Origin: Candidatus Marinacidobacterales bacterium
GTDB taxonomy: Bacteria > Acidobacteriota > Vicinamibacteria > Marinacidobacterales > DATDRI01
Direction of reading: 5' to 3'
Assembly: GCA_965219415.1 (NCBI GenBank)
Contig: CBDCNP010000001.1
Span: 192,001 to 256,000 of the forward strand
Length of the DNA: 64,000 bases
Made by a program: the position numbers and the translations under genes
Shown here: positions 1 to 64,000 of the stretch, in pieces
How positions within the stretch are numbered: the first letter of the stretch is position 1
Layout: each line of letters starts with the position of its first letter
The notes under the pieces: generated by a model
The model's input: only the letters and a program-made list of their open reading frames with translations
Told to the model about the DNA's origin: nothing
The model's database searches: none

Positions 1-2
1 TC

Positions 3-1373
3 GAGGACCGAGAGTGGATCTTGGAACAACTGGGCTCCCTGGATTCGGTTCTCTCTGCGACCCCTTTGCTGGAAGGCTTTCTCGCCAAAGCGTCGCCCGA
101 TCCGAGTGCTGGCGACGTACTGCGCTTGGTCGATGGTGTACAGTCCATCAAGCAGATCGGGGCGCTCTCCACTTTGGGCGAATTCGAGGTCTGCAAGATC
201 TTAACTGCTGCCCTACTGACCGGAGCGCTAGAAAAGTCTTCGGCAGGTACCCCCTTCGCCAAGGAACCGGCTTCCCCAGCCGCACCGCCACCCAGCGAAG
301 CCAGTTTCCCTTTTCCAGCGGACGCAGGAGAAACAACCGCTCTCAATATCGGAGGAGGCGAATCGAATTCCGCAGAGGCCGGGTACACCGACCCGCCGGC
401 GGTTCCGTTAGCGGAGATCGAGCGGGCATCGGCCCCTCCAGCTAGCCAACCGTCCGGAAATTTCGTCTTCGACGAACCGCCGAGCACCGATTCGCCTGAG
501 CAAAAGAGAATGCCCCCGCGTCCTCGAAAGATGAACCGCGGCGGCGGACTAAAGAAAGCACTCACGGCTGCGGCCGCTCTCTTGGCGATCGGAGGAGTTG
601 CCGGAGCCGCGTACTACTTCTTCTGGGGGCAGGAAGAATCGTCGGCCGGAACCAATGGGTCTCCGCCGGTTACCACACAGGCGGGCCAAACTCCGAAGCC
701 ACCCCCGACGGCCACCAAGAAGCCACCGACTTCCACAACGGCTCCGCCGACGACAACGCCTCCTCCATCGGGTCCGACTCCGACGAGCCCATCGACGACC
801 AGACCGCCGAGGCCGACGACCGGGCCGCCGCCCACCGCGACTCCTTCTCAGCCCACACAAAAACGGCCTGCAGGGAACAAGACGAAGACTCCGCCGAAGA
901 CCGCTTCGTCGACCAAGACGCCTTCCCCGCCTCCGAGGACCAGGACGACCACCACCACCGCTCCACCGCGGACATCACCGTCTTCGAACCCGAAACCAAC
1001 GTCCACTGGTAGCCGGCCGGGCACCTCTTCCGGACAATCCTTGGCCCAAGGACAACAACAGCTCAAGAGCGGCAACTACCCTCAGGCGGCAGCCACGTTT
1101 CTTGGCCACCTTCGAAAAGTGGGTCCTGACAAGTTCACGATTGCGGTGGGTGTTTTCTGCGACGCGAGTAATGTAAACCGCGTCGTCCAGAACTCAGGGG
1201 GATCCGAGCAGCTACTCGTTCTTTCCTTCGACAACAAGGGGCGCTCGTGCTACCGAGTATTCTGGGGAATCTTCAACTCGAGGGCGGAAGCGCAGCGGGC
1301 GATCGCATCGGTCCCCGCCAGCGTACGAGCGCGTGACTCGGCACCGGTCGCTATAGCCCGCCTCATTTCCTAA
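3..1373 (+). CDS. 5'-partial membrane protein: DUF4388-associated region, TM helix, Pro/Thr-rich linker, C-terminal SPOR-like domain
   Basis: Frame is open from base 3. VLRLVDGVQSIKQIGALSTLGEFEVCKIL resembles VLSRVDGVSTVADIAAISPLGEEETLRCV of the DUF4388 gene at ~6380. TM segment ALTAAAALLAIGGVAGAAYYFFW; C-terminal YRVFWGIFNSRAEAQRA is SPOR-like. Confidence 0.65.
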   Translation, partial: EDREWILEQLGSLDSVLSATPLLEGFLAKASPDPSAGDVLRLVDGVQSIKQIGALSTLGEFEVCKILTAALLTGALEKSSAGTPFAKEPASPAAPPPSEASFPFPADAGETTALNIGGGESNSAEAGYTDPPAVPLAEIERASAPPASQPSGNFVFDEPPSTDSPEQKRMPPRPRKMNRGGGLKKALTAAAALLAIGGVAGAAYYFFWGQEESSAGTNGSPPVTTQAGQTPKPPPTATKKPPTSTTAPPTTTPPPSGPTPTSPSTTRPPRPTTGPPPTATPSQPTQKRPAGNKTKTPPKTASSTKTPSPPPRTRTTTTTAPPRTSPSSNPKPTSTGSRPGTSSGQSLAQGQQQLKSGNYPQAAATFLGHLRKVGPDKFTIAVGVFCDASNVNRVVQNSGGSEQLLVLSFDNKGRSCYRVFWGIFNSRAEAQRAIASVPASVRARDSAPVAIARLIS

Positions 1374-1386
1374 CTCAGCTCTCGGT

Positions 1387-2761
1387 ATGGTGCCGGCTCT
1401 TTTCTCCCGACGCACCCTTCGCCGCTTTCGCGAATTGAAACTCGCGCCGCCGACGGCCCTCCTCCTCCTCGTCGTCCTCCTCGCCACTCCCCTTGGCGCG
1501 GAGATGCTCTATTTGACGAACGGCCGGCAAATCCAAGTGGAGCGTTATTGGGAAGAAGGCAACCAGGTCTTCTACGAGAGAAACGGCAGCATCTTCGGGT
1601 TTCCTAGTTCGCTCCTCGAGCGAGTGGGGCACGGCGAGGGACGCGCCGCCACCAAGAAGAAGTCAGAATCGGCGAAAGACGCCGTCGAGCCCGGATTTCG
1701 GAACCAGCCCTACGCGAAAGCCGTCGAGCAAGCACGGGCTTCAGCCGACGAAGGCGATCTCGACAAAGCCTCACACTACTACCGTCAAGCCTTACACGCC
1801 GCTCCCGAATCGGTGGTCGCCCGTGTCGAGCTTGGGGAGCTCTACCTGGAACGCGGCGGTCTGTCGGCGGCGCAGATCCAGCTGGAGCTAGCCCAAACGT
1901 AGTGCCCCAGAAGACGCGACCATTCGAGAGCTCTTGGGGGACGCCTACTACCGGCGAGGTCGCACCGCGCTCGCAATCCGAGAGTGGCAAAAGGCACTCG
2001 AGCTCGACCCGGGAGCGAGCATTCTGGACAAGCTGAAACAGGCCCTGCGGGAGAACGACCAGGACATCGACTTCGACGAGATGCGCCGGCCCCACTTCCT
2101 CATCCGCTATGACGGCGCGGTGAACCAATCCATCCGGCGAGAAGTGGCGATGGCTCTCAAGTCGGAATACGAGGAGCTAGCTCAGGAATTTCGCTTCACT
2201 CCCCAAGCTCCGGTGAAAATAACTCTTTACACGAACCGTGAGTTCAGCGAAGTCACCCACGCACCGTCCTGGGTCTCCGCTCTCAATGATGGCGAGATAC
2301 GGATCCCCGTTGAAGGGCTCGACGAATTGAACCCCAAGGTGATTCGGCTGTTGCGACACGAGCTGACCCACACCTTCATCAATGCGCGCACCGGAAACAA
2401 CTGCCCGACCTGGTTTCACGAGGGTTACGCCCAGTTGCGAGCGAACCAAATGCCGGACGGGATGTACGAGTCTCTCAAGGTGGCGAAGGAGTCGGGAGCG
2501 CTGCTGCCGCTTTGGAGCTTGGAGGGCCCGCTCCTCAGTTACTCAACGGAACAGGCGAGATTGGCCTACTATCAATCGCTTGCCGCAACGGAGTACCTCG
2601 TGAAGCGGAAGGGGAAAAATTCGTTGACCCGGATCATGGATCTGTTGGCGCGGCGCTACACCATGAACGATGCGTTGAACAAAGTCATTGGCCTCGACTA
2701 TCAAGAGCTTCAGACCGCCTGGGAAGCGGACCTCGGCCGTTACCGTCCGGGGATGCAGTAG
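1387..2761 (+). CDS. TPR-repeat plus peptidase MA-like metalloprotease (frameshifted ~1893)
   Basis: Signal peptide, TPR helices and an HELTH...WFHEG zincin motif. Removing one C from gcccaaacgt joins ORFs 1387-1902 and 1934-2761 (LELAKRSAPEDATIRELLGDAYY). Confidence 0.75.
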
Positions 2762-2861
2762 GGGTCGGGTTCTGTTTCGCGTAGCGACGCCGGGTGCAAG
2801 ACGGTGCGGACCTGATGCTGTGGAGAACTTCCGCCGAGGGCTTGGCAAGGAGGTCGAGAAA

Positions 2862-3317
2862 ATGCAGAAGTGGTTGAAGTTTTGTAGCGCAGCGGTTGTT
2901 GCGCTATCGCTAGCGGGAACCGGCTTCTTTTCTGTCCATGTCCTGGCCCAGTCGATGGGCAAGGACGCGACCTACGTCAGCCCTACCGGTGGAACCAAGC
3001 TTCGAATCCTCCTCGACGACAGCAACCTAGGCGGCTCCGAAGTCGAGGTGGCGGAGATCGAGTTTCCTCCGGGAGTCGACTCCGGCGCTCACGTGCATGG
3101 GGCAGTGGAAATCTTCTATGTCATCGAAGGCGAGCTCGAGCACATCGTCAATGGAAAGAAATACGTGCTCGGACCGGGCATGATCGATCACGTCCGTCCG
3201 CCCGACGAAGTGATCCACCGCGTCAAAGCGGACGGTCCTCCTTGTAAAGCATTGGTCATCTGGGCTCCCGGCGGCGAAGGGACCCGTATCGCCGAACAGT
3301 GGGAGGCCGAGAACTGA
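2862..3317 (+). CDS. Exported cupin-domain protein
   Basis: RBS aggagg before ATG 2862, signal peptide, cupin motifs HVHGAVEIFYVIEGE and PDEVIH. Confidence 0.8.
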   Translation: MQKWLKFCSAAVVALSLAGTGFFSVHVLAQSMGKDATYVSPTGGTKLRILLDDSNLGGSEVEVAEIEFPPGVDSGAHVHGAVEIFYVIEGELEHIVNGKKYVLGPGMIDHVRPPDEVIHRVKADGPPCKALVIWAPGGEGTRIAEQWEAEN

Positions 3318-3365
3318 GAGCGATTGATGCTCCATGGAATCTTGTCCGGGCGAGGTTCGGATGTA

Positions 3366-4694
3366 CTACCGTCCCCCCGATTCACTAGGCGTCGGGGTCC
3401 GCACTCGGCGGGCCGCGCGGTGGGTGGCGCTCGATGGCGCCATTCTTTCCGCCAGCTCTTTTATTCTCTCGAGGTACGCGTCCATGTACTCGGCCGCGAT
3501 CGGTGGGCCCGGAGGGAAGATCTGCTTGAGCGGATTCACTGGCTTCCCGTGACGAATGAGCCGGAAATCCAAGTGAGCACCGGTCGCCAAGCCGGTGGAT
3601 CCCACGTAGCCGATCACTTCTTTCTGGCCCACGCGCTTGCCGGTCCGTAGCCCCTTGGCGAAGTGAGACAGGTGTAGGTACTTGGACTGGTAACCCATCG
3701 CATGGCGGAGGGTCACCATGCGGCCCGAACCTCCTTTGGTGGAGATACCGGTCACGGTGCCGGCGGCGACCGAATGCACCGGCGTCCCCCGCGGAGCCGC
3801 ATAATCCACACCGAGATGCGGCATGCGGCGTCGATGCACCGGATGAAGCCGACTATAAGAAAACCGCGAGCTGATTCGCTGAAACTTGAGCGGTGCTCTG
3901 AGGAAAGCCTTACGCATCGACTTACCGTTAGGGTCGAAGTAACCCTTCTTCTTGCCTTCCGGATCCACGAAGAGAAAGGCGGAGAGATCGGTCGCCCCGG
4001 AAACGTAACGGGCCGCCAGAAGGTCACCGTAGCCGGCAAATCGGTCGTCGCGGTATAGCTTCTCTACGAGAAGTTCAAACCGATCCCCAGGCCGACTCTG
4101 GGTGTAAAAATCGAAGTCCCAAGCGAAGACTTCGGCGAAGGCGACAACCAAGGGCGCCGACTCTCCTAACGACCCCAGGCTTGCGAAGAGACTTCCTTGC
4201 ACCGAACCCTGGTGCGATACCTCTCGATGCTCGATGACGATGGTGAGTTGGTCACCCACCCAACCACCGTTCTCCGGGCGAACCTCATAAGTCTCGAGGG
4301 CTCCGCGATGAATCCAAATCGCTTCCACATCTGCGGCGCCGGTGTATCGGATCTCGACTTCGTCCCCGGGACGCAAGTGCCGGAGATTGACATGAGGCGT
4401 TAGGGCCTCCGCCATTTGGTGTACCTCGAGCGGAGCGAACCCGTTGCGCTGGAGAAGCGTGGCCAGCGTTTCCCCGCGACGCACACGATCGGGTACGACC
4501 ACCCACGGGTCACGTTCGGTAGACGGGAGGAAGCTGACTTCCGCTAGCTGGGGCGCTTGGAAAGTCGGCAGGTCGACAGGCGAGAAACGCTCCCACGCCG
4601 CCAAACCGACGACGCTCATCCCGTAGAGGCCAACCGCGGCCAACAAGAAGCGTCGCAGTAGGCGAAGTTTCCTACTCGGGCGTGACTTCTTCAC
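3366..4694 (-). CDS. M23 family peptidoglycan DD-endopeptidase (MepM-like)
   Basis: HLGVDYAAP, YLHLS and HLDF motifs; N-terminal membrane anchor. Confidence 0.9.
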   Translation of the reverse strand: MKKSRPSRKLRLLRRFLLAAVGLYGMSVVGLAAWERFSPVDLPTFQAPQLAEVSFLPSTERDPWVVVPDRVRRGETLATLLQRNGFAPLEVHQMAEALTPHVNLRHLRPGDEVEIRYTGAADVEAIWIHRGALETYEVRPENGGWVGDQLTIVIEHREVSHQGSVQGSLFASLGSLGESAPLVVAFAEVFAWDFDFYTQSRPGDRFELLVEKLYRDDRFAGYGDLLAARYVSGATDLSAFLFVDPEGKKKGYFDPNGKSMRKAFLRAPLKFQRISSRFSYSRLHPVHRRRMPHLGVDYAAPRGTPVHSVAAGTVTGISTKGGSGRMVTLRHAMGYQSKYLHLSHFAKGLRTGKRVGQKEVIGYVGSTGLATGAHLDFRLIRHGKPVNPLKQIFPPGPPIAAEYMDAYLERIKELAERMAPSSATHRAARRVRTPTPSESGGR

Positions 4695-5638
4695 GCTTGC
4701 GCTCCCGGAGCGACTCCGTAAAAGGCCAGGCTCTTCTCGAGACCTTGAGAGAGAGAAAAGCGCGGCTTGTAATCGAGCTCCTCGGCAAGACGTGAGATAT
4801 CGGCTTGCGAGTGGCGAACGTCACCGGCGCGGGGAGACTCGTAAACGGGTTTCGCCTTGTTCCCCACCAGTGTCGCCATCGTCTTCCAAAGATCGTTCAA
4901 GGAGATGCGATCCCCGCACCCGACGTTGTATATCCGACCCCCGGCGCGCGGTGAGTGGCAAGCGGCCAGGTTCACGTCCGCCACGTTGTCGACGTAAGTG
5001 AAGTCGCGGGTCTGTTCACCGTCGCCATAGATAGTGGGTGGCTTGCCCGATACGATGGAGTCGATGAAGCGACTGATGACGCCCGAGTACGCGGAGCTGG
5101 GATCTTGGCGCGGACCGAAGACGTTGAAGTATCGCAAGGCGACCGTTTCCAGACCGTACAATCGGTGAAACACCATGCAGTACTGTTCCCCAGTCAGCTT
5201 CGAGACCGCGTAGGGCGAGAGTGGCTCGGGCCGAACGCTTTCTTTTTTGGGAAGCTCCTCGCTGGCTCCGTATACCGAAGAAGAAGACGCATAGACGACA
5301 CGGCGGACCTTGGCTCGACTGGCGGCGTGAAGCAGCATCAACGTTCCGGTGGCATTGGCGGCATGGGACTCGAGCGGTCGCTCCACAGAACGAGGAACCG
5401 ACGGGATCGCCGCTTCATGGAAGACGAAGTCGACACCGGTGACGGCCTTTTGGACGTCCTCCGAGTCGCAAAGATCCCCCCGCTGGAGCTCGATCTGGCC
5501 TTTTACCTCCTCGAGGTTCGCCTCTCTACCGGTTGCGAAGTTATCCAGAACGCGAACTTTCTCCCCGTCCTCGAGCAATCGGCGCACTAGGCTCGAGCCA
5601 ATGAAGCCTGCACCACCGGTCACCAGAAAGAGCCCCAC
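4691..5638 (-). CDS. NAD-dependent nucleotide-sugar epimerase/dehydratase (extended SDR)
   Basis: GGAGFIGS, YAVSK, LRYFNVFGPRQDP and RDFTYV motifs. Confidence 0.92.
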   Translation of the reverse strand: MGLFLVTGGAGFIGSSLVRRLLEDGEKVRVLDNFATGREANLEEVKGQIELQRGDLCDSEDVQKAVTGVDFVFHEAAIPSVPRSVERPLESHAANATGTLMLLHAASRAKVRRVVYASSSSVYGASEELPKKESVRPEPLSPYAVSKLTGEQYCMVFHRLYGLETVALRYFNVFGPRQDPSSAYSGVISRFIDSIVSGKPPTIYGDGEQTRDFTYVDNVADVNLAACHSPRAGGRIYNVGCGDRISLNDLWKTMATLVGNKAKPVYESPRAGDVRHSQADISRLAEELDYKPRFSLSQGLEKSLAFYGVAPGAQA

Positions 5639-5820
5639 TCGCCTCCTCGAAAACGCATCGCTAAGTCAAAATTGACCGACCAACAGTGTAGGGGAGCTGC
5701 ATGTGCCTCGTCAACCGTAACTTACGCCGTTGGGCCTGGGGCAGTCCGTTTCGGATACGCTCAGCCTATGTTAAGATAAGTGTTGGGAAATACCTTCGCC
5801 GAAGAACCCAGGAGCTATTT

Positions 5821-7446
5821 GTGCAGGGAGACCTTAGCCAGGATACCCTCGCTGGGGTAATCCGCGGCCTGTACCTCGACCGCAAGAGCGGCATCTTGCA
5901 CCTCGAGCGGGAGGGGATCGAGAAGCGGATTTACTTCAAGAAGGGGTCCATGATCTTCGCTAACTCGGACGTCAATGACGACCGAATCGGCGAGTTCCTG
6001 ATCCGCAACAACGCCATCGATCGTGCTGCCTTCGAGATGGCGGTCAAGGTCGCCAAAGATACCCGGAAGCATTTCGGTAAGACTATCGTCGAGATGGGTC
6101 ACATGTCCGCCGAAGAGATGGAGACCCAAGTTACCGGGCAAATCGAAGCCATCATTTACTCCTTGTTTCTGTGGGAGTCGGGAGACTGGAAACTAGAGCC
6201 ACACGAAGATCCGGTCGATGCGGATATCGTGCTGAACCTCTCCACCGCGGACATCATCCTGGAAGGCATCCGTCGGATGACTGACTTCGAGGCGATCGGC
6301 GGACGCGCAAGGCATGCTGCGACACTCCGAAAATCCTCTTCTGCTTTACCAAAAGATCAGCTTGACGCCTTCGGAAGGATTTGTGCTGTCACGTGTGGAC
6401 GGCGTATCCACGGTTGCCGATATCGCGGCTATTTCACCATTGGGCGAGGAAGAAACACTTCGTTGTGTCTACGGGTTGGTTTCCGCCGGAGTTCTCGACG
6501 TCGTGGGCAGTAGCGCACAGCCAGCCGCGGCGCCGGCAGCAGAGGACAAGGTCGACATCCCGGCGCCCGAGGCCGAGACCTTGGAACGCAAAGAGGATAA
6601 GTCGGTTGCTCCACCGACACCATCGGGACCCACGCCCGAAGAGCAAGAGATCCGAGACGACATCATGGCCCGGCGCGCTTCTCTAGAGACTGCAAACCTC
6701 TACGATCTCCTAGGACCAACCTCAACGCGGGTGGCCCCGAAATCAAAAAAGCCTATTACAAGATGGCGAAGAAATACCATCCGGATCGCCATCACTCGCC
6801 ACATCTTCACGACGTGCACGGCCAGCTGGAGGAGCTCTTCGTGAAGATCACCAAGGCGTATCAGAAACTCTCCGACCCCTTGGCTCGTCGACGCTATGAC
6901 GCTTCTCTGCGGACCGAGGCTCCCCCGGGCGGTGCCGGCGTTGGGGCGCCGGGAACACCGTTACGCGACGGCGGAACGCCGTCCATGCCGGAGGGGCCGA
7001 CTCATCAAGAAAAAATGGCAGCTATGCAATTCCAGGAGGGCAGACGACACTACGTGGAGTTGCATTTCTTTGATGCCATCCAATGTTTACGCGAGGCGGT
7101 TCGACTCGCTCCGCACAAGGGTCCGTACCACAAGCTACTCGCGCAGGCCTTGATCAAGAATCCTCATTGGCGGAAGGAAGCCGAGGAGCATTTCCACGAG
7201 GCGCTCAAAACGAGTCAGTTCGATCCGGAGTGTTTCGTCGGACTGGGTGAGATCTACGAAGGCGAAGACATGACCAGCCGCGCCTTGAAGATGTACCAAC
7301 AGGCGCTCAACTACGATCCCAGCAACGAGTTCGCGCAGGAAAAACTCGATGCACATAAACCCAAGAGCGCCATGGAGGGACTCAAAGGCATGCTCCGTCG
7401 AAAGAAGGACAAAGGAGAAAAAGAGGAAAAGGTTTCGGAAGAATAA
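5821..7446 (+). CDS. DUF4388 plus DnaJ plus TPR protein (frameshifts ~6305 and ~6720)
   Basis: GTG start after aggag. DUF4388-like QGDLSQDTLAGVIRGLYLDRKSGIL; J-domain YDLLG...KKAYYKMAKKYHPD; C-terminal TPRs; spread over three consecutive ORFs. Confidence 0.8.
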
Positions 7447-7449
7447 CGT

Positions 7450-8853
7450 TCACTTTACGCCTCTTTGCTCTAGTTTACTCGCCTCCCTTTTGATCTCCAG
7501 GTTGAGCTCCAGAACATCCCGCCGGATCTTGTCCACGTCCACGGTTCCTATTACGCGATTTTCCATAATGATGCGTCCGTGAATAACGGTGGTCGTCACG
7601 TTGGCGGCCGACGCCGCGTAAACCAGCGCTGAGTAGACGTCGTACATCGGGATCATGTTGACCGCATCCTTGTCGACGATGATGATGTCGGCGAACTTGC
7701 CGACCTCCAGGGAACCGATCCGGTCTCCCATGTCGAGGGCCTTCGCCCCCCCGATGGTCGCCATTTCGATGACGTCGACCGGCGGCATGACGGTACGGTC
7801 CTGGTTGACCAGCTTGTGTATCTTGGCCACGTAGCCCAACTGGGTAACCATATCGAGCGTGTTGCCGCTCATCGCACCGTCGGTGCCCAAACCGACGTCG
7901 ACTCCCCGTGCGAGCATGGTCAGAACCGGCGCCACGCCTTTCCCCGCCTTGATGTTAGAGACCATATTGTGACTGACGCCGACTCCGCGGCGTTTCAGTA
8001 AGTCGATATCCGACTCGGTGACGAGGATACAGTGGGCGGCCACCAGGCGAGAACTCAGCAGACCCACCGAGTCCAGATACTCCACGGGCGTCTTGCCGAA
8101 ATCGCGGCGGATTTGCTCGATCTCGGCCTTCGTTTCCGAGAGGTGGGTCAGGACCGGCACGTCGAGCTTTTCCGCCCATTCCGCGATCAACGCGAGTTGC
8201 TCCTTCTCAATGGAGTAAGGCGCGTGCGGGGCCAACGCGGGGGTGATGAGCTCGTTCCCTTTGTACTCTTCGATGAATTTGATAGCGTACTCGAGCCCGC
8301 CGTAAGGCTCCTTCGCGTCGGGGGCGGGGTACTTGATCACCGTCTCGCCGGCGATGGCACGCATGCCGACTTCGACCGCGGCGCGCGCTACCTGATCTTC
8401 GAAGTAATACATGTCGGTGAACGTCGTCACCCCGCCTTGCACCATCTCTACCGCGGCGAGGAGAGTCCCGCTATAGACGTTTTCGGGATCGACGACCGTT
8501 CTCTCGAGCGGAAAGATGAAACGCTCAAGGCGATCGGGTACGTCGTCGGCCAATCCGCGGAAGATGGTCATGGGGGCGTGGCTGTGGGTGTTCACCATGC
8601 CGGGCATCACGATGTCCCCGCCGGCGTCGATGACCTTGCCGGCGGTGTAGGTGGCGGCGAGCTCCGCCCCGCCCACCGCGATGATCTTGGAGCCGCGGAT
8701 GACGAGCGTGCCTCGAGGGATCACCGCCTTCTCCTCGTTCATGGTGACGAGGTGGGCGTTCTTTACCAGAATGTCGGCCGATCGTTGTGACTGAGCGGCC
8801 ACGAATTGTGGTGTAGAGACGGCCAGGGTCAGAACCCAACAAAGAATTCTCAA
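7450..8853 (-). CDS. Amidohydrolase, MTA/SAH-deaminase-like, with signal peptide
   Basis: PGMVNTHSH, APHAPY, THLSET, AAHC and GLGTDG motifs. Confidence 0.88.
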   Translation of the reverse strand: MRILCWVLTLAVSTPQFVAAQSQRSADILVKNAHLVTMNEEKAVIPRGTLVIRGSKIIAVGGAELAATYTAGKVIDAGGDIVMPGMVNTHSHAPMTIFRGLADDVPDRLERFIFPLERTVVDPENVYSGTLLAAVEMVQGGVTTFTDMYYFEDQVARAAVEVGMRAIAGETVIKYPAPDAKEPYGGLEYAIKFIEEYKGNELITPALAPHAPYSIEKEQLALIAEWAEKLDVPVLTHLSETKAEIEQIRRDFGKTPVEYLDSVGLLSSRLVAAHCILVTESDIDLLKRRGVGVSHNMVSNIKAGKGVAPVLTMLARGVDVGLGTDGAMSGNTLDMVTQLGYVAKIHKLVNQDRTVMPPVDVIEMATIGGAKALDMGDRIGSLEVGKFADIIIVDKDAVNMIPMYDVYSALVYAASAANVTTTVIHGRIIMENRVIGTVDVDKIRRDVLELNLEIKREASKLEQRGVK

Positions 8854-8956
8854 GAGTCCTCCTCAGACGAGCGAGGTAGCGACCTTACGGGGAGGGAAGT
8901 TAGCATATTGGGGCCCACCAGCGATAAAATACTAGAGAGCGCGCCGGAGGCGAAAT

Positions 8957-9481
8957 ATGAGAAATATACCCTCTTGCTCGAAACCGGCTTCTCAGACCGC
9001 CCTCGCGCTACTGGCGTTCGTGGCCTGGGTCGCCTGCAATACCTCCAATGAAGATAGTCCTTTAGCACCGAGTGAGCCCGTTCCTACTCAGGTCGAGCCC
9101 ACCAAATCCGAAGGCGAAACTCAAATCTCGTTCGTCTCCGCGGACCCGCCCCCCGGATCCACCATCGCAGGATGCGGTCCTCAGATCGGCGGTTGCACCG
9201 GGAGAATCGGTATGAGGTTCCGGCTCGTTGGGAGCGCCGATGGGCACGTCCAATCGTTTGACGTCTACCTTCACAGCACCGGGCTGACGGCGTGTCTCAT
9301 GGCGACCGTTCCCTCGTTCGAAATTGCAGCGGAACAACCTACTGATGTCGACGTGCGATTCGACGACTCTGATGACTGCCCAACGCCGACGAACGTCGAC
9401 AACATGTCTGCCGTGCTCAGCGGCGGCGTCGAGCTCGGTTCCCGACAGGAGTGGGCTCTCAATTATATGTTCAACCCCTAG
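8957..9481 (+). CDS. Hypothetical lipoprotein
   Basis: RBS ggagg; lipobox-like LAFVAWVAC; several Cys residues. Confidence 0.55.
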   Translation: MRNIPSCSKPASQTALALLAFVAWVACNTSNEDSPLAPSEPVPTQVEPTKSEGETQISFVSADPPPGSTIAGCGPQIGGCTGRIGMRFRLVGSADGHVQSFDVYLHSTGLTACLMATVPSFEIAAEQPTDVDVRFDDSDDCPTPTNVDNMSAVLSGGVELGSRQEWALNYMFNP

Positions 9482-9960
9482 CCGGCTGCCGGCTCTCCCG
9501 AGCCTGGTAGCGCTCGATCGCAGTCCGCCAGGACTCGATGTAGTCCTGATAGTGGGTCTCGGTGAAAACCGCTAGGTACTTGTTGCCCGCTTCCGACAGA
9601 GCCGTAAACGTGTAGGTCGCGCGCAACCGGGTCGTCCCCTCGGCTGCCTCTTCGCACTGGACCTCTACGATCGCGACGCGGGAGCCCGGCGTCACTCTCG
9701 CATACTTGGCCCGAAACTCTAGCGGGCTCGCATTCCATGACCGCCCAAATCGTGTCCGGCTCGCCATCCTGACTCGTCGTGAAGATACCGCCCTCGGCGA
9801 GCTCACCGGAACGAGGGTGGTGGAAAGTGGGATCCCAGCCCGGGACCCAGTCCGTTTCCCCCAAGGGGGTAAACAAAGGAAAGATCTCTTCGCGCGAGCC
9901 GCGGAGCTCGATGGTGTGAGACCTCTCGATATGGTCTGCAACGAAAAGTGTTTGGGGCAT
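9471..9960 (-). CDS. SRPBCC-like protein (frameshifted ~9725)
   Basis: N-half FPLFTPLGETDWVPGW lies in one frame; C-half TTRLRATYTFTALSEAGN...SWRTAI lies in another. Confidence 0.65.
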
Positions 9961-9964
9961 CTGA

Positions 9965-10249
9965 CTATTCTCCTCTATTACTCCGGCCTTCCCGGAGCCG
10001 GTGGCTTGCCGTGGCACCGTAGTCCATTCCATAGACCGTCTTCAGCTGGCGGACTCGCTTGAGGGTCTCCTTGCCGAAAGGCGGCTTTCTCTCGAAGGCG
10101 TGCAAGACGACCCCCTCGAGAAGGTCTCCCAGCGACAAGTCGAGGTACTCGGCCAGTGCCTTGAGCACTTTGAGCATTCTCTTTTCCATCCGCACGCCGG
10201 TCTGAACCCGCTCTACTTCTAGTGAGTCCCCTTTTTTCGTTGCCGGCAT
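9965..10249 (-). CDS. Small putative DNA-binding protein (ribbon-helix-helix-like)
   Basis: VQTGVRMEKRMLKVLKALAEYLDLSLGDLLE fits a strand-helix-helix pattern; RBS gagg. Confidence 0.65.
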   Translation of the reverse strand: MPATKKGDSLEVERVQTGVRMEKRMLKVLKALAEYLDLSLGDLLEGVVLHAFERKPPFGKETLKRVRQLKTVYGMDYGATASHRLREGRSNRGE

Positions 10250-10263
10250 TTCGCACCTCGCTG

Positions 10264-11076
10264 TTATCTATGTACCATGGTACCAAAACGGGTGCGGGGT
10301 GTCCAACGGGTGGGATTAGGAAGACGGCTGGCCGAGGCTAGGTAGGGCTCTACTTCGTCGGGACCAACCGTCTTGTCGAGGGCGATGTCCAGGGCCTGCT
10401 CCATGATCTCGGCCATGCGTTGGTGGGAGTTTTCCACACCGAGGACCTCAGCCAAGCGCTCGAACTTCTCCTTGAACTTGCGGTCGGCGGCGAAGCGGAA
10501 ATTGAACACCTCCGGTCTTGCCGGCTCGAGGATGGTCGGTGACACCCGGGGAGTTGGGCGTGGGGTCTCAGACACCACCCGAGGTTGTACAGTCGGAGGC
10601 GGGGTCAGAGCCGACCGAGAAGGGGTCTTTCGAATCGAGCGTGCAAAGACGGGCTTTGGCCGGAGCGCGACCAGGTACTCCTCGGCCTCCCGCTTTGTCA
10701 TTCCAGCGCAATCCCCGAGAAGTTTCTCGACGTTGCTCTCCGTGAGAACGGACGCGAGGAGTCCCGCCACGGTGAGACTCAATCGATTCTCCGCCAGCGC
10801 AACGAGGAGCTGGGGAAAACGCATCGATACATTGGACACCTGAATCCGCAAAGCAACCGAGCCTTCACTCAAACGAAGTCGTCTTACGCGGTAGTCGAAG
10901 AGATTCTTGTAGCCACGCTCGAGATGGCCCTTTCTTCTCGACATCTCCGCGACGTGAGCGATGATGAGCGCCACGTTTCGTTTCTCAGCGCGGACCAGCT
11001 TCTCGGTTGAACGGTCGAGCTCTTCGGTGGAGAGACCTTCAAGCGTTTCAAAGTACGTCTTAACTCTTTCGATCAT
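10264..11076 (-). pseudogene. DUF222-like/HNH endonuclease family gene, truncated before the HNH domain (copy A)
   Basis: EMSRRKGHLERGYKNLFDY...FPQLLVALAENRLS matches the N-terminus of the HNH gene at 24410. No HNH motif follows ALDIALDK. Confidence 0.65.
10272..10283. promoter_or_regulatory. Perfect 12-bp palindrome, candidate operator
   Basis: GTACCATGGTAC lies 23 bp upstream of the RHH-like gene start. Confidence 0.4.
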
Positions 11077-11389
11077 GGCCGTTGCCCCCTCTTCTAAATA
11101 TAGCAACGGACTTTTTCGCGGCCTCAGTAGCCTCGAGCGAGAAACAAACGGAGCCGGTTGAAAAAAAATTCAAGGTAGTGGCGAAAAAATGCGAGAGGGC
11201 GTGTGTGCGTTACCTGAAGGTATCTGTGCTAGTAACTGTTCACTTTTCGATTTTGTCTTGCGGAACTTGTCAAGTGTTTTTTCGTTTTTTTTCGCTGCCT
11301 TGCTCTCCGAATCTTGCCCGGGCGAGTTTTTTCGTGGGGAGTCCTAATCATTGACTTCCGATCCTTCGGAGGACTATTTTTCAGCAACT

Positions 11390-13438
11390 ATGGACATGGA
11401 CGATTTCCGGAAGGCAGTTCGCTATCTCCTAGACCGGACCACTGCAGGTTCGGCGATCCCAGATGGTCCAAAGAGAATGTGCGTGCACTTTCTCGAGCGA
11501 CTACAATCGAAGCCGGGATCGCCGGCACGGGGCCAGGCCGATCGCTTTGGCATCGAGACATCAAATGGCGAGACGTCGCATCGCTATTCCTCGAGGGTTC
11601 AGACATCATCGAGGCCGAGCTGGCCAATGCCGAGCGTCTCGAGCCCGATCTGGGTGTGCGCCTATCCCGCCTTGCGTCGTCGCTGCCACTCCCCGAAACA
11701 CCAACTACCGACCCACCGGCGGAGCTCATCGAGCGCTTCTGGGCGGTATTCATGCCTGACGCCGTCGGCGTTCGCAGCAATTGGGAACAGCGGACCCGGG
11801 AGCTCCGGCAACGACGGATGGTGAACATCGAGTCCTTGTGCTCCGAGCCAATTCAAAGTCCAGGGCGCGAGCTGCTGTGGACATCCAACGTGCTTCTTAC
11901 CTTGCCCGATCCCGGCACGCCGGCTCGAGACCTGAAGCTCAAGCCCGATATTCGCCGGCGGATCGAAGCCATAGACCCCGACAAGCAGACCTACTGGTAT
12001 GACCATCCGGTGCCGATCGGAGTCGCACCCGAGAAGAACGAGCTCCTCTATGGTCTAGGCGGTATCGCCGAGATGTTTCGTTTCGAGAAGGAGCGCGGGA
12101 TGGCCGGTCCCGTTGATCGCCTCGCGGTGGCTCTTTCGGTGAGCGTGACCCACAGCGGACTTGAATCCGTGGCGCGGGAGTACATCCAGGGCGCATTGAC
12201 TCAAAAACCCGGACTCGGAGACCTCGACGTCTACGTATTCACCGAGGCGGATACGCGCCGACTGGTGGAAGAAGTTTCTAGCTCCCGCCGCTAGACTCTT
12301 CGATCTGGATGAACCGGAGCCCGATTCCTTCGCCCGCATCTTCGGCGTCGATGGACCCTATGCTCGACACTACAATTTTCTCAAAGCGATCAGCGCCCTC
12401 TGGCAGACTGTGCGCGATCCAGCGCTCAAGGCGACCTACAAGTTCGATCTCGATCAAGTGTTCCCTCAGGAGAACCTGGTTCGAGAGCTCGGCCGGAGCG
12501 CCTTCGAGCTTCTGACGACCCCCATTTGGGGCGCGACCGGTAGGGACCAGGAGGGCAACGCGGTGGAGCTCGGCATGGTGGCCGGTGCCCTCGTCAATCA
12601 GTCCGACATCGACCGAGGTCTCTTTACTCCGGACGTCACGCTGCCTCACCTGCCGCTTCCCTTCGACCGGTGGGTCTTCCCTACTCAGGTGCCCCAGGCA
12701 CTCTCCACCGTCGCGGAGATGATGACACGCGACATCAATGATGCGGATGAAGGGGGTGATGGGCCGGACGGAAAGCGCACCTGCTCGAGTCGTTTTCACG
12801 TTACCGGCGGGACGACCGGTATTCGAGTGGACGCACTCCGTCAATATCGACCGTTCGCGTATTCTCGGATAAGCCGAGCTGAGGACCAGGCGTATATCAT
12901 GCCCGTCCTCTACCAGCCGGGTCCTCCCTATCTCCGATACGCCCACGTGCCGGGACTGATCATGCGCCACGACAAGCAAGGGCTCTTCGGCGATGCGATG
13001 CGAACCGCCGCGGCGGGAAAGACGGCGGGGGACTATGAGCGAATGATCCTGTTCTCGCACCTTGTGGAAGCGCTCCCATGGTCTCGCGACCGAACGCGCG
13101 ACGCCCTGGCGCCTTTCACGGGAAGCTTCATCCAACCGATAGGTGTGACTTTGGCGCTTCTTGCCTTCGCCCCTCGGATCTTGAGCCTGAAAAACAAGGA
13201 GCAGGCCGAAGAACTTCTTCGGGTGGGCTCACGGAGATTGGGGCCGCTGCTCAGAGATCTGCAGACCGATCCCGACTGGGTTCGGCGAGCTCATCGGGAG
13301 GAGCTGGGGGCTTGGAACGCGTTTTACGACGTTTTGGATCACCTCGAGAAGGGGCTCGAGACCGAATCGGCGGAAGCCCGACAACTCTCCCGTCGAGCCA
13401 ACGCCATCTTGGAGGCCACGAAAGTCGACGTCTCCTGA
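11390..13438 (+). CDS. Large uncharacterised protein, possible GT-A-like fold (at least 2 frameshifts)
   Basis: Consecutive ORF pieces: YWYDHPVPIG, FGVDGPYARHYNFLKA, YKFDLDQVF, SRAEDQAY. Confidence 0.6.
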
Positions 13439-13446
13439 AGATGAAG

Positions 13447-16269
13447 CTATTCTTCAGCCGCCAATTCCAGAAGCCGTGCCCTGGTTTCGGCCGACCAGCC
13501 GGAGTGGGCTTCGATGACGCGGCCCGCCTCGTCGACGAGAAGGGTCAACGGCACGGTGAGTTGCGGCGACGCGTAAACCTTCATGATGTCCTTCTCATCG
13601 AGCAGGACATTCGTATAGCGGATCGAGCGCTCCTCGAGGTAAGAGAGCGCGGTATCCCGCTGCCCGAAATCCAAGCTGATACCGATTAGATCGACGCCGG
13701 CGGCGGAGAGTTTATCTTGAAGCCGCGACAGCTCGGGCATTTCGACGGAGCACGGGACACACCAAGTCGCCCAGAAGTTCACGACGGTCTTTCGCCCTGG
13801 CTTCAAGAGGGAACCGAGCGTGACCGTGGACGGCGACGACGACGATAAACCCGTCAACGAAAGCTCGGGCAGGACCTCGCCTTTTCGAAAGGCGAGACTA
13901 TGGAAAAGTTGTTCCGACGCCGGCTCGGGGTCGGGCAAGCTTCGGAGTCGCTCCGAAACCACCTCGACCGTCCCGGTTCCCTCCACGAGCCGCAGGCTTT
14001 GACCGGCGCGGACATCACGGTACGTCTCCACCAAGCCGGAGGGCCAGGTCACCGCAAGCTCGTAGCTTTCATGCTGGCTCGAGGGAGGGCCGAGCCCGAA
14101 GACCAGCCGTGGATCGCCAGCGGAAACGAATCCGCTACCCCCCGACTTGATCTTGGTTTGGGTTCCTAGTGGCGTCCGCACACGGACCACGGTCCCGAAA
14201 GCATCTCGAGCCGACTTCGTTCCCACTAGACTCACCCGGAGGAAGCCGTTTTCTTGCCCGACGTTGTTCCGATAGAGAAGCCGCCCTTCGTTTTGAACCG
14301 GCACCACCACGACGTCCAGATCTCCGTCGTTGTCGAGGTCCGCGAACGAGCAGCCCCTGCCATCCCCGATGGAGTCCAGACCCGAAACGCCAGAGATCTC
14401 GAGGTAGCTCCCGTCTCCCCGATTCAAATACAAACCGTCGCGCTCGAAACCACTGAATGACAGGCCCTTTTCGAAGAGCTCGGTCATGTGATGGTTCTGG
14501 TAATCAGCATTCCCCGCCTGCTCGACTTTAGCCGCGGCCGCCACCACGTGGCGCCAAAACAGACTTCACGTGTCTTTCATGGTCTTGCCAGACACGAAGC
14601 CGTTGACGGAGAAGGCATCTTCCCAGCCATCGTTGTCCAAATCGAAAAACCCGCCCCCATATGCCCAACCAGCGCCAAACCCTCCGGCACGCTGCGCGAC
14701 GTTCTTGAACGTACCGTCACCTTGATTTTCGAAGAGCGAGTTGCCGGCGGCGAGTTTCTTGAGAACCACTCCATCCGGGGTGGCGTCGGGCATGAGTCTC
14801 TTCAGAATGCGATTGCCCGCAGTCGAGGACATGTTCGTCACGTGGAGGTCCAAGTCACCGTCGTTGTCGTAGTCCCCGAAGGACACACCCATGCCGTTGC
14901 CGGGATCGACTACACCTCTTTGTACGGCCTCGTCGCGGAAGTGGTCGCCGTAGTTCACGTAGAGAGCGTTCTCGCCGAAGTCGTTCGCCACGTACAGATC
15001 CTGGTGCCCGTCGGCGTTCACGTCGGCAAACGCGGCCGCGTAGCCCCATCGCGAATCATCGACCCCCCACTTCGTCCCGTCCTCTCGGAAACGGCCGTTA
15101 CCCTGATTAATGAAAAGAAGATTGGGCGTTCCGTTGCTTGCCCTGCTCCAGGAGTTGGGCATCACCTGGCCGTAGAGATTGTAGGAAGTGACATAAATGT
15201 CTGTCCACCCGTCTCCATTTACATCCGCCGCCACAGCGCTGAAACCTACCGCTCGGTGGTCAACGCCCGCCTCACTGGACACATCCAAGAAGCGAAGCTC
15301 CCCGGTGGGCTGCAACTGGTTTTGAAGCAAGCTCTGTTCTCCGACGGCGGCAAAGAAAATGTCCAGGTCCCCGTCGTTGTCGTAATCGAGGAGGAGCGTT
15401 CCCGTTCCGTCCCGGCTATACCCGACGAGCGTTTCCTCAGAGACATCGCGAAACGGACCCTCCCATTCGTTCAGAAACAATCGATTTCCCAGAACCCCAC
15501 TCGTCACGATGTCGAGCAAACCGTCGTCGTTGACATCGCCCACCGCCGCACCATGAGCCTTGAAGCCGTCGTTGGGAGGCTCGCCGAAGGCAGGCACGCC
15601 CTCCCACAGCCCGGCGGGTCGAGTCACATCAGAAAACAGATCCTCCTCGGACAGCATGCTTTCAAGCGACTCGAACGACCAACTCCGAACGCTCCACAGC
15701 TCTTCGGGCGCTCTGTCTACACGGAGCCGAATCCATCCACGTACCCATTCGCGCCGGCCCTTCCCGTCGCAGCCTACCACAAAGAAGAAGACGCGGCTTT
15801 CGCCGCGAGTCGGCGTACCGCTGTCGAACTCTGCCGCTTTCACTTTGAGGCGGACGTCCTCGATTTCGGTGAAATGAGACAGAAACGCTTCGATACCTCC
15901 AAGGAAGTCGGCGCGGTCGATTATCTTGGGAACCGTGTTGAGATCCCAGCCGTGCCGGCGGATCCACTTGATGTCGTGCTGAACGGCACCCGACCGAGTG
16001 GGGAATAAAGTGGCCTCGAACTCCTCGGGAAAGTATTTTGCGGCCTTCCCGAGGTCTTGTCGGCGAAGTACGACCGACAAATCCAAGAGCTGGTTCGCGA
16101 GCGACTCTGAATCGTCCTCGATCTGCTCGAGCGCGGCGCGATCGAGCTCGAGAGAAGGCCGTTCCTGAGCCCCGACATCGCTGGAACGGAGGCAAACGAG
16201 GAATGCAAGTGCTACCGCCGCCGGAACGGCGACGCGGCCTCTCCCACGGAACGACGCGCTAGCTAACAT
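13447..16269 (-). CDS. Predicted selenoprotein: exported FG-GAP/CRTAC1 beta-propeller plus ASPIC/UnbV plus TlpA-like thioredoxin domain (~940 aa, Sec568)
   Basis: ORFs 14566-16269 and 13447-14547 are in the same frame and separated only by TGA (14566-14568) and six sense codons. DxDxDGxxD repeats occur on both sides; C-terminal WATWCVPC; SECIS-like hairpin follows the TGA. Confidence 0.75.
14530..14565 (-). promoter_or_regulatory. Putative bacterial SECIS element
   Basis: UGA-AGUCUGUUUUGGCGCCAC[GUG]GUGGCGGCCGCGGCU: 6-bp upper stem CGCCAC/GUGGCG, G-first loop 18 nt after UGA, lower stem AGUC/GGCU. Confidence 0.65.
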
Positions 16270-16505
16270 GGATGTTCATCAGTTTAGACAATCCCCTTGC
16301 GCGTGCCAATAGAGAGTTAGTTTGGATTTTTGACCCCGCCGGTGGCATCCAGACCGTGACAGATTCTACAGCAAAGCTGATAAGCCTTGCGGTTGGGAGG
16401 AGGAGCCGCAGAATGAGCACCACTATATCCGTCCACGGTTTCCTGTACTTCATTATTTCTGCTCCTTGATTAGAAAAGACACGGCTTGCGTCGCATTCGG
16501 TCCGG

Positions 16506-17630
16506 TCAAAATTTGTAGTTAAAGTCGAATCGGAATCGGCTTCCATCTTGGATGGTGGTGATGGCATCTACAATGTACAGGCGCGCGAGCAAGAGCATGT
16601 TCTTCACCGGCGCATAGCCGCCGCGGATCTCGTGACCCTGGAAATCACTGGCCGCGGTCTGCGTCTGGTTTCCGAATCGAAGCCAGTCGTCTTCGGCATA
16701 CGAGGCGTGCACGGCAAGAGTCTCTATCCACGCGTAGTAGTAGCCGATCACGAAACCTCCGAGCTTGCTAGGGTTGCCAAACCGGACCGACGCCACCGCC
16801 CCAGTCTTTTGATCATGGTTCGCCGCGGTAAAAGGATCCGGATCATTTGGAGAGTAGCTCTTGAGATTGTACGCTAGGTCGAGCCCCAGCGTCATTGGAA
16901 TCCTAGTTGCGAATTTGGCTTGGATGTCACCCGTCCACAGGTCGTAGTCGCGCGCGCCATTGCCATCGAGCAGGTTTCGGGCGCCCTTCTCACCGAGTAG
17001 AAAAAAAGGCCGGTCGCGAAGTTGAAGTTGGCACTGTTGCACTTCCTGCCGTAAACGACCTGTCCCGCTACCATGTTCCCTACGAAATGATCCATGCCGT
17101 CGGCGTTGAAGTAGAAACCGCCAATCAGCGAGAGTCGAGCGTTTTCAGGCTTGAAGTCATGCCGGCCGGTGAACCCAGCCACCGTGACGTCGTCGTCCCA
17201 GAAGAGCTCGTTCTGTTTCCAAAACGGCTAGCTATTTCGGCCCAACCAGGCCGAGCTCCGCTCGCCCTTGATCTGAAAGTAGTACTTGTCGAGGAGCAAG
17301 TCTCTCGGCCCTTTCGGGCTGCCTTCGAAATCGTTGGATGGTGATATGGGGAGACTGCTGAATTTCCCAGGCGCCCGTTCGGAACCGCACTCCAAAGGAG
17401 AACAAGGGAGCCGGTCGGTAGTCGAAGCCGATGCGAGCCCGAATCCGGAGACGCTGGCGATCCGCTCTCTCAACCCCACTCACGCGTTCGGAATCGAAAT
17501 CGTCCTCGAACCGAAAACGAAAATCTCCATAGAGGCCGATCTTGCCGGCTTCATCCAGCTTGATCTCGGCGAGAGCCGGGCCGGGCATGAACAGAAAAAG
17601 GAGGCCCGCCGAGAACCATGTCCAGAACAT
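16506..17630 (-). CDS. Putative outer-membrane porin (several frameshifts)
   Basis: Signal peptide; GDFRFRFE...RQRLRIRARIG; beta-strand pattern ending in aromatic C-terminus FRFDFNYKF; three ORF pieces. Confidence 0.7.
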
Positions 17631-17769
17631 GATTCGCCAGGCGAGGAAAATTTCAGACCCTCTTGTCTTCCCTGCAGTCTCCCCCACAATGTGGCTCCTC
17701 CAGATAGTTGTCTGCTCTTTCGGGGCGCGGCTGGCCCCTGCGGGTTAGCTTGTCACGCTTTGTCGCCCT

Positions 17770-17958
17770 TTGGCCAATGAGGAGCAGACGCTCTTCGTCA
17801 TGCACCTCGAGCACCGCATGCGCGCCTTCCAAGGCACGTTCCACGCCAGTCCCGATTGCGCCCTGTGGTATGGGTGGAGCGACATGGTCCGCGATCCGGC
17901 CGAGAGCAAAGAGCGCGCGGCGGACTTGAGGGAGCGACACCAAAGGGGCGACCGATAA
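17770..17958 (+). pseudogene. C-terminal fragment of a multiheme cytochrome c (HAO-like)
   Basis: EQTLFVMHLEHRMRAFQGTFHASPDCALWYGW recalls the C-terminal helices of HAO-like cytochromes. No CxxCH motifs upstream. Confidence 0.5.
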
Positions 17959-18062
17959 GAGTCTGCTTGGACGAGACACCGCCTTGGGTATTGTAGTCAG
18001 CGGCGCCCGAGACGTGAGACAATCCGCGGACTTGGATGTCTCACGTTCGGGAGGTGCCCCTG

Positions 18063-21000
18063 ATGTTACCCAATCGTTCGAGCCGTATCGCCCTCTGGGC
18101 TGGTCTTTTCCTTAGCTTGGCGCTCATTCCACCGGGCCTGGCGCAGGAAACGCCAGAGGAAGAGCCAAAGGAAGAAGACAAGGGCCTACCCCTCGAGCCG
18201 ACCCGTAAAATCGAGTTCGTCACCGACGAGGCCACTTGGCTGTCTCTCGACGTCTCGCCGGACGGCCAGACGATCCTCCTCGAACTGGTCGGTGATCTCT
18301 ACACGTTGCCGATCGAGGGTGGAGAGGCGATCCCCATTTCCACCGGTCTCGCCTTCGATAGCCAGCCAAAATACTCTCCCGCAGGTGACCGTATCGCGTT
18401 CGTAAGCGATCGCGACGGGGCCGAAAACGTTTGGACCGCTCGCGCCGACGGCAGCGAGCCCAAGAAGCTCAGCCAGGACACGCGCGCCGACTTCGCCTCT
18501 CCGACCTGGACGCCCGACGGCGAATGGGTCGTGGCCTCCCGCTCGTCCTGGGGCCTCGGAACGTTCGAGATCTGGATGTACCACGTCGACGGAGGGGCCG
18601 GCGTGCAAATCACCAAGGCCAAGCCGAAGCCCGAGACGCCACGCAATCAACGACACAATGCCATCGGTGTGGTGGTGTCTCCAGACGGGCAACATTTCTA
18701 CTACGCGCGAAAGATGGGCGGCTTTCAATACAACGCCAACTTCCCACTCTGGCAGATCGCGCGCCGAGACCAGGTGACGGGCGACGAAGACATACTGACG
18801 CAGTCTCAAGGTAGTGCCATCCGCCCGCTCTTGTCTCCAGACGGAACCAAGCTGGTTTATGGCACGCGTTTCGATGCCGAGACCGGTCTACGCCTCCGGA
18901 ATCTGACGACGGGCGAGGACCGGTGGCTCATCCATCCTGTGCAAAGAGACGACCAGGAGTCCCGGTTCACGCGCGACCTGCTTCCTGGATACGCCTTCAC
19001 TCCCGATGGAAGCGAGATCATCGTGACCATCGGCGGCAAGATCCACCGCGTGAATGTCGAGAGCGGTAACTCACGCGTCATTCCATTCAGCGCCACGGTG
19101 TCTCAGGAGCTCGGGCCGAGACTTCATTTTCCACGCCGCGTCGAGGAAGGGCCGGTGCGTGCCCGTATCATCCAAGACCCCGCAACCTCGCCGGATGGGG
19201 AGCGGGTCGCGTTTTCGGCGCTCACCCGGATCTACGTCATGGAGCTCCCGGACGGCTCTCCACGCCAGCTCCTTCCCGGTGAAGCTCGAGGCTTCCAGCC
19301 CGCTTGGTCGCCGGACGGCCAGTGGCTCGTGTACGTGACCTGGTCCGGCGAACGCGGTGAGGGAGGGCAGATTTGGAAAGTGCGAGCCGACGGAACCGGC
19401 AACCAGCGACTTACGACCGTCCCGGCTTTCTACAGCGATCCGGTTTGGGCCCCGGATGGCTCGCGAATCGTTGCGCTTCGGAGCACGCTTCACGAGCGGC
19501 TCACAAGCCCCGTCGATTTTGGGCAAGTCACGGGATTGGACGTCATCTGGATCCCGTCTGGCGGCGGCGATGCGAACCTCGTCATTCCCGCGCGGGGACT
19601 CGGCAAGCCTCACTTCACCGGCGACCCGGAGCGGATCTTCCTGTACTTTGCCAGCACTTTCGGAATGAACCCAAAACATGGTCTCGTTTCGCTCCGATTC
19701 GACGGCACCGATCGACGAGAGCACCTTCAACTGACTGGCCCGGGTCCTTACTTTGCCGAGGAGCCGGTGGGCGCAGACGACATGCGTGTCAGCCCGGACG
19801 GGCGTTGGGCTCTGGCGCGCGTCGGCAACCAACTCTATCTCGTAGCGGTGCCGCCGGTGGGCGGCGCTGCTCCGAAAGTCAACATCGAAAAACCCGCCGT
19901 TCCGCTCAAGAAACTCACCAACATGGGCGCGGATTACTTCGGCTGGTCCGACGACGGGAAGACCATCGCCTGGGCGATCGGATCCACCTTGTTTCGCCGC
20001 GCCCTCGACAGTGTCGTCTTCGATCCTCCCAAGCCTCCCAAGAAAGAAGAGGAAGACTCGGAGGACAAGGCCGACGAGGAGGAAGAGGACGACACACCGC
20101 TGGAGGAGGAAAGTGAAGTCGTCGACCGGATCGACATCGTCATCGAACGGCCTCGACACGCCCCTAAGGGGACCGCGGTGTTACGCGGCGGCACCGTCGT
20201 CACAATGAAAGGTGACGAAGTGATCGCCGATGCCGACATCGTGGTCCGCGACAATCGCATCGTCGCCGTCGGCGCGCGCGGCGAGGTGGACGTCCCCGCG
20301 GATGCCAACACCATCGACGTTAGTGGTACGACCATCGTTCCGGGGTTCATCGACACGCATGCCCATTGGTTCGAGATACGCCGCGGCGTGCTGGACGTCA
20401 TGAACTACAGTTTCTTGGCTAATCTCGCCTATGGCGTGACCGCCGGCCTCGATGTCCAAACGAGCTCGAACGATATGTTCGCTTATCAGGATCTCGTGGA
20501 CATCGGAGAGGGCAAGGGCCCCCGTGCCTATTCGACCGGCCCGGGAATCTTCTCCAATAACGCCTTCAAGAACGTGAAGGAGGCCAAAGGGGTCATCTCT
20601 CGCTACAAGAATCACTACCGCACGAGGAACCTCAAGTCCTACGTCGTGGGCAATCGGAAGCAGAGGCAGTTGATGGTACAGGCCGCCCACCAGCTTCAGA
20701 TGATGCCGACAACGGAAGGTGGACTCGATCTAAAGCTCGACCTCACTCACGTCCTAGACGGTTTTTCCGGCAACGAGCACAGCTTGCCCATTGTGCCGCT
20801 GTACAAAGATGTCGTGGAGCTCGTCGCGCGTTCGGGGATCGGCTATACACCGACTCTTCTCGTGGCATACGGCGGCCCGTGGGCGGAGAACGACTTCTAC
20901 ACGGCAACTGAGGTGCATGATGATGCGAAGCTGCGCCGCTTCCTACCGCACAACATCGTGGACGCCAAGAGCCAAAGGCGCCCGTGGTTTCGCCGCGATG

Positions 21001-21419
21001 AGCACGTTTATCCCAAGATCGCGGCGGCAGCGGCCGAGATCATACGGGCGGGCGGCTACGTCGGTATTGGAAGCCATGGCCAGCTCCAGGGCCTGGGCTA
21101 CCACTGGGAGATGTGGGCGCTGGCGAGCGGTGGCTTGAAACCGATGGAGGTGCTCCGCGCCGCGACGCTCCACGGTGCCCAGATCATCGGCCTCGCGGAG
21201 GACTTGGGAAGCATCGAGCCGGGCAAGATGGCCGACCTGGTGGTGCTGAACAAGAATCCTCTCGAGGAGATTCGGAACACGAACAGCGTGCGGTATGTCA
21301 TGAAGAACGGCGAGTTGTTTGATGGCGACACTCTTCATCAGATCTGGCCGAAGGAAGAAAAGCTCGAACCAATGTGGTGGTGGGATGCCGAACCAGTAAC
21401 GGAGAGTGGAGGGTTTTGA
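18063..21419 (+). CDS. Exported amidohydrolase with PD40/TolB-like beta-propellers
   Basis: Signal peptide, repeated SPDG motifs, PGFIDTHAH, GSHGQLQG and GSIEPGKMADLVVL. Confidence 0.9.
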   Translation: MLPNRSSRIALWAGLFLSLALIPPGLAQETPEEEPKEEDKGLPLEPTRKIEFVTDEATWLSLDVSPDGQTILLELVGDLYTLPIEGGEAIPISTGLAFDSQPKYSPAGDRIAFVSDRDGAENVWTARADGSEPKKLSQDTRADFASPTWTPDGEWVVASRSSWGLGTFEIWMYHVDGGAGVQITKAKPKPETPRNQRHNAIGVVVSPDGQHFYYARKMGGFQYNANFPLWQIARRDQVTGDEDILTQSQGSAIRPLLSPDGTKLVYGTRFDAETGLRLRNLTTGEDRWLIHPVQRDDQESRFTRDLLPGYAFTPDGSEIIVTIGGKIHRVNVESGNSRVIPFSATVSQELGPRLHFPRRVEEGPVRARIIQDPATSPDGERVAFSALTRIYVMELPDGSPRQLLPGEARGFQPAWSPDGQWLVYVTWSGERGEGGQIWKVRADGTGNQRLTTVPAFYSDPVWAPDGSRIVALRSTLHERLTSPVDFGQVTGLDVIWIPSGGGDANLVIPARGLGKPHFTGDPERIFLYFASTFGMNPKHGLVSLRFDGTDRREHLQLTGPGPYFAEEPVGADDMRVSPDGRWALARVGNQLYLVAVPPVGGAAPKVNIEKPAVPLKKLTNMGADYFGWSDDGKTIAWAIGSTLFRRALDSVVFDPPKPPKKEEEDSEDKADEEEEDDTPLEEESEVVDRIDIVIERPRHAPKGTAVLRGGTVVTMKGDEVIADADIVVRDNRIVAVGARGEVDVPADANTIDVSGTTIVPGFIDTHAHWFEIRRGVLDVMNYSFLANLAYGVTAGLDVQTSSNDMFAYQDLVDIGEGKGPRAYSTGPGIFSNNAFKNVKEAKGVISRYKNHYRTRNLKSYVVGNRKQRQLMVQAAHQLQMMPTTEGGLDLKLDLTHVLDGFSGNEHSLPIVPLYKDVVELVARSGIGYTPTLLVAYGGPWAENDFYTATEVHDDAKLRRFLPHNIVDAKSQRRPWFRRDEHVYPKIAAAAAEIIRAGGYVGIGSHGQLQGLGYHWEMWALASGGLKPMEVLRAATLHGAQIIGLAEDLGSIEPGKMADLVVLNKNPLEEIRNTNSVRYVMKNGELFDGDTLHQIWPKEEKLEPMWWWDAEPVTESGGF

Positions 21420-22669
21420 TGAGCACAGAAGCGAAGTCCGATGCGGTTGGCTATCGATGGGTCATTATCTTCTTGATATGGCTCGCTAACACCAGTGGCG
21501 CCCTCACCCAGTTGTCGGGCGGTCCGGTTCAGTTCTCGGTTGCCAAAGAGTTCGGCCTCAGCGCCGCCCAGTTGGCAACGTGGATCAATTTACCCCTGCT
21601 GGCCATCGGTCTCTTCTCGATCCCGGCCGGGATGCTGGTCGATCGCTTCGGAGCTCGCGTCGGTGTGGGGCTCGCGTTGTTCCTGATGGGTGTCTTCGCC
21701 CTTGGGCGCGGCGTCGCTCCCAGCTTTGCATGGCTTTGTATCGCAACCTTCGCGTTCGGGATCGGCTACGCCTTCCTCCTGAGCGGCATGCCGAAGGTGG
21801 TCTCAGAGTGGTTCCCGCCTCAAGAGCTAGGACGAGCCGTCGGATTCTATACGTCCGGGGCTTCCATGGGAGTGCTGACCGTCTTCTGGTTCGCGATACC
21901 TCTCTTCGGGGAAAAATGGAGAGACCTGTTCTTAGCGGCGGGTATCATGATGTCCGCTGCCTTTCTTGCCTGGCTCGTCCTCGGGAAGAGATCGCCCCGC
22001 GCGTCGTCGGGTCATGGAGCTCCGCGGGGAGTCGGCGACATGCTCCGAAGCTTTCGATCGGTGGCGAGCCAGCGCGATGTGAGGCTCCTGGTAGGACTCT
22101 GCGCCATGACGCAGGTCGGTGTCTTCGGCTGGCTGGCTTTTGGTTTTCCGTACTTGGTGATCGCCAAAGGGGCTCCGGAGGAAACGGCGGGCCAGGTGGT
22201 GGCGTTCACCATGGTGGGCTTCCTCTTTGGAGCACTCTCCGTATCCGGACTCTCCGATCGAGTCGGCAAGAGGCGACCCTTTCTGATCGGTCCCGCGCTT
22301 CTCACTTGCCTGCTCTTCTTCGGCCTGATCGTGGTTCCCCTGGGATGGCTCTTCTGGGCCATGGTCCTTTTGATCGGGTTTTGCCTTGCGGCGATTCAAG
22401 TTCTGCTATTCGCGTTGCCGCTCGAGCTTCCGGGGGTTTCGAAGGATCAGGTGGGCGCCTGCGAAGGTCTCATCATTTCAGTGGGGTACTTCTTCGGGAT
22501 CGCGGCCTCTCCGGTCTTGGGATCCATCCTGGGAAGCTACGAGGAGACGACACCCGAGCAGTTCTTCGTCGTGGTGGGCTGCATGGGAGCGGCGTTGGGC
22601 ATCGGGACCGTCCTATCGATGTTGATGAGTGAGACGGGACCGGCCGGTCGAAAGGCTTCTTCCGCATAG
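21419..22669 (+). CDS. MFS transporter
   Basis: About 12 hydrophobic helices; GMLVDRFGAR and GLSDRVGKRR motifs; start overlaps the upstream stop. Confidence 0.88.
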   Translation: MSTEAKSDAVGYRWVIIFLIWLANTSGALTQLSGGPVQFSVAKEFGLSAAQLATWINLPLLAIGLFSIPAGMLVDRFGARVGVGLALFLMGVFALGRGVAPSFAWLCIATFAFGIGYAFLLSGMPKVVSEWFPPQELGRAVGFYTSGASMGVLTVFWFAIPLFGEKWRDLFLAAGIMMSAAFLAWLVLGKRSPRASSGHGAPRGVGDMLRSFRSVASQRDVRLLVGLCAMTQVGVFGWLAFGFPYLVIAKGAPEETAGQVVAFTMVGFLFGALSVSGLSDRVGKRRPFLIGPALLTCLLFFGLIVVPLGWLFWAMVLLIGFCLAAIQVLLFALPLELPGVSKDQVGACEGLIISVGYFFGIAASPVLGSILGSYEETTPEQFFVVVGCMGAALGIGTVLSMLMSETGPAGRKASSA

Positions 22670-22683
22670 GACCCGTCATCATC

Positions 22684-23865
22684 ATGGACCGTAGGCAGTT
22701 CCTGAAGGCCGGCGCGCTCGCCGGCGCAGGAGCCGCGTACTTCGGCGGCGCTCATCTCTACCTCTCGGACGAGAGGTGGACCCCCAATCGTTCCTACTGG
22801 GTCGCGCAGGGACGCGCGCCCGTGAACCAAGCTCTTGAAGGTAACCACTCGGTCGATCTCGCGGTGATCGGTGGTGGCGTCACGGGTCTCTCCGCTGCGA
22901 TCCACGCCCGGGAAAAGATGCCGAAGATGCAGGTGGCGCTCCTCGAAGCCGAGTACGTCGGCTACGGAGCGACTGGCCGAAGTGGCGGCGTCTTGTCGGA
23001 CGGGACGGAGATGGGTCTCCGAGAAGGCACCGAGGACAACGCGCGCTTTGCGATCGGCCTCATCGATCGCCTCGGGATCGAATGTGATCTCCACCGAGAC
23101 AACGAGGAGTTGGATCCTTACAAGTACGCCGTGGGGTTGAAGGCGGGGGCGGAACGCGCGGGCGTTCGAGTCTACGAAGGCACGCGGGTCGTCGATCTCG
23201 ATAAGGGGAATCCCGTCAAGCTTGCGGGCAAAGGATTCAGTCTTCAGGCGCCGCGAGTCGTCGTCGCAACCAACGGCTACATGCCGAAACTCGGTGTCGC
23301 AGCCGATCGGATCTTCCCGGTTCACACCGGCGCGGCGGTCACGACTCCGATGCCGGAGGAGGTGCTTTCTGGGTTCCCCGCTAGCCTCCACCTCATGACC
23401 AACCGCGAGATGTACACGTGGGGTCGAAAAGTTCCTGGGAAACGCATGCTCATGGGGTCGGGTGCCGAGTACTACTACGACAACGGCCTTCGTGACACGA
23501 GTGACCGCTATCTCTTCCCGGCGCTTCGGCGATTCATGACGAAGGCGCATCCCGTGCTCGCCGACTATCCGTTCGAATACGCGTGGACCGGCCCGATGGG
23601 AGTGACCGGGGATCAAGAACCGGTGATGGGAACGGAGGGCAAAGACGGCAACATCCTCTACTGTGGGGGGTACACTGGCCTCGGGATCGCGATGGGCACG
23701 CGCGCCGGTCAGTGGTTGGCCAGGATGTTGGAAGGGGCCGCCCCTCCCGACTGGATCCTCCGCGATACGTTCCGCTTTCCCGGTGAGCCCTTGCGCTACA
23801 TCGGCGTCAACGGCACCATCAATCTCATGAACCTCAGCCTGCTGAGCATGAAGAAACATGAGTAG
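22684..23865 (+). CDS. Tat-exported FAD-dependent oxidoreductase (DAO/PuuB-like)
   Basis: MDRRQFLK Tat motif; VIGGGVTG; GATGRSGG; GYTGLG. Confidence 0.85.
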   Translation: MDRRQFLKAGALAGAGAAYFGGAHLYLSDERWTPNRSYWVAQGRAPVNQALEGNHSVDLAVIGGGVTGLSAAIHAREKMPKMQVALLEAEYVGYGATGRSGGVLSDGTEMGLREGTEDNARFAIGLIDRLGIECDLHRDNEELDPYKYAVGLKAGAERAGVRVYEGTRVVDLDKGNPVKLAGKGFSLQAPRVVVATNGYMPKLGVAADRIFPVHTGAAVTTPMPEEVLSGFPASLHLMTNREMYTWGRKVPGKRMLMGSGAEYYYDNGLRDTSDRYLFPALRRFMTKAHPVLADYPFEYAWTGPMGVTGDQEPVMGTEGKDGNILYCGGYTGLGIAMGTRAGQWLARMLEGAAPPDWILRDTFRFPGEPLRYIGVNGTINLMNLSLLSMKKHE

Positions 23866-24115
23866 CGCGGGCGGCCTTCCCGACTGGCAAGTTCCCAGAG
23901 TCGGCCCGGCGTCTCTCGTGGTGCTCGGAGTCAGTTCGGTCTTGCTCTTTTGGGTACCTTTGTTGGCGCCATTGATTCAACTCGCGACGGTCATGCAGTG
24001 TCTTCGAACGGCGCGATGGGGATTGGCGGAGCCCTGGAGCCTGGCGATTGGGATCGGCGGCGCGCTCTTTGGGTTCAGTTTATTTCTGGCGCTCGAGTTT
24101 CTTTGGGTGATCTAG
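23858..24115 (+). CDS. Small membrane protein
   Basis: Hydrophobic 85-aa ORF overlapping the upstream gene end. Confidence 0.55.
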   Translation: MSSAGGLPDWQVPRVGPASLVVLGVSSVLLFWVPLLAPLIQLATVMQCLRTARWGLAEPWSLAIGIGGALFGFSLFLALEFLWVI

Positions 24116-24120
24116 CAGCG

Positions 24121-24252
24121 TAACCCCCTGTTTCACAATAGAATACGGTCCCGTCTTTTCCGATTCAACTAATATTTTTAGTGTAACCGACACATTATAA
24201 AGGACTTGTTTACCAGCGAAACTTGACATCGACCCATACTTATACTTAATAT
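24121..24252 (+). promoter_or_regulatory. Two 25-bp IHF-like boxes plus sigma70-type promoter of HNH copy B
   Basis: Boxes at 24121-24145 and 24184-24208 (second ends TATAAA-GGAC-TTG); TTGACA at 24223, 18-bp spacer, TAATAT. Confidence 0.5.
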
Positions 24253-24409
24253 ACACCCACTAGTGCTGGGCGGAATCCCCGGATTGCCATCCGGCCCGCA
24301 CACGTTTCATCCCGCCCGCGGGCGCGGAGCATAAGCTTAGGAGCCCAGAGTACCAACCCCATTCTCATACTTGCGGAAGAAGTGTCTTCCGCCCCAGGAG
24401 GTGTGCGCT

Positions 24410-25496
24410 ATGTCAGAGAAAGAGATCACCGTTTCCCAGGAGCTTTCGATCGCCGAGCTCGACGAACGACTCGAAAAATCCGTTGAGGAGAACGAACGCT
24501 CGGAGAGACTCATTTGTGAGGACCTGTTCGAGATGCGCAAGCGTCGCGGACACGAGAAGTTCGGCTTCGCCAGCATCTTCGATTACGCCTGCGAACGATT
24601 CGGTTTTTCCGCCCGGAAGACTCGCTATCTGTTAGGCCTCGGCTTGTCTCTCCAGAAACTTCCCGAGCTTCGTGCGGCGCTGGCCGAAGGGCGGCTCGGT
24701 TGGAGCAAGGCGACCAAGATCGCTCAAGTCGCCACGCCGCAGGACGAGGTGCGGTGGCTCGACTCCGCACTATCCATGTCGGTCCGGGACTTGGAACAGA
24801 AAATTCGTGAGGACATGGGACGTGACGGAGCCAGGATTCACATCTGGCTTTCCGAGGATCAGAATACGGTCGTGGAAAACGCTTTCGAAGTGTGCCGGCG
24901 GTTGAGTGGTGCGCAGTTGGAACCGGGCCAGTGTCTCGATCTTATTTGTGGAGAATTTCTGGGCACCTACGCTTACTTGGCCCATCAAAAGGAAGTAAGA
25001 GCCGGTGAGGAGCCGGAGGAGGACAAAGCGGCTGAGGTCGAGGATGATGCCGCGGTAGAGCGGACCGAAATGCTCATTTGCCCGGAAAACGACGACCCTC
25101 CGTCGCTCGGCGTTGCCAGCTACGGCAAGACCTGGCGCGGGGTGCTGGAGCGGGACCGCTACCACTGTCAGTACCCGGGTTGTGCGGCCCGCGCACAGCT
25201 TACATGTGCACCACATCGAGTTCAGGAGCCGTAGCGGCAAGAAGAGTCGGGCGAAGAGCAACTCCCCTGAAAATCTATGCTGTCTCTGCGTCTTTCACCA
25301 CCGGGGTGTGCACGCGGGAACGATTGGCCTAAAAGGCCGAGCGCCCTTCGACCTCGAATGGCGTCGCCCGGAGTTGATGCAGAAAGTATTCGAGCGTCAA
25401 GCCGAGAGACCCAGCGCAGCCGAACGGGTGACCGTCGAGGCGAACGAGGCCGTCGACGGGCTCTGCGATCTGGTCGCGGCGCCGGCTGCCGTTTAG
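24410..25496 (+). CDS. DUF222-like plus HNH endonuclease (copy B; frameshift ~25203)
   Basis: RBS aggagg. VLERDRYHCQYPGC...LHVHHIEFRS...NSPENLCCLCVFHH is an HNH/Zn motif once one base is removed. Confidence 0.82.
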
Positions 25497-25765
25497 TCGG
25501 AGTTTATCTAGCATGAGCGGTTGTTCTTGGGATTCGTATGTTGGGGGCACGGGGCGATGAGGAAACCAGTCATCAGACGGGCCGGATCGAGAGCCGGCCG
25601 AGGCTCCGGAACACAAGAAGCTCGGGGTCTTGGAGGAGGTCGTCAGTTCATGTTTCCTTTCTACCCAGATTCGCGGGTGGCAAACGTTTGCCGGTTGCTT
25701 GTCGCAACCGACCGGCCGCTGGCGTAAGATAGCGCCCAGAAAAAACCTCAGATAGGAGGGTAGCC

Positions 25766-26695
25766 ATGCCGGTCCATGACCCGAGCGAAGCCGACACCGC
25801 CGAGCACCGGCCCATCGCCGACGATGACGAGGTCGCTGTCGAGCATCCTCCCCTCTCTTCACTAGTCAGCATCGACTTCGGGGCCGTTTCCGACCGAGGC
25901 AAGAAGCGGTCCAACAACGAAGACAGCTACCTGGTGGCGCGCGGCGGCCGGGCCCTGGAATCCCTACTAACCAATCTCCCCGAAGAAGAAATGCCGACAG
26001 AATTCCGTGAGACCGGCTACGGGATGATCGTGGCCGATGGCATGGGTGGCGCGGCGGCCGGAGAAGTCGCGAGCCGTATGGCCATCAGCACCCTCGTGAA
26101 ACTGGTCACGGAGATCCCCGATTGGATCCTCCAGTTCAGAGACGAGGAGCGGGAAAAGGAAGCGATGAAGCGCGCCGACCGGCACTTGCGGCGCGTCCAC
26201 GAGGCGCTGACCAAGCGCGCCGAATCGGATCCCAAGCTGGCCGGCATGGGGACCACGATGACTCTCGCCACTATCTTGGGCGCTGACGGGATCGTCGCCC
26301 ACGTGGGAGATTCACGGGCCTACCTCTTGCGCGACGGCAAGCTTCACCAGCTGACCAAAGATCAAACCCAGGCTCAGCTACTCCTGGACGCCGGCGTTAC
26401 TAATGAGGACGAATTCTCCAAGCACCGGTACCGCCACGTGCTACTCCAAGCGATCGGCGGAAGGGGCGGATTGGTGGACGTCGAGATACAGCGGATGCGC
26501 TTCCGCAACGACGACCGACTCCTGCTTTGTACGGACGGGCTGACCGACATGGTCGACGACACCAAGATCGCCGACGTACTGAGTCGCGGAGCCTCGTCCC
26601 AGGAGGGATGTCAGGCGCTTGTCGATCTAGCCTTGGAGGCCGGCGGGAAAGACAACGTCACCGTCGTCCTGGCTCATTTGAGCATTCCCGATTAG
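25766..26695 (+). CDS. PP2C-family Ser/Thr protein phosphatase (PrpC/Stp1-like)
   Basis: NNEDS, VADGMGG, MGTT, HVGDSRAY, LCTDGL and GGKDNVT motifs. Confidence 0.93.
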   Translation: MPVHDPSEADTAEHRPIADDDEVAVEHPPLSSLVSIDFGAVSDRGKKRSNNEDSYLVARGGRALESLLTNLPEEEMPTEFRETGYGMIVADGMGGAAAGEVASRMAISTLVKLVTEIPDWILQFRDEEREKEAMKRADRHLRRVHEALTKRAESDPKLAGMGTTMTLATILGADGIVAHVGDSRAYLLRDGKLHQLTKDQTQAQLLLDAGVTNEDEFSKHRYRHVLLQAIGGRGGLVDVEIQRMRFRNDDRLLLCTDGLTDMVDDTKIADVLSRGASSQEGCQALVDLALEAGGKDNVTVVLAHLSIPD

Positions 26696-26958
26696 CTAGC
26701 CGCCCGATTCGCGGCCTCCCCACTCGAGTCCAAGGGCCCGTCCAGGGCACTATCACACCTTCCAACCCGTCCAATCCTCAGCACTAACCACTCTGCACCA
26801 AAGAGTTACGCCAGATAAGGCGCGCTTAAGGTAGCGATAAGCCCCCGTCCATGGAGTGTTTTCGCCCCTGCCCCACATTCGCCTCAGTGACACGGTAGTA
26901 TCGGAAGCAACCTCTCGGCGTTCTGTGCTAATTTGAGCCCGTTCTGGAGGTGTGAGCC

Positions 26959-27873
26959 ATGAAGTCTTCTCTCTACATTTTCTCGCTACTGTTTTTTCTG
27001 CTGCCGAACGCGAGCAGCGCGCAGGATAAGTCCACCTACTACACCGTGATGCATGCCGATGAGTTCACGATCGATTGGGCGGGTTGGTACCAGAAAGGGG
27101 ATGAGCTGACCGCGGAGCTGCGTGCGGAGTTCCCCCATCATTTGGATCTAGCCTACGGCGAAGACGCCAAACAGAAACTGGATCTTTATCTCCCCAAGGG
27201 CGACCTCAAGGATGCCCCGGTGTTCCTCTTTCTTCATGGGGGCGGCATGCGAGAGGGAGATCGGGCTCACTACGGCTACATTGGTCGTCCCTTCGTTGAA
27301 AACGGAATCATCGCGGCGATCGCCAGCTATCGACTTACACCCAAGAACATCTACCCCGATCAGCCGAACGACGCCCGAGACGCGGTCGCTTGGCTCTACA
27401 AGAACGTCGCTTCTTACGGAGGCAATCCTCAAGACCTCTACGCGGGTGGCCACTCGGCCGGCGGACACCTTTCGGGCTTCATCTGCGCCAATACCGACTG
27501 GCTCCCCAAGCGATCCGTTCCGAGCGACGCGCTCCAGGGCTGCGTCCCGATGAGCTCAGACCACGGTTTCGAGGCCATCCAGAAGCGCACGACGTACCTT
27601 CCGGACGCCTCGGATCACAAAGACGCCACCCCCATTCTCAACATCAAAAATCCACCCCCCTACTTCGTCGTGACCGCGGGTGGTGACGAAGAGCGCCTAA
27701 TCGAGCCGACCAAGGAGTTCGCCGCGAAACTCCGTGAGGCGGGAAGCACCGCGGTGGTTGTGTTCGGAGAGGACATGGACCATGCCGAAATCGTCTTCTC
27801 CCTAGGAGACCGCGACAGCAAGCTCTTCAAAGCTGTCCTCGAGATGATCCGGTCGGCTCAGCCGGGGACCTAG
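26959..27873 (+). CDS. Exported alpha/beta hydrolase (HSL/arylformamidase-like)
   Basis: HGGG and GHSAGG motifs, C-terminal His (MDH), signal peptide. Confidence 0.87.
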   Translation: MKSSLYIFSLLFFLLPNASSAQDKSTYYTVMHADEFTIDWAGWYQKGDELTAELRAEFPHHLDLAYGEDAKQKLDLYLPKGDLKDAPVFLFLHGGGMREGDRAHYGYIGRPFVENGIIAAIASYRLTPKNIYPDQPNDARDAVAWLYKNVASYGGNPQDLYAGGHSAGGHLSGFICANTDWLPKRSVPSDALQGCVPMSSDHGFEAIQKRTTYLPDASDHKDATPILNIKNPPPYFVVTAGGDEERLIEPTKEFAAKLREAGSTAVVVFGEDMDHAEIVFSLGDRDSKLFKAVLEMIRSAQPGT

Positions 27874-27886
27874 TTCGAACGCCGGC

Positions 27887-28534
27887 TCAACTTGCGAGTT
27901 CGAAAAGCCGCGTGAATTTCTTCAGGGCGGCCGCCGTGCCGGTAAGCGCCCACTTCCCGGTTTTCTCGAGATCGGCTGGGTCGTCGCCCGACTCGAAGCG
28001 GCGAAAGACTTCGGGTGTGGTCGTGACCACGACGTCGGGATCGAGTGCCGATCCTGCGCCGCTGCGTAACTCTCCATCGCGGACGACGGCGTTCAGTACC
28101 TCGTCCCCAACCCGAAATTCACACGAAAGCCTCACTCCCCGGGCGCGCTCGGGTCGAAAGAAGGCTCTCATCGCGACAGCCGTCCACGTAGCGCGGTAGG
28201 TCGCGCTTTTTCTCGCCTTCCGCTGATAACGCTTTCCCCAGCGAACCAGCTCGAGAAGCACCGGTTCCAGGCGTTTGCCCGCCTCGGTGAGCTCGTAGAC
28301 GGAAGCCGCGGCCGGGGGGGGAAGCTTGCTTTGGGTGATAAGCCCATCGTTGGTGAGGCTCTTCAGGCGGTCGGCGAGCAGATTGGTACCGATTCCCGGC
28401 AGGGCATCGAGAAGATCGTTGTATCGCTTCGGCCCGGTCAAGAGCTCACGTACGAGGAGCAGGGTCCAACGCTCCCCGAGGACGTCGAGCGCACCGGCCA
28501 CCGAGCACGTTTGGTTGTAAGTGCGCTTCCTCAT
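27887..28534 (-). CDS. HxlR-family winged-helix regulator with SCP2-like C-terminal domain
   Basis: YNQTCSVAGALDVLGERWTLLLVRELL...YELTEAG. Confidence 0.88.
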   Translation of the reverse strand: MRKRTYNQTCSVAGALDVLGERWTLLLVRELLTGPKRYNDLLDALPGIGTNLLADRLKSLTNDGLITQSKLPPPAAASVYELTEAGKRLEPVLLELVRWGKRYQRKARKSATYRATWTAVAMRAFFRPERARGVRLSCEFRVGDEVLNAVVRDGELRSGAGSALDPDVVVTTTPEVFRRFESGDDPADLEKTGKWALTGTAAALKKFTRLFELAS

Positions 28535-28554
28535 GACGCTCCAATCATACCACA

Positions 28555-28602
28555 GTTTTTTAAAGTTATTACTTGAAAAAAATATAGTATTCGATCTATA
28601 TT
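28555..28602. promoter_or_regulatory. Divergent promoter/operator between the HxlR regulator and the membrane protein gene
   Basis: AT-rich; TTGAAA(28573)-18-TATATT(28597); inverted repeat AATATAG-N8-CTATATT. Confidence 0.5.
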
Positions 28603-28619
28603 GGCCTTGGAGGTGAAAC

Positions 28620-28973
28620 ATGACTTGGCAGAAGGCGGTTCTCGGTTTGGTTCTCATTCTCTTCCTGGCGATGACGGGTGAAGTGCTCTACGAGCACGGC
28701 TACTTGGGCTTCTTCGCCATCGCCGTCTCCAACTCCGCCACCCAGCTAATGATGTTCGACCTGGTGATCGCCTTGACGCTCGTCACCCTCTGGATGGTTG
28801 AGGACGCCAATGCGAAGGGAAAGTCCGTCGTCCCCTTCGTCCTCATCACCCTATTCTTCGGAGCAGCCGGCCCGCTGCTCTACCTCATCACTCGCAGCGA
28901 AGGGAAGGTTTTTCAGCGTATCGCGGACAGTGCGGTACTGGCGCTTCTGATGGTCGCAGGGGTGGCGTTATGA
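28620..28973 (+). CDS. DUF2834-like membrane protein
   Basis: FDLVIALTLVTLWMVEDA...GAAGPLLYL; RBS ggagg. Confidence 0.7.
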   Translation: MTWQKAVLGLVLILFLAMTGEVLYEHGYLGFFAIAVSNSATQLMMFDLVIALTLVTLWMVEDANAKGKSVVPFVLITLFFGAAGPLLYLITRSEGKVFQRIADSAVLALLMVAGVAL

Positions 28974-29002
28974 GCTGACGTCCAAGGGAGGTAGCGCCTG
29001 CT

Positions 29003-29371
29003 CGAGCCGTCCGTAAGCCGAGTTCTGTTCCCCCCCTTGGTTGCCCGCAGGAGGGCGACGATCATTTATCTAGCCGCGACGATTGCTCGCCGCAGTCGAG
29101 CGACCTACCCGGAAGCTTCGGACGGGCCGCCCTCGAACGCTTCCCTATTTGGTCTTGCTCCGTGCGGGGTTTGCCGTGCCTCGGATGTCACCACCCGAGC
29201 GGTGCGCTCTTACCGCACCATTTCACCCTTACCTTCCCCCGAAGGAAGAGGCGGTATATTTTCTGTGGCACTTTCCTTCCCGTCACCGGGACTGGGGGTT
29301 GCCCAGCGCACTGCCCTGGGGAGTTCGGACTTTCCTCCGGCCCGAAGGCCGGCGATCATCTGGTCGACTCG
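29003..29371 (-). ncRNA. rnpB: RNase P RNA, class A
   Basis: Minus strand has GAGGAAAGUCC, AGUGCCACAGAAA and ACAGAACUCGGCUUA; terminal P1 pairing; TATAAT at 29385-29390. Confidence 0.95.
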
Positions 29372-29425
29372 AACAGGCGAGACCATTATACGGCACGCGG
29401 CAAACTGGACACGGTCCGCCGGTGC

Positions 29426-31982
29426 TTACTGAATGTAGCCGAGCGAGCGTAACTGCTGCAGCTGATCGGGAGAGAGCGCCACGTCTTCCGCGGCTTGGAA
29501 CTGGGTGGCGAGCGCCTGATGCGCCTCCCACTGAACTTGGAGTCGCTTGCGGTAAGCCTCGACGAGCTCGGGGTAGCGTTCGTTGACGTTGTGGAGAGCA
29601 TAGGGGTCGGAGAACAAATCGTACAGCAGCAGGCGCGGGGCCTCGGCAAAGTACGGATGCGTGGCACCCCAGCGACCCCCCGACGGGATCGCATGACGGC
29701 CGAGGTTGGGATCGGCGCCTTCCTTCACCGGGCTTACCTCTAGAGACGCCCCCCAGCGGCCATCGATCATTTCGATGTTCCCGTACCATTCTCCAGTCTC
29801 GGCATCGACCCGGAACTCGTCGAAGACGACGGGACGTTGCTCCCACCCGTCTTCCCCGGCAGGTCCGGCAGACCCGCGCAATAGGGGCGCTAGCGATTGC
29901 CCTTGCAAGACGTCCGGCTGCGGCAAGCCCACCAGGTCGAGCACGGTGGGCAACACGTCGATCATGGATACCGGCTCCGCAAAGCGTTGACCGCCCGCGT
30001 GGCGTCCGGGCCAAACGAAGATGAGCGGGATGCGACTATTGAAAGCTCCGAGGAGCGCCCCTTCCCAATCGGGAGGCTCTTCCTCGAGCATTCCTCTTCC
30101 GAAACGCGAGTAGCTGCCGGCGGGATGGCCATGGTCAGCGGCGATGATCAGAAGCGTCCGCTCCCATTCGTCACTTGCCTTCAGCCGGTCGACCAGACGC
30201 CCGAGCTGATAGTCCTGGTGCGCCATGGTCTCATCGTAGAGACCGCGGTGGCGCTCGTAGAATGTTTGGCGAGGAATGCTCTCTCGTTCCAGAGCGTGGC
30301 GATACGCGGCGAAGATGCTCGTAAGCTCCAATTACTTGCTGAACATCTTCCCCTCCCACCTGGGAGAGCTCGGCGCTTTGCTCCGGCGAGACGTACAGGC
30401 CGGCGAAGGGAGGCACCGGTCGATAGGGCCAGTGGACGTCGGTCGTTTGGAAGTGCGCCAGATACGGCTCGGCACCGTACCGTTCGCGAATCCGCCAGAA
30501 ATCTTCCTGAAGATCCTTGGAGGATTCTGAATGATGACCGCCTAGGTGCTCGACAAGAACGTCCATCCCGCGTTCCATGCCGATCAGCCGGCCGGCGTTA
30601 GGGTTGGTGGTAAAAGAAGACGTCAAGTATCCGGCGTCGTGCAAATGCTCCGCCATGGTCGTAGCACTCGGCGGCAACGGGGAAGAGTAGACGCCTCGGC
30701 TCAGCCCGCCCAGGACGCTGTGCTGGAGCGAGGTCATGAACGATGCGGTCGACGGCTGAGTCCAAGTCGAGTTGCTGAAGGCGCGTTCGAAGACCGCCCC
30801 TTCCGCAGACAGGCGTTCTATGTTGGGCGTGGTGCGGCGGTTGTATCCATAAACGCTCATGAAGTCCGCCCCCGCACCGTCGATCACATAGAAGATGACG
30901 TTCGGATGGTCGGATCCGTGATCGCCGCCCAGTGTCGGGGCACCCCAAAGAGCCACCGTCCCTTCGCGGGCCGCGTCGGCTTCGAGGAAGAGCGTTACCG
31001 GGCTTCCTTGGTGGGCCTCATAGCTCGAGAGATCCACACTGATGGGTTTCCAACTAGCGGGGTCGGCGTAGGAGTCTTCGAAAACGACCCCGGCCTCTTC
31101 TCCATCGGCCTGTACAGTGATCTTGAAATCGACCGGAATGTCGGAGCGCACGACTCCCAGTTCGAGATCCAATCGACCCCCTGGCGGCACGTTCACGCGA
31201 TAGCTCAGGCTCGCCGGTGTGTGTGCAAAGAGAGTCCGGCGCACCGAGTTCGCCCGCGCCACGCTCTTGACCCCGTAGGGGTCTCGGAAGGTGCCGCCCG
31301 ACGGGACGGCGCTTATCGAAACGATTTCGAAGCTCGCTTCTTCGAGCGCGCCAACCGCAATGCCCAGATGCTTTCAGGGCTTGTCTTCGCTCACGGATTC
31401 GGGGCCCACGGATTCGGGGCCCATCGATCCGGGACGGGTCACCGGGAAGACGTAAGTCTGCAGCTCACCGTCGCTGAATACCGGCGTCGCCTCGACCATG
31501 CCTGCCAAGTGGCCAAGCATGTCGGAGGGCATGACGCCACCTTCGAACTCGAAACCGATCAGCATGCCCCAAACCGGATCCGACGTGCGGGCGCGCAGCA
31601 CGATCGCTTCCCAATCATCGAAATCCCAATCGTCGAGCTCGGTGTAGAGTCCCCCGATGACCAGCATGCCGGCTCGACCCACCTCGAGGAGGGATAGGCG
31701 CAAGGCGCCGTCTATACTCGCGAGCTCCGTGGAGTGGCGGTTTCCCGATCGGCCCGGAATCGCCAAGGGCTTCCATTCCGGTCGCGGCTCGTCGAACTTC
31801 CACTCGATTTCTCGAAGAGCCTCGGTGGAAGGCCCGGCACTCTCGATCTCCGCCGACTCGAGATGCTGCTCGAGGTGGAGTGCAGTATCCGAATCGAGAG
31901 GGCCAGGCGAGCTTCCGCATCCCCCGCCGAAGACTGGCAATACGAACGCGGCAACGTAGGGAAGGTAGCGCTTCGGCTTCAT
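29426..31982 (-). CDS. Sulfatase-like lipoprotein (internal TGA at 31374-31376; frameshift ~30350)
   Basis: PNVIFYVID, STWTQPSTAS, ADHG and LRSLGY motifs. ORFs 31374-31982 and 30231-31262 are in frame across a TGA. Confidence 0.75.
31392..31421. repeat. 15-bp tandem duplication (GPESV x2)
   Basis: cacggattcggggcc occurs twice in tandem. Confidence 0.85.
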
Positions 31983-31994
31983 CAGCGGCGGGAA

Positions 31995-33359
31995 CTAACC
32001 GTCGGTCTCTTGTGCGATCTTGTACTGTTCGAGCTTCTTATAGAGATTGCTGCGAGGGGTTCCGATGATTTGGGCGGTTTGGGAGATGTTCCAGTCGTTT
32101 TCCCTGAGCTTCGCAACGAGAAACGCCCTCTCGCTCACCTCCTTGAACTCCTTCAGGGTTCCAACGCCGAGGTGGTCAGCCTGAACGAGCTCGCCGGGGT
32201 AGCGGATGCTCTCGGGAAGATCCTCGACCCCGATCACATCGCTGTTGGACATGATGAGTAGATGCTCCACGGTGTTACGCAGCTCGCGGATGTTTCCTCT
32301 AAAAGAATACTTTTGGAGTCTCTCCAACGCCTCGGGGGAGAATTTCTTCTTCCGCAAGTGATCTTCGGTCGAGAACGCCTCCATGAAATGCGCTACCAGG
32401 GCAGGAATGTCCTCGTTGCGGTCTCGCAGAGGAGTCATCTCGATGGGAATGACCGAAAGGCGGAAATAGAGATCCTCGCGGAAGTTTCCGGCGGCGATCT
32501 CATCATCCAGCTTCTTGTTGGTGGCGGCGATCACTCGCACATCGACCTTGTTCGTCGCCGCCGAGCCCACCCGCTCGACTTCGCCTTCCTGCAACACTCG
32601 AAGCACTTTGGCCTGCGTGCGTGCACTCATGTCCCCGATTTCGTCGAGAAAGATGGTGCCGCGATGGGCTTGCTCGAACTTCCCAACTTGCTTATTGGTG
32701 GCTCCGGTGAAGGATCCCTTCTCGTGTCCAAAGAGCTCGCTTTCGATGAGGTCCTCGGGAATAGCGGCGCAATTGACTTGGACGAAGGGAGCGCGGGCTC
32801 GATTGCTGTTGCCATGGATGGCGCGTGCCACCAACTCTTTTCCGGTTCCCGACTCCCCGGTGATGAGAACGGTCGCGTTGGTGGGTGCGGAGCGGCGAAT
32901 GGCTTCACCGACTTTGTCCATGGCCTTGCTGGAACCGACCATCCGATACTGGCGCTCAAAACGAAGCCGCAGCCGGCCGACTTCTTCCTCCAACTCCTTC
33001 CGCTCGGCGGCATTCCGGACCGCGAGCAAGACCCGCTCGGTCTCCAAGGGCTTTTCGATGAAATCGAACGCCCCGAGTCGGGTGGCCTGGACTGCGGTCT
33101 CGACGGTTCCGTGCCCACTGATGATGATCACCTGGGTGGAAGGTGATTTCTCTTTCAGCTGCTCCAGGACTTCCAGACCGTCGATGCCAGGCATCTTGAT
33201 ATCGAGGAAGATCAGATCGGGAGGATCTTGCGCGACGGCCTTGATCGCCTCGACCCCGGACGGAGCCTCGGTGACTTCGAAGCCCTCGTACTCGAGGGTC
33301 ATGCGCATCGTTTTTCGGATGGACTCCTCGTCGTCTACAACGAGTATTCGGGGTCTCAC
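31995..33359 (-). CDS. ntrX: Sigma-54-dependent response regulator, NtrX/NtrC-like
   Basis: REC domain (LDIKMP), GESGTGKE, GSFTGA and a C-terminal Fis-type HTH. Confidence 0.8.
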   Translation of the reverse strand: MRPRILVVDDEESIRKTMRMTLEYEGFEVTEAPSGVEAIKAVAQDPPDLIFLDIKMPGIDGLEVLEQLKEKSPSTQVIIISGHGTVETAVQATRLGAFDFIEKPLETERVLLAVRNAAERKELEEEVGRLRLRFERQYRMVGSSKAMDKVGEAIRRSAPTNATVLITGESGTGKELVARAIHGNSNRARAPFVQVNCAAIPEDLIESELFGHEKGSFTGATNKQVGKFEQAHRGTIFLDEIGDMSARTQAKVLRVLQEGEVERVGSAATNKVDVRVIAATNKKLDDEIAAGNFREDLYFRLSVIPIEMTPLRDRNEDIPALVAHFMEAFSTEDHLRKKKFSPEALERLQKYSFRGNIRELRNTVEHLLIMSNSDVIGVEDLPESIRYPGELVQADHLGVGTLKEFKEVSERAFLVAKLRENDWNISQTAQIIGTPRSNLYKKLEQYKIAQETDG

Positions 33360-33392
33360 AACTTTTCGCCTCGATGCGCGCCCTGCCCTGTA

Positions 33393-33432
33393 GGGGATGC
33401 CGGGATGACGGGACGTCGGGACGTCGGGACAC
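33393..33432. repeat. Five-copy degenerate 8-bp intergenic tandem repeat
   Basis: ggggatgc cgggatga cgggacgt cgggacgt cgggacac. Confidence 0.75.
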
Positions 33433-33472
33433 CTGGCGCGGGCTCAAACGGGGCCCACTTCTCTCCAAACTT

Positions 33473-35011
33473 TCAACGCCTGTCAGGTCCAGGCGCGCCA
33501 TCCCCTTCAGCCCGGACCTTCGCAATAAAAGCGAAGTTTGCGCTCCGCACAACGTACAGCAGCAGCAGCTCCCCCGGACCGGCCTGCCCGATCGCTTCCC
33601 GATAGCCACTCGGGTCTGAAACGGCTCGGCGGTTGACCTCAGTGATGACGTCCCCGCGCTGCACGCCCTCGTCCGCAGCCGGGCTCAGCGGTTTGACCCG
33701 CGCCACCATCACTCCCTGGATGTCTTCCGGCAAACCGTATCGCTGTACAGCAGCGGGAGACAGCGGTTGCACAGCGAGGCCCAAGTCATCGACGGTGTCT
33801 GGTTCCTCCGTCGAGGGTTCCGCCTCTCGTGTCGCTCCTGCCACGGCCCGTTCGTCCAGAGTGGCCCGGAGCTCCAATCGTTTGCCGTCGCGGTAGACGG
33901 TAACCTCGACGGGGGTCTCCGGAGCAGAGGAGCTGATCGCCCTCACTAGATCCGCTCCGGTTGATACCGGCTCCCCATTCACGGCCACGATCACGTCGTA
34001 GCGCTTGAAGCCCGCCTTGTGCGCCGGGGAGTCAACGGTGACACTCGTGACTACCGTGCCGCGGGGCTCGGGAAGCCCGAGCTGTTCCTGAAAGTCCTCA
34101 TCCGCGTCGTCGAGACTGACTCCTAGATAGCCACGCGACACCGCGCCGCGCTCTCTCAGTTGACTCAAAATGTCCTTTGCGGTGTTGATCGGGATGGCGA
34201 AACCGATACCCTGCCCTTGCTGGCTTACCGCGGTGTTGATCCCTACCACCTCGCCTTGGGAGTTGAGCAGCGGCCCACCCGAGTTTCCAAAATTGATGGC
34301 GGCATCGGTCTGAATGAAGTTGTCGAAACTCGGATTCCAGAGCACCCGGCCTTTGTAACTCACCACGCCAACGGTCACCGTGTGGTCGTACATGCGCAGC
34401 GGGTTGCCAATGGCAACCACCCACTCGCCCACCCGTAGAGCATCGGAGTCACCGAGAACGATGGCAGGATACTCTCCTGGCTCGTCCACTTTGAGAAGCG
34501 CCAAGTCGGTCTCCCGATCACTGCCGATCACCTTCGCGCGCAGGGTCCGTGAGTCGAAGAGCGACACATCGACGCGGTCGGCACCCTCGATGACATGATG
34601 ATTGGTCAGGAGATAGCCTTCCTTGTCGATGAAAAAACCCGAGCCGGAACCTCGCCTCGGCAACTCCAACCCTTCATGGGGATCGGACTCACCGAAGAAA
34701 TCGAAGGGATTCTTCGATGAGCCACCGCTTCTGAGTCCCATGGTGTCAGTACCGGTAGCGACGATGTTCAAGACCGCGGGATTCACCTTCTCCACGATGT
34801 TGGCGAAGTCAACTAGCCCGGCCGTTCCGGCCATTCCAGAACGTCCGCTGTTTCCGGTTGCCGGGGATGGGCCGGGATCGGGAAACGAGGGTTTGTTATC
34901 GGAAGAGGATCGGGCGGCGTTCGGAGCGATCGCCCCTGCCAAAATCAGGCCAAGCATGAAAGCGAATGCGGCTGCAACGGCCGCAGCGATCAGGAGTTCC
35001 TGCTTTTTCAT
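33473..35011 (-). CDS. HtrA/DegP-DegQ serine protease with two PDZ domains
   Basis: LTNHHV, DLAL and TDAAINFGNSGGPL motifs. Confidence 0.93.
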   Translation of the reverse strand: MKKQELLIAAAVAAAFAFMLGLILAGAIAPNAARSSSDNKPSFPDPGPSPATGNSGRSGMAGTAGLVDFANIVEKVNPAVLNIVATGTDTMGLRSGGSSKNPFDFFGESDPHEGLELPRRGSGSGFFIDKEGYLLTNHHVIEGADRVDVSLFDSRTLRAKVIGSDRETDLALLKVDEPGEYPAIVLGDSDALRVGEWVVAIGNPLRMYDHTVTVGVVSYKGRVLWNPSFDNFIQTDAAINFGNSGGPLLNSQGEVVGINTAVSQQGQGIGFAIPINTAKDILSQLRERGAVSRGYLGVSLDDADEDFQEQLGLPEPRGTVVTSVTVDSPAHKAGFKRYDVIVAVNGEPVSTGADLVRAISSSAPETPVEVTVYRDGKRLELRATLDERAVAGATREAEPSTEEPDTVDDLGLAVQPLSPAAVQRYGLPEDIQGVMVARVKPLSPAADEGVQRGDVITEVNRRAVSDPSGYREAIGQAGPGELLLLYVVRSANFAFIAKVRAEGDGAPGPDRR

Positions 35012-35101
35012 GAACAAGCGGAGTATAGCACAGGGATGCCGGGGCACCTTTTTCCGTGGCAACGCCGTATCTTGGCGTCCGCCATGCAAAAAAGCCTTTG
35101 G

Positions 35102-35599
35102 TTATTGTTTCTCCTGATTGATCGCGAGCTCGATGACGGGGGGGGGTCCGGTTTCAAGGAACGACTCCACGGCATCGGTGAACGCGACGACATCCAGCCC
35201 CATGAAGCGCCCGTCGATACGGCGCAGTTTGGCGATGCCCTTTGTTGCGAGTTTCCGAGCCCCTTCGGCTCGGCCGGCGCGATGTTGGACGAGTGCCGCG
35301 GCGACTTGGATCAGACCTTGAAGAAACGAAGCAGCGGTTGCGCTGCGGTCGGTGACTTGCCAGAGCATCTCCCACTCGGCGTGGGCTTCCCACCAATAAC
35401 TTTGATTGAACAAGTCTACTCCGTAGAGATAGGGCTCGTTCTCCTGCCAACGGTCGGCATCGAAGAGTTTCGGTGGAGATTCTGTTCTTCCATACATGTG
35501 ACCGGCCGGATCACGCTCCGGATGTGGCGTTTCACCTGGTTGGTGTTGGTACGGAGGGAACGCTCGCCGGGAATAGCGCCGAACAGCGCGAGGGGGCAA
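35102..35599 (-). CDS. DUF309 domain protein
   Basis: GVDLFNQSYWWEAHAEWEMLW...LQGLIQ. Confidence 0.8.
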   Translation of the reverse strand: MPPRAVRRYSRRAFPPYQHQPGETPHPERDPAGHMYGRTESPPKLFDADRWQENEPYLYGVDLFNQSYWWEAHAEWEMLWQVTDRSATAASFLQGLIQVAAALVQHRAGRAEGARKLATKGIAKLRRIDGRFMGLDVVAFTDAVESFLETGPPPVIELAINQEKQ

Positions 35600-36610
35600 T
35601 TACAGATTTCGCTCGATGACGTAATCGGCCAAAGCGATGAGCGAATCCTTGTGCGGCGAATCGGGTAGAGGAGCGAGGGTCTGCTTTGCTTGGTTAGAAT
35701 AATTCTCCGCCACGCTTCGGGCCTTGTCGAGCGCACGATGCCGGCGGACCAATTCCAAGATCTCTTTACCACTCACCTCGTCGACCTCTTTGTGGTCGAT
35801 GACGGCTTGCACGGTCGGCGTCGCTCGGGGCTCAGCCTGCAAAGCATAGAGGATCGGTAAGGTGACGTGCCCCTCTTTGAGATCTGCCAGGACAGGTTTC
35901 CCTAGCACTTTTTCGTCGGCCATGAAGTCCAACATGTCGTCGACCACTTGGAACGCCATGCCCAAATTCAGCCCATACTCTGTGAGGATGTGCACCTCCT
36001 CTTCTCCCGCCTCGGCGAGCACGGCACCGATCCGGGAACAACCGCTAAACAAGTAGGCCGTCTTCAGCCTCAAGATCTCCAGATGCTCGTCCTCGGTGAT
36101 CTTCAAGTCGCCGCCCCGATTCAATTCCAAGATCATGCCTTCGATCATGCGGAGCGTGACATCGCAGATCACCTCCAGGATCTTCAGGTTCCCGAGCTCG
36201 ATGGCTAAGCCCATCGAGCGTATGTAGAGGTAGTCACCTAGCAGTACCGTCACATCGTTGCCAAGCAACGAGTTCACAGAAGTCTTCCCGCGCCGCAGCG
36301 TCGCCTCGTCGATGATGTCGTCGTGGATCAAAGTCGCGGTATGGATGAACTCCATAACGGCCGCGTAGTAGTGAGCCTTCCCACCACGGTAGCCGCAGAG
36401 CTTGCCGGCGAGCAGTAAGAGCGCAGGGCGGATCCGCTTGCCTCCGCTCTCATAGACGTAGCGGCTGCTCTGCTGGATCAGCTCGACGTTGCTGTTGATC
36501 TTTTCTTCGATGAACTTGTCTACCTGCGTAAGCTCCTCATGCACCTCGGCGAAGATGTCGTCGAGGCCAATCGAAGGCCAGGCGGGGCGCGTGGATTCGG
36601 GAACCTGCAT
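35600..36610 (-). CDS. Polyprenyl diphosphate synthase (IspB/HepT-like)
   Basis: GGKRIRP, LIHDDIID, KTA and FQVVDDMLD motifs. Confidence 0.93.
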   Translation of the reverse strand: MQVPESTRPAWPSIGLDDIFAEVHEELTQVDKFIEEKINSNVELIQQSSRYVYESGGKRIRPALLLLAGKLCGYRGGKAHYYAAVMEFIHTATLIHDDIIDEATLRRGKTSVNSLLGNDVTVLLGDYLYIRSMGLAIELGNLKILEVICDVTLRMIEGMILELNRGGDLKITEDEHLEILRLKTAYLFSGCSRIGAVLAEAGEEEVHILTEYGLNLGMAFQVVDDMLDFMADEKVLGKPVLADLKEGHVTLPILYALQAEPRATPTVQAVIDHKEVDEVSGKEILELVRRHRALDKARSVAENYSNQAKQTLAPLPDSPHKDSLIALADYVIERNL

Positions 36611-36618
36611 GGGTCGTC

Positions 36619-37110
36619 CTAGCGGTAGTTCGTGAACTCCATGTGAATGTCCATGTCGGTGTCACGTAGTAACTGCATGATTTTCTGCAGATCGTCTTTG
36701 CTTTTGCCAGTCACCCTCAACTGATCGCCCTGAATCGCAGTCTGCACCTTGAGCTTGGTGCCCTTGACCATCTTCACGATCTCCCGTGCCTTCTCGATCG
36801 GGATACCACTTTGGAGATCGACGCGCTGTTTGACCGTACCTCCGAGGGCGGTTTCGATTTCTCCGGGTTGGAGCGCCTTGAGGGAAACCTTCCGCTTGAT
36901 CAATTTCCCCTTCAAGACCTCCATGGCACTCTTCAATTTGTACTCATCGACGGAGGTCAACTCGAGATGGTCCTCCCCGAGCTGGATCGCCGTCTTGGAA
37001 CCCTTGAAATCGAAGCGGTTTTGGATCTCCTTGCCTGCCTGCTGGACGGCGTTTTTCACCTCCTGCAGATCTACCTCGGAAACTACATCAAAGGAATGGC
37101 CTGGTGGCAT
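36619..37110 (-). CDS. yajQ: YajQ family nucleotide-binding protein
   Basis: SFDVVSEVDLQEVKNAV...RFDFKG...IQGDQLRVTGK...FTNYR. Confidence 0.95.
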   Translation of the reverse strand: MPPGHSFDVVSEVDLQEVKNAVQQAGKEIQNRFDFKGSKTAIQLGEDHLELTSVDEYKLKSAMEVLKGKLIKRKVSLKALQPGEIETALGGTVKQRVDLQSGIPIEKAREIVKMVKGTKLKVQTAIQGDQLRVTGKSKDDLQKIMQLLRDTDMDIHMEFTNYR

Positions 37111-37210
37111 AGGGCCCTCATTATCGCGGAAATCGCCCTGTCAATCAATTCAGCGGGCGATTCCGGGGCGGCGGGCAGGCAGGGCGCAAGCGATTGAAAG
37201 GAAAGGGGAT

Positions 37211-37978
37211 TTAGCGACGGAAGAAACGGCGGAAGTTGGCGTCGGTCGCGTCCTCGACTTCATCGAGGCTGATCCCCTTGAGCTTCGCCAACGCGGCGGC
37301 GGTATCCCTTACGAACGCGGGCTCGTTCCGTTTTCCTCGATGCGGCACCGGTGCCAAATAGGGCGAATCCGTCTCCACCAGGAGCTTGTCCATCGGGAGA
37401 TCCTTGGCGACCTCCCGTAGGGACTCGGCGTTCTTGAAGGTCAGGATGCCGGAGAAGGAGATGAGGAAACCGAGCTCGATCGCCGCCTTGGCGGTCGCGA
37501 GATCGGCCGTGAAAGAGTGCAAGATCCCGCCGACTTCACGCGCGCGCTCCTCCCTCAGGATGGTGACCAGGTCCGCCTCCGACTCCCGCTGATGGATGAT
37601 GATTGGGAGACCCAGTTTTTTTGCCACCCGTATCTGCCGCCGAAAGACGTCTCGCTGGATCTCGGGTGGGGACAAATTATAGTGATAGTCCAACCCGATC
37701 TCCCCGATGGCCACTAACCGAGGACGCTGACTCAACCTCTCGAGCGTCGTCTCACCATCGGCTCCGAACGCTTTGGCGTCGTGGGGGTGGCAACCTATCG
37801 CGGTCAGAAGCGCCGGATGCTCGTCTACGAGCTCGAAGGCTTTGGTGTAGGTGGCCCCTTCATCCATGAGGCCCAAGGAGAGAATGGTGTCGATCCCGGC
37901 CGCCTTGGCTCGTCGTAGAACGCCGGCTCGATCGTGATCGAATGCGTCCATCTCCAGGTGGGCATGTGAGTCAATCAT
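37211..37978 (-). CDS. tatD: TatD family DNase
   Basis: IDSHAH, GCHPH, IGEIGLDY and ETDSPYLAP motifs. Confidence 0.93.
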   Translation of the reverse strand: MIDSHAHLEMDAFDHDRAGVLRRAKAAGIDTILSLGLMDEGATYTKAFELVDEHPALLTAIGCHPHDAKAFGADGETTLERLSQRPRLVAIGEIGLDYHYNLSPPEIQRDVFRRQIRVAKKLGLPIIIHQRESEADLVTILREERAREVGGILHSFTADLATAKAAIELGFLISFSGILTFKNAESLREVAKDLPMDKLLVETDSPYLAPVPHRGKRNEPAFVRDTAAALAKLKGISLDEVEDATDANFRRFFRR

Positions 37979-40262
37979 TCTTTTTCTTCTTACCTTCCAT
38001 GTACTGCAGATAGCCCACGCCGCCGAGATAGCGCCCCAAGTCTTCGGGGACCAGCGCACCTTCCGGCTGCGGTGCTCCGGCTCGAAGGTGCTCTTGTTCT
38101 CGGAGCCAATGAAATATCCTTTGACGCCAGAATCCAGATGAGACTCTTCGTTCGGCGGCTATATTGACCTGCTCTCCCGGATCGCTCGAGCGATCGTAGA
38201 GCTCCTCGGCCCCGGTTCGACTGTCCCAGATAAACTTGTCGCGGCGATCTTGAACCGAATAGCGCGGCTTGTTCCACAAGGTCCGCGAGAAGGCGGAGCG
38301 TGGAGGAAGACTCTCTCCATACAGAAGCGGCGCAATACTCCGACCCTGCATTTCCTCCACCGCAGGCCCCTCACCCAACCCGACCAGCGCCAAGATCGTG
38401 GGGGCCAAGTCGATGAGCTCCACGACTTGCGACACCCTTTGCGCTGCAACTCCCGGCACCCGCATCGTTAGCGGAACCCTGACGCTTTCATCGTAGAGCT
38501 GCGTGTTATGACCGATGAAGCGGTGCTCGAACAAGGCCTCGCCATGGTCGGCGGTCAGAATGACGATGGTGCGCTCGGAAAGCCCGAGTGAATCCAACTC
38601 TGCGAGAATCTTTCCGACGAGATGATCCGCGAAAGCCATGTTTCCATCGTAGAGGGCGCGTATGCGTGAGAGCACTTGGGCCGGGACTTCCTCGTCGCGG
38701 GCCGCGGCGTCGTTGAAGACGTTTACCTGTTCCCACTCGCTGATCCCTTCTGGAAAAAGGTCGCCAGGACCGAAGCGTGTATCGAACGGCGGCGGCGGAT
38801 CATAAGGAAAGTGGGGCTCGCGAAAATGCACGTAGGCGAAAAAACGTCGCTCCGCGTTCTCCTGCAACCAGCTTGAAAAAGATTGCAGCACGGAGTCCCC
38901 GTGTCCGGTGTAATCTTCGCGCTCCCGCGCCAGCTGGAACTCCTGGTATCCCCGATCCAACCCGAAGGTCGACGATACGACGGCGTTGCCCGAGAAACCG
39001 GCGGAGGCGAAACCCTCGAGAGTCAGAAGACCGGGCAACGTCACGGCGGACGCCGGAAGCCGATCGGCGAAGGAGACGCTCTGGTGTCTTTCGGGATATT
39101 GACCGGTTAACAGCGAGCCAATCGACGCGATGGTGTAAACCGCTTGGCTCACGGCGTTGTCGAAAACCACGCTCTCGGCGGCGAGCCTCTCGATCTCGGG
39201 CGTGGTTGGCTTTTCGTAACCATAGGCACTCATGCGGACGGCGCTCGCGCCGTCGAGGACGATGAGAAGGACATTGAGCTCTTCGGGGAGCTCGTCGGGG
39301 ATTTGCGCGTGAGACGGGGCGGGAGGCTCGGCGCGCGCATAAGTGAGGACGGGCCTCGCAAAGAGATCGGCCGACTCCGCGCGCAGTGAAATCTCCACCC
39401 GTTCACCGCTCAAAGAATCGAGCGCCAGCTCACGGCTAATGACTTCGCCACTGGGGGCCGTCGCTTCCGCAAGATCTTCGATTTCGCTCTCGCTATCCGT
39501 GGACCGCACGTGAATGCGAAGCCTCGCACCCGCGGGAGCCAAGAGACGCTGAGGCTCGTGAGCCCCTACATCGACCGCGAGGCGCGCCTCCTCGGGAACT
39601 CGCAAGAAGTAAGAGAGTCGCCCTCCTGCAGGCAAGTACACTCCGGGAGATTCCGAGTGAGGCTCGACCAAGGCGAAAGGCCCCGGCTTGCCCTCGACCG
39701 GCGGCGTCCCAGGTGGAGGCACATCGAAACGATAGAAGGCTACAGCAAGCTCGCGCCGATCTTGACTATCCTCACCCGTATCCCTGGGAGAGCGTGCGTA
39801 GCGGAATCGAATCTCCATCGTGTTCTCGCCCTCGACCAGAGCGAGCTCGAGGGGATAGCGGCTTCTTCCCTCGCGTAGGTGGAGGGTGGGTAGCACCCGA
39901 CCGTTGTGGGCGATCTCGAGAATCTGCGCCGGTGCTCCCGGGAAGCGGTGCGGCTGACATTCGACCCACGCCAGGCGCTCCCCCGAAGTGTCGCTCTCGA
40001 AACGAAAGGATGCCTGGTCGCCGACCGCCCAGCGAAACGCGTTGCCGTCCGGCGCCGTCTCCCCGAAGGACCACCCGTCACCGAGAAGTGGAATCGCGGA
40101 GGGGGCGCCGAACTCGACGAGGATGCCTTTCCAGTCCTTCGAAGCCACCGGCGTCTCCCTGACGAGAGCAAGGGTGGCGCAGGTCACATCATCGGAACTC
40201 TGACATCCGACGAAAGCCAACAACACCGCGACCCAGACCGCGTGGCGTCCGGGTTGGTTCAC
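37971..40262 (-). CDS. Sulfatase-like lipoprotein
   Basis: Lipobox FVGC; NVLLIVLD, YVHFREPHFPY and TADHGE motifs. Confidence 0.85.
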   Translation of the reverse strand: MNQPGRHAVWVAVLLAFVGCQSSDDVTCATLALVRETPVASKDWKGILVEFGAPSAIPLLGDGWSFGETAPDGNAFRWAVGDQASFRFESDTSGERLAWVECQPHRFPGAPAQILEIAHNGRVLPTLHLREGRSRYPLELALVEGENTMEIRFRYARSPRDTGEDSQDRRELAVAFYRFDVPPPGTPPVEGKPGPFALVEPHSESPGVYLPAGGRLSYFLRVPEEARLAVDVGAHEPQRLLAPAGARLRIHVRSTDSESEIEDLAEATAPSGEVISRELALDSLSGERVEISLRAESADLFARPVLTYARAEPPAPSHAQIPDELPEELNVLLIVLDGASAVRMSAYGYEKPTTPEIERLAAESVVFDNAVSQAVYTIASIGSLLTGQYPERHQSVSFADRLPASAVTLPGLLTLEGFASAGFSGNAVVSSTFGLDRGYQEFQLAREREDYTGHGDSVLQSFSSWLQENAERRFFAYVHFREPHFPYDPPPPFDTRFGPGDLFPEGISEWEQVNVFNDAAARDEEVPAQVLSRIRALYDGNMAFADHLVGKILAELDSLGLSERTIVILTADHGEALFEHRFIGHNTQLYDESVRVPLTMRVPGVAAQRVSQVVELIDLAPTILALVGLGEGPAVEEMQGRSIAPLLYGESLPPRSAFSRTLWNKPRYSVQDRRDKFIWDSRTGAEELYDRSSDPGEQVNIAAERRVSSGFWRQRIFHWLREQEHLRAGAPQPEGALVPEDLGRYLGGVGYLQYMEGKKKKND

Positions 40263-40264
40263 GC

Positions 40265-40660
40265 TTATCGGACCTTGCTTCCAGGAGGAACGCTTTCGTC
40301 GAAGGTCGCGAGGATAGGTTTTCCGTCCGGCGGTTGCGCCGCCAGGAGCATGCCGTCGGATTCGACCCCCCGAAGGCGGGCCGGCTTGAGGTTGGCCACC
40401 ACGATAATCGTGCGTCCCACGAGCGATTCCGGTTGGTAGACCTCGGCGATACCGGCAACGAGCTGCCGCTTCTCGCCACCCAGATCCACGATGAATTTCA
40501 AAAGCCGCGTGGTCCCGGGGACCGCTTCCGCTTCGAGAACCTTCGCCACCCGAAGGTCTAAGCGGCCGAACTCGTCAATAGAGATCTTCTCCGGGGAGCT
40601 TTTCTGCGGCGAGGCCGGGCTAGCCGCCGCGGGTTTCGAGTCGTTATTAGTTTCGCTCAT
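40265..40660 (-). CDS. Stand-alone MetRS C-terminal (beta) tRNA-binding domain protein
   Basis: ISIDEFGRLDLRVAKV...VANLKPARLRGVESDGMLLAA. Confidence 0.9.
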   Translation of the reverse strand: MSETNNDSKPAAASPASPQKSSPEKISIDEFGRLDLRVAKVLEAEAVPGTTRLLKFIVDLGGEKRQLVAGIAEVYQPESLVGRTIIVVANLKPARLRGVESDGMLLAAQPPDGKPILATFDESVPPGSKVR

Positions 40661-40678
40661 GCCTTTTCCTCTGCCTTG

Positions 40679-41869
40679 TTACTTCTTCGAGCGTCCCTCC
40701 TGCCAGGCTGATAGGGCGGCGTGCTGCACTTCCTTGAGCGAAACACGCTTTCGAGATGCGATGCGCCGGCAGTCTTCGAACTCGGGGGCCACGTTCAAAA
40801 CACGGCCACCCCTCAACCCCAGCTTGACCGCTACTTTCCCAAACCGGGTCGACACTTGCACTACCTTGCGCTCGAGCACTTGCCTCTCGACCTCATGACA
40901 CCGCAGACCCAGAGTCGTGCTCTCAGAGAACAGAATCCCCGCCATCTCTTCCCGGAGGTTCGTCGGCGCGATGACCGTGACGTTCACCCCAGGGCGACTC
41001 TTCTTCATGGTCGCCGGGGTGAAAAAGACGTCGAGCGCCCCGGCTCCGAGCAATCTCTCGAGCAGATAGCCGGCAAGCTCAGGGCTCATGTCGTCGATAG
41101 TGGCCTCCATGACCAGCACCGTCTGGTCGGGACCCCTCCTCCCAGCGGTCTCGCCCAAGACCAGCCTTAGTGCATTGGGCCGTCCATCTCGCGGATCCTT
41201 CGTCCCCAGTCCGTAGCCGATTTGTTTCAAGGTCATCGCCGGCCAGGGACCGTATCGCCCCGCTAGCGACGTGACCAGAAGGGCTCCGGTGGGAGTGGTT
41301 CGCTCGAAGCTCGAGTCATCCGAAAAAACCGGCGCGCCGCGGAGCAGCAAAGCGGTCGCAGGCGCAGGGACCGACATCCGCCCGTGCTCGATGACCAACT
41401 CTCCTCCCCCGACGTTGACCGGTGAGCTCTCTACGGTCTTGATATCGAGGAGCTCCAGACCGATGAGCGTCCCGACCACGTCGATGAGAGTATCGAGCGA
41501 ACCGAGCTCGTGAAGGTGGAGCTTGTCGATCCTCTTCCCATGAACCCGCGCCTCGGCGGCGTAGATGCGACGGATGAGATCGATTCCACGCTCCTTGAGC
41601 TCCGACGAGAGTCGGCTCGCCTCTAGGATCTCGGAGAATTCGGAGAAATGACGGTGCCCTTTGTCTCCTGGCGTCAGGACTTGGACACGAGTCCCCCGGA
41701 TCCCTTGCCGCGTCGCCTTAGATGCCTTGAGCTGAAATCGCCCCGTGCGAAGCTTCTTGAGCTCCGCGGTCAACTTCGCGAGCGGCAAACCGAGATCGAC
41801 CAGCGCACCGAGAGTCATGTCGCCGCTCACTCCCGCCGAGCAATCGAAGTAGAGGATTCGCTCCGCCAC
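40679..41869 (-). CDS. larC: Nickel-pincer cofactor biosynthesis protein LarC
   Basis: YFDCSAGVSGDM, AEARVHG, HLHELG, TTPTGA, MKKSRPG and PEFEDC motifs. Confidence 0.92.
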   Translation of the reverse strand: MAERILYFDCSAGVSGDMTLGALVDLGLPLAKLTAELKKLRTGRFQLKASKATRQGIRGTRVQVLTPGDKGHRHFSEFSEILEASRLSSELKERGIDLIRRIYAAEARVHGKRIDKLHLHELGSLDTLIDVVGTLIGLELLDIKTVESSPVNVGGGELVIEHGRMSVPAPATALLLRGAPVFSDDSSFERTTPTGALLVTSLAGRYGPWPAMTLKQIGYGLGTKDPRDGRPNALRLVLGETAGRRGPDQTVLVMEATIDDMSPELAGYLLERLLGAGALDVFFTPATMKKSRPGVNVTVIAPTNLREEMAGILFSESTTLGLRCHEVERQVLERKVVQVSTRFGKVAVKLGLRGGRVLNVAPEFEDCRRIASRKRVSLKEVQHAALSAWQEGRSKK

Positions 41870-41872
41870 CGG

Positions 41873-42546
41873 TTAGAGATTTCCCTTCTCTTTGAGACTC
41901 GTGAAGCGCCCTTGTCCAAGAATCACGTGGTCGAGAACCTCGATACCCATGATGCTGCCCGCCTTCTTGAGCCTTCGGGTCAGGTCAGCGCGAGATCTTC
42001 ATTCGATGGCGTGGGATCACCCGACGGATGGTTATGAAACAAAATCAAACCCGCGGCCTGAAGTGCCACCGCCTCCCTGAAGACCTCGCGGGGGTGGACC
42101 AGGCTGCCGTTGAGGCTTCCCCGAGAGATGACTTCGAGACGCTTCAAGCGGTTCCGCGTATCGAGTACCAGCACGCCGAACTCTTCCACCGGCTTGGCCC
42201 CGAATCGAGGCAAGAGATATCTCCCCGCGTCGTCCGGAGTACAGAAGATAGGACGGCGCTCGGGCGGTTCGGCGATTGTGCGCCTTCCCAACTCGAGCGC
42301 CGCCACTAGTCGAGCCGTGCGCGCCGATTTGAGTCCTCTTAATCTCGTCAAGCTGTCCGGGGTCGACCGGGCAAGCCCCTCTAGTCCGCCGGTAGAAGAC
42401 AAGATCTGGTTGGCAAGCTCGAGCGCGAAAAGATTTCGGGTGCCGGTTCCTAGAACCACGGCCACGAGCTCGTTGGTCCCTAGTACTTCGGCGCCTCGCG
42501 CGAGGAGCTTTTCCCGCGGGCGATCTTCCGGTGCTAGCCCGTTCAT
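41873..42546 (-). pseudogene. radC: RadC/JAB-domain protein disrupted by a 5-bp duplication
   Basis: DRPREKL, VHPREVF and HNHPSGD motifs. Removing one GGTCA copy (41978-41987) restores [22 protein letters not shown]. Confidence 0.88.
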
Positions 42547-42558
42547 AGCAAACTCGGC

Positions 42559-43305
42559 TTAGCCGATCCCCGCCGCTTGCATGAGCTCTGGAAGACGAAC
42601 CGCCGAGGGACCGAGCAGGGTCACATCAGCCATCGAGCTCAAGGGCGTTTCCTCCATATTCACTTCGATCACCATAGCGCCCGCTTGCTTCGCCACCACC
42701 GGTAGGGAAGCCGCGGGATGTACCAAGGCCGAGGTCCCAACGACCAGTACCGCGTCGCTGCTGGACATCGCGCTCACCGAACGACTGAGAGGCTCTTGGG
42801 GCAACATCTCCCCAAACCAAACGACGTCGGGCCGGAGCAAGCTGCCACAAGTACATCGCGGAGGGAGCTCGGGCAAGGGCACCCGGAAATCCTCGGCGTT
42901 GTGCGAGCAGCTCGTGCAACGAAGCCGCCAAACGTTGCCGTGAAGCTCCTGCACGTTACGGCTTCCCGCGGCACGGTGCAGCCCGTCGACGTTCTGGGTC
43001 ACGAGCGTGAACTCGTTCACGCTTTGCTCGAGTCTCACCAAGGCGTCGTGCCCGGTGTTCGGTTTGCAGGCCGCCAACTTTTGTCGCCTCCAGTCATACC
43101 ACTCCCAACTCATCTTGGGATCGCGCGCGAAGGCCTCCGGCGTGGCCAGTTCCTCCGGCCGGTGCTTTTTCCAAAGACCCTGAGGGCCTCGGAACGTCGG
43201 CACCCCGCTCTCCGCCGAGACGCCGGCACCGGTCAATACGCTGACCCGCTCGGCGGCGGCGAGCCTCTTCGCCGATTCCCGGACCGCTTGCTCATCATGT
43301 TGCAC
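42559..43305 (-). CDS. cobB: NAD-dependent deacylase (sirtuin)
   Basis: TGAGVSAESGVPTFRG, TQNVDGLH, HGN and RPDVVWFGE motifs. Confidence 0.93.
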   Translation of the reverse strand: MQHDEQAVRESAKRLAAAERVSVLTGAGVSAESGVPTFRGPQGLWKKHRPEELATPEAFARDPKMSWEWYDWRRQKLAACKPNTGHDALVRLEQSVNEFTLVTQNVDGLHRAAGSRNVQELHGNVWRLRCTSCSHNAEDFRVPLPELPPRCTCGSLLRPDVVWFGEMLPQEPLSRSVSAMSSSDAVLVVGTSALVHPAASLPVVAKQAGAMVIEVNMEETPLSSMADVTLLGPSAVRLPELMQAAGIG

Positions 43306-43705
43306 CGTCAGAGTTTATTCCAGCCCCTCCATCGAGGCAACGAAGCCTCTTAGTATGGACGAAAAACAAGCCTCACCTCCGCCGTCGAGCGGCCACTTTG
43401 TCCCGAAAGCAGTGGATTCGACCCGTGGCCCGAGAAGGGAGAAATGTCTCCAAAAGAAGCCGTCATGTCCTTCATAGGATTGGGAGAAAGCGGCCGCACC
43501 GACACTTCCGAGCGGCACGACGACGCGCTCGACGAAGCCTTCCACTGACGAGGAAGCTGACAATCCTGCCCCGGCTGAGAAGCGTCCAAGTCGGCGAGAT
43601 GCCATAGGGAGAGCCTGCCCCGAAACTACGTCGCGGAAGCATAGGGAGTGGGCGTATATACCAGAGCTTCGGCTGTAGCCGATTAGTGACGCAAAGCCCG
43701 TAGAG

Positions 43706-43839
43706 CAAGTATCTTTTTATCAATAAGTTAAGGGGGCGTACCCGGTTCCGAGGGATCCGTTTTTTTGTCTAAACCATTTGTTTTCAATCAGTTAAAGTAC
43801 ACACTCGGACTTGACTTTCACCTAATCTACTCCTATATT
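43706..43839 (+). promoter_or_regulatory. Two 25-bp IHF-like boxes plus sigma70 promoter of HNH copy C
   Basis: TATCAA-TAAG-TTA (exact WATCAANNNNTTR) and TTTCAA-TCAG-TTA; TTGACT(43811)-17-TATATT(43834). Confidence 0.65.
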
Positions 43840-43887
43840 GAGACTGAGGTTCTTGCAATAAGCCATTCATTCTAAAAGGAGTTTGCC

Positions 43888-44160
43888 ATGTCCTTGCCTG
43901 CCGAAGCCGCTCTCGAAATGAAGAAAGGTCTTCCCGCGAACGAAGTCGATCGACGTCTCGTCGCCGCCGCCCGTGTGCACCGCCGCGTGGAATCGGTCCT
44001 CTGCTTCTATCTCCAGGAGGTCGGGAACCGCGTTCTTTACCGGAAGTACGGGTTCGCGTCAACGGTGGACTACGCGCGCGAGCGGTTAGGATTCGAGGAC
44101 CGCAAGACCCGCTCCCTGGTGAAGATGGCGGAACGTTTCGAAGAGCTGCCAAAGTTGAAA
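43888..44160 (+). pseudogene. N-terminal fragment of a DUF222-like/HNH gene (copy C)
   Basis: EVGNRVLYRKYGFASTVDYARERLGFEDRKTRSL aligns by eye with copy B (GFASIFDYACERFGFSARKTRYL); similarity stops at LPKLK. Confidence 0.72.
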
Positions 44161-45492
44161 CATGTCGAAGTTGTATGCGCGCACCAGAGGATCGACTTCG
44201 ATCAGGAGCCGGCCGGTCTCGGCGTCGAGCACGGCGTGCTTGTAGTAACGGGCCGAGTGCTCGAGAACCTCTTTCACGTCCCGTCCCGTCACTTTCAGAA
44301 CCACCAGCGTGTTGTCGTACGGATAAAAGGACAAGAGCTGCTGCACGGTTACCGGCCCCGCCGGGATTCCTTCGAAACGATAGGGTAATAGTGCGGCTAG
44401 AGATAATTGTGCTCCGCTTTCCTCGAGCATGACTTGCTGGAGGAGATCCATCAGCGCGGTATCTCGAAAACGTGCGCGCTCCGCGCTGAACGGGTCGACC
44501 GCCTCGCCGATGACGCCACTGATATAAGCCATCGTCCTTTCGTGATAGGGCCGACCGAGCTCTAGCACTTTCTCGTCGGACTCGAACTCCGATGCCGAGA
44601 GGAGCTCCCCCTCCCAGCGGCTTACCCGCAGCTTTCCAGAAGAGTCTTTCTCGAAGTGCAGATCGACACGGCACAGTGAATCTCCCCAGCGGCCCGGCTC
44701 ACAGAGGATCACTCCGTTCAGCTCTTGCGGTGGGACCTTCCGGTGGGCATGGCCCATGAGGATCACGTCGATACCCGGGACTTCCTTCGTCAACCGATAG
44801 ACTTGGTTCTCATACTCCGACTTGTTGGACTCGCCGTTTACGAGGTCGCGTTCGAGCGCTTGATGGGTCACGACCACGACGACATCGACGTTCTCCTTTT
44901 CTCGCAAGATCGGGACATAGCGCTTGCTTGTTTCCACAGTGTCCAAGAATTTTATGCCGGCATAGTGCTCAGGCGTCTCCCAAGTTGGGACGGCGCGCGT
45001 CGTCAGCCCCAGGATTCCTACTTTGACGCCGTTCAACTCCTTAACGAGATAGGGCTCGAAGAACGGCTCTCCCTCTTCGGTCACAACATTGGCCGAGACC
45101 CAAGGGAAAGAGGCGTCGTGCCTTGCGCGCTCGATAGCCTCGAGACCAAAATTGAACTCATGGTTGCCAACCGTCATCGCGTCGAAACCGACCCGGTTCA
45201 TGGCCAGCATGGTCGGCTCGGATGGACCCGGGTGCTTCCGTTGATGAACGTAGGCAAGGGTCGATCCTTGGATGGTGTCGCCGGCATCGAGCAAGATTAC
45301 CGGTCGTCCTTCCGCGCGAACGGAGGCGACCATCGTCGCAACTCTGGCCACTCCGATGCCCGCAGGTCGATTTCGGAAGTAATCGAAGGGGTAGATGTAC
45401 CCATGCAGGTCGGACGTCTGAAGCAAGGTGATTTGCTGGGCGTATAGGGGAGCGGTGAGGAAAACTAGGGCCACGGTAGCCGTTCGCATCAT
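44161..45492 (-). pseudogene. Bifunctional metallophosphatase/5'-nucleotidase (CpdB-like), C-terminally truncated
   Basis: TSDLHG, DAGDTIQG, GNHEFNFG, GHAH and YPYDN motifs; after YNFDM it runs into the antisense of the HNH fragment. Confidence 0.8.
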
Positions 45493-45549
45493 CGTCCTTA
45501 AGTAATACCCCTCTTCCGGCCACCATGCTAGCATCTGCTCGATTCAATC

Positions 45550-46515
45550 ATGAAGTACCGACGCCTTGGAAGGACCAACCTCCGGGTCTCCGAAATCGGT
45601 TTCGGGGCCTGGGCCATCGGCGGTCCGGTCGACGTGGCGGGGAAACCCTTCGGCTGGGGTCCGGCGGACGAAACGCAATCGACCACTGCCATCCGGCGGG
45701 CGCTCGATCTGGGAGTCAATTTTTTCGACACCGCCGACGTCTACGGTCTCGGCCGCAGCGAAGAAATCCTGGGACGCGTCCTCAAAAGCCGAGACGTCAT
45801 CATCGCCACCAAAGCCGGCAACATCCGAAACGAGTCGGGGCAAGCGGGCAAAGATTTCAGCCAGGACTATCTGCTCGCGGCGGTGGAGGGAAGCTTGAAG
45901 CGGCTGCGGCGGGAGACCCTCGACCTCTTCCAGCTCCACAACCCTTCCGCGGAGGAGCTGCGGCGGGGAGATTGTCTCGAAACCTTGGAACAGATTCGGC
46001 AAACCGGCAAAGTTCGCCATACCGGCGTCTCCATCAATAACCCGGAAGAAGGGCTAGCGGTGCTCAACGGTCCCCTTCCGGTGGATAGCCTTCAGCTTGT
46101 CTACAACTTGCTCAAGACCCAGATGGCGGAACGCGTGCTTCCGCTGGCTCTCGAGGAAGATGTGGGGGTCATCGCGCGAGTGCCGTTTCAGTACGGTCTG
46201 CTAACCGGGAAATTCGATCGTGACGTTCGCTTTCGAAAAGACGACCATCGAAGCTGGACCCTTGCCCCAGAGCTCATCCAGAAAGGCGTCGGCTTGCTCG
46301 AAGCGCTTTCCCCCCACCTCGAGCAGCACAACGTAACGGCAGCCCAGCACGCTCTGAAATTCGTCCTCGCCCATCCGGCCGTGTCGCTCACCATTCCCGG
46401 CGCACGCACACCGGACCAGGTCGAGGTGAACGCCTCGGCCTCCGATGGAACTCCCCTGGCACCGTCACTGCTGCGCGCGACCGCAGAAGCGCAGCAGCCC
46501 AAAACACCTAGCTAG
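45550..46515 (+). CDS. Aldo/keto reductase
   Basis: LGRTNLRVSEIGFG, FDTADVYG, SLKRL, QLHNP and IPGA motifs. Confidence 0.92.
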   Translation: MKYRRLGRTNLRVSEIGFGAWAIGGPVDVAGKPFGWGPADETQSTTAIRRALDLGVNFFDTADVYGLGRSEEILGRVLKSRDVIIATKAGNIRNESGQAGKDFSQDYLLAAVEGSLKRLRRETLDLFQLHNPSAEELRRGDCLETLEQIRQTGKVRHTGVSINNPEEGLAVLNGPLPVDSLQLVYNLLKTQMAERVLPLALEEDVGVIARVPFQYGLLTGKFDRDVRFRKDDHRSWTLAPELIQKGVGLLEALSPHLEQHNVTAAQHALKFVLAHPAVSLTIPGARTPDQVEVNASASDGTPLAPSLLRATAEAQQPKTPS

Positions 46516-46598
46516 AGCCCGGTTTGCACCCGCAGTCTGAATTGGGCTAGATTCATCCCAGCTTCCTTGCCCTAGACTTCCTAAGACTCGGTAGCCAT

Positions 46599-46868
46599 AT
46601 GTCCGAAAACGACGCCCCTAAGGAGTTGGCCGCCGGGGAAACCCTCGCTCTAACGTTGCTGGTGATCGTAGTGGGAGGCCTCCTCTTCGCCGCGTTTTCA
46701 TTCGTTACCTTTGGAGTGCCCCTGCTGGTCGTTGCCATCGCGGGCATCATTTGGATGTACGTCGGCATCATGAAGTGGGTCGATCGCGCTCTGACGAAGC
46801 GGACCGCTTCTCGGGCGTCTCCTCCCGAGGGAGCCGGCGGGGCAGGAGGGGGCGGCGACTCTCCGTGA
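46599..46868 (+). CDS. Small two-TM membrane protein
   Basis: Two hydrophobic helices; stop overlaps the next GTG. Confidence 0.55.
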   Translation: MSENDAPKELAAGETLALTLLVIVVGGLLFAAFSFVTFGVPLLVVAIAGIIWMYVGIMKWVDRALTKRTASRASPPEGAGGAGGGGDSP

Positions 46869-47299
46869 GCCTCAAGGAAATTCTTTCGGGACGGCCCAAG
46901 ATCATCGCCCGGTCCCGAACCGGCAAGTGCTTCAAGGGCTACCTCCGGGACGGCCGATTCCTATCCCGAGGCCGGCTGCGCATGACCATTCTCGAAGGCG
47001 AAGAGCTGCCGGTGGATCTCAGTCAGCTGAAGGGTGTGTTCTTCGTGCGTGATTTCAAGGGCAACGAGAACTACCTGGAGACCAAGATCTTGACCACCGA
47101 TCCCGATGAACCAGGCTTGAGGGTAAGGCTACGGTTCGAAGACAACGAGACGATGGAAGGTATCGTCGAGAACGGTCTCGATCTAATCCAGGCGTCCGGC
47201 TTCTTCTTTTGGCCCGCCGATCCCGAGGCCAACAACAGCTTGATCTTCGTGGTTTCGTCGGCCTTGTTGGGTTTCCGAGTCATCGGCGTCAAGGGTTGA
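46865..47299 (+). CDS. Conserved hypothetical protein (DUF6982-like)
   Basis: LKGVFFVRDFKG...VRLRFEDNETMEG...GFFFWPADPEANN; translationally coupled. Confidence 0.65.
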   Translation: MSLKEILSGRPKIIARSRTGKCFKGYLRDGRFLSRGRLRMTILEGEELPVDLSQLKGVFFVRDFKGNENYLETKILTTDPDEPGLRVRLRFEDNETMEGIVENGLDLIQASGFFFWPADPEANNSLIFVVSSALLGFRVIGVKG

Positions 47300-48072
47300 G
47301 AATCCGAATCTACCTCCTTGTCTTCCTTGGGGGGCTTATCGGGCCCTTCTGGCTCTTTGCCATAAGTTGTTCCAAGGCTGCTCACATGGAAGACCTTCGG
47401 GTACCGGAAACCGTTCCACCGGCGGCATGCGTTGTGGTGGGGTTCTTGGGTGGTCACGATGCCCGGGACGACGCCACCAAAGGGGTCCGTCAGTTGGCCC
47501 TCCGACTGCGAGAGCCGGGGCACATTTACACCGAAACGTTCTCCAACCAAAGCCGGAAGCTGGCGGAAGCGTATCTCTTCGCGATACTGGACCGGAACGG
47601 CGACGGGACCATTGGCATCGACGAGCGCCGGACCCTCGTCGTTTACGGGCAAAGTTATGGCGGGGCGGCGGTCGTCAAGTTCGCGTGGCGCCTCGCGCAC
47701 CTCCAGGTGCCCATCCACCTGACCGTCCAGATCGATAGCGTGGGGACGGACGATGCTCGCATCCCTCCCAACGTGACGTTCGCCGCCAATCTGTACCAGA
47801 AAAACGGTTGGATCATCGCCGGTGAGAACCCAATCCGTCCCGTTGACCCCTCTCGAACCGGGATCCTCGGCAATTGGTTGTTCGATTACGATTCTCCTCC
47901 CGGCTCCGAGATCAACATCGACGATTTGTCCTTTTGGAAGAAGCTCATGAGGGTTGCCCACGCCAAAATGGATCGCGACCCGAGGGTCTGGAAGCTCACC
48001 GAAGGCGTGATTCGCGAAGCCTGCAGGATGGGGCGGTTGGAGACTATAGGATTCGGGCTGACCGAGCCATAA
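47296..48072 (+). CDS. Hypothetical alpha/beta-hydrolase-like exported protein
   Basis: YGQSYGG nucleophile-elbow motif; N-terminal hydrophobic segment. Confidence 0.6.
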   Translation: MRIRIYLLVFLGGLIGPFWLFAISCSKAAHMEDLRVPETVPPAACVVVGFLGGHDARDDATKGVRQLALRLREPGHIYTETFSNQSRKLAEAYLFAILDRNGDGTIGIDERRTLVVYGQSYGGAAVVKFAWRLAHLQVPIHLTVQIDSVGTDDARIPPNVTFAANLYQKNGWIIAGENPIRPVDPSRTGILGNWLFDYDSPPGSEINIDDLSFWKKLMRVAHAKMDRDPRVWKLTEGVIREACRMGRLETIGFGLTEP

Positions 48073-48130
48073 CCACGCCCCCCTTTATTAAAAGGACCCT
48101 ACTTAAATGGGGAAGCGGGAGGAAAAGAGC

Positions 48131-48493
48131 ATGAAAAAGCCCAAGGTGTTACGACTTCGACCCGACGGTCCCATGAAGGAAGTGCTCGAGGGCTCGGCGT
48201 CGATGAAACACGCCTTGCTCGACAAGATGAGCATTGCTCTCTTCAAGGTCCCCAAAGGCAAAGGCAGCCAGATTCCCGAGCATTTCCACCGACACGCGGA
48301 AGAGATCGGAATCCAGTTGAAGGGGACGGCGAAGGTCTTCGCGGGCGGCGAGGAGTACGTGGTCAAGGAGGGGGAGGCCATCATCATTCCAGCGGGAGTC
48401 GAGCACACGGGGATTTTCAGTGACGATGAGGAGTGCTGGCTCCTCGCGATCGCGAGCCCGCCGCGCACCGATTATGGCCCGCCCAACTGGTAA
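48131..48493 (+). CDS. Cupin-domain protein
   Basis: HFHRHAEEI and IPAGVEH motifs. Confidence 0.8.
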   Translation: MKKPKVLRLRPDGPMKEVLEGSASMKHALLDKMSIALFKVPKGKGSQIPEHFHRHAEEIGIQLKGTAKVFAGGEEYVVKEGEAIIIPAGVEHTGIFSDDEECWLLAIASPPRTDYGPPNW

Positions 48494-48500
48494 GTCGGAC

Positions 48501-49949
48501 TCAGTTCAGCAGGGATCGAAACTCTTCTCGCTTGGAATCGAGACCCTTGCCGTTGGTCGAGAGAGCGACGACAACGAAAACGATCAAAGAGACCCCGAAC
48601 GCCCATGACGCCGCGCCGAGCGGCGTCGGAAAGAGCTCGCCCCATGGAGAGAACTCCTTGAGCAGGAGAACGAGGAGTCCGAGGAATAGAGACCAAAAGG
48701 CCGCCACTGCGCTCGACCGCTTCCAGTAGAACATCCCCAAAACGCTGGGGACGAAGATGACATTGACACCGATACCCAACATTATTAGTGACAAGACCGA
48801 CCGCCACTCCAACAGGAGGCTCCAGGAGTAGATACCCAGAAGGAGCGCCAGCGTTGCCAGTCGCGCGAAACGGAAGTCCGAGCTCGCTTTTGTTTTTCGG
48901 GGAAAGAGCGGTCTTAGGTCCTCGGAAATAATGGAGCCGGCGGTCAACATCTGGCTGTCCACGGTCGACATACCGCCCGCAAAGGCGGCTACTAGAACGA
49001 ACGCGCCGAAGACCGGGGCGTGTCGGTTGAAGATGGCACCGAGCACGCTATCTCCGTCGGCCAATCCCGCGGGGAACATCGTGATGCCCGCCGTGCCAAT
49101 GACCCAGGCCACGAAGAAGAGGGCAAGGTAGATGATAGGAAGCACTACCACGATTCTCGCTACCGATAGCGCCGAACGCGCCATGTACATGCGCTGCCAG
49201 ACGTAGGGGAGAAAGGGAAGGCCGAGGGCGATGATGAGGTACTCGTAGTAACCGATGCCGATGCTCTGGAAACTCGCCTTCTCCGGAGCGCGCACCACGA
49301 GATTCTCCATGAGCACACCCCAACCCCCGGCCCAGTGAACCACGAGGAATCCGGACACCAAGAGGAACGTCCCGAGAATCGTGCCCTGCACCACGTCGGT
49401 CCATATGACGGCACGGGCGCCACCGAAGTAAACGTAGAGTCCAATCGCGAAACAGGCCAAGGACACGCCAACCGAGTACGGTATGGCTCCACCGGTTAGG
49501 GCCTCGAACGTCTTTCCCACCGCCACCATCTGGGCGGCGGCGTGGGGGATCATGCTGAGCAAGCCCGCCACCGCGGTGACGATCATCACCCTCTTGCTCC
49601 CATAGAAATCTTCGAGCAGTTGAGCCGGCGTGACGAACCGCTTGACCCTCCCCACCTTCCAGAATTTGTCGACGACCAGCATCATCATTACTGGAACCAG
49701 GATGAAGAAAAATACCCAGAAATAACCGCTGCCCTTGGTGAAGAACTCCGACGGCGAGGAAACGATAGTCCCCGTCGAGAACAGGCTCGCCATCGTGGTG
49801 ACCACGAGCGCCAGCATCGGCACCTCGCGCTTCGATAGAAAGTAATCCTCGGTATCGGTCCCCGAGCGTCGGTAGGCGAAGAGCCCCACGAGCTTCAAGA
49901 AGACCAGATAAACGACGAGAACCAGGAGGGTGAAGGAGGTGATGCTCAT
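48501..49949 (-). CDS. Sodium:solute symporter family protein
   Basis: EDYFL and GGMSTVDSQ motifs; ~13 TM helices. Confidence 0.88.
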   Translation of the reverse strand: MSITSFTLLVLVVYLVFLKLVGLFAYRRSGTDTEDYFLSKREVPMLALVVTTMASLFSTGTIVSSPSEFFTKGSGYFWVFFFILVPVMMMLVVDKFWKVGRVKRFVTPAQLLEDFYGSKRVMIVTAVAGLLSMIPHAAAQMVAVGKTFEALTGGAIPYSVGVSLACFAIGLYVYFGGARAVIWTDVVQGTILGTFLLVSGFLVVHWAGGWGVLMENLVVRAPEKASFQSIGIGYYEYLIIALGLPFLPYVWQRMYMARSALSVARIVVVLPIIYLALFFVAWVIGTAGITMFPAGLADGDSVLGAIFNRHAPVFGAFVLVAAFAGGMSTVDSQMLTAGSIISEDLRPLFPRKTKASSDFRFARLATLALLLGIYSWSLLLEWRSVLSLIMLGIGVNVIFVPSVLGMFYWKRSSAVAAFWSLFLGLLVLLLKEFSPWGELFPTPLGAASWAFGVSLIVFVVVALSTNGKGLDSKREEFRSLLN

Positions 49950-50170
49950 GGGGAACGATCCAAACTCAGAGCGCGTTGCTTGTACCAAAAAGCGTAGACG
50001 AGGAGGATCCCGACGACCATCGCGACGGAAGCGAACAGGATCCCGAGCAGGGGGCCAGGGATCCCCCAGAGCGCCCACCCGTCAAGCCCGCCAAGATCAA
50101 CGACGTCGAGGGGTATTAGGAGCTGGAGCAGGAAACCAACCCCTACGAGAGTCCATCCCAGTCTGGTCAT
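49946..50170 (-). CDS. Small membrane partner of the SSS transporter
   Basis: 74-aa two-TM ORF overlapping the symporter start. Confidence 0.6.
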   Translation of the reverse strand: MTRLGWTLVGVGFLLQLLIPLDVVDLGGLDGWALWGIPGPLLGILFASVAMVVGILLVYAFWYKQRALSLDRSP

Positions 50171-50206
50171 TCCGGAGAGTCTAGTGTGAAATGAGAAGCT
50201 TGGGCA

Positions 50207-52114
50207 TCAAAGGATCACGCGCTCGCTGCCCACTCTCCGCGTCACGTGCTCTCGGTCCAACCACTCCAAGAGTGGAATGGCGTGCTTTCGAGTGACGCCC
50301 GCCAGATCCTTGAAGAAGGCGACGTCGATCTTGGGCCTTTTTTCCTTCTGCTGCTGCACGGATTGCTTCAACTCTTCGAGGGCGTCGCGATGAAAAACCA
50401 TGCCTTCGGCTACCTTGACCAGAGTCCCTTCTTGGGTGAGGAGGCGTGCGATCCGCTGGAGAAGTTTCAGATCGCGGCGGTTCTTGGAAGCGATTTCCGC
50501 CAACGCGGGCGGTTGATAGCGGGCCTTGAGGAACGTATCTCCGAGGAACGACCAAGCCTCCGCTTCCTCCGAAGACAGCTCGATACGATGGTCACTCGTT
50601 GCCACCCAATCCTTGACGGCTCGAAGCTTTCCGTTCTCGACCATACGACCGAGCGACCATTCGAAAACCTCCAAGCGTGCACGCGCCGTCGCCTTTTCTC
50701 GGAGCTCGCCCCGGGGCATTCCCTCACGCAACGGGTTGGCCTTCTGAAACGACTTCAGCTCCATTAGTATTTGCGCCGAGATTTGCTCGGCCGTCTCCGG
50801 TGCTAGAAACAACAGCGGTTTTTCCGAGACCCGAAAGACTCGTTCGTTCGAAAGCAGAACTTCGACGAGCTTCGCCAGGGAGGCGTCGTCGATACCGAGT
50901 CGTCGCGCCAAAGCGGCACCATCGAGACCGCGCGGACCCGATGTGGCTATGAACAGCGCGCACGCTTCGACTCGATCGCCCGACCGGAGCGCAGCGAGCC
51001 GCTCCACCACATCACGGCTAGTCACCGAGTGCTTCGGGGGGGATGGATCGAGGACTCGACCTCCTCCCAACGTCTCTAGAGGTGAGTAGCGTCGAATGAT
51101 GAATCGATCCAAAGCGGCGGCGACCACCGGCGTCTCGAGACGAAATTGAACGAGTGCGTGCGTCCCTGGAGCAACCGTGCCTTGGTTCCCTAAGACCCTG
51201 ACCCGGGCCACGGCGACGGCGGTCCCGATGTGGAGATGCACCCTCGCCAGATCTTTGACAGGGGTCGGAGACGATGCCAGGACCTCGAGCTCCGCATCCA
51301 GCATCAGACTGGGGAGCAGAGTACCGGGGCGCGCCAGAGTGTCTCCCCGCACCACTTCGCTCATCTCGATGCCCTGCAGATTGACGGCAGTTCGTTGACC
51401 GGCGAGCGCGCGATCTTCGGCGGCACCGTGTACTTGCAACCCGCGCACGCGGGCCTTCGTACCACGGGGCAGAATTTCCACCTCCTCATCCACCGCGAGG
51501 CTGCCCGAGGTCAACGTGCCGGTAACGACTGCCCCGAAGCCCTTCATCGTGAAGACTCGATCCACCGGTAGACGAAAGAGACCGTCGGCCGGACGGCTGT
51601 CGACTCCGGCGGCGATATCGAACAAGACACGTTTCAGCTCATCGATGCCCGCACCGGTTTTCGAAGAGACGTAAATCGTTTGGGCTTCTTCGAGGAAGCT
51701 ACCTTTGGCCAGCTCACTCATTTCCATGGCCGCGATCTCCCGGAGCTCCGGTTCAACCAAGTCCACCTTGGTAATCACCACCACGCCCTTTTTCACCCGA
51801 AGGAGACGGCAAATCTCGAAGTGCTCGCGAGTCTGAGGCATCACCGATTCGTCGGCCGCCACGACGAGCATCACCATGTCGATGCCGCCGGCACCCGCCA
51901 GCATGTTTTTTACGAAACGCTCATGCCCCGGAACATCGACGAACCCGAGGGTAATTCGTTCGGGGTCTGTTAAGAACGCGAACCCCAAGTCGACAGTGAT
52001 TCCCCTCTCTTTTTCCTCCTTCAACCGGTCGGGGTCGGTGCCGGTGAGGGCGCGCACCAACGCACTCTTGCCGTGATCGATATGTCCTGCGGTACCCACG
52101 ATGACATGTTTCAT
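50207..52114 (-). CDS. selB: Selenocysteine-specific elongation factor SelB
   Basis: [44 protein letters not shown]; C-terminal winged helix [15 protein letters not shown]...R. Confidence 0.96.
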
Positions 52115-52191
52115 GGCGTCTCCACGACATGATAGCCGACCGGCAAGGGCGGTTAAACCCTGTGCTATCATGGGATCACAAAGAGGTGTTC

Positions 52192-52995
52192 ATGACCCAA
52201 TCGAATCTCCTGTTCTTGCTTCTGTTCGCTTTCTCCACGTCGGCGGTTGCAACGACCGGTGCGGAAACCGTTCAAAACACCAGCAGCGACAAAGAGGACT
52301 CGGACGAGAACGAGATCCTTAGGGAGCTCGGCGAGATTCGCAAGGAGATCGAAACCTTGCGCAGAGAAGTAGGAGATTTGCGGAGCAAGGTAGGCGACAT
52401 CCACCGTGTTGCGGTGCGCCCCGCCCCCACCGCCCCGCCTCCACCGGACAAGGTTACTTTGGACGAGAGCCGTGCCCTCGGGAGTGCGGATGCACAGATC
52501 GCGATCGTGGAGTTCTCCGATTACCAGTGTCCGTACTGTCAGCGCTTCTTCTTACAAACGTTCCCCTCACTCAAGAAAAACTACGTCGAGACCGGCAAGG
52601 CTCGCTTTTACTTTCGAGACTTCCCTCTCGAACAGATCCACCCTCAGGCCAGATCGTCTGCCATCGCCGCCAATTGCGCGTCGCGACAAGGCGCTTATTG
52701 GGACATGCACCACGGATTGTTCGAGAATCAAAAGAGACTTGGCCCCGAGCTCTACCAGGAGTTGGCAAAGGAGATGGGGCTAGACGTAGCTGCTTTCGAA
52801 GCCTGTCTCGAAGAGCCAGACGAGGACAAGAGAGTCGATCAGGAGCTCGCCTACGGCCGAAGCCTTGCCATTCAGGGAACGCCACACTATTTCGTGGGTC
52901 GCATCGAGGACGGTCAGCTGGTCGACGTGACGCGCGTGAACGGCGCACAACCCTTCGCGGCTTTCTCGAAGGTAATCGAGCCATATCTTCAATGA
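52192..52995 (+). CDS. DsbA-family oxidoreductase
   Basis: EFSDYQCPYC, RDFPL, GTP and GAQP motifs. Confidence 0.9.
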   Translation: MTQSNLLFLLLFAFSTSAVATTGAETVQNTSSDKEDSDENEILRELGEIRKEIETLRREVGDLRSKVGDIHRVAVRPAPTAPPPPDKVTLDESRALGSADAQIAIVEFSDYQCPYCQRFFLQTFPSLKKNYVETGKARFYFRDFPLEQIHPQARSSAIAANCASRQGAYWDMHHGLFENQKRLGPELYQELAKEMGLDVAAFEACLEEPDEDKRVDQELAYGRSLAIQGTPHYFVGRIEDGQLVDVTRVNGAQPFAAFSKVIEPYLQ

Positions 52996-53005
52996 CAACT
53001 CGGCC

Positions 53006-53986
53006 GTGACTCGCCGTACCCAATCCCTCGCGCTAAGCCGGAGAACGTTCCTTGCACTCACCGCAGGCTTCGTTCTTACCGGCGCGGAGCGTCGAGGAGA
53101 GGGTGTCGAAGTAGAAGTCCTCGGCACGGCGCAGGATGCTGGACTCCCTCATCTGGGCTGTCGAGAGGATCGCTGCCTGCGAGCCGTAGCCGATCCTTCC
53201 TTGCGTAGGCGCGTCGCGTCGATCGGGATCCGTACTGGCGGGATCCGTGCCGGCGATTTTTTGTTCTTGGTAGACGCCACCCCGGACATCGTCTCGCAGA
53301 TAACGGATTTGCAACGAGGGCCCGACCGTGGACGGAGGCCGGTGGATGGCATTCTCCTCACGCACGCCCACATCGGGCATTACCTAGGTCTCGCCTTTCT
53401 CGGCAAAGAGTCGATCGCCGCCGATCGAACTCCTGTCTATTGCACCGAGTCCATGGCCGACTACCTGTCGAAAAATGCTCCGTGGAGCCTTCTGGTGTCT
53501 TCTGAGCAGATCGTGCTCCGGTCGCTCGGCGGCCCGACGACTGGCCCGATGACTGGCAAGGTCCGGCTCGCCGACAATCTCGAGGTCGAGGTGCTCGATG
53601 TTCCTCACCGGGAAGAATTCACCGACACCCTCGGTTTCATCTTCACCGGCCGCGAAAAGAGTCTTCTCTACATTCCGGACATCGATCGGTGGGAAGAGCT
53701 CGAGCCATCGATCGAGGAGCTGGCGGAGCGGGTGGATATTCTGCTTCTGGACGGTTCTTTTTGGGATCCGGGCCGGGAGTTATCGGCGCGAGATCCTTCC
53801 AAGATCCCGCACCCGCCGATGCCGGAGACGATGCGGCGATTGGGCCGCTTCACCAACAAGCGAAGGATCTACTTCACCCACCTCAACCACACCAACCCGG
53901 CCTGGGATACTGGCTCTCCCGAGCGCGCAAAGATCGAAAGGGGAGGGTTCGGCATTGTGGAGGAGGGCGACCGATTCGAACTCTAG
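53006..53986 (+). CDS. PqqB-like metallo-beta-lactamase-fold hydrolase, Tat-like leader
   Basis: SRRTFL; LGTAQDAG; THAHIGHY; THLNHTNP. Confidence 0.82.
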   Translation: MTRRTQSLALSRRTFLALTAGFVLTGAERRGEGVEVEVLGTAQDAGLPHLGCREDRCLRAVADPSLRRRVASIGIRTGGIRAGDFLFLVDATPDIVSQITDLQRGPDRGRRPVDGILLTHAHIGHYLGLAFLGKESIAADRTPVYCTESMADYLSKNAPWSLLVSSEQIVLRSLGGPTTGPMTGKVRLADNLEVEVLDVPHREEFTDTLGFIFTGREKSLLYIPDIDRWEELEPSIEELAERVDILLLDGSFWDPGRELSARDPSKIPHPPMPETMRRLGRFTNKRRIYFTHLNHTNPAWDTGSPERAKIERGGFGIVEEGDRFEL

Positions 53987-54015
53987 CCCGCTCCGACAAC
54001 GATCCTGCGCTGCCG

Positions 54016-56334
54016 TTAGCGACGCCTTCTCTTCCTTCCGCGCGGTGGTTTCGAACGCTCCGACTTCACGTGGCTAGATCGGGAGCCGCCGCGTCCCTGT
54101 TTCGGCCTCAGGCCTTCGATGGCGAGGTCGATCTGGCGCTTTTCCTGATCGACGCGCACGACTTGCACTTCTAGTTGATCGCCGAGACGATACATCTTGC
54201 CGGTGGACTCGCCTCGCAGCGTGTGGGCTTTTTCGTTGAATCGGTAATAGTCATCGGCCAGCGTGCTGATATGAACCAACCCTTCGACAAAAAACTCTTC
54301 TAGCTCCACGAAAAGACCGAAGTTCATCACGCCGGTGACATAACCCACGAAAACATCGCCTAACTTGTCGGCCATGAAGCGTACCTTTTTCCATTTCACG
54401 AGCTCGCGCCCGGCATTCTCCGCCCTCCGCTCCGTACGCGAGGAGTGCTCGGCGATCTCGGGAAGACTCGCCTCTCTCTCCTCCTGAACTTTGGCAGTAG
54501 GCACGCCCCTGGTTCGTACTTCACGAAGCAGGCGATGGACCACCAGGTCGGGATAGCGTCGAATGGGCGACGTGAAGTGTGTGTAGGTCGGGGACGCCAA
54601 GGCGTAGTGACCGGTGTTCTCCATGGCGTAGCGAGCCTGCTTCATCGTTCTCAGCATCAGGAAAGAGATGAGGCGCTCCTCCGGCTTTCCATCGATTCTC
54701 TTGAGCAGTTTCTGAAAACTCTTGGGCTTCAATGCCTCGGAGCTCGCCCGCAAGCGATAACCCAATCCAGAGATGAAATCTTCGAACTCCTCGACTCTAT
54801 CTTCCTCCGGCTTGTCGTGGACACGGTACAAGCTAGGCACGTCTAGCCCCGACAAGTGCACAGCCACAACGTCGTTCGCCAGCAACATGAACTCTTCAAT
54901 GATGTGGTGGGCCACGTTTCGCTCTGCGGCCACGATCCCCGTGACCAACCCCTCGACGTCGAGGAGGATCATTGGCTCCGGTAAATCGAAATCGATGGAG
55001 CCTCGTTTCTCGCGACGAGCACGAAGGATCTGGTAGAGGCCAAGCATGCGTTCGAAGAGAGGAACGAGCTTTTTATTGCGCCGAATGACGTCGGGATCTC
55101 GGTCGACCAGAATCTGCCGCACTTCGGTGTAGGTCATGCGCGCGGCGCTACAGATCACGCCGTCATAGAGCTCGTAGTTCTCGACGCGGCCCTTGGGACT
55201 CACTTCGATACGCACCGACTGCACCAGCCGGTCGACCCCGGGATTGAGACTACAGATTCCGTTCGAGAGCCGCTCCGGGAGCATGGGGACGGCGCTCTCC
55301 GGAAAGTAGACGGACGTCCCGCGTTCGAAGGCTTCTCGATCTAGCGGGCTCTTCTCGCCGACGTAGTGAGCCACGTCGGCGATGTGGACTCCCAAGAGAA
55401 AGTTGCCGTTTTCGAGGAGCTCGACTTGCACCGCGTCGTCGAAGTCACGGGCCGTCTCTCCATCGATGGTCACGATGTCTTCGCTCCGGAAATCGGCACG
55501 GTTCGCGATCGCTTGTTGAGGCACCTCGGTTGGAATGCTCTCTGCTTCTTGGAGCACGTCCTCCGAAAACATGTTCGGAATCTGGTACTTTGCGACGATG
55601 ACCCGCACGTCGACACCCGGTTCATCGACTTGCCCCAAAACCTCGGTAACTTTTCCTAAGGGAGCGCGAAAGGGACTCGGATAACGAACGATCTCGACGA
55701 CGACCATCTCACCCGGTCGAGCTCCTGCCTCTTCTCCGTGTGTCACGAACACTTCGTAGAGAAAGTTGGGATCGAACGGCACGACGCGCGCACCCGCGTG
55801 GTCTTTTTCGAACCGGCCCACCATTTGAGTCGACCCGCGTTCGAGCACTTCGACGATGCGACCCTCCGGCTTCCCGAAACGGCCCTGGCGCTCGATATGA
55901 ACCAACACCCGATCGCCGTGGAGCGCATCGGCGAGCGCCGCACCCGCAACATAGATGTCGGGCTCGGGCTTTCCCTTCTTGCCGGTCTTGCCGGTCTTTC
56001 CGGTCTTTCCTGGCGGGCCCGGCGGGCGGTCCGGCCGCACGAAACCGAAGCCTCCCGGCTCGCAGGAGAGTCGGCCCGCCACCAGGTCCATCTTCTCGGG
56101 CAGGCCGATTCGATCGGAGCGCGTGCGCGCCAGCTTTCCCTCCGCGACCATCTCGCCCAAAATCCGCTTGGCGGCGAGGCGAGCATCTCCCTTGGCGCGA
56201 AGCATCTTGAGAATGTCTTTTTCCGTGGTAGGACGCCCGAGTCGAATCAAGATCTCCTGGACCCGGGTTCGGATCTGGCTATCTGTCTTTTCTGTGAGAG
56301 GGGGCACCGGCGGCAATCTTAGCGCCGTTCCCAA
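54016..56334 (-). CDS. rnr: Ribonuclease R
   Basis: TIDGETARDFDDA, HFTSPIRRYPD, S1 domain and basic tail. Confidence 0.95.
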   Translation of the reverse strand: MGTALRLPPVPPLTEKTDSQIRTRVQEILIRLGRPTTEKDILKMLRAKGDARLAAKRILGEMVAEGKLARTRSDRIGLPEKMDLVAGRLSCEPGGFGFVRPDRPPGPPGKTGKTGKTGKKGKPEPDIYVAGAALADALHGDRVLVHIERQGRFGKPEGRIVEVLERGSTQMVGRFEKDHAGARVVPFDPNFLYEVFVTHGEEAGARPGEMVVVEIVRYPSPFRAPLGKVTEVLGQVDEPGVDVRVIVAKYQIPNMFSEDVLQEAESIPTEVPQQAIANRADFRSEDIVTIDGETARDFDDAVQVELLENGNFLLGVHIADVAHYVGEKSPLDREAFERGTSVYFPESAVPMLPERLSNGICSLNPGVDRLVQSVRIEVSPKGRVENYELYDGVICSAARMTYTEVRQILVDRDPDVIRRNKKLVPLFERMLGLYQILRARREKRGSIDFDLPEPMILLDVEGLVTGIVAAERNVAHHIIEEFMLLANDVVAVHLSGLDVPSLYRVHDKPEEDRVEEFEDFISGLGYRLRASSEALKPKSFQKLLKRIDGKPEERLISFLMLRTMKQARYAMENTGHYALASPTYTHFTSPIRRYPDLVVHRLLREVRTRGVPTAKVQEEREASLPEIAEHSSRTERRAENAGRELVKWKKVRFMADKLGDVFVGYVTGVMNFGLFVELEEFFVEGLVHISTLADDYYRFNEKAHTLRGESTGKMYRLGDQLEVQVVRVDQEKRQIDLAIEGLRPKQGRGGSRSSHVKSERSKPPRGRKRRRR

Positions 56335-56348
56335 TCGAAATCGACTCG

Positions 56349-56377
56349 TTGACAGGACCCGGCGGCGCTCCTATCAT
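56349..56377 (+). promoter_or_regulatory. Sigma70 promoter of tRNA-Leu
   Basis: TTGACA-17 bp-TATCAT. Confidence 0.75.
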
Positions 56378-56402
56378 GGCGTTCGATTGAGGCCTTCCCA
56401 GT

Positions 56403-56488
56403 GCCGAAGTGGCGGAACGGCAGACGCGCTGCGTTCAGGGCGCAGTTCTCTTCGGGGAGTGGGGGTTCGAATCCCCCCTTCGGCACCA
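56403..56488 (+). tRNA. tRNA-Leu (anticodon CAG)
   Basis: Acceptor stem GCCGAAG/CTTCGGC, anticodon arm CTGCG-TTCAGGG-CGCAG, long variable arm, TTCGAAT loop, encoded CCA. Confidence 0.96.
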
Positions 56489-56569
56489 AAAAATAGTCCC
56501 TCCATTCCAACCGTGTTCCTCGGTCCCTGCGGGAATAGCTGACAATCCTTCGATTGCCGCCAAAACCAC

Positions 56570-56601
56570 TTGACCCTGTACCTGGGTCAAAGGTTTACAA
56601 T
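56570..56601 (+). promoter_or_regulatory. MerR-family promoter/operator
   Basis: TTGACC-20 bp-TACAAT (extended spacer) with dyad TTGACCC-N7-GGGTCAA. Confidence 0.8.
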
Positions 56602-56619
56602 GCGGGTAGGAGCAATCGA

Positions 56620-57037
56620 ATGGAAAACGACTCGTTTCTCATCGGCGAACTAGCCCAGCGGGCCAACGTCAATCGCGAGACCTTCCGTTACTATGAACGG
56701 CGGGGACTCCTCAAACCGAGCCGCCGCACCCCCTCCGGCTACCGCGTCTACCGTCCGGAAGCCGAAGAACGGCTAGGTTTCATCAGACGTGCCCAAGCTT
56801 TCGGATTCACACTCGATGAGATCTCAGTGCTACTCGGACTGCGGCCCGACAATCCTCGGAGCTGTCGTCGCGTCTTGGGGATCCTCGACCAGAAAGTAGA
56901 AGAGCTCGCCCAACAAGATTACCGAAATGAAGCGCTTCCATCGGCAAATGTCCAGCTATCGCGACCATTGCGCTCAGACGATTGACAAGGGTTCGAGATG
57001 CCCGGTGATTGCAGACGTATCCAACGTGAAGATCTGA
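56620..57037 (+). CDS. merR: MerR-family metal-responsive regulator (frameshift ~56911)
   Basis: IGELA...RYYERRGLL...GYRVY. Corrected C-terminus gives three Cys (SCRRV, DHC, RCPVI), like Hg-type MerR. Confidence 0.82.
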
Positions 57038-57046
57038 GGAGATATC

Positions 57047-57385
57047 ATGTCCAAGTGGACCGGTTTCGGAGCCGTTGGCGCAAGCCTCGGGGTAGCTCTG
57101 AGCTGGTTGTGCTGCCTCCCTTTCGCGGCTGCATTGGGGGCGGGAGTCGCGGCGGCAGGAGCCGCGCTCACACCACTTCAGCCCTTCATGGCTCTTGCCA
57201 GCGTTTCGCTGCTCGCCATTGCTTTCGTTCAAACACTAAGGGCGCGGGGGTGCGAGGATGGCGAGACCTGCAGCGCCCTATCGAAGCCGCGTCGTTGGCT
57301 CTTTCTAGCGGCAGTCACGGTAGCGACGATCCTCCTGATCACGGTGCCGTACTGGAGCGCCCATCTCATTTACTGGACCCTGTGA
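57047..57385 (+). CDS. merT: MerT-like mercury/metal transport protein
   Basis: Three TM helices, CC pair in TM1 (WLCCLP), loop pair CEDGETC. Confidence 0.8.
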   Translation: MSKWTGFGAVGASLGVALSWLCCLPFAAALGAGVAAAGAALTPLQPFMALASVSLLAIAFVQTLRARGCEDGETCSALSKPRRWLFLAAVTVATILLITVPYWSAHLIYWTL

Positions 57386-57404
57386 CCGCCTGGAGGTGCA
57401 CGCC

Positions 57405-58010
57405 ATGAATCGACGGATTCTAGTAGGAAGCTTAGCTGTGGCAACGCTCGCGGTTCTTTCTGGCGTCGCAGTTCTTCGGAGCTCAGGCGGCAAATCCAGT
57501 TGGAAGGAGCTCGGCTCCGTTAAAGAGCTTAGAGAGCAGTTCAACCAAGACGAGGGTTCGATTCGGATCGTTCTGCTGTTGTCTCCGACGTGACCGGTTT
57601 GTGTCGCGGGGGCCCGGTGGGTCCAATCCAATATTCTCGAGGCTAATCCGGACGCCAACGTCAAGGTCTATGCGGTCTCCTTTCGCATGCTCGCGAGCGA
57701 CCGCATCGCCAAATGGATGGTCGAGCCTGACAATCTTCTCTCGGATCCGCGCACCTTGCATTACTGGGACGAGGAAAAACTCGCTGGACGATACTACGAG
57801 GAGCGCGTGACTCAACTTGGCGATCCCGGCAACGGACGCATCGAATGGGATGCCTATTTTCTCTATTGTCCCGATGCCACATGGGGAGAGGAACCACCGG
57901 AACACATCAGCTGGGGTCGAACCATCGTAGACTCCCGCGAACGGCTGCTCCGAGACTTCACCGCTCTGCTGCACTCCCCTGGAACGACCGAGACCCGTCG
58001 CCAAGAATGA
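57405..58010 (+). CDS. Predicted selenoprotein: membrane-anchored thioredoxin-fold protein with UxxC motif (201 aa, Sec63)
   Basis: ORFs 57396-57593 and 57687-58010 share a frame. Read-through of TGA 57591-57593 gives IVLLLSPT-U-PVC-VAGARWV with no other stop; SECIS-like hairpin follows. Confidence 0.85.
57594..57624 (+). promoter_or_regulatory. Putative bacterial SECIS element
   Basis: GGGCCC[GGU]GGGUCC hairpin, G-first loop 22 nt after UGA. Confidence 0.7.
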
Positions 58011-58016
58011 AGCCTG

Positions 58017-58455
58017 ATGGATTGCTGTCAGCGTGAAGGCGAATCAGTCGACCGCACCTGCCCTCGATGCGGCTCAGTGGGGGCGATCCGTCCAGCTGGT
58101 AACGGTCAACAGCCTTCTAACGGCTCGCGCCCTGGAAAGACTCACTGTGAAGGAGCACCGGTTCTGCGCGACGCCGGACTGCGAGGTCGTCTACTTCTCC
58201 GAAGTGACACTCTTTGGGCGCGAAGACGTTCGAGTACCCGTGTTTCAGAAGGAGCCGTCTGGCCGCCGGATGGTCTGCTACTGCTTCGAGGTTTCCGAGG
58301 ATGACGCCGACGCCGCAGCGGAATCGCGTATCCGCACACACGTGCGGGCTGGGCGCTGCGCTTGCGAGTTGCGAAACCCGGAGGGTAGATGCTGTTTGGG
58401 CAACCTCTGGGCCGTTACCCGTACCACGGTAGGGGAGACCTCACAGAATGGTTGA
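58017..58455 (+). CDS. Cys-rich CopZ-N-terminal-like Zn/[2Fe-2S]-binding protein (frameshift ~58083)
   Basis: CPRCG...FCATPDCEVVYF...VCYCF...CACELRNPEGRCCLGN. Confidence 0.75.
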
Positions 58456-58833
58456 GACCTGCTCGGCTTCCGACAACGATCTGGCTGGCCGCTGGTCGAG
58501 CTTGATCTCGATCTGGTGGCTCCCTGTAGCGGCGATGATCGCTGCGATGTTCGTAAACTCGCCGCTGCGAACCGCGACGTGGACAATTGCCCTGGGCTGG
58601 ACGGGGGGGCCTGTCTCTTGAACGCATACCGCTGTGGTCGTGTGCACTGCTACTTCACTGGTCCGGCCTACATTCTTGGAGCCCTGACGTCTTTGCTCCA
58701 CGGACTGGACGTCGTGTCGCTCGGGTCCCATGGCTGGGCGTGGATCGGCTACACACTCATTGCCGGAAGCGTGCTCTTGAACTACGTTCCGGAGTGGGTC
58801 TGGGAAAGTGTGCCAATCTTAGTTGGGAATTGA
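58448..58833 (+). CDS. Membrane protein with CLLNAYRCGRVHCYFTGP motif (frameshift in G-run ~58605; 3' end abuts IS)
   Basis: ATG overlaps the upstream gene end; about four TM helices; three clustered Cys. Confidence 0.65.
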
Positions 58834-59650
58834 AACGGCTCCAAACCCCGTGGTTTGATGGCGTTGGACAAAACAAAATCAAGCCGCGAAGAAAGGAGCC
58901 GAGATGGGAAGTCTGCTACGTTCGGTCAAGAAACGCAAGAAGTCGCGTCGTTTGGGTGAGGTCGAGATGGTGAGGCACGAGGATTACGGGGAACTCGCGC
59001 TGGACGCCAAGGTAGAGATGATCCGTTGGTTGGTCCCCCTTGGTCTAATGCACGTTCACGAGTTGCTCGACGACGAAGTGAAGGCGTTGGCGGGAGAGCG
59101 ATACTCTCGCAAGGACGAGCTGGAGCGCGGTCGCCGTCCCGGAAGCAACCCGGGCACGGTAGGGCTTGGCGGCCAGCGGGTACCGATCCGTGTGCCACGG
59201 GTTCGGAGCATCGAGGGAGGAGAGATTCCGCTTCGCTGCTACGAGGCGGTGAGCCACGGCGGTGAGGTGAATGATCTTCTGCTGAAACGAGTTCTCTACG
59301 GAATCTCTTGTCGCAACTACGAGGCGGCAGCGGAAGCGATTCCGGGCGCCATCGGGCTGTCGAGCTCAACGGTGTCCGTCGATGATCACCAGCAGACCCT
59401 GGGAGATATCGAGTCCCCGCTCGAGCAGTGAACGCAGGAACGGCGTCAACACCTGCGCGTTCTCCGTGTCCGTCTCCACGAAGCCCAAGAAGCGTTTTTC
59501 CCCGCAAAGCGTGATGCCCAGAGCCACGACCATCGTTGCCTCGGCGAATGTCTTCCCATCCAGAAACAGCGCCACCACATCCTCGCCGGTCAGATCCCGT
59601 TCCTGCATCTCCCGCAGCTTCGCAGCGCTCGCTTGCACGAACCCTCGGGA
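58804..59650 (+). mobile_element. IS256/Mutator-like insertion sequence remnant with internal inversion and 3' deletion
   Basis: Transposase 58904-59377 (IRVPRVR, GISCRNY, LSSSTVS) continues on the minus strand 59650-59375 (SRGFVQ...LFLDGKTF...VALGIT...IIDG). Left boundary approximate. Confidence 0.8.
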
Positions 59651-60360
59651 ACATGGACTGGTATTGTGGTCGCATCATTGTTCCTATTGCTAGACGTGAC
59701 TGCGGGGTCGGCGGCTCCCATTGTCGCCATCGATTTGGATCGGACTACCGCCGGTATTCAGTCCTCACTGACGGTGTCGCCGGGTGCGATGATACTGGTC
59801 GACGTGGTAGCGTTCGACGACGGGAGCCCACCAACCCCTGTCGCCGTCGACTCCGTGATCCTGGATGTGTTGAACTCCGCCCCCGGGGTGGCCTCCCTTG
59901 GCGGGTGGTCCAGCCCTGGCGGGGACATTTGCCGGTAGCCTAATCCTGCCGTTTGATGCGGCGGCCCTGGTCCTGGTGGCACCCGGAACACCGCTGTTTC
60001 CATTTTTGGCGCCTTCTCCGGGGACACTGGGTCTGGTCGGGTACTTCAGTCTTCTCGGCCCCGGTGGCGCCGGGCTGCTTCCGATCGGGCCGATGTTCGT
60101 GGACCTCATCAATCTGCCGACGATCACCGCGGGTAGCCTCGGGATGAGTACCCTGAGCATCATGGGCTCTCCCCCGGGAAGCGAACTCGGTTTCGCGACC
60201 GCGCCGCTCTTTCCCACCTTGGCGTCTGGCACGATCACGGTCACGTCAGCGGTTCCCGATCCGGCGACCCGTATTGCTGCTCGGCGTGGGATTGATCGGC
60301 ATGCGCGGTGGCCACTATCTCAGAGCGAGAGGCGATCGGTCCGGACGCTTACGAAGCTGA
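59651..60360 (+). pseudogene. PEP-CTERM-like sorted surface protein, 5'-truncated by the IS and frameshifted
   Basis: Signal remnant TWTGIVVASLFLLL; corrected C-terminus VPDPATVLLLGVGLIG followed by basic residues. Confidence 0.6.
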
Positions 60361-60542
60361 GTTGTTGCCGCCGAAAAATCTATGAACACATAGGCCCGAA
60401 CATCATCGATCGGCCGTGGGCCATCGAGTGAGGGACAAGCTGCAGGGGCAACAAGCTTGCGACCCGTCGGACGTCGAACACAACGCCGATAGACGAGGCG
60501 CTTTGTTAGTGCGCCGCAATGAGGAAAAACGGAGGGTTCCCC

Positions 60543-62559
60543 ATGTACAAGCCAATGTTGAAACAGGTTCACCTCGCAGTCGCGCTGCTGGTCCTCACGG
60601 GTTTGCCGCAGCCACTCCATGCTGAGTCCGCGGTGTCCGATCTCAACGACGATGGGGTGGTGAACGTTCTCGACCTCTTCCAAATAATCGGCCGATTGGG
60701 AACACAGGCGGGTGAAGTGGGGTATCGGGAGGACCTGGACCTGGTCCCCGACGGCGTGATCGACATCAACGACTATCGAACCTTGTTACCCGATTTTGGG
60801 CAAGCGGCGGCCATATCCCCGACGACTCTCACCGGCAGAGTGTTCGACGGCTTGGGCAATCCCCTGCCCGGCGTGACGGTACTGGTGGGGGCCGAACCTG
60901 TTGAGTGACACCACGGATCAGAATGGCGTGTACAGCCTGGGTATTCCTGTTGGTGAAACTGGCGATACCGTGATCACGTTCGATGGTTCCACCGCGATGG
61001 ACCCCACGCCTGGCTTTCTCAGCGGCCAATACCCCACCATTCCCAACAAGCCGATCTTTATCAACGGTGGCACCGAAAACGTGTTTCGGGCCATGTCCCT
61101 GCCGGAGCGGGATCTGGTCGGTTCTGTGGATCTGAGCGTCGGCGGCGTGGAGACCAATACTTTGGATTCAACACATGGTTGCTTAACCAGAATGTGGAGG
61201 TGCAAAACGCGGGGGTCACGTTGGAGGTGCCCACCGGCTGTGAGGTCACCTTTCCTGCGGTAGAGGATCCGGTGCTTTCCATTACCCGGGTCGACCCCGC
61301 CAGGTTGCCGGTGCCGATGCCGCCCGGACTGTCGTCCTCCTTGTTTGTGACCTATCAGCCGGGGGCCGCCGAGATCAACTGTCCCGCGGGTGTCGAGTTG
61401 TTCACCGAATTCGACAACGACGACGGCTTTCCCAATGGTCCGGGTAATCTCCAAGACGGCCCGTTTCTCGCCGGTATCACCAACGGCGTGTTCCAGGAAC
61501 TTGCGGCTTGTGAAGTGTCGGGGGCAGTTGAAGGCCCCACCGGTTTCTTCACCGGCGGCACGGTGCGTTGCGGTCCGATACCCTTGCCGTTCGACTTTGC
61601 CTGGTACCACAGCGACATTCGGCCGCCGACGCCCTGTCCGCGTACCACGGTCGTGGGTACCGTGCGGCTCAACGACGTCCCGATGACCCCGGTCTCCGGG
61701 GCGACGGTCTCGGTGCCGGTGCCGGGAGTAGGCCCGGTGTCGACCGCAGCCGATGGCACGTTCCGCATTCCCAATGTACCGGCCGGGCCAAATGGCACTC
61801 GATGCTTCGTCAATCCCTTTAGCATTCGCGCGTCCGCGTCCAAGGGTGCCGATCTAGGAGTCTCGAAGTTCACCCCGGCGGTATCCGGGGGCATCACCGA
61901 TGTGGGGGATATCAAGTTCGGCATCTCGGGAGTCGTGCAAGGTCAGGTGATCAAGCTGACCAGTGTCGTTCCCTTCGTGGTGACCCCGCTAGAAGGGGCG
62001 GAGATGTCTGTCGATACCGTTCCCTCCCCTGGCTGCTGCCCGGTTGCGGACTTCACTGGTCGTTACAGCCGTCTTCGATGTACCGTCAGGGGGCTATACC
62101 GTCGAAGCTTTCTTCGTCGGCTTCCTTCCGGATCCCGGCGGGGGTTTCGCGTTCAAACAATTCAGCGGCTTTCAAGAGGGCAGCATCAATTTTGACGGGG
62201 CGATCCAGGTCCAGGATTTCCGTTTCACCGGTAACGGCACGGTCGATGTACAAGTGCTGAACCAGGACGGCACCCCCGCACCCTTCATCGATGTCACGCT
62301 CGAAGCACTCGGCGGCGGCCTGGGCGGTGGCTTCGTGGCGCCGAACGAATTCTTCTTTGGATTCACCAACTTCGAGGGCCGGCAGACATTCGAGGAGGTG
62401 CCGCAGGGACCGTGCGAGATCACCGTGTCGGATTTTGACTCTGAAACCGAGGACCCCATCGTAATCGCGACGTTGGGGCCCGAGGACGGCTGCTTCGTCA
62501 ACCAGCACGGGGAGGTCCTGGACCTCACTGTGAACTTGCCGAATGGCAACGGGACCTAA
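60543..62559 (+). CDS. Secreted protein with dockerin/EF-hand-like repeat and carboxypeptidase-regulatory-like domains (at least 3 frameshifts)
   Basis: Signal peptide; DLNDDGVVNVLD and DLVPDGVIDIND; LTGRVFDGLGNPLPGVTV; STAADGTFRIPNVPAG. Confidence 0.62.
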
Positions 62560-62612
62560 CCCAGGTTTGCTCAGCAGATGACGCCGGTCCGATAATGGTC
62601 TGCCGAGGTCCT

Positions 62613-64000
62613 CTACACCGAGAGCTCGTGGCCCGCTCCGGCGCCTCTTGGAATCCGAATGTCTTCAACGAGCTTCTGCACCTCGGCTGGAGGAGGGGGA
62701 GTGAAGCGAGCCACGCTCCCCGCGACGACGAAGTTGATGACCATTCCCAGGGTTCCAATCCCTTCCGGCGACACGCCGAACCACCAGTGGTCCACATTGT
62801 TGAGCTCGGGGTGAAGGAACTTGAAGTAAATGATGTAGCCAAGCGTGAATCCGATCCCGGCAATCATGCCGGATACCGCCCCGTAGTGGTTCATGCGTTT
62901 GGTGAAGATGCCGAGCAGGATCGCCGGAAAGAACGACGCGGCAGCCAACCCAAAGGCAAGAGCCACCACCTGGGCCACGAAACCGGGCGGGTTGATGCCG
63001 AAGTAGCCGGCGACGACCACCGCGAGTCCGGCTGCGATGCGGGCTGCACGGAGCTCACCTTTCTCGGTGATCGAAGGGCGAATGGTCTTTTTCAGCAAGT
63101 CGTGGGCGACCGAGCTCGAGATCACAAGCAGTAGCCCCGCTGCCGTTGAGAGCGCGGCGGCAAGCCCTCCGGCCGCCACGAGGCCAACGACCCAGTCGGG
63201 TAGCCGAGCAATTTCGGGATTGGCGAGCACCATGATGTCCCGATCGATCACCAACTCGTTGGGAACGGGCGATTGGGGCCCGGTGTATTGAATGAGACCA
63301 TCGCCGTTTTTGTCCTCGAAGCGAATGAGGCCGGTCGCTTCCCAGTTGCGAAACCACTCGGGCGCACCGGCGTAAGGTTGGTTCGACAAAGTGGTCAGTA
63401 GGTTGGTGCGGGCGAACGCCGCCACCGCTGGCGCCGTGGTATAGAGAAGCGCAATAAACAGGAGCGCCCATCCAGCCGAGCTTCGCGCCTGCCGGACCAG
63501 GGGCACTGTGTAGAAGCGTACGATCACGTGGGGCAATCCCGCGGTGCCAACCATGAGCGCGGCGGTGATGAAGAAAACGTCGAGTGTTTCTTTGCGTCCT
63601 GCGGTATAGACTCCGAAACCCAACTCCTGGGTGAGACCGTCGAGCCTGTCGAGCAAGAAGACGCCGGAGCCGTCCGAAACCATCGAGCCGAAGCCAAGCT
63701 GAGGAATGGCGGTGCCGGTCATGAGGATGGAAATAAAGATCGCCGGAACCAGATAGGCGAAGATCAGCACGCAATACTGGGCGACCTGGGTATAGGTGAT
63801 CCCTTTCATCCCGCCCAGTACCGCGTAGGAGAACACGATCATCATTCCGATCAAGACCCCGACGTTGATGTCCACTCCGAGGAAACGGGAGAAAACGATG
63901 CCAACGCCCCGCATCTGGCCAGCCACGTAAGTAAAGGAGATGAATAGAGCGCAGACGACCGCCACGACCCTGGCCGTTTGCGAATAGTAACGATCTCCTA
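62613..64000 (-). CDS. actP: Cation/acetate symporter ActP-like (5'-partial)
   Basis: GGMKGITYTQVAQY, MVGTAGLPHVIVRFYTVP and AAALSTAAGLLL motifs. Confidence 0.88.
   Translation of the reverse strand, partial: GDRYYSQTARVVAVVCALFISFTYVAGQMRGVGIVFSRFLGVDINVGVLIGMMIVFSYAVLGGMKGITYTQVAQYCVLIFAYLVPAIFISILMTGTAIPQLGFGSMVSDGSGVFLLDRLDGLTQELGFGVYTAGRKETLDVFFITAALMVGTAGLPHVIVRFYTVPLVRQARSSAGWALLFIALLYTTAPAVAAFARTNLLTTLSNQPYAGAPEWFRNWEATGLIRFEDKNGDGLIQYTGPQSPVPNELVIDRDIMVLANPEIARLPDWVVGLVAAGGLAAALSTAAGLLLVISSSVAHDLLKKTIRPSITEKGELRAARIAAGLAVVVAGYFGINPPGFVAQVVALAFGLAAASFFPAILLGIFTKRMNHYGAVSGMIAGIGFTLGYIIYFKFLHPELNNVDHWWFGVSPEGIGTLGMVINFVVAGSVARFTPPPPAEVQKLVEDIRIPRGAGAGHELSV

Follow-up and report, generated by a model that had tools for sequence, protein, structure and literature searches.

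An in-frame UGA in a CRTAC1/ASPIC-type beta-propeller gene of a Candidatus Marinacidobacterales bacterium points to a widespread, uncatalogued selenoprotein family

Comparative sequence analysis makes it highly likely that positions 13447 to 16269 on the minus strand of the window (the whole 64,000-nucleotide stretch of Candidatus Marinacidobacterales DNA that was analyzed) constitute one gene encoding an exported ~940-residue protein, in which an in-frame UGA is read as selenocysteine (Sec, U) and which represents a widespread family missing from current catalogues. The gene comprises 940 codons, one of them the Sec codon, plus a stop codon; with TGA translated as U, the frame runs uninterrupted between its ATG at 16269 and the terminal stop codon at 13447-13449. 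Translation table 11 breaks the same frame into two open reading frames (ORFs), 14566..16269 (567 aa) and 13447..14547 (366 aa). An earlier, sequence-only reading of this DNA had described two same-frame ORFs divided only by a TGA, and this was borne out for a gene lying on the minus strand: the codon occupies 14566-14568 (T at 14568), specifies residue 568, and is flanked as KTMKDT-TGA-SLFWRHVVAAAA. The single TGA, the conservation of both halves, the synonymous changes that follow the codon, the fold predicted for the joined chain, and the existence of full-length relatives without Sec together argue for one protein and not two.

The predicted domain order is signal peptide, unclassified alpha+beta domain, CRTAC1-like FG-GAP propeller, ASPIC/UnbV domain, and TlpA-like thioredoxin domain, all encoded on the minus strand. 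Read by eye, the first ~34 residues (16168..16269) are a probable Sec-pathway signal peptide, with RGRGR, a hydrophobic stretch, and then VGA/QE; in the AF2 model, pLDDT is below 50 in residues 1-14 and 27-36, and a lone helix covers residues 15-27. The N-terminal alpha+beta domain (15625..16152, ~residues 40-215), delimited on the AF2 model, combines helices (residues 44-79) with a long, curved sheet (residues 83-207) at pLDDT 88-96, and searches of Pfam and NCBIfam returned no family match over it. The FG-GAP beta-propeller (14260..15564, ~residues 236-670) carries Dx[DN]xDG loops of the Ca-binding type and spans the Sec codon; Pfam assigns to it FG-GAP_3 (PF13517, 132 bits over five stretches) and FG-GAP (PF01839), above cut-offs. 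The repeats run on over the stop, as had been proposed, with DLDNDGWED before the TGA and DLDNDGDLD after it. A helical hairpin insertion (14470..14568, residues 568-600) with the motif D-x-U-S-x-F-W-R sits between propeller blades and is absent in generic FG-GAP/ASPIC paralogues. AF2 models it as helices 568-579 and 588-600, with Sec as residue 1 of the former. The UnbV_ASPIC domain follows (13993..14202, residues 690-759; PF07593, 49.4 bits against a cut-off of 23.4), and the C terminus is a TlpA/ResA-like thioredoxin domain (13495..13881, residues 797-925; Pfam Redoxin 51.9 bits and AhpC-TSA 50 bits, above cut-off) whose CVPC redox motif (13750..13761, C837 and C840) lies within the WCVPC noted earlier. 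The joined chain was modeled with a pLDDT of 90.5 and a pTM of 0.89, and the propeller passes through the Sec site.

Structural comparison agreed with the FG-GAP/CRTAC1-ASPIC-TlpA description given in the sequence-only reading. The top Foldseek match was murine CRTAC1 (9etn_A; E 6.8e-27, TMt 0.74, 606 aligned columns; phmmer E 1.3e-19), which shares the FG-GAP propeller followed by UnbV_ASPIC. CRTAC1 differs in that it is only 20% identical, is not a selenoprotein, and lacks the N-terminal alpha+beta and thioredoxin domains, and phmmer leaves residues 491-616, the region of Sec and the helical hairpin, unaligned to it. The C-terminal domain matched ResA/TlpA chains (Foldseek TMt ~0.8; phmmer to TlpA, 1jfu_A, E 1.1e-12) and shares the thioredoxin fold and W-C-x-P-C motif of TlpA, ResA, and CcmG, which are membrane-anchored stand-alone proteins, whereas here the domain is fused. 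Because the NCBIfam equivalog scores fall far under their cut-offs (TlpA, 64.2 versus 230; ResA, 52 versus 170), we call the domain TlpA-like and do not regard it as a TlpA orthologue.

The TGA is conserved in homologues, as had been suggested. It occupies the identical aligned column in 21/21 related loci, counting orthologues and paralogues: 13/13 orthologues, 6/6 paralogues of a second group (~33% identical), and 2/2 of a third. The orthologues are 63 to 91% identical over the full length and over both halves, each with one TGA. The codons immediately after it, S-L-F-W-R-H, are six in number before the first possible restart and are conserved as protein, with third-base synonymous changes (AGU/AGC, CUG/CUC/CUA/CUU, UUU/UUC). 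A genome-wide scan for the flanking pattern with TGA gave at least 119 matches; among those listed, 116 had open frames, and 112 of the 119 listed were open with a Dx[DN]x[DN]G-type motif upstream and are counted as family members (at least 112), so that the codon recurs in distant Sec-type homologues as well as close ones. By phylum, 114 listed loci fell into Planctomycetota (50), Acidobacteriota (36), Verrucomicrobiota (20), Latescibacterota (2), Myxococcota (2), Bacteroidota (1), and unnamed phyla (3). The same pattern with TAA or TAG matched 16 times and included no family member; with TGY, it matched 43 times, 19 of them family members with Cys at the site. A first contig scan with a protein query was dominated by the thioredoxin pattern VNFWATWC, and its only relevant loci were L039 and L040.

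The codon was also confirmed in reads and contigs. Contigs from three studies cover 14200-14900 and those from a fourth cover 14200-14599, all with zero differences, some of the runs possibly being the source sample; the TGA is not an assembly error. Nor is TGA generally reassigned, given that non-Sec paralogues have open frames of 579 to 724 aa with no internal TGA.

Downstream of the codon lies a candidate SECIS hairpin (14537..14555, minus strand), with a 5' arm GCGCCAC at 14548-14554, a GUG loop at 14545-14547, a 3' arm GUGGCG at 14539-14544, and an outer pair, G14555:C14537, beyond a G.G mismatch. The sequence-only reading had drawn the CGCCAC/GUGGCG stem with its GUG loop 18 nt after the UGA, and we confirm it and add that the spacer between UGA and hairpin is 11 nt (14555-14565, overlapping the outer pair). 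Folded as a single sequence, the element is not unusual (z = 0.37; 126/200 shuffles fold equally well), so the significance of the hairpin and codon comes from comparison only. Of 129 distinct aligned rows, 111 form all six base pairs of the stem, in either of two registers, and 13 form 5/6 pairs. GU occurred in every scored loop (GGUCG 63, GUG 18, GUC 12, GGUC 10, CGUGA 5, GGUCA 2, and AGUCG 1), and the stem took 18 different sequences, columns 1-6, 10-17, and 22-24 being fixed by the scan pattern and free evidence coming from columns 18-21 and 25-31 only. Pair 18-28, for example, exists as GU (40), CG (25), AU (24), GC (13), and UA (11). The covariation score was 0.233, compared with 0.108 in shuffles (0/500 as high), and 79.7% of cells were paired, versus 30 to 65% after sliding the 3' partner. 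Published bSECIS criteria are a loop of 3 to 9 nt, a G in the first two loop positions, a spacing of 16 to 37 nt, and an MFE of ≤ -7.5 (PMC13188914 section 5); the element accords with all four, with a GUG loop, 18 nt, a stem of 6 to 7 bp, and -12.6 kcal/mol, and across relatives the hairpin is kept, with compensatory changes in its stem. An Rfam search of 14300-14800 at E values up to 10 returned no match and no bacterial SECIS family.

The arrangement resembles that of Escherichia coli fdhF (UGA, 11 nt, then GGUUGCA-GGUC-UGCACC), with which it shares an in-frame UGA, an 11-nt spacer, a stem of 6 to 7 bp, a GGUC-type loop, and dependence on SelA, SelB, SelD, and tRNA-Sec. In most family members the loop is one nucleotide closer to the UGA than in fdhF. 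The fdhF SECIS stem carries a bulged U, and none was seen in the propeller family. The proteins themselves are unrelated, and the propeller family has no cofactor domain, whereas the Sec of fdhF ligates molybdenum (PMC13188914).

The machinery for Sec insertion is complete in this genome. The window itself contains selB, as had been pointed out, at 50207..52171 on the minus strand (Sec-specific elongation factor, TIGR00475, 376 bits versus a cut-off of 242.25), not adjacent to the selenoprotein gene; selA (569.7 bits), selD (328 bits), and tRNA-Sec (aragorn) are present as well. Among related genomes with the TGA form, selB exceeded the cut-off in 11/13, the remaining two being 91% and 73% complete, and it was found in 5/5 of the more distant Sec-form genomes. 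It also exceeded the cut-off in 38/41 relatives and in 5/5 genomes with Cys forms. The proposed test of whether the TGA form occurs only in selABD-positive genomes therefore does not discriminate here, since selB is found almost throughout the related genomes. From conservation, covariation, and a complete machinery we conclude that the UGA at 14566-14568 is very probably decoded as Sec by SelB and tRNA-Sec, directed by the SECIS 11 nt downstream.

Several other readings of the locus have to be set against this conclusion. It is scarcely credible that the TGA is an ordinary stop and the locus two adjacent genes or a pseudogene. Table 11 does yield two ORFs, and no full-length database representative sampled has U at the site, but the comparison effectively refutes this reading: the TGA holds the same column in all of the related loci and recurs in at least 112 other genes, with the protein conserved up to both sides of it; the six conserved codons beyond it contain no start codon; full-length non-Sec relatives exist; and the propeller is continuous and confidently folded. 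Near-cognate read-through, or a UGA that mainly terminates to give a 567-residue product and the full protein only occasionally, as a regulatory device, is very improbable. Sec insertion is inefficient in bacteria, so some truncated product is to be expected; that product, however, would end short of the propeller's last blade in the AF2 model. The fdhF spacing, the GU loop, the stem-specific covariation, the restriction of the stop to TGA and never TAA or TAG, the full set of Sec genes, and the ordinary meaning of TGA in the non-Sec paralogues likewise speak for Sec decoding. We also think it improbable that the family, though genuine, is already described in supplementary tables, BSepDB entries, or GenBank annotations. 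It is common in marine Planctomycetota and Verrucomicrobiota, both surveyed groups, and supplements such as S9 Table of PMC4807772 (selenoprotein candidates of two Planctomycetes) or Table S2 of PMC12013277 could list it. Set against that, a 2026 review catalogues 119 prokaryotic selenoprotein families, including those known from GenBank annotation only (PMC13188914 Table 1), and an FG-GAP, ASPIC, or CRTAC1 domain appears in none of them. The terms FG-GAP, ASPIC, propeller, CRTAC, and VCBS have no mention in the main texts, as distinct from the supplements, of PMC13326102, PMC13188914, PMC12013277, and PMC2398784. Full-text literature searches turned up nothing relevant, and NCBIfam has no model over the propeller and no entry for the family. 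Published pipelines, as far as the consulted part of PMC12013277 describes them, demand Cys homologues among the top matches, a filter that this family would mostly fail because few of its relatives carry Cys at the site. In line with the sequence-only reading, which did not recognize the family as a described one, we therefore regard a multi-phylum family with the motif D-x-U-S-x-F-W-R, absent from the current prokaryotic selenoprotein catalogue, as the probable state of affairs.

The catalogue does contain thioredoxin-fold selenoproteins, namely, a UGC-containing TlpA family and UxxC Redoxin/thiol:disulfide interchange proteins (PMC13188914 Table 1), which resemble the present protein in having an exported TlpA-like domain in Sec-using bacteria. 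In those families, Sec takes the place of one CxxC cysteine; the CVPC of the present protein is all-Cys, and its Sec lies ~270 residues upstream in another domain. The NF041054 WAxxUGC_long model scored 38 bits against a cut-off of 300. In locus L040, a WAxxUGC-type gene adjoins a family member.

The sequence-only reading had expected Cys at the site in relatives that lack Sec, and this proved mostly wrong. Among 54 full-length non-Sec representatives spanning the site, 12 different residues occur there: S (13), D (9), E (7), N (6), A (6), Cys (4), Q (3), M (2), and R, G, L, and I (1 each). Cys forms thus make up 4/54 representatives and the 19 genes of the TGY scan. Such rarity of Cys is atypical for a catalytic Sec, and the predominance of non-Cys residues shows that the scaffold works without a chalcogen at the site. 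Because non-Sec forms conserve the flanking S-x-F-W-R motif just as well, we take it to be structural and not evidence of catalysis. Comparison of conservation between Sec and non-Sec forms identified no catalytic partner residues; only S606, S482, A484, and E609 are stricter in Sec forms. A link to MsrA through its GCFWG motif was considered and rejected: the spacing differs, and F-W-R is also conserved in non-Sec forms. Bryobacterales Cys forms retain a SECIS-like hairpin. U is present in every major clade, and the tree (FastTree, on a repeat-rich protein) requires the site to have switched between U and non-U 17 times, with well-supported branches forcing 13 of the switches. From this distribution, Sec looks ancestral in the subfamily, with many losses that mostly took the CxxC or the entire thioredoxin domain along.

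The state of the site is coupled to that of the fused domain. In the tree set, an aligned intact CxxC accompanied 104/108 Sec forms versus 8/50 non-Sec forms. A thioredoxin-domain CxxC was found in 93/99 evaluable distant Sec forms and in 16/16 related ones, and it was kept by 6/50 non-Cys and 2/4 Cys representatives, some of the database representatives scored as having no thioredoxin domain possibly being truncated predictions. Among the Cys forms of the TGY scan, CxxC was present in 2/18 evaluable cases, the rest belonging to one Bryobacterales/Terriglobia group. Of the 13 independent U/non-U contrasts, 9.7 show CxxC changing in step with U, 0.1 show it changing in the opposite sense, and 3.3 show no change in CxxC (median sign-test p 0.002). 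The coupling is not strict, as five evaluable Sec forms lack CxxC (L135, L147, L173, L174, and L219). This co-occurrence points to a Sec-CxxC redox relay and lends indirect support to the proposal of the sequence-only reading that the protein's own TlpA domain could keep the Sec reduced. Sec, at the N terminus of a helix in the inter-blade insertion, would be a redox-active nucleophile in the periplasm and would react with an oxidized substrate; the selenol would then be restored via a selenenylsulfide that Sec forms with the CxxC in the fused domain, and a CcdA/DsbD-type membrane reductase would in turn reduce this TlpA-like domain. For this mechanism as a whole, from Sec nucleophile through CxxC regeneration to membrane reductase, we consider the case evenly balanced. 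A similar logic operates in fusions of a TlpA-like domain to a single-Cys reductase, such as the Trx-MsrA-MsrB protein PilB of Neisseria, where the thioredoxin-like domain regenerates a periplasmic catalytic Cys/Sec-type residue at a helix N terminus; the likeness is one of function, the propeller being unrelated to the Msr domains in sequence or fold. Gene neighborhoods added little. Pfam and NCBIfam searches of seven neighboring ORFs gave nothing informative, and clustering of 574 neighbor ORFs from 136 loci revealed no conserved neighbor gene such as ccdA or dsbD, the largest cluster being the selenoprotein gene's own C-terminal half and the second resembling antisense ORFs.

The Sec could instead be real but non-catalytic, serving in soft-metal or other ligand binding or in a structural or regulatory selenenylsulfide, with the thioredoxin domain attending to another client. 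We judge this unlikely but worth weighing, since several of the observations above fit it: the site tolerates 12 different residues among relatives, the motif around it is kept whether or not Sec is present, the TGY-scan Cys forms have mostly given up CxxC, and no catalytic partners stand out beyond the four stricter positions. TlpA-type proteins, moreover, service copper-site cysteines. On the other side, gain or loss of Sec goes with gain or loss of an intact CxxC in ~10 of the 13 independent contrasts, the modeled position of Sec at a helix N terminus is the usual place of a nucleophilic redox residue, and a purely structural role leaves the retention of a costly residue across at least six phyla unexplained. 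Returning to the redox relay, we tentatively suggest, with more doubt than conviction, that a CRTAC1-type propeller here forms the basis of an ancient extracytoplasmic redox enzyme that depends on Sec and for which sulfur would be no functional substitute. Lineages losing Sec would then mostly not turn to Cys; their whole redox module, both the Sec site and the thioredoxin CxxC, would decay, and only the binding scaffold would be kept.

The prokaryotic selenoproteome thus stands to gain a widespread family, found in at least 112 species-level genomes from at least six phyla, that forms a blind spot for prediction methods relying on Cys/Sec pairing. It is abundant in Planctomycetota, Verrucomicrobiota, and Acidobacteriota, in which, to our knowledge, few selenoproteins are known. 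Because gene callers split the gene into two ORFs, many genome annotations are wrong at this locus. The family would place Sec outside any thioredoxin-type motif and inside a CRTAC1/ASPIC-type beta-propeller, for which we know of no established function in bacteria, and the recurrent disappearance of Sec together with the fused CxxC offers a directly testable hypothesis for the role of the protein. If the proposed enzyme is real, the family would be a rarity among selenoproteins in being defined without Cys homologues, which would explain why pipelines based on Cys/Sec pairing missed it, and it would provide the first catalytic role for a CRTAC1/ASPIC-like propeller.

Read with TGA as selenocysteine (Sec, U), the minus-strand interval 13447-16269 forms one open frame of 940 codons whose sole TGA, at 14566-14568, is residue 568; under table 11 the same frame is divided into minus-strand ORFs of 567 aa (14566..16269) and 366 aa (13447..14547). 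The translation reads KTMKDT-U-SLFWRHVVAAAA across the codon, the flanks reported in the sequence-only reading. Pfam matches above cut-off comprise FG-GAP_3 (132 bits in 5 stretches), FG-GAP, UnbV_ASPIC (residues 690-759) and Redoxin/AhpC-TSA (residues 797-925), and the CVPC motif of the thioredoxin domain lies at 13750-13761. In NCBIfam, the last domain has TlpA/ResA-type matches only, all subthreshold, and the propeller has none. An N-terminal alpha+beta domain (residues ∼40-215; 15625-16152, minus strand), confidently predicted as two helices and a long curved sheet, belongs to no Pfam or NCBIfam family and is common to many relatives, non-Sec ones included. Upstream of the gene, two short same-strand ORFs (16506-17042 and 17232-17687, minus strand) may be a single porin-like gene in two pieces; the latter has a weak Porin_5 match (18.5 bits, below cut-off). 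A plus-strand ORF at 18036-21419 (1127 aa) carries TolB-like propeller repeats (residues 72-229) and an amidohydrolase domain (residues 714-1094).

The TGA, for which the sequence-only reading had proposed a read-level check, held up: no differences appear in contigs spanning 14200-14900 from the runs of three separate studies, nor in contigs of a fourth that cover 14200-14599, some of the runs behind these contigs possibly being the source sample. The stronger argument for a real codon is the comparative one. A match at E ≤ 1e-30 was found in 15 of 41 related genomes, and every site-covering match contains exactly one TGA. It occupies the same column in 13/13 orthologues (KDTUSLFWRHVV), in 6/6 members of a second group with a TPR tail (KDLUSFFWRQVV) and in 2/2 of a third (GD[ST]US[TI]FWRAV), the conservation among homologues that had been proposed as support. 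A paralogue in the window's own genome (L002, 34% identical) has its TGA at the matching alignment position (TKDL-U-SFFWRQVV), and TGA-less generic FG-GAP/ASPIC paralogues lack the whole Sec-bearing segment. The S-L-F codons directly 3' of the TGA, ahead of any possible restart codon, vary only synonymously; therefore, the ribosome must read through.

A degenerate pattern for D-x-TGA-S-x-F-W-R-x-V, scanned against 185,579 species, each represented by one genome, gave at least 119 matches in at least 118 loci. Among the 119 matches listed, the frame stays open from 45 codons ahead of the site to 60 beyond it in 116, and 112 of these also have an upstream Dx[DN]x[DN]G-type motif; three of the matches listed (L132, L186, and L199) contain other stops. 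By record title, the 114 loci listed are from Planctomycetota (50), Acidobacteriota (36), Verrucomicrobiota (20), Latescibacterota (2), Myxococcota (2), and Bacteroidota (1), with 3 lacking a phylum name. A TAA/TAG control pattern matched 16 times in unrelated taxa, with no family members, and a TGC/TGT pattern matched 43 times, with 19 matches belonging to the family. Another, diverged Sec form, L040 (EDT-TGA-VLFWNSVV), carries a hairpin of its own and would escape the pattern, so the family counts are lower bounds. Near this member (L040:3001-5079), a thioredoxin-like gene at L040:1455-1560 (plus strand) reads NFWASW-TGA-GGC with a hairpin 3' of the TGA and resembles the WAxxUGC/UGC-type TlpA selenoprotein of the catalogue, so that one Acidobacteriota MAG would hold, within ∼2 kb, both a family member and a TlpA gene with Sec in its motif. 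Two Pirellulaceae members (L137 and L157) read D-C-U, with Cys immediately preceding Sec; in all other members listed, the preceding residue is L, T, S, or I.

On its own, the window hairpin does not exceed shuffled sequence in stability (z = 0.37), and it has no Rfam match. Its conservation was evident in an ungapped alignment of 129 distinct 42-nt rows from the TGA onward, bearing out the earlier proposal: all 6 bp of the stem form in 111 rows, in either of two registers, 5/6 pairs form in 13 rows and fewer in 5, with GU in every scored loop and 18 distinct stem sequences. Columns 1-6, 10-17, and 22-24 were fixed by the pattern scan, so the evidence comes from the other columns only. When every row was scored in the commoner register, 79.7% of cells were paired versus 72.4% in shuffles (0/500 as high), and sliding the partner gave 30-65%; the covariation score was 0.233 versus 0.108 in shuffles (0/500 as high). 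The free pair 18-28 occurs as GU (40), CG (25), AU (24), GC (13), and UA (11). Its partners are the wobble base of the Arg codon and position 1 of the codon for the eighth residue after Sec (S, P, T, or A), and the RNA constraint therefore extends into the protein sequence. As in E. coli fdhF (UGA + 11 nt + GGUUGCA-GGUC-UGCACC), the family spacer is 11 nt and the loop is of the GGUC type. The hairpin agrees with all four criteria of the published bacterial SECIS model (PMC13188914, section 5).

The window's genome has one tRNA-Sec (Aragorn), selA (569.7 bits, elsewhere in the genome), and selD (G000:C3:3889655-3890587, L121, plus strand, 328 bits), whose one in-frame TGA fits the known Sec-containing SelD; selB is inside the window (376 bits), as the sequence-only reading had noticed. 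The expectation that TGA forms would track Sec-capable genomes does not discriminate here. The selB gene is above cut-off in 38/41 relatives (all but G002, G004, and the unpublished G007, with completeness of 91, 73, and 83%) and present in 5/5 more distant Sec-form genomes; it is also present in 5/5 genomes with Cys forms. Its presence in 38/41 relatives makes it nondiscriminating within this order. We consider it very likely that the UGA is genuinely decoded as Sec.

A profile of the region, run against 1.84 billion representatives, gave 3,922 matches at E ≤ 1e-30; among the 150 of these listed, 54 cover the site in a single unbroken stretch. Their Sec-column residues are S (13), D (9), E (7), N (6), A (6), C (4), Q (3), M (2), and R, G, L, and I (1 each), with U or X in 0/54. 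The anticipated replacement by Cys elsewhere was thus seen in only 4 of the 54 site-spanning representatives listed, so Sec/Cys pairing, the usual pattern, is weak in this family. Published pipelines require the top hits to include Cys homologues (PMC12013277), a possible reason for the family having escaped them. Eight Cys forms (TGC/TGT) from Bryobacterales/Terriglobia (L260, L264, L265, L274, L277, L295, L297, and L298) keep a perfect 6-bp hairpin, GCGNCG-GGUCG-UGGCGC, which looks like a fossil SECIS and suggests a change from U to C. Their thioredoxin regions lack CxxC, and their genomes still have selB.

CxxC is present at the thioredoxin position in 16/16 related Sec forms and in 93/99 evaluable distant Sec forms listed (in a further 17, the contig stops short); it is missing from L135, L147, L173, L174, and L219, and L148 terminates early. 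Among the representatives listed, it is present in 2/4 with Cys and in 6/50 without, the others of the latter having no such domain (20), no Cys there (16), or one Cys (8). Rows entered a FastTree phylogeny (161 rows, 111 U and 50 non-U) if they had at least 200 residues ahead of the site and, beyond it, at least 200 for Sec forms or 170 for database representatives. U is present in every major clade, and the U/non-U distribution requires 17 changes, 13 forced by well-supported branches (shuffled mean, 42.8). Across 13 independent contrasts, CxxC moves with U in 9.7, opposite in 0.1, and is unchanged in 3.3 (median p 0.002). Cys forms from the TGY scan have CxxC in only 2/18 evaluable cases, which speaks against strict Sec-CxxC coupling; the other evaluable ones are one Bryobacterales/Terriglobia group, many still with a SECIS-like hairpin.

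In an AlphaFold2 model from a 52-row alignment (pLDDT 90.5, pTM 0.89), helix 568-579 starts with Sec and is part of a helical hairpin (568-600) between propeller blades. The top Foldseek match is murine CRTAC1 (9etn_A, E 6.8e-27, TMt 0.74), whose sequence alignment covers residues 238-490 and 617-748 and skips the Sec-bearing 491-616; the last domain matches ResA/TlpA chains at TMt ∼0.8. Conservation is stricter in Sec forms than in the rest at S606 (98% versus 34%), S482, A484, and E609. The surrounding motifs, N-M-S-S-x-A-G-x-R (residues 479-487, ∼14809-14835) and S-x-S-G-x-E-R (604-610, ∼14440-14460), are conserved throughout the family, those four residues being near-invariant in Sec forms only, and may contribute to the lining of the site that holds Sec. 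From position, co-occurrence, and analogy, the most economical mechanism would be a periplasmic redox relay, to which we give roughly even chances: it would run from a putative substrate to Sec568, from Sec568 to C837/C840, and from there to a putative membrane reductase. The main rival, that Sec binds a ligand or metal or is regulatory, seems possible but rather unlikely.

The suggestion that this is not a described family agrees with the catalogue. Table 1 of a 2026 review (PMC13188914) contains 119 prokaryotic selenoprotein families, some known from GenBank annotation alone, and none with an FG-GAP, ASPIC, or CRTAC1 domain. FG-GAP, ASPIC, propeller, CRTAC, and VCBS go unmentioned in the main texts of that review, BSepDB (PMC13326102), and deep-Sep (PMC12013277), as do FG-GAP, ASPIC, and propeller in that of the GOS survey (PMC2398784); the supplements of all four may also bear on this. 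In passages of PMC4807772 on planctomycete selenoproteins, none of the FG-GAP/ASPIC kind is named; the S9 Table of that paper may bear on this too. Full-text searches of the literature gave nothing relevant joining selenoprotein with FG-GAP, or selenocysteine with ASPIC, CRTAC1, UnbV, or VCBS. Given the absence of FG-GAP, ASPIC, and CRTAC1 from the catalogue, the family is probably an addition to the bacterial SECIS-dependent selenoproteins.

Follow-up and report, generated by a model that had tools for sequence, protein, structure and literature searches.

An exported selenoprotein encoded beside MerT-type importers in a mer-like cassette lacking merA: a candidate selenium-based site for soft-metal capture

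Analysis of a 64-kb stretch of DNA from a Candidatus Marinacidobacterales bacterium (64,000 nucleotides, hereafter the window) revealed a mer-like gene cassette that encodes a genuine exported selenoprotein. We interpret it as a MerR-controlled cassette directed at a soft, thiophilic metal, with Hg(II) as the likeliest candidate, in which the selenoprotein takes the place of MerP, and we regard this reading as evenly poised between right and wrong. It is based on the parts of the cassette, the signals for selenocysteine (Sec) decoding, the export signal, the pairing and fusion with MerT, and the fact that MerA and MerP are usually missing. The five co-oriented genes encode a MerR-family regulator, a MerT-like importer, the selenoprotein, a Cys-rich protein of the CopZ N-terminal type and a small membrane protein; neighbouring genes are separated by 9, 19 and 6 nt, and one pair overlaps by 8 nt. 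The cassette starts directly 3' of a tRNA-Leu(CAG) gene (positions 56403-56488, plus strand; ARAGORN; Rfam RF00005, 52.7 bits). In the related locus L001, whose proteins are 82-87% identical to those of the window, only a stretch of about 25 nt resembling the tRNA-Leu 3' end was found before the common promoter.

The selenoprotein gene (57405-58010, plus strand; 201 residues) was intact and matched no Pfam or NCBIfam model. Its Sec codon is an in-frame TGA at 57591-57593, which corresponds to U63 in the motif SPT-U-PVC. Comparison with related loci revealed a TGA at the identical codon in all 21 loci that covered the motif (23 were fetched), in addition to the window; F46, R54, L57, L58, S60 to T62 and C66 were invariant around it, and the reading frame was conserved on both sides. 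CPVC was found at the Sec site in the full-length homologues P0014, P0015, P0016 and P0018, and among the best 150 representatives 54 carried C-x-x-C there and 91 lacked the N-terminal part. Since Cys forms occurred among the relatives, and nested among the Sec forms in the tree, the initial question of whether Sec alternates with Cys could be answered in the affirmative. Of the 21 matches in the first protein search, 16 were open reading frames truncated at the TGA or beyond it, and wherever a source name was given it read "hypothetical protein".

A SECIS-like hairpin with a 6-bp stem and a GGU loop was located 17 nt after the UGA (57610-57624, plus strand) by covariation, and RNAalifold recovered the same helix. 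Across 22 sequences, the helix of 5-6 bp with G and U in the loop was paired in 95.5% of 132 cells, compensatory changes were present in two pairs, and the covariation score was reached by none of 500 shuffles. In particular, pair 21-33 was CG in 18 sequences, GC in two, GU in one and UA in one (n = 22), both columns being third positions, of a Gly and a Val codon. Third-position entropy was 0.00-0.99 bits at the four hairpin codons, compared with 1.00-1.88 bits at 14 other four-fold codons. Rfam returned no SECIS family, whether the gathering threshold or a limit of E ≤ 10 was applied, and folding of the window sequence by itself gave energies that did not surpass those of shuffles (z = +1.09, -0.26 and +0.22). 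Additionally, the window contains selB, the gene of the Sec-specific elongation factor (50210-52171, minus strand; PF00009, PF25461 Beta-barrel_SelB, and the SelB wings PF09106 and PF09107), which indicated that the organism decodes UGA as Sec; selA, selD and tRNA-Sec were not found within the 64 kb. A rough search for additional Sec genes in the window yielded none, but it is uninformative, since it missed the known one as well. With the TGA shared by all 21 loci, the Cys homologues, the covarying hairpin and selB, the selenoprotein call is strong, and the UxxC selenoprotein proposed in the initial annotation was confirmed.

The selenoprotein begins with a signal or anchor sequence, and a hydrophobic 15-mer following K/R was found in all 22 complete N-termini; the proteins of L004 and L016 additionally have lipoboxes. 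The family comprises about 3,200 clusters at 50% identity. Its host organisms belong mostly to Acidobacteriota, with others in Binatota, Chloroflexota, Vulcanimicrobiota and Fidelibacterota. Neither the Sec protein nor its Cys forms matched any Pfam or NCBIfam model, even at E ≤ 1. No Pfam or NCBIfam model listed for the 119 families in a catalogue of selenoproteins to 2026 (Table 1, PMC13188914) matched the protein, a comparison made through those models, so that families given only a CDD or PANTHER identifier fall outside it. Our literature search found no paper on the family, and a tblastn search of 72,556 plasmids with a Cys form found no match.

The gene directly upstream encodes an intact MerT-like importer of 112 residues (57047-57385, plus strand). 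It scored 21.9 bits against PF02411, which is below the cut-off of 32.9, and matched the NCBIfam models NF033556 (MerTP, 37.3 bits) and NF045683 (22.2 bits) weakly. The protein contains a CC pair in the first hydrophobic helix and a C-x5-C pair in the loop, and both pairs were invariant in 11 of 11 MerT sequences, nine of which matched PF02411 at E ≤ 0.001; the MerT-like assignment made previously was confirmed. An importer adjoins the Sec gene in 13 of 22 cases, namely MerT in 11 (the window and 10 loci), a weak MerC-like match in L005 and MerF in L016 (60.3 bits, cut-off 50). The order of merT followed by the Sec gene is thus conserved in 10 of 21 related loci and the window. In L010, MerT and the Sec domain form a single open reading frame of 282 residues with no signal peptide between the two parts, and the sequence P0012 likewise reads from a MerT C-terminus into the Sec protein. 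The importer-adjacent Sec genes were scattered over the tree and did not form one clade. The remaining Sec genes had no adjoining importer in eight of 22 cases (L003, L007, L013, L015 and L017-L020), and in L021 only a small CC-bearing membrane protein was encoded beside the Sec gene. These genes without an importer count against our main reading, and so do other family members whose fusion partners have no relation to metals (beta-lactamase/PDZ, an aspartyl protease domain and YceI).

Searches with Pfam models and tblastn revealed no homologue of MerA, MerB or HMA/MerP in the 64-kb window, in agreement with the initial statement that no merP, merA or merB follows, and the exported selenoprotein matched neither PF00403 nor TIGR02052. 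Among the 21 related loci, a true MerA was found only in L016 (TIGR02053, 504 bits, cut-off 454) and an HMA/MerP-like gene beside the Sec gene only in L012. A MerB adjoins the Sec gene in L007 (PF03243, 108.8 bits); apart from it and the MerA of L016, no detoxifying enzyme was found next to a family member. A Pyr_redox_2 protein in L003 was considered as a further MerA and rejected as a generic FAD oxidoreductase (NF004992, 814.9 bits). Within the DNA examined, homologous operons do not routinely include merA or merP, and the conserved pairing with MerT together with the rarity of both genes (one in 21 each) indicated that a merA-less state with the Sec protein at the MerP position is common among related loci.

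It had been suggested that an insertion sequence at 58804 might have removed downstream genes. We found two IS256-family transposase fragments in opposite orientation at 58904-59638 (PF00872; model positions 34-138 on the plus strand, 15.5 bits, and 180-234 on the minus strand, 29.2 bits), which represent a decayed element and not a whole one; no terminal inverted repeats were found, and a boundary at 58804 was unsupported. In L001, the cassette ends after copZ-N against a convergent glycosyltransferase gene, and L010 contains the same gene set followed by a kinase gene. Because these complete cassettes end without merA, the insertion sequence did not remove merA from the window.

A MerR-type promoter/operator (56570-56601, plus strand) precedes the first gene. 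Its -35 element is TTGACC (56570-56575), its -10 element is TACAAT (56596-56601), the spacer is 20 nt long, and a perfect 7-nt inverted repeat, TTGACCC/GGGTCAA, occupies 56570-56576 and 56584-56590. Direct reading and inverted-repeat detection thereby bore out the long spacer and dyad described earlier; the promoter scanner did not flag the site because it admits spacers of 16-18 nt only. The 32-nt promoter was the same in L001 and the window despite their differing flanks. The regulator gene that follows (56620-57037, plus strand) matched PF13411 (65.7 bits), PF00376 (52.6 bits) and PF09278 (51.7 bits), and the mer-operon trait of a three-Cys MerR-family regulator under a dyad promoter of this kind is present, although the window gene is frameshifted.

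The identity of the metal was weighed against the regulators and neighbours. That the same architecture serves another soft metal, for example Cu(I), Ag(I), Au(I) or Cd(II), and not mercury appears somewhat unlikely to us. The N-terminal piece of the window regulator scored best against ZntR (89.8-91.6 bits), narrowly over MerR (86.2 bits), which would suit another metal, although it lies below the equivalog cut-offs of MerR, ZntR and CadR alike; the spacing C-x9-CP in the window and L001, as opposed to C-x8-CP in L004, L005 and L010, points the same way. Further points for another metal are that L006, L008 and L009 contain a CsoR-type regulator in place of MerR with a C..H..C pattern, which we take to be a mark of Cu(I) sensors, that metal-efflux genes (OEP, HlyD/CusB-like, CDF and RND) lie near several related loci, and that the CopZ-N domain originates in a copper chaperone (PDB 2hu9). 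In contrast, the partners of the family are three importer types of mer operons (MerT, MerC-like and MerF), its only adjoining detoxifying enzymes are MerA and MerB, and no copper-specific enzyme adjoins a Sec gene. The L005 promoter also carries a CCGTAC..GTACGG dyad, presumably the classic merO pattern, which argues for mercury. Hints of the mercury type are thus the MerA of L016, the MerB of L007 and the regulators of L001, L004 and L005, for which MerR was the top NCBIfam model. The CsoR-type regulators, the sub-threshold Pfam score of the window MerT and the three frameshifted genes count against our main reading.

The fourth gene (58017-58455, plus strand) encodes a Cys-rich protein of the CopZ N-terminal Zn/[2Fe-2S] type (PF18423, 48.1 bits). 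Its second frame piece alone reached 107.7 bits against NF047645 (CopZ_Nterm_CC, putative Fe-S cluster-binding metallochaperone), above the cut-off of 100, which agrees with the CopZ-N-like assignment made at the outset, and the intact L001 copy matched PDB 2hu9_A with E = 8.9e-14. The last gene (58448-58833, plus strand) encodes a small multi-pass membrane protein in which the previously noted motif C-x6-C-G-R-V-H-C was found; its two pieces together span the family, and the second piece matched L010, L014 and L011 by tblastn (E = 2e-4 to 6e-3). This family had 720 matches, all unnamed or called hypothetical protein, and no Pfam model; a relationship to MerT as a distant member was rejected (hhalign probability 1%). 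Conservation of the five-gene set was not found: CopZ-N occurred in seven of 23 loci, at two different positions, and the membrane gene in three.

Three of the five window genes (merR, the CopZ-N-like gene and the membrane gene) need a frame change, which had been overlooked; the tight co-oriented layout of the initial annotation was present, but these three are not single open frames. In merR, the change lies near 56909-56913, where the window equals L001 plus one base; L001 merR is one frame of 137 residues. The N-terminal 98 residues of the window protein are in one frame and the C-terminal part, with two of the three Cys (C-x9-CP), in another, so the three Cys noted earlier exist but are split between frames. 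In the CopZ-N-like gene, the change falls in a G5 run (58079-58083), again with one base more than in L001, and leaves the first 22 residues, including a CxxC, in the other frame. The change in the membrane gene falls in a G7 run (58603-58609). Three genes out of frame imply that this copy was recently inactivated or that the assembly contains indel errors. The possibility that the window cassette is a dead remnant, at the decaying edge of a tRNA-Leu-associated island, with the function of the family elsewhere unaffected, falls just short of an even chance in our estimation. It would account for three frame changes within 2.2 kb and for the next 3.7 kb, which hold only the opposed IS256 pieces and a gene, roughly 2 kb long, that is spread over four overlapping frames. 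Elsewhere in the window, large genes remain open, including across homopolymer runs of 7, and decay was seen in related loci too, L022 being a deletion remnant. However, two of the three frame changes lie in G runs, as is typical of consensus indel errors, L014, on a Mb-scale contig, also has a frame change, within its Sec gene, and a sulfatase gene of the window is split as well. The merT and Sec genes are intact, and dN/dS between the window and L001 ranged from 0.16 to 0.32 (merT, 0.16; Sec gene, 0.21), which gives no sign of a long relaxed period.

We also considered that the Sec protein could be an extracytoplasmic selenol/thiol-disulfide oxidoreductase and not a metal carrier, one that would keep the exported Cys of MerT or MerP-like domains reduced or repair thiols damaged by metals or oxidants; we judge this unlikely. 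The U/C-P-x-C motif comes after a hydrophobic strand and before a helix-like segment, an arrangement that favours this role, and its resemblance to a redox-active dithiol site counts against metal capture. A comparison of the family profile with PDB sequences gave weak local matches at the CxxC (E = 0.19-0.79) to a protein disulfide oxidoreductase, a glutaredoxin-like protein and thioredoxin, and hhalign comparisons with DsbA-like and AhpC/TSA-like proteins gave local CxxC matches with a probability below 5%. All of these similarities lie at the CxxC and fit an oxidoreductase; nonetheless, neither a thioredoxin fold nor an electron-transfer partner was backed by an HMM, PDB or profile match. 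The best PDB-profile match, to the receptor-associated protein RAP (E = 0.0028), was a short repeat match that we regard as chance. In the Cys forms P0172, P0174 and P0178, the family domain is joined to a multi-pass membrane domain that bears an FNPCG motif, and a 299-residue membrane protein that adjoins the Sec gene in L016 resembles this domain. Such proteins would suit an electron-supplying membrane partner, although a membrane supplier of reductant is absent from most loci. A CcdA/DsbD-like identity was suspected for the L016 protein and the N-terminal domains of P0172, P0174 and P0178; searches of Pfam, NCBIfam and PDB gave no match in its favour, and we retain it as a likeness of motif only.

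In the Cys form P0225, a MerP-like HMA domain is fused to the family domain, and P0148, also a Cys form, combines two family domains with HMA and a DF-family domain. These fusions with metal domains are in keeping with our main reading. The P0225 fusion and L012, in which HMA and Sec proteins are encoded side by side, suggest that the domain may work beside MerP and not replace it, and they agree with an oxidoreductase, as do the eight loci without an importer. Conversely, fusion to the MerT C-terminus in L010 and the fixed order of merT followed by the Sec gene are the behaviour of a MerP.

For the metal-capture reading, we propose the following sequence of steps. Upon binding metal, the three-Cys MerR would activate the 20-nt-spacer promoter. 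The Sec protein, exported by its signal or anchor sequence, would catch the metal between the U63 selenolate and the C66 thiolate and might then pass it to MerT, at the CC pair of its first helix, an order of hand-off suggested by the arrangement of the parts. MerT would move the metal on to its own cytoplasmic C-x5-C pair, from which the cytosolic CopZ-N-type protein may receive it, possibly along with the small membrane protein that bears Cys. Import of Hg without MerA makes model bacteria hypersensitive, and an importer without merA therefore needs another sink, a point that weighs against this reading. Extended to the family, the proposal would be that widespread, uncatalogued exported selenoproteins capture Hg(II) or another soft metal outside the cell via a selenolate-thiolate pair and feed MerT, MerC or MerF in the place of MerP, mostly without merA in the DNA examined. 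We advance such selenium-dependent mercury uptake with sequestration or relay only tentatively and consider it more doubtful than probable; the metal would then be sequestered or relayed by CopZ-N-type Fe-S/Zn proteins, DF-family (seleno)proteins and Sec-glutaredoxins.

The cassette was compared with known systems. The narrow-spectrum mer operon of the Tn21/Tn501 type (merR-merT-merP-merA) shares with it a three-Cys MerR regulator, a long-spacer promoter with a dyad between the -35 and -10 elements, a MerT with both Cys pairs and an exported CxxC-type protein encoded right after merT. In contrast to that operon, the exported protein contains Sec and is not an HMA/MerP protein, no MerA was found in the window or in 20 of 21 related loci, and merR opens the cassette in the same orientation as the other genes. 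The MerTP fusions (NF033556) resemble the L010 open reading frame in that a single chain contains MerT and, after it, an exported domain for metal handling, and the MerT/CopZ fusion-like heavy-metal transport selenoproteins (NF045683) likewise have Sec in transport proteins of the mercury type. The fused domain in these two families is HMA. According to the accessible part of the report by Haft (2022, 10.1101/2022.07.06.499078), the Sec of MerT selenoproteins lies in a CU motif, whereas here it lies in a separate, non-HMA domain as U-x-x-C. The accessible part of the same report describes the SAO system of Clostridioides difficile and other anaerobes as a (seleno)protein cluster proposed for mercury-like metal species; among its members are a lyase of the MerB type and SaoT, a UxxC protein resembling thioredoxin (10.1101/2022.07.06.499078). 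Similarly, the loci related to the window contain several (seleno)protein families, in that L006 and L009 encode a Sec-glutaredoxin and L004 and L005 encode members of the DF family, although no SAO model matched the window proteins. As far as that part of the report describes SAO, it has an ABC transporter where the present cassette has a MerT importer and a MerR regulator, and it is found mostly in Firmicutes where the present family is found mostly in Acidobacteriota (10.1101/2022.07.06.499078). The N-terminal domain of Archaeoglobus fulgidus CopZ (PDB 2hu9) is of the same Cys-rich Zn/[2Fe-2S] type as the fourth gene product, which differs in standing alone, without the C-terminal HMA half, in a mer-like cassette. 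In the Scs copper-tolerance system (ScsB/ScsC/ScsD), exported CxxC proteins protect against a soft metal and have Cys-bearing membrane partners. To our knowledge, Scs proteins are neither selenoproteins nor linked to MerT, and their likeness to the Sec cassette is conceptual.

Mercury resistance is understood as import by MerT and MerP followed by reduction by MerA. The metal-handling selenoproteins of which we are aware are Sec variants of known domains, namely MerT, HMA, P-type ATPases and the SAO proteins. The present domain, by comparison, has no Pfam or NCBIfam model and often contains Sec; its neighbours include mercury importers of three kinds, and in one genome it is fused to MerT. If it is a selenium-based metal-capture site, it would offer a case, open to direct test, in which Sec acts as an extracellular metal ligand, as well as a way of handling mercury without merA in lineages for which the accessible part of a 2021 survey reports MerA in only 7 Acidobacteria genomes. 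If the protein is instead a redox-maintenance enzyme, it would still be a new selenoprotein family, and in either case a family model in annotation libraries would permit correct gene calls. If selenium-dependent mercury uptake holds true, the selenium and mercury cycles would be linked in the host organisms.

The cassette comprised five co-oriented genes separated by 9, 19 and 6 nt and, in one case, overlapping by 8 nt. It begins with a MerR-family regulator gene (56620-57037; MerR HTH and dimerisation domains, 65.7, 52.6 and 51.7 bits) and a MerT-like gene (57047-57385; PF02411, 21.9 bits, under the cut-off of 32.9). The third gene (Sec gene, 57405-58010) encodes a 201-aa protein (Sec protein) with an in-frame TGA at 57591-57593 in the motif SPT-U-PVC, and is followed by genes for a CopZ N-terminal-type Cys-rich protein (CopZ-N, 58017-58455; NF047645, 107.7 bits, over the cut-off of 100) and a small membrane protein without a Pfam or NCBIfam match (58448-58833). 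A promoter could be read upstream, with the -35 element TTGACC (56570-56575), a 20-nt spacer, the -10 element TACAAT (56596-56601) and a perfect 7-nt inverted repeat, TTGACCC/GGGTCAA (56570-76 and 56584-90). The spacer, the dyad and the five tightly packed genes described in the initial annotation were thus read directly in the window sequence; the consensus promoter scanner takes only 16-18-nt spacers and therefore could not list this promoter.

The closest relative was L001, a related locus on a Vicinamibacteria MAG contig, with 82-87% protein identity to the window. A tRNA-Leu(CAG) gene (56403-56488) lies directly 5' of the window cassette, and homology between the two loci starts within the 3' end of this tRNA (window 56330-56625; L001 6930-7225) and stops at the copZ-N stop codon. 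L001 carries only a ~25-nt look-alike of the tRNA 3' end, followed by the promoter common to both, and a DNA ligase gene replaces the tRNA and RNase R genes of the window. The arrangement reads like a ~2-kb cassette bordering a tRNA-Leu-associated island; no integrase was seen in the window. A class A RNase P RNA was located at 28999-29371 on the minus strand.

Several lines of sequence evidence identify the Sec protein as a genuine selenoprotein. Searching genomes with the family alignment yielded 23 loci, and TGA occupied the identical codon in all 21 that cover the motif, with sequence conserved on either side; L022 and L023 cover residues 119-193 and 129-181 only. In the protein collections, 16 of 21 relatives were ORFs ending at or after the TGA and four were full-length with CPVC. 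The relative P0012 has W at the Sec position, and the stop of its merT was also read through, which indicates translation under a TGA=Trp code. A hairpin of 5-6 bp with a GGU loop (57610-57624) starts 17 nt after the UGA. In 22 sequences, 95.5% of its 132 cells were paired, compared with 32-59% in all slid controls, and its covariation score was reached by none of 500 shuffles. In particular, pair 21-33 joins the third position of a Gly codon with that of a Val codon and occurred as CG (18), GC (2), GU (1) and UA (1). Third-position entropy was 0.00-0.99 bits in the four hairpin codons versus 1.00-1.88 bits in 14 other four-fold codons nearby. Additionally, the window contains selB (50210-52171). 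The in-frame TGA selenoprotein proposed earlier was borne out by the conserved codon, the CPVC homologues, the covarying hairpin and selB; no SECIS model match was found in Rfam. The selB gene adjoins a divergent DsbA-like (Thioredoxin_4) gene (50210-52992 together), the two ORF calls overlapping by ~40 nt at their starts.

When 1.84 billion representatives were searched with the family profile, 3,192 clusters passed E<=0.001, of which 1,053 also passed E<=1e-10 and 89 passed E<=1e-30. Among the best 150 of the 3,192, regular expressions assigned, for the Sec site, C-x-x-C to 54, W to two, S to two and G to one, and the N-terminal part was absent from 91. Pfam gave no match for ten of ten Cys forms (Cys at the Sec position) at E<=0.05, or for the window Sec protein or the relative P0014 at E<=1; NCBIfam gave none for the window protein, P0014 or P0143. 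A 2026 review (PMC13188914) gives a model id for each of 119 prokaryotic selenoprotein families in its Table 1, and this family matches no Pfam or NCBIfam model listed there. The family is also unmentioned in the portions consulted of the Haft 2022 preprint, deep-Sep, BSepDB and the 2021 mer survey, and the literature search returned nothing on it, although supplements may list it.

A basic-then-hydrophobic leader was present in all 22 complete N-termini, with a lipobox in L004 and L016; the family domain is accordingly extracytoplasmic. Several Cys forms are fusions. P0225 carries a MerP-like HMA domain (TIGR02052, 65.3 bits), P0173 also has a fused HMA, and P0148, a 708-aa exported protein, combines HMA, a DF-family domain (residues 608-686) and two copies of the family domain. 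Other fusion partners were YceI, beta-lactamase/PDZ, an aspartyl-protease domain and a multi-pass membrane domain without assignment.

Neighbourhoods were compared across the 23 loci: 189 ORFs located up to 3.5 kb from the Sec gene were searched against Pfam, selected ORFs against NCBIfam, and locus and window DNA by tblastn. ORF choice followed a GC3-based rule that may miss small genes, and several loci are short (3.7-6.4 kb). MerT lies directly 5' of the Sec gene in ten loci and the window, and its CC pair was invariant (11/11). L005 encodes a weakly matching MerC-like protein (26.3 bits against a cut-off of 27.6) and L016 encodes MerF (60.3 bits, over the cut-off of 50). A mercury importer thus adjoins 13 of 22 Sec genes, in Acidobacteriota, Binatota, Vulcanimicrobiota and Chloroflexota. 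None was found beside the Sec gene in eight loci (L003, L007, L013, L015 and L017-L020), and in L021 the sole candidate there is a small membrane protein bearing CC. On a 25-row family tree, from which L019 was omitted as a near-copy of L017, importer-adjacent Sec genes were scattered (7 label changes versus a shuffled mean of 8.6). In L010 (7644-8489), MerT and the Sec domain form a single 282-aa ORF, in which ~12 residues, without a signal peptide, connect the third helix of MerT to the mature domain.

The five-gene set was conserved in part: the pairing of MerT and Sec gene recurred, but CopZ-N was present in seven loci, either 3' of the Sec gene or 5' of merR, and the fifth-gene family in three (L010, L011 and L014). 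This abundant family (L010 8919-9305 and 720 relatives) consists of ~120-aa membrane proteins carrying an N-terminal CC plus a C..N..RNR..HC..TGP motif; it has no Pfam model and is mostly unnamed in public collections, where names given are 'hypothetical protein'. Regulators were of MerR type in L001, L004, L005, L010, L011, L012 and L014 and of CsoR type in L006, L008 and L009. Directly 3' of the Sec gene, L006 (2398-2664) and L009 (8442-8720) contain a glutaredoxin-like gene with an in-frame TGA in the motif PG-U-LFC; since the ORF compared with Pfam starts after the TGA, its Glutaredoxin match begins at model position 16. A DF family (seleno)protein, in its Cys form and under the NF049942 cut-off, lies between merR and the importer in L004 (7205-7576) and L005 (4539-5390).

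The initial annotation had suspected that the IS at 58804 might have removed downstream genes. Cassettes elsewhere are bordered by other genes (a convergent glycosyltransferase gene in L001, a kinase gene in L010 and a short-chain dehydrogenase gene in L014), so merA was not lost to the IS in the window. The two IS256-family transposase fragments there (58904-59638) are oppositely oriented (model 34-138 on the plus and 180-234 on the minus strand), and no terminal inverted repeats were found.

Three window genes showed frame changes, whereas merT and the Sec gene were intact. The merR of L001 is a single 137-aa frame; one extra base at ~56912 in the window places two C-terminal Cys in a different frame, so that the regulator domains of the annotated three-Cys MerR were found but not its complete Cys set in frame. 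One additional base compared with L001 in the G5 run 58079-58083 cuts the first CxxC of the CopZ-N-like protein off from the remainder. The membrane gene is split into 54-aa N-terminal and 75-aa C-terminal pieces in separate frames. Their junction is the G7 run 58603-58609, and the two pieces jointly cover the fifth-gene family. The window cassette may have decayed: the following 3.7 kb contain only the opposed IS256-family pieces and a ~2-kb gene (60519-62556; dockerin-like and CarboxypepD_reg-like matches) in four overlapping ORFs in two alternating frames, implying several further frame changes directly downstream, and big genes elsewhere in the window are unbroken across similar homopolymers. 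Alternatively, the changes may be assembly or consensus errors, given that two of the three fall in G runs and that breaks of this kind occur in other genes. A sulfatase gene (29429-31262, minus strand) is likewise divided between two overlapping frames (model positions 1-170 and 198-300), the sole apparent frameshift noticed outside 56.5-62.6 kb. In L014, on a contig of Mb scale, the Sec gene itself contains a frame change (7870-8100) that puts the signal peptide out of frame with the mature domain. The dN/dS values against L001 were 0.16 for merT, 0.21 for the Sec gene, 0.32 for copZ-N and 0.19 for the C-terminal part of merR, so any inactivation would be of recent date; otherwise the frame changes reflect consensus errors. 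L022 (7786-8749) is a damaged copy with a truncated merR, the partial Sec protein and an intact copZ-N.

True MerA was found in L016 alone (504 bits, cut-off 454), alongside ArsR and MerF. MerB was likewise confined to L007 (108.8 bits) and a stand-alone HMA protein to L012. L016 (1-8388) is a Chloroflexota heavy-metal island. Its upstream part contains two MerR-like genes and an 819-aa ORF (1906-4362) with HMA-like tblastn matches (1712-2187); ArsR, MerA and MerF come next, then an unassigned multi-pass membrane protein of 299 aa bearing NPC and SCTLP motifs, and the Sec gene lies last, where the contig ends. We infer that the metal is mercury: the neighbours include MerA, MerB, MerC-like and MerF proteins, MerR of L004, L005 and L010 shows C-x8-CP spacing, and L005 has a CCGTAC..GTACGG dyad, which we take to be the classic merO pattern.

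The main alternative is that the Sec protein may act as a selenol/thiol-disulfide oxidoreductase, keeping exported metal-binding cysteines reduced. The same gene order, the same fusion type, export, the two-ligand U/C-x-x-C site and partners from three distinct mercury importer families fit the MerP position, and the Sec protein is most likely an exported capture-and-hand-off partner of MerT-type importers. It would capture the metal at the U/C-x-x-C site and pass it to the MerT CC pair, from which MerT may relay it onward to cytosolic Cys-rich acceptors.

Follow-up and report, generated by a model that had tools for sequence, protein, structure and literature searches.

Proteins of the TlpA/ResA/CcmG type (Redoxin, AhpC-TSA) combine an N-terminal anchor with an extracytoplasmic domain and are encoded in the context of cytochrome maturation; according to a 2026 review, the TlpA family also has selenocysteine (Sec) forms (PMC13188914). 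In the thioredoxin fold, the cis-Pro is described as being conserved more than the CxxC motif itself and is thought to prevent metal binding by that motif (PMC2757866). Several thioredoxin-like selenoproteins (SaoT NF040730, DsbG-like NF041057, HUIPC-motif NF047660, PF13098) carry UxxC where helix 1 begins and have Cys homologs as well as a SECIS element just downstream of the Sec codon, and some of their members sit in heavy-metal contexts (e.g. the SAO system). The bacterial SECIS consensus is given as a loop of 3-9 nt containing G(G/U), a stem of at least 4 bp and a spacing of 16-37 nt (PMC13188914). The co-occurrence of merP and merT in classical mer operons has an R of 0.78 (PMC3466566), and selenoproteins of the MerT family (MerT/CopZ fusion-like NF045683; 'putative mercuric transport protein') place Sec in the transporter or in an HMA tail.

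Here we describe a gene, X, located in a 64-kb stretch of DNA (64,000 nucleotides, analysed as a whole and referred to as the window). The segment 57405-58010 is most likely a single gene for a Sec-containing, thioredoxin-like, membrane-anchored protein, and it is encoded directly after a MerT-like gene.

Gene X and its neighbors

The frame of X starts with an ATG at 57405, ends with a TGA stop codon at 58008-58010 and contains one internal TGA (Table 1). With that TGA translated as U, the product has 201 residues, with U63 within the segment IRIVLLLSPT-U-PVC and the codon of C66 at 57600-57602. Under the standard code (table 11), the gene is split into two ORFs, 57396-57593 (65 aa) and 57687-58010 (107 aa). 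An earlier sequence-only reading had pointed out this open frame with its SPT-tga-PVC motif and the following hairpin, all of which we found in place, and had expected gene callers to cut the gene in two; what databases contain, for instance in NCBI records of a 113-120 aa 'hypothetical protein', is indeed just the part after the TGA. The stop codon of the MerT-like gene lies at 57383-57385. As only 20 nt separate it from the start of X, the two genes look like one operon.

Table 1. Coordinates of gene X, its elements and neighboring genes in the window.
Feature	Coordinates	Strand	Remarks
SelB, selenocysteine-specific elongation factor	50210..52171	-	TIGR00475, 376 bits vs cutoff 242.25
MerR-family metal-sensing regulator	56620..57037	+	Pfam MerR_1, 64.5 bits; frame-disrupted near 56915
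MerT-like membrane protein	57047..57385	+	CC pair in first helix, C-x5-C loop; proposed partner of X
Ribosome-binding site GGAGG	57392..57396	+	8 nt before ATG 57405
Gene X, whole (putative new seleno/thioredoxin-like protein)	57405..58010	+	201 codons + stop, one in-frame TGA
N-terminal hydrophobic segment of X	57417..57476	+	~residues 5-24, after MNRR; predicted signal-anchor or signal peptide
Putative Sec codon TGA (U63)	57591..57593	+	first position of U-P-V-C; TGA in 22/22 sequences
SECIS-like hairpin GGGCCC/GGU/GGGUCC	57610..57624	+	stem 6 bp, 57610-57615 with 57619-57624; loop 57616-57618
Putative metallochaperone, CopZ N-terminal type (zf_CopZ / CopZ_Nterm_CC)	58017..58455	+	NF047645, 109.6 bits vs cutoff 100
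Small Cys-rich four-helix membrane protein	58448..58833	+	frame-disrupted at G7 run 58603-58609

The N-terminus of X is strongly hydrophobic (15-residue Kyte-Doolittle mean of 2.49 from residue 10). Of the 26 aligned rows, 22 likewise begin with a hydrophobic segment, which bears out the signal or anchor read from the single sequence. Lipobox-like motifs occur in the relatives L004 and L016, and in L010 the segment is replaced by a fusion to the last helix of MerT. X is probably an extracytoplasmic protein.

The MerT-like protein of the window matches the Pfam MerT model with 21.9 bits, under the cutoff of 32.9, while its orthologs in other loci score up to 59.1 bits; its Cys residues are invariant in the alignment that includes it. 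Matches of the MerR-family gene to the NCBIfam ZntR, MerR and CadR models are all below their cutoffs. Relative to locus L001, this gene has one extra base, with the Cys pair of the metal loop in the other frame. The CopZ-type gene, which matches zf_CopZ with 49.1 bits, is likewise frame-disrupted relative to L001, at the G run 58079-58083. No Pfam or NCBIfam family match was obtained for the small four-helix protein, intact homologs of which are found downstream of X in L014 and L010. Within the X cluster of the window, frame disruption affects three of five genes; the cluster may be decaying here, or these may be homopolymer errors of the assembly. A genomic-island reading of the region was discarded, as there was neither an att-like repeat nor a GC anomaly.

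Conservation of the in-frame TGA

The comparison set comprised the window and 21 related genomic loci that cover the TGA site. All 21 loci (Acidobacteriota 14, Chloroflexota 3, Neomarinimicrobiota 2, Binatia 1, Xenobia 1) have TGA at the same codon, a count that is no measure of the Sec fraction of the family since the patterns used to retrieve the loci had been built on sequences closely related to a Sec form. In full-length database homologs, Cys is aligned to the TGA and the motif reads SPTCPxC, so that the UGA takes the place of the first Cys in a CxxC motif, as the sequence-only reading had proposed; the homolog search that it had named as a test thus returned both Cys and TGA forms at this position. 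One in-frame TGA would by itself say little; with the same codon being TGA in every locus and Cys in full-length homologs, the in-frame TGA goes beyond chance.

The X family comprises 1,992 representatives at 50% identity. Among the best 150 of them, 80 begin after the TGA column and the others have Cys (65), W (2), S (2) or G (1) there, which makes Cys the residue in 65 of the 70 that extend across it. Matches begin at the protein's own N-terminus in 85 of these 150, with 80 of the 85 beginning between profile positions 32 and 65, immediately beyond U, which is position 31. About half of the best-scoring representatives would be Sec forms. In a tree of 93 rows, the shortened forms group with Sec forms that were verified, and the Sec form L012 shares a well-supported clade with Cys forms.

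The coding signal is the same on both sides of the TGA: codon-position entropy peaks at position 3 in the same frame upstream (0.76/0.40/1.51) and downstream (0.80/0.54/1.43), and not a single other in-frame stop was found in 990 codons. The SelB gene is located 5.4 kb from X, and its match spans positions 1-578 of the 581-position TIGR00475 model. We consider it very probable that X is a genuine Sec-encoding gene. Its Sec coding is strongly supported; we infer that selenium would actually be incorporated.

A conserved SECIS-like hairpin

The hairpin begins 16 nt after the UGA, with a UGA-to-loop spacing of 22 nt. Its columns are paired in 95.5% of 132 cells, a value not reached by any of 500 shuffles, although the relatedness of the sequences and the conserved codons under the hairpin can inflate such shuffle statistics. 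Registers slid along the alignment were paired in at most 59.1%. Compensatory changes are seen at synonymous sites (pair 21-33, for example, is CG in 18 sequences, GC in 2, GU in 1 and UA in 1), and RNAalifold recovers the same stem. The first loop base is G in 22/22 sequences and the second is G in 14 and U in 8. With its 6-bp stem, G(G/U)U loop, 22-nt spacing and covariation, the hairpin conforms to the published bacterial SECIS rules. Its SECIS-like nature has held up, also in the covariation analysis suggested as a check on it.

The residues encoded by the hairpin are constrained much more in Sec than in Cys forms: their entropy is 0.52 versus 1.46 in the rest of the domain for 17 Sec forms, and 1.95 versus 2.19 for 46 Cys forms. 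Folded as a single sequence, the hairpin, which is short, was not of greater stability than its shuffles (z = 0.58 and similar), and no SECIS family was matched in Rfam at the gathering threshold or at E <= 10. An alternative long-range stem (columns 7-12 with 33-38) was rejected, being paired in 71.2% versus 68.5% in shuffled alignments and reached by 34 of 500 shuffles.

Fold and family of X

X has no Pfam or NCBIfam match at E <= 0.1 except for a chance match to IF-2 beta, and none of 63 family members reaches a Pfam cutoff, the best match being Redoxin at E = 0.0039. When the X family was aligned to a TlpA family with hhalign, the two matched over 122 columns with 89.2% probability (P 2.2e-6) and a score of 46.0, compared with at most 24.1 for controls; the alignment takes in strand 1, the CxxC motif, helix 1 and the remaining fold elements. 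A single TlpA-like sequence gave only 10.6%, so the link to TlpA is visible only with a family profile. In PDB profile searches with two X-family alignments, the best thioredoxin-fold match had E = 0.077, which is not significant, and matches to RAP reflected a short chance motif. P0024, a natural Cys homolog, served as the query for a protein atlas: hypothetical proteins without a name made up 27 of its 30 closest clusters, and the first clusters to bear a name (TlpA, AhpC-TSA and Thioredoxin_8) score 0.86 and are a lead only. Every sub-threshold match in Pfam, the PDB and the atlas points to a family of the thioredoxin type. The thioredoxin fold put forward in the sequence-only reading is therefore backed by the profile-profile match to the TlpA type and not by any Pfam threshold. 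Judging from these alignments, X has quite probably a divergent, TlpA-like version of the thioredoxin-like fold.

The column corresponding to the cis-Pro holds Asp in 61 of 63 members of the X family, Asn in one, Gly in one and Pro in none. The alignment confidence of this column is low, and the adjoining strand aligns at 0.6-0.9. The substituting Asp belongs to a conserved W-D pair of the X family.

A search for longer homologs of X returned only two proteins, and a plasmid search with P0024 gave no match. We found no description of the X family in the literature searched. In the 2026 table of 119 selenoprotein families (PMC13188914, Table 1), we found no counterpart of X, and none of those defined by a Pfam or NCBIfam model was matched. 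The string 'SPTU' is absent from the 4 million characters of the BSepDB supplement that were covered.

Gene context across loci

A MerT-like gene is located directly upstream of X in 10/21 loci, and in L010 the two are fused into a single MerT-X ORF. In the database protein P0113, X is fused ahead of MerA, with the MerA part scoring 516.7 bits against a cutoff of 454.45, and in P0108 and P0029 it is fused with HMA domains. X has a MerB-like gene next to it in L007, a MerC-like gene in L005 and, at 504 bits, MerA in L016; MerR-family genes are present in 7 loci. An HMA gene was found in only one of 23 loci, and that one is not the window. MerA is absent from the window and occurs within 5 kb of X in only 1/21 loci, and 8/21 loci have no mer-type neighbor. 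The gene context favors metal handling in a mer-like system, and we count the Asp at the cis-Pro column as a further point for a metal role. Of the two functions offered by the sequence-only reading, redox or metal binding, it is the metal side that gains from this context.

Proposed mechanism and alternatives

The best explanation overall, which we hold to be slightly likelier right than wrong, is that a Sec-decoded, TlpA-like, anchored X hands a soft metal to the MerT-like transporter. SelB would decode UGA-63 as selenocysteine, recognizing the short hairpin via the G-G/U of its loop, and the N-terminal anchor would hold X on the outer face of the cytoplasmic membrane. There, the U63-x-x-C66 pair, beside the invariant Asp at the cis-Pro position, could capture Hg(II) or possibly another thiophilic metal ion. 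The adjacent MerT-like transporter would then take the ion over by ligand exchange, through the Cys-Cys pair of its helix 1. X would thus do the job that MerP does in classical mer operons, and in relatives the X domain would replace NmerA ahead of MerA.

As far as sequences allow a judgement, we lean, if cautiously, toward soft-metal capture and hand-off rather than redox catalysis as the activity of X. We infer metal binding by X, the identity of the metal and its transfer to MerT, and, as the best reading of its function, take X for a Sec/Cys protein that carries Hg(II), or a different soft metal, in the place of MerP. More tentatively, X may found a large unrecognized family in which a cis-Pro-less thioredoxin fold was turned into a carrier of Hg(II) or soft metals, replacing the HMA domain to either side of the membrane: that of MerP in the periplasm (with MerT as the partner) and that of NmerA (as the N-terminal MerA module).

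Alternatively, X could be a genuine selenoprotein that acts as an extracytoplasmic TlpA/ResA-type thiol:disulfide (selenylsulfide) reductase fed by a membrane electron conduit, keeping the cysteines of the MerT-like or other envelope proteins, or some other substrate, reduced, with no carriage of metal. The profile similarity to TlpA-type reductases speaks for such a role, and UxxC is described as a typical redox motif of selenoproteins (PMC13188914). In P0053, P0057 and P0181, X is fused to a CcdA-like multi-helix domain with Cys-in-helix motifs, a homolog of which sits between MerA and X in L016, and this arrangement fits an electron relay equally well; the sole family lead for the domain, DsbD_TM (E = 0.42), is however not significant. 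A TlpA-like gene and small thioredoxin-like genes adjoin X in L007 and L005, which also suits a reductase. Against it stand the replacement of the cis-Pro by Asp in nearly all members and the fact that X occupies the places of HMA domains, namely after merT, fused to MerT and ahead of MerA. A relay of electrons by MerT is not known, which we count as a further point against a reductase. On this evidence we regard a reductase as rather unlikely, and the metal-carrier reading as the preferable one.

It is very improbable that the TGA is a true stop, with the locus being a broken gene or a pair of small ORFs from which the organism makes no full-length product. The frame disruption of three neighboring cluster genes would agree with a broken gene, and selA, selD and tRNA-Sec were not found within the 64-kb window, in which the sole tRNA is a tRNA-Leu. 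Nevertheless, all 21 loci, which represent five phyla, have kept the TGA, and the sequence to either side of it is under purifying selection; a null mutation would not show such conservation. Moreover, the C-terminal piece alone would be without strand 1 and the CxxC motif, and SelB is present in the window. Still less probable is that the TGA is read through with another amino acid, whether a changed genetic code makes it Trp or Gly or near-cognate suppression inserts Cys or Trp: two database homologs, P0012 and P0030, do have W at this position (presumably TGA translated by a gene caller under another code), but a changed code is rejected by stop-codon use in the window, where TGA terminates 11/26 family-matched ORFs, those of X and the MerT-like gene among them, the aligned residue is predominantly Cys in the representatives covering the site, and a SECIS-type hairpin and SelB are both present.

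Significance

The gene for X is systematically mis-annotated, with public records keeping only the C-terminal 107-145 residues as a 'hypothetical protein', and it adds a probable selenoprotein for phyla poorly covered by selenoproteome surveys (Acidobacteriota, Chloroflexota, Binatia). If X is a metal carrier, many environmental mer-type systems would work without MerP, using a Sec/Cys thioredoxin-like carrier instead, which would bear on mercury uptake and detoxification by soil bacteria and on the coupling of selenium and mercury cycling. X would also show how a redox fold can become a metal chaperone through the loss of the cis-Pro. It would then be the first selenoprotein dedicated to mercury capture for mer-type detoxification, and soil Acidobacteriota and Chloroflexota would be using selenium to scavenge Hg(II). 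The question is directly testable because natural Sec and Cys versions of the protein coexist.

Comparison with known systems

With the TlpA/ResA/CcmG-type proteins, X has in common an N-terminal anchor and, as predicted, an extracytoplasmic domain. It differs from them in its motif, SPT(U/C)PxC as opposed to WCxxC, in carrying the Asp of the W-D pair where they have an invariant cis-Pro, and in its mer-like gene context.

MerP and NmerA resemble X in a different way. Like MerP, X is predicted to be an exported protein encoded right after merT, and its fusion to MerT in L010 may be compared with the MerTP fusion model NF033556; like NmerA, it can form the N-terminal module of MerA, as in P0113. 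An x-x-spaced Cys-type pair is shared with both. The folds, in contrast, are unrelated: X has no HMA match in Pfam or NCBIfam, its domain has ~140 residues versus ~70 for HMA, and its first ligand would be Sec in many members, unlike in MerP and NmerA. By analogy, X is best described as a positional analog of MerP/NmerA and not as a member of their family.

The known UxxC thioredoxin-like selenoproteins share with X the position of the UxxC at the start of helix 1, the existence of Cys homologs and the SECIS just downstream. X differs from them in its flanking motif, in the absence of the cis-Pro and in matching no model at E <= 0.1. X may overlap with the Sargasso Sea 'thiol-disulfide isomerase-like' set (4 sequences, no COG/Pfam, listed as cd02966 in the review). 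Finally, the selenoproteins of the MerT family parallel this locus in bringing Sec into Hg-type transport. There, Sec belongs to the transporter or its HMA tail, whereas here the MerT-like protein has Cys only and Sec would be carried by a separate partner.

A single reading frame across an in-frame TGA

The sequence-only reading had proposed a hidden UxxC thioredoxin-fold selenoprotein. On re-reading the window sequence, its frame, its TGA in SPT-TGA-PVC and its hairpin are all as described. The gene, whose product we call X, starts 20 nt beyond the stop codon of its upstream neighbour, at an ATG with GGAGG before it, passes through the TGA within ...LLLSPT-TGA-PVC... and stays open until its stop codon. 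Under table 11 the region yields only two ORFs, 57396-57593 (65 aa) and 57687-58010 (107 aa).

Features of the window around X and elsewhere
Feature	Position	Strand	Remarks
RNase P RNA, bacterial class A	28999-29371	-	300.9 bits; ordinary
SelB	50210-52171	-	TIGR00475 376 bits, cutoff 242.25; full-length; 5.4 kb upstream of X
DsbG-like / Rcas_1661-family thioredoxin-like lipoprotein	52129-52992	+	adjoins SelB; NF041057 120 bits, below cutoff 190; family includes Sec forms, this copy (CPYC) a Cys form
MerR-family regulator	56620-57037	+	one extra base near 56915 compared with locus L001; C-terminal metal-binding Cys pair in other frame
GGAGG upstream of X	57392-57396
X	57405-58010	+	ATG at 57405; stop 58008-58010
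In-frame TGA of X	57591-57593	+	U63
Hairpin GGGCCC-GGU-GGGUCC	57610-57624
CopZ-N-terminal-type gene	58017-58455	+	two frames, split at G run 58079-58083; L001 ortholog in one frame
Small Cys-rich four-helix membrane protein	58448-58833	+	no family; split at G7 run 58603-58609
ORF after the cluster	58904-59431	+	resembles a transposase fragment, by eye only

A word-indexed protein search with the read-through product returned 21 homologs, of which four (P0014, P0015, P0016 and P0018) carry SPTCPVC across the TGA site, one (P0012) has W there and 16 consist of the part after the site, five of these starting two residues past the TGA. The genomic scan, with one genome per species, gave 23 X loci. 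TGA occupies exactly the same codon in all 21 that span the site (Acidobacteriota 14, Chloroflexota 3, Neomarinimicrobiota 2, Binatia 1 and Xenobia 1), a count obtained with patterns drawn from relatives of a Sec form and not to be read as the Sec fraction of the family. The other two are L023, at a contig edge, and L022, which holds the C-terminal half of X; its segment 4822-5632 looks degenerate, with a MerR fragment, the half gene and then a CopZ-N-type gene.

In 22 sequences, codon-position entropies were 0.76/0.40/1.51 over the 17 codons 5' of the TGA and 0.80/0.54/1.43 over the 28 codons 3' of it, and no further in-frame stop occurred in 990 codons. These codon statistics support a single coding frame for X on both sides of the TGA; that the TGA is a true stop is very unlikely. 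Its reading as another amino acid is also very unlikely, and a changed code in which TGA is read as sense is excluded because TGA terminates 11 of the 26 family-matched window ORFs, X and the MerT-like gene among them.

A SECIS-like hairpin and the selenocysteine machinery

To assess the hairpin, we aligned the TGA and the following 57 nt of 22 sequences without gaps and scored six pairs joining columns 20-25 to columns 29-34. Standard pairs fill 95.5% of the 132 stem cells (shuffle mean 88.9%; 95.5% reached in 0 of 500 shuffles), registers shifted by 1-3 columns pair at 31.8-59.1%, and RNAalifold independently returned the same stem. Pair 21-33, which links the third codon positions of Gly and Val, is C-G in 18 sequences, G-C in 2, G-U in 1 and U-A in 1; pair 20-34 is G-C in 20 sequences and C-G in one, and one sequence leaves it unpaired. 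Both-sided changes occur in two pairs, a count also reached by 25 of 500 shuffles. All 22 sequences have G as the first loop base; the second base is G in 14 of them and U in the remaining 8, and the loop starts 22 nt from the UGA. These values fit the bacterial SECIS consensus as worded in excerpts of a 2026 review (a 3-9 nt loop with G[G|U] near its start, a stem of 4 bp or more and a spacing of 16-37 nt; PMC13188914).

An independent comparison set 17 Sec forms against 46 Cys forms. In the Sec forms, the six residues that the hairpin encodes (G69-Q74) have a mean entropy of 0.52 and the rest of the domain 1.46; the corresponding Cys-form values are 1.95 and 2.19. Position 71 is Arg in 15 of the 17 Sec forms but in just 10 of the 46 Cys forms. 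Such a Sec-only constraint is what an RNA constraint confined to Sec forms would produce. Against the SECIS reading counts the shortness of the stem. Single-sequence folding of the region was not better than shuffles (z = 0.58, with a similar second run), and no Rfam family matched the hairpin. An alternative longer stem was tried and found unsupported.

Besides SelB, an NCBIfam scan of 71 of the 76 greedily chosen window ORFs revealed no selA or selD in the 64 kb; the other five ORFs fall within or across the cluster at 56554-58627, two having been scanned earlier and three being overlapping-frame or antisense. The sole tRNA found in the window is a tRNA-Leu, and no tRNA-Sec was found there.

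Family size and annotation

A profile of 25 family sequences retrieved 1,992 proteins at E <= 1e-3 and 971 at E <= 1e-10 among 1.84 billion representatives. In the best 150 of the 1,992, the residue at the Sec column is Cys in 65 proteins, W or S in 2 each and G in 1; the other 80 begin after it. Matches from the protein's own residue 1-5 number 85 in this set and start at profile positions 32-65 in 80 cases, 1-10 in 4 and 11-31 in 1, so the database entries are cut at the TGA, in line with the earlier expectation that gene callers would split the gene.

A quick tree was built from 93 rows (63 aligned members and 30 C-terminal-only forms chosen by rank); Sec-like and Cys labels change 16 times on it, compared with 31.3 times for shuffled labels (none of 500 shuffles as low). 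Its supported branches require at least three changes, the tree being otherwise poorly resolved; one supported clade joins the Sec form of locus L012 with four Cys forms.

At E <= 0.1, X matched no Pfam family and no meaningful NCBIfam family. Named database copies are called 'hypothetical protein', except for one fusion named 'copper chaperone'. The 119 families tabulated in the 2026 review (PMC13188914) include no evident counterpart, and the family goes unmentioned in the excerpts of deep-Sep (PMC12013277) and BSepDB (PMC13326102).

Fold and a possible reductase function

Sequence searches of Pfam and PDB gave sub-threshold matches, the recurring ones nearly all of thioredoxin type: Redoxin (5), Thioredoxin_4 (5), AhpC-TSA (2), DSBA (1) and BrxC (1) among 63 members, and PDB entries 1a8l, 2l5o, 1fo5 and 1j08 at E = 0.08-0.23. 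We aligned the family by hhalign with a TlpA profile of 56 sequences, seeded with the TlpA-like gene beside X in locus L007. The alignment spans 122 columns, with strand 1 and the CxxC at one end and the C-terminal helix at the other, and has 89.2% probability and P 2.2e-6. Its score is 46.0, compared with 17.4 and 19.1 for reversed profiles, at most 24.1 for forty column-shuffled ones and 14.2 for the MerT-like family.

X might be a reductase of TlpA-like type that is supplied through a CcdA-like conduit; we consider this reading, the main rival to a metal carrier, possible but doubtful. In a Chloroflexota locus (L016, 1826-5387), a true MerA (504 bits, cutoff 454.45) is followed by a CcdA-like multi-helix membrane protein with no Pfam match and then by a lipoprotein-type X with TGA; this membrane protein is homologous to the multi-helix domain that precedes X in the fusions P0053, P0057 and P0181. 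D149, in the conserved W148-D149 pair, lies opposite the cis-Pro column of TlpA in this alignment; 61 of the 63 members have Asp at this position and none has Pro. The alignment posterior is low at this column, and the contiguous strand is well aligned. Excerpts of Atkinson and Babbitt (PMC2757866) describe the cis-Pro as more conserved than CxxC and as a residue that may prevent metal binding.

Gene neighbourhood and proposed function

In the window, the order is tRNA-Leu, MerR-family regulator, MerT-like gene, X, CopZ-N-terminal-type gene and small Cys-rich membrane protein. The last may also belong to the X system because intact homologs follow X in two other loci (L014 and L010). X and the MerT-like gene have intact frames; three cluster genes (MerR-like, CopZ-N-like and small membrane) are broken relative to intact relatives, two of them in G runs, which may reflect assembly errors or cluster decay. 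Neither an att-like repeat nor a GC anomaly marks a genomic island around the cluster in the window.

At tblastn E <= 1e-3, a MerT-like gene lies directly 5' of X in 10 of 21 loci, with MerR-family genes in 7 and CopZ-N-type genes in 6. A Pfam and NCBIfam scan of the flanks (123 ORFs from 20 loci, L019 being omitted as a near-copy of L017) added a MerB-like gene (Pfam MerB 108.8 bits) and a TlpA-family reductase directly after X in a Blastocatellia genome (L007, 930-2263), a MerC-like gene in L005 and CsoR-type regulators in L009. At least one mer-type neighbour is present in 13 of the 21 loci and none in 8.

Fusions include P0113, in which X, cut after the Sec site, precedes a MerA (516.7 bits) with a C-terminal Cys pair; P0108, with a signal peptide and an HMA domain ahead of X; and P0029 and P0028, with two X domains and an HMA and/or DF-family domain. 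In P0180 (832 aa), a Cys-form X is joined to a Cys-rich linker, a methyltransferase and an FGE-sulfatase-type domain.

From this context, we infer that X is best read as a Sec/Cys carrier for Hg(II), perhaps for another soft metal. Metal would pass from X to the Cys pair of the MerT-like transporter, X taking the place of MerP outside the membrane and that of NmerA inside. [quoted passage not shown] No gene pair of classical operons co-occurs more tightly than merP and merT (R = 0.78; excerpts of PMC3466566); an HMA (MerP-like) gene occurs in L012 only and is absent from the window.

An N-terminal hydrophobic segment is present in 22 of 26 aligned rows, the other four being N-terminally incomplete, and lipobox-like motifs occur in L004 and L016. 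In L010 (4644-5489), the MerT-like protein continues in frame via its third helix into X, forming one 282-codon ORF with a single TGA. The topology of MerT in the membrane is accepted, and with it the fusion indicates that X lies outside the cytoplasmic membrane; this natural MerT-X fusion is analogous to MerTP.
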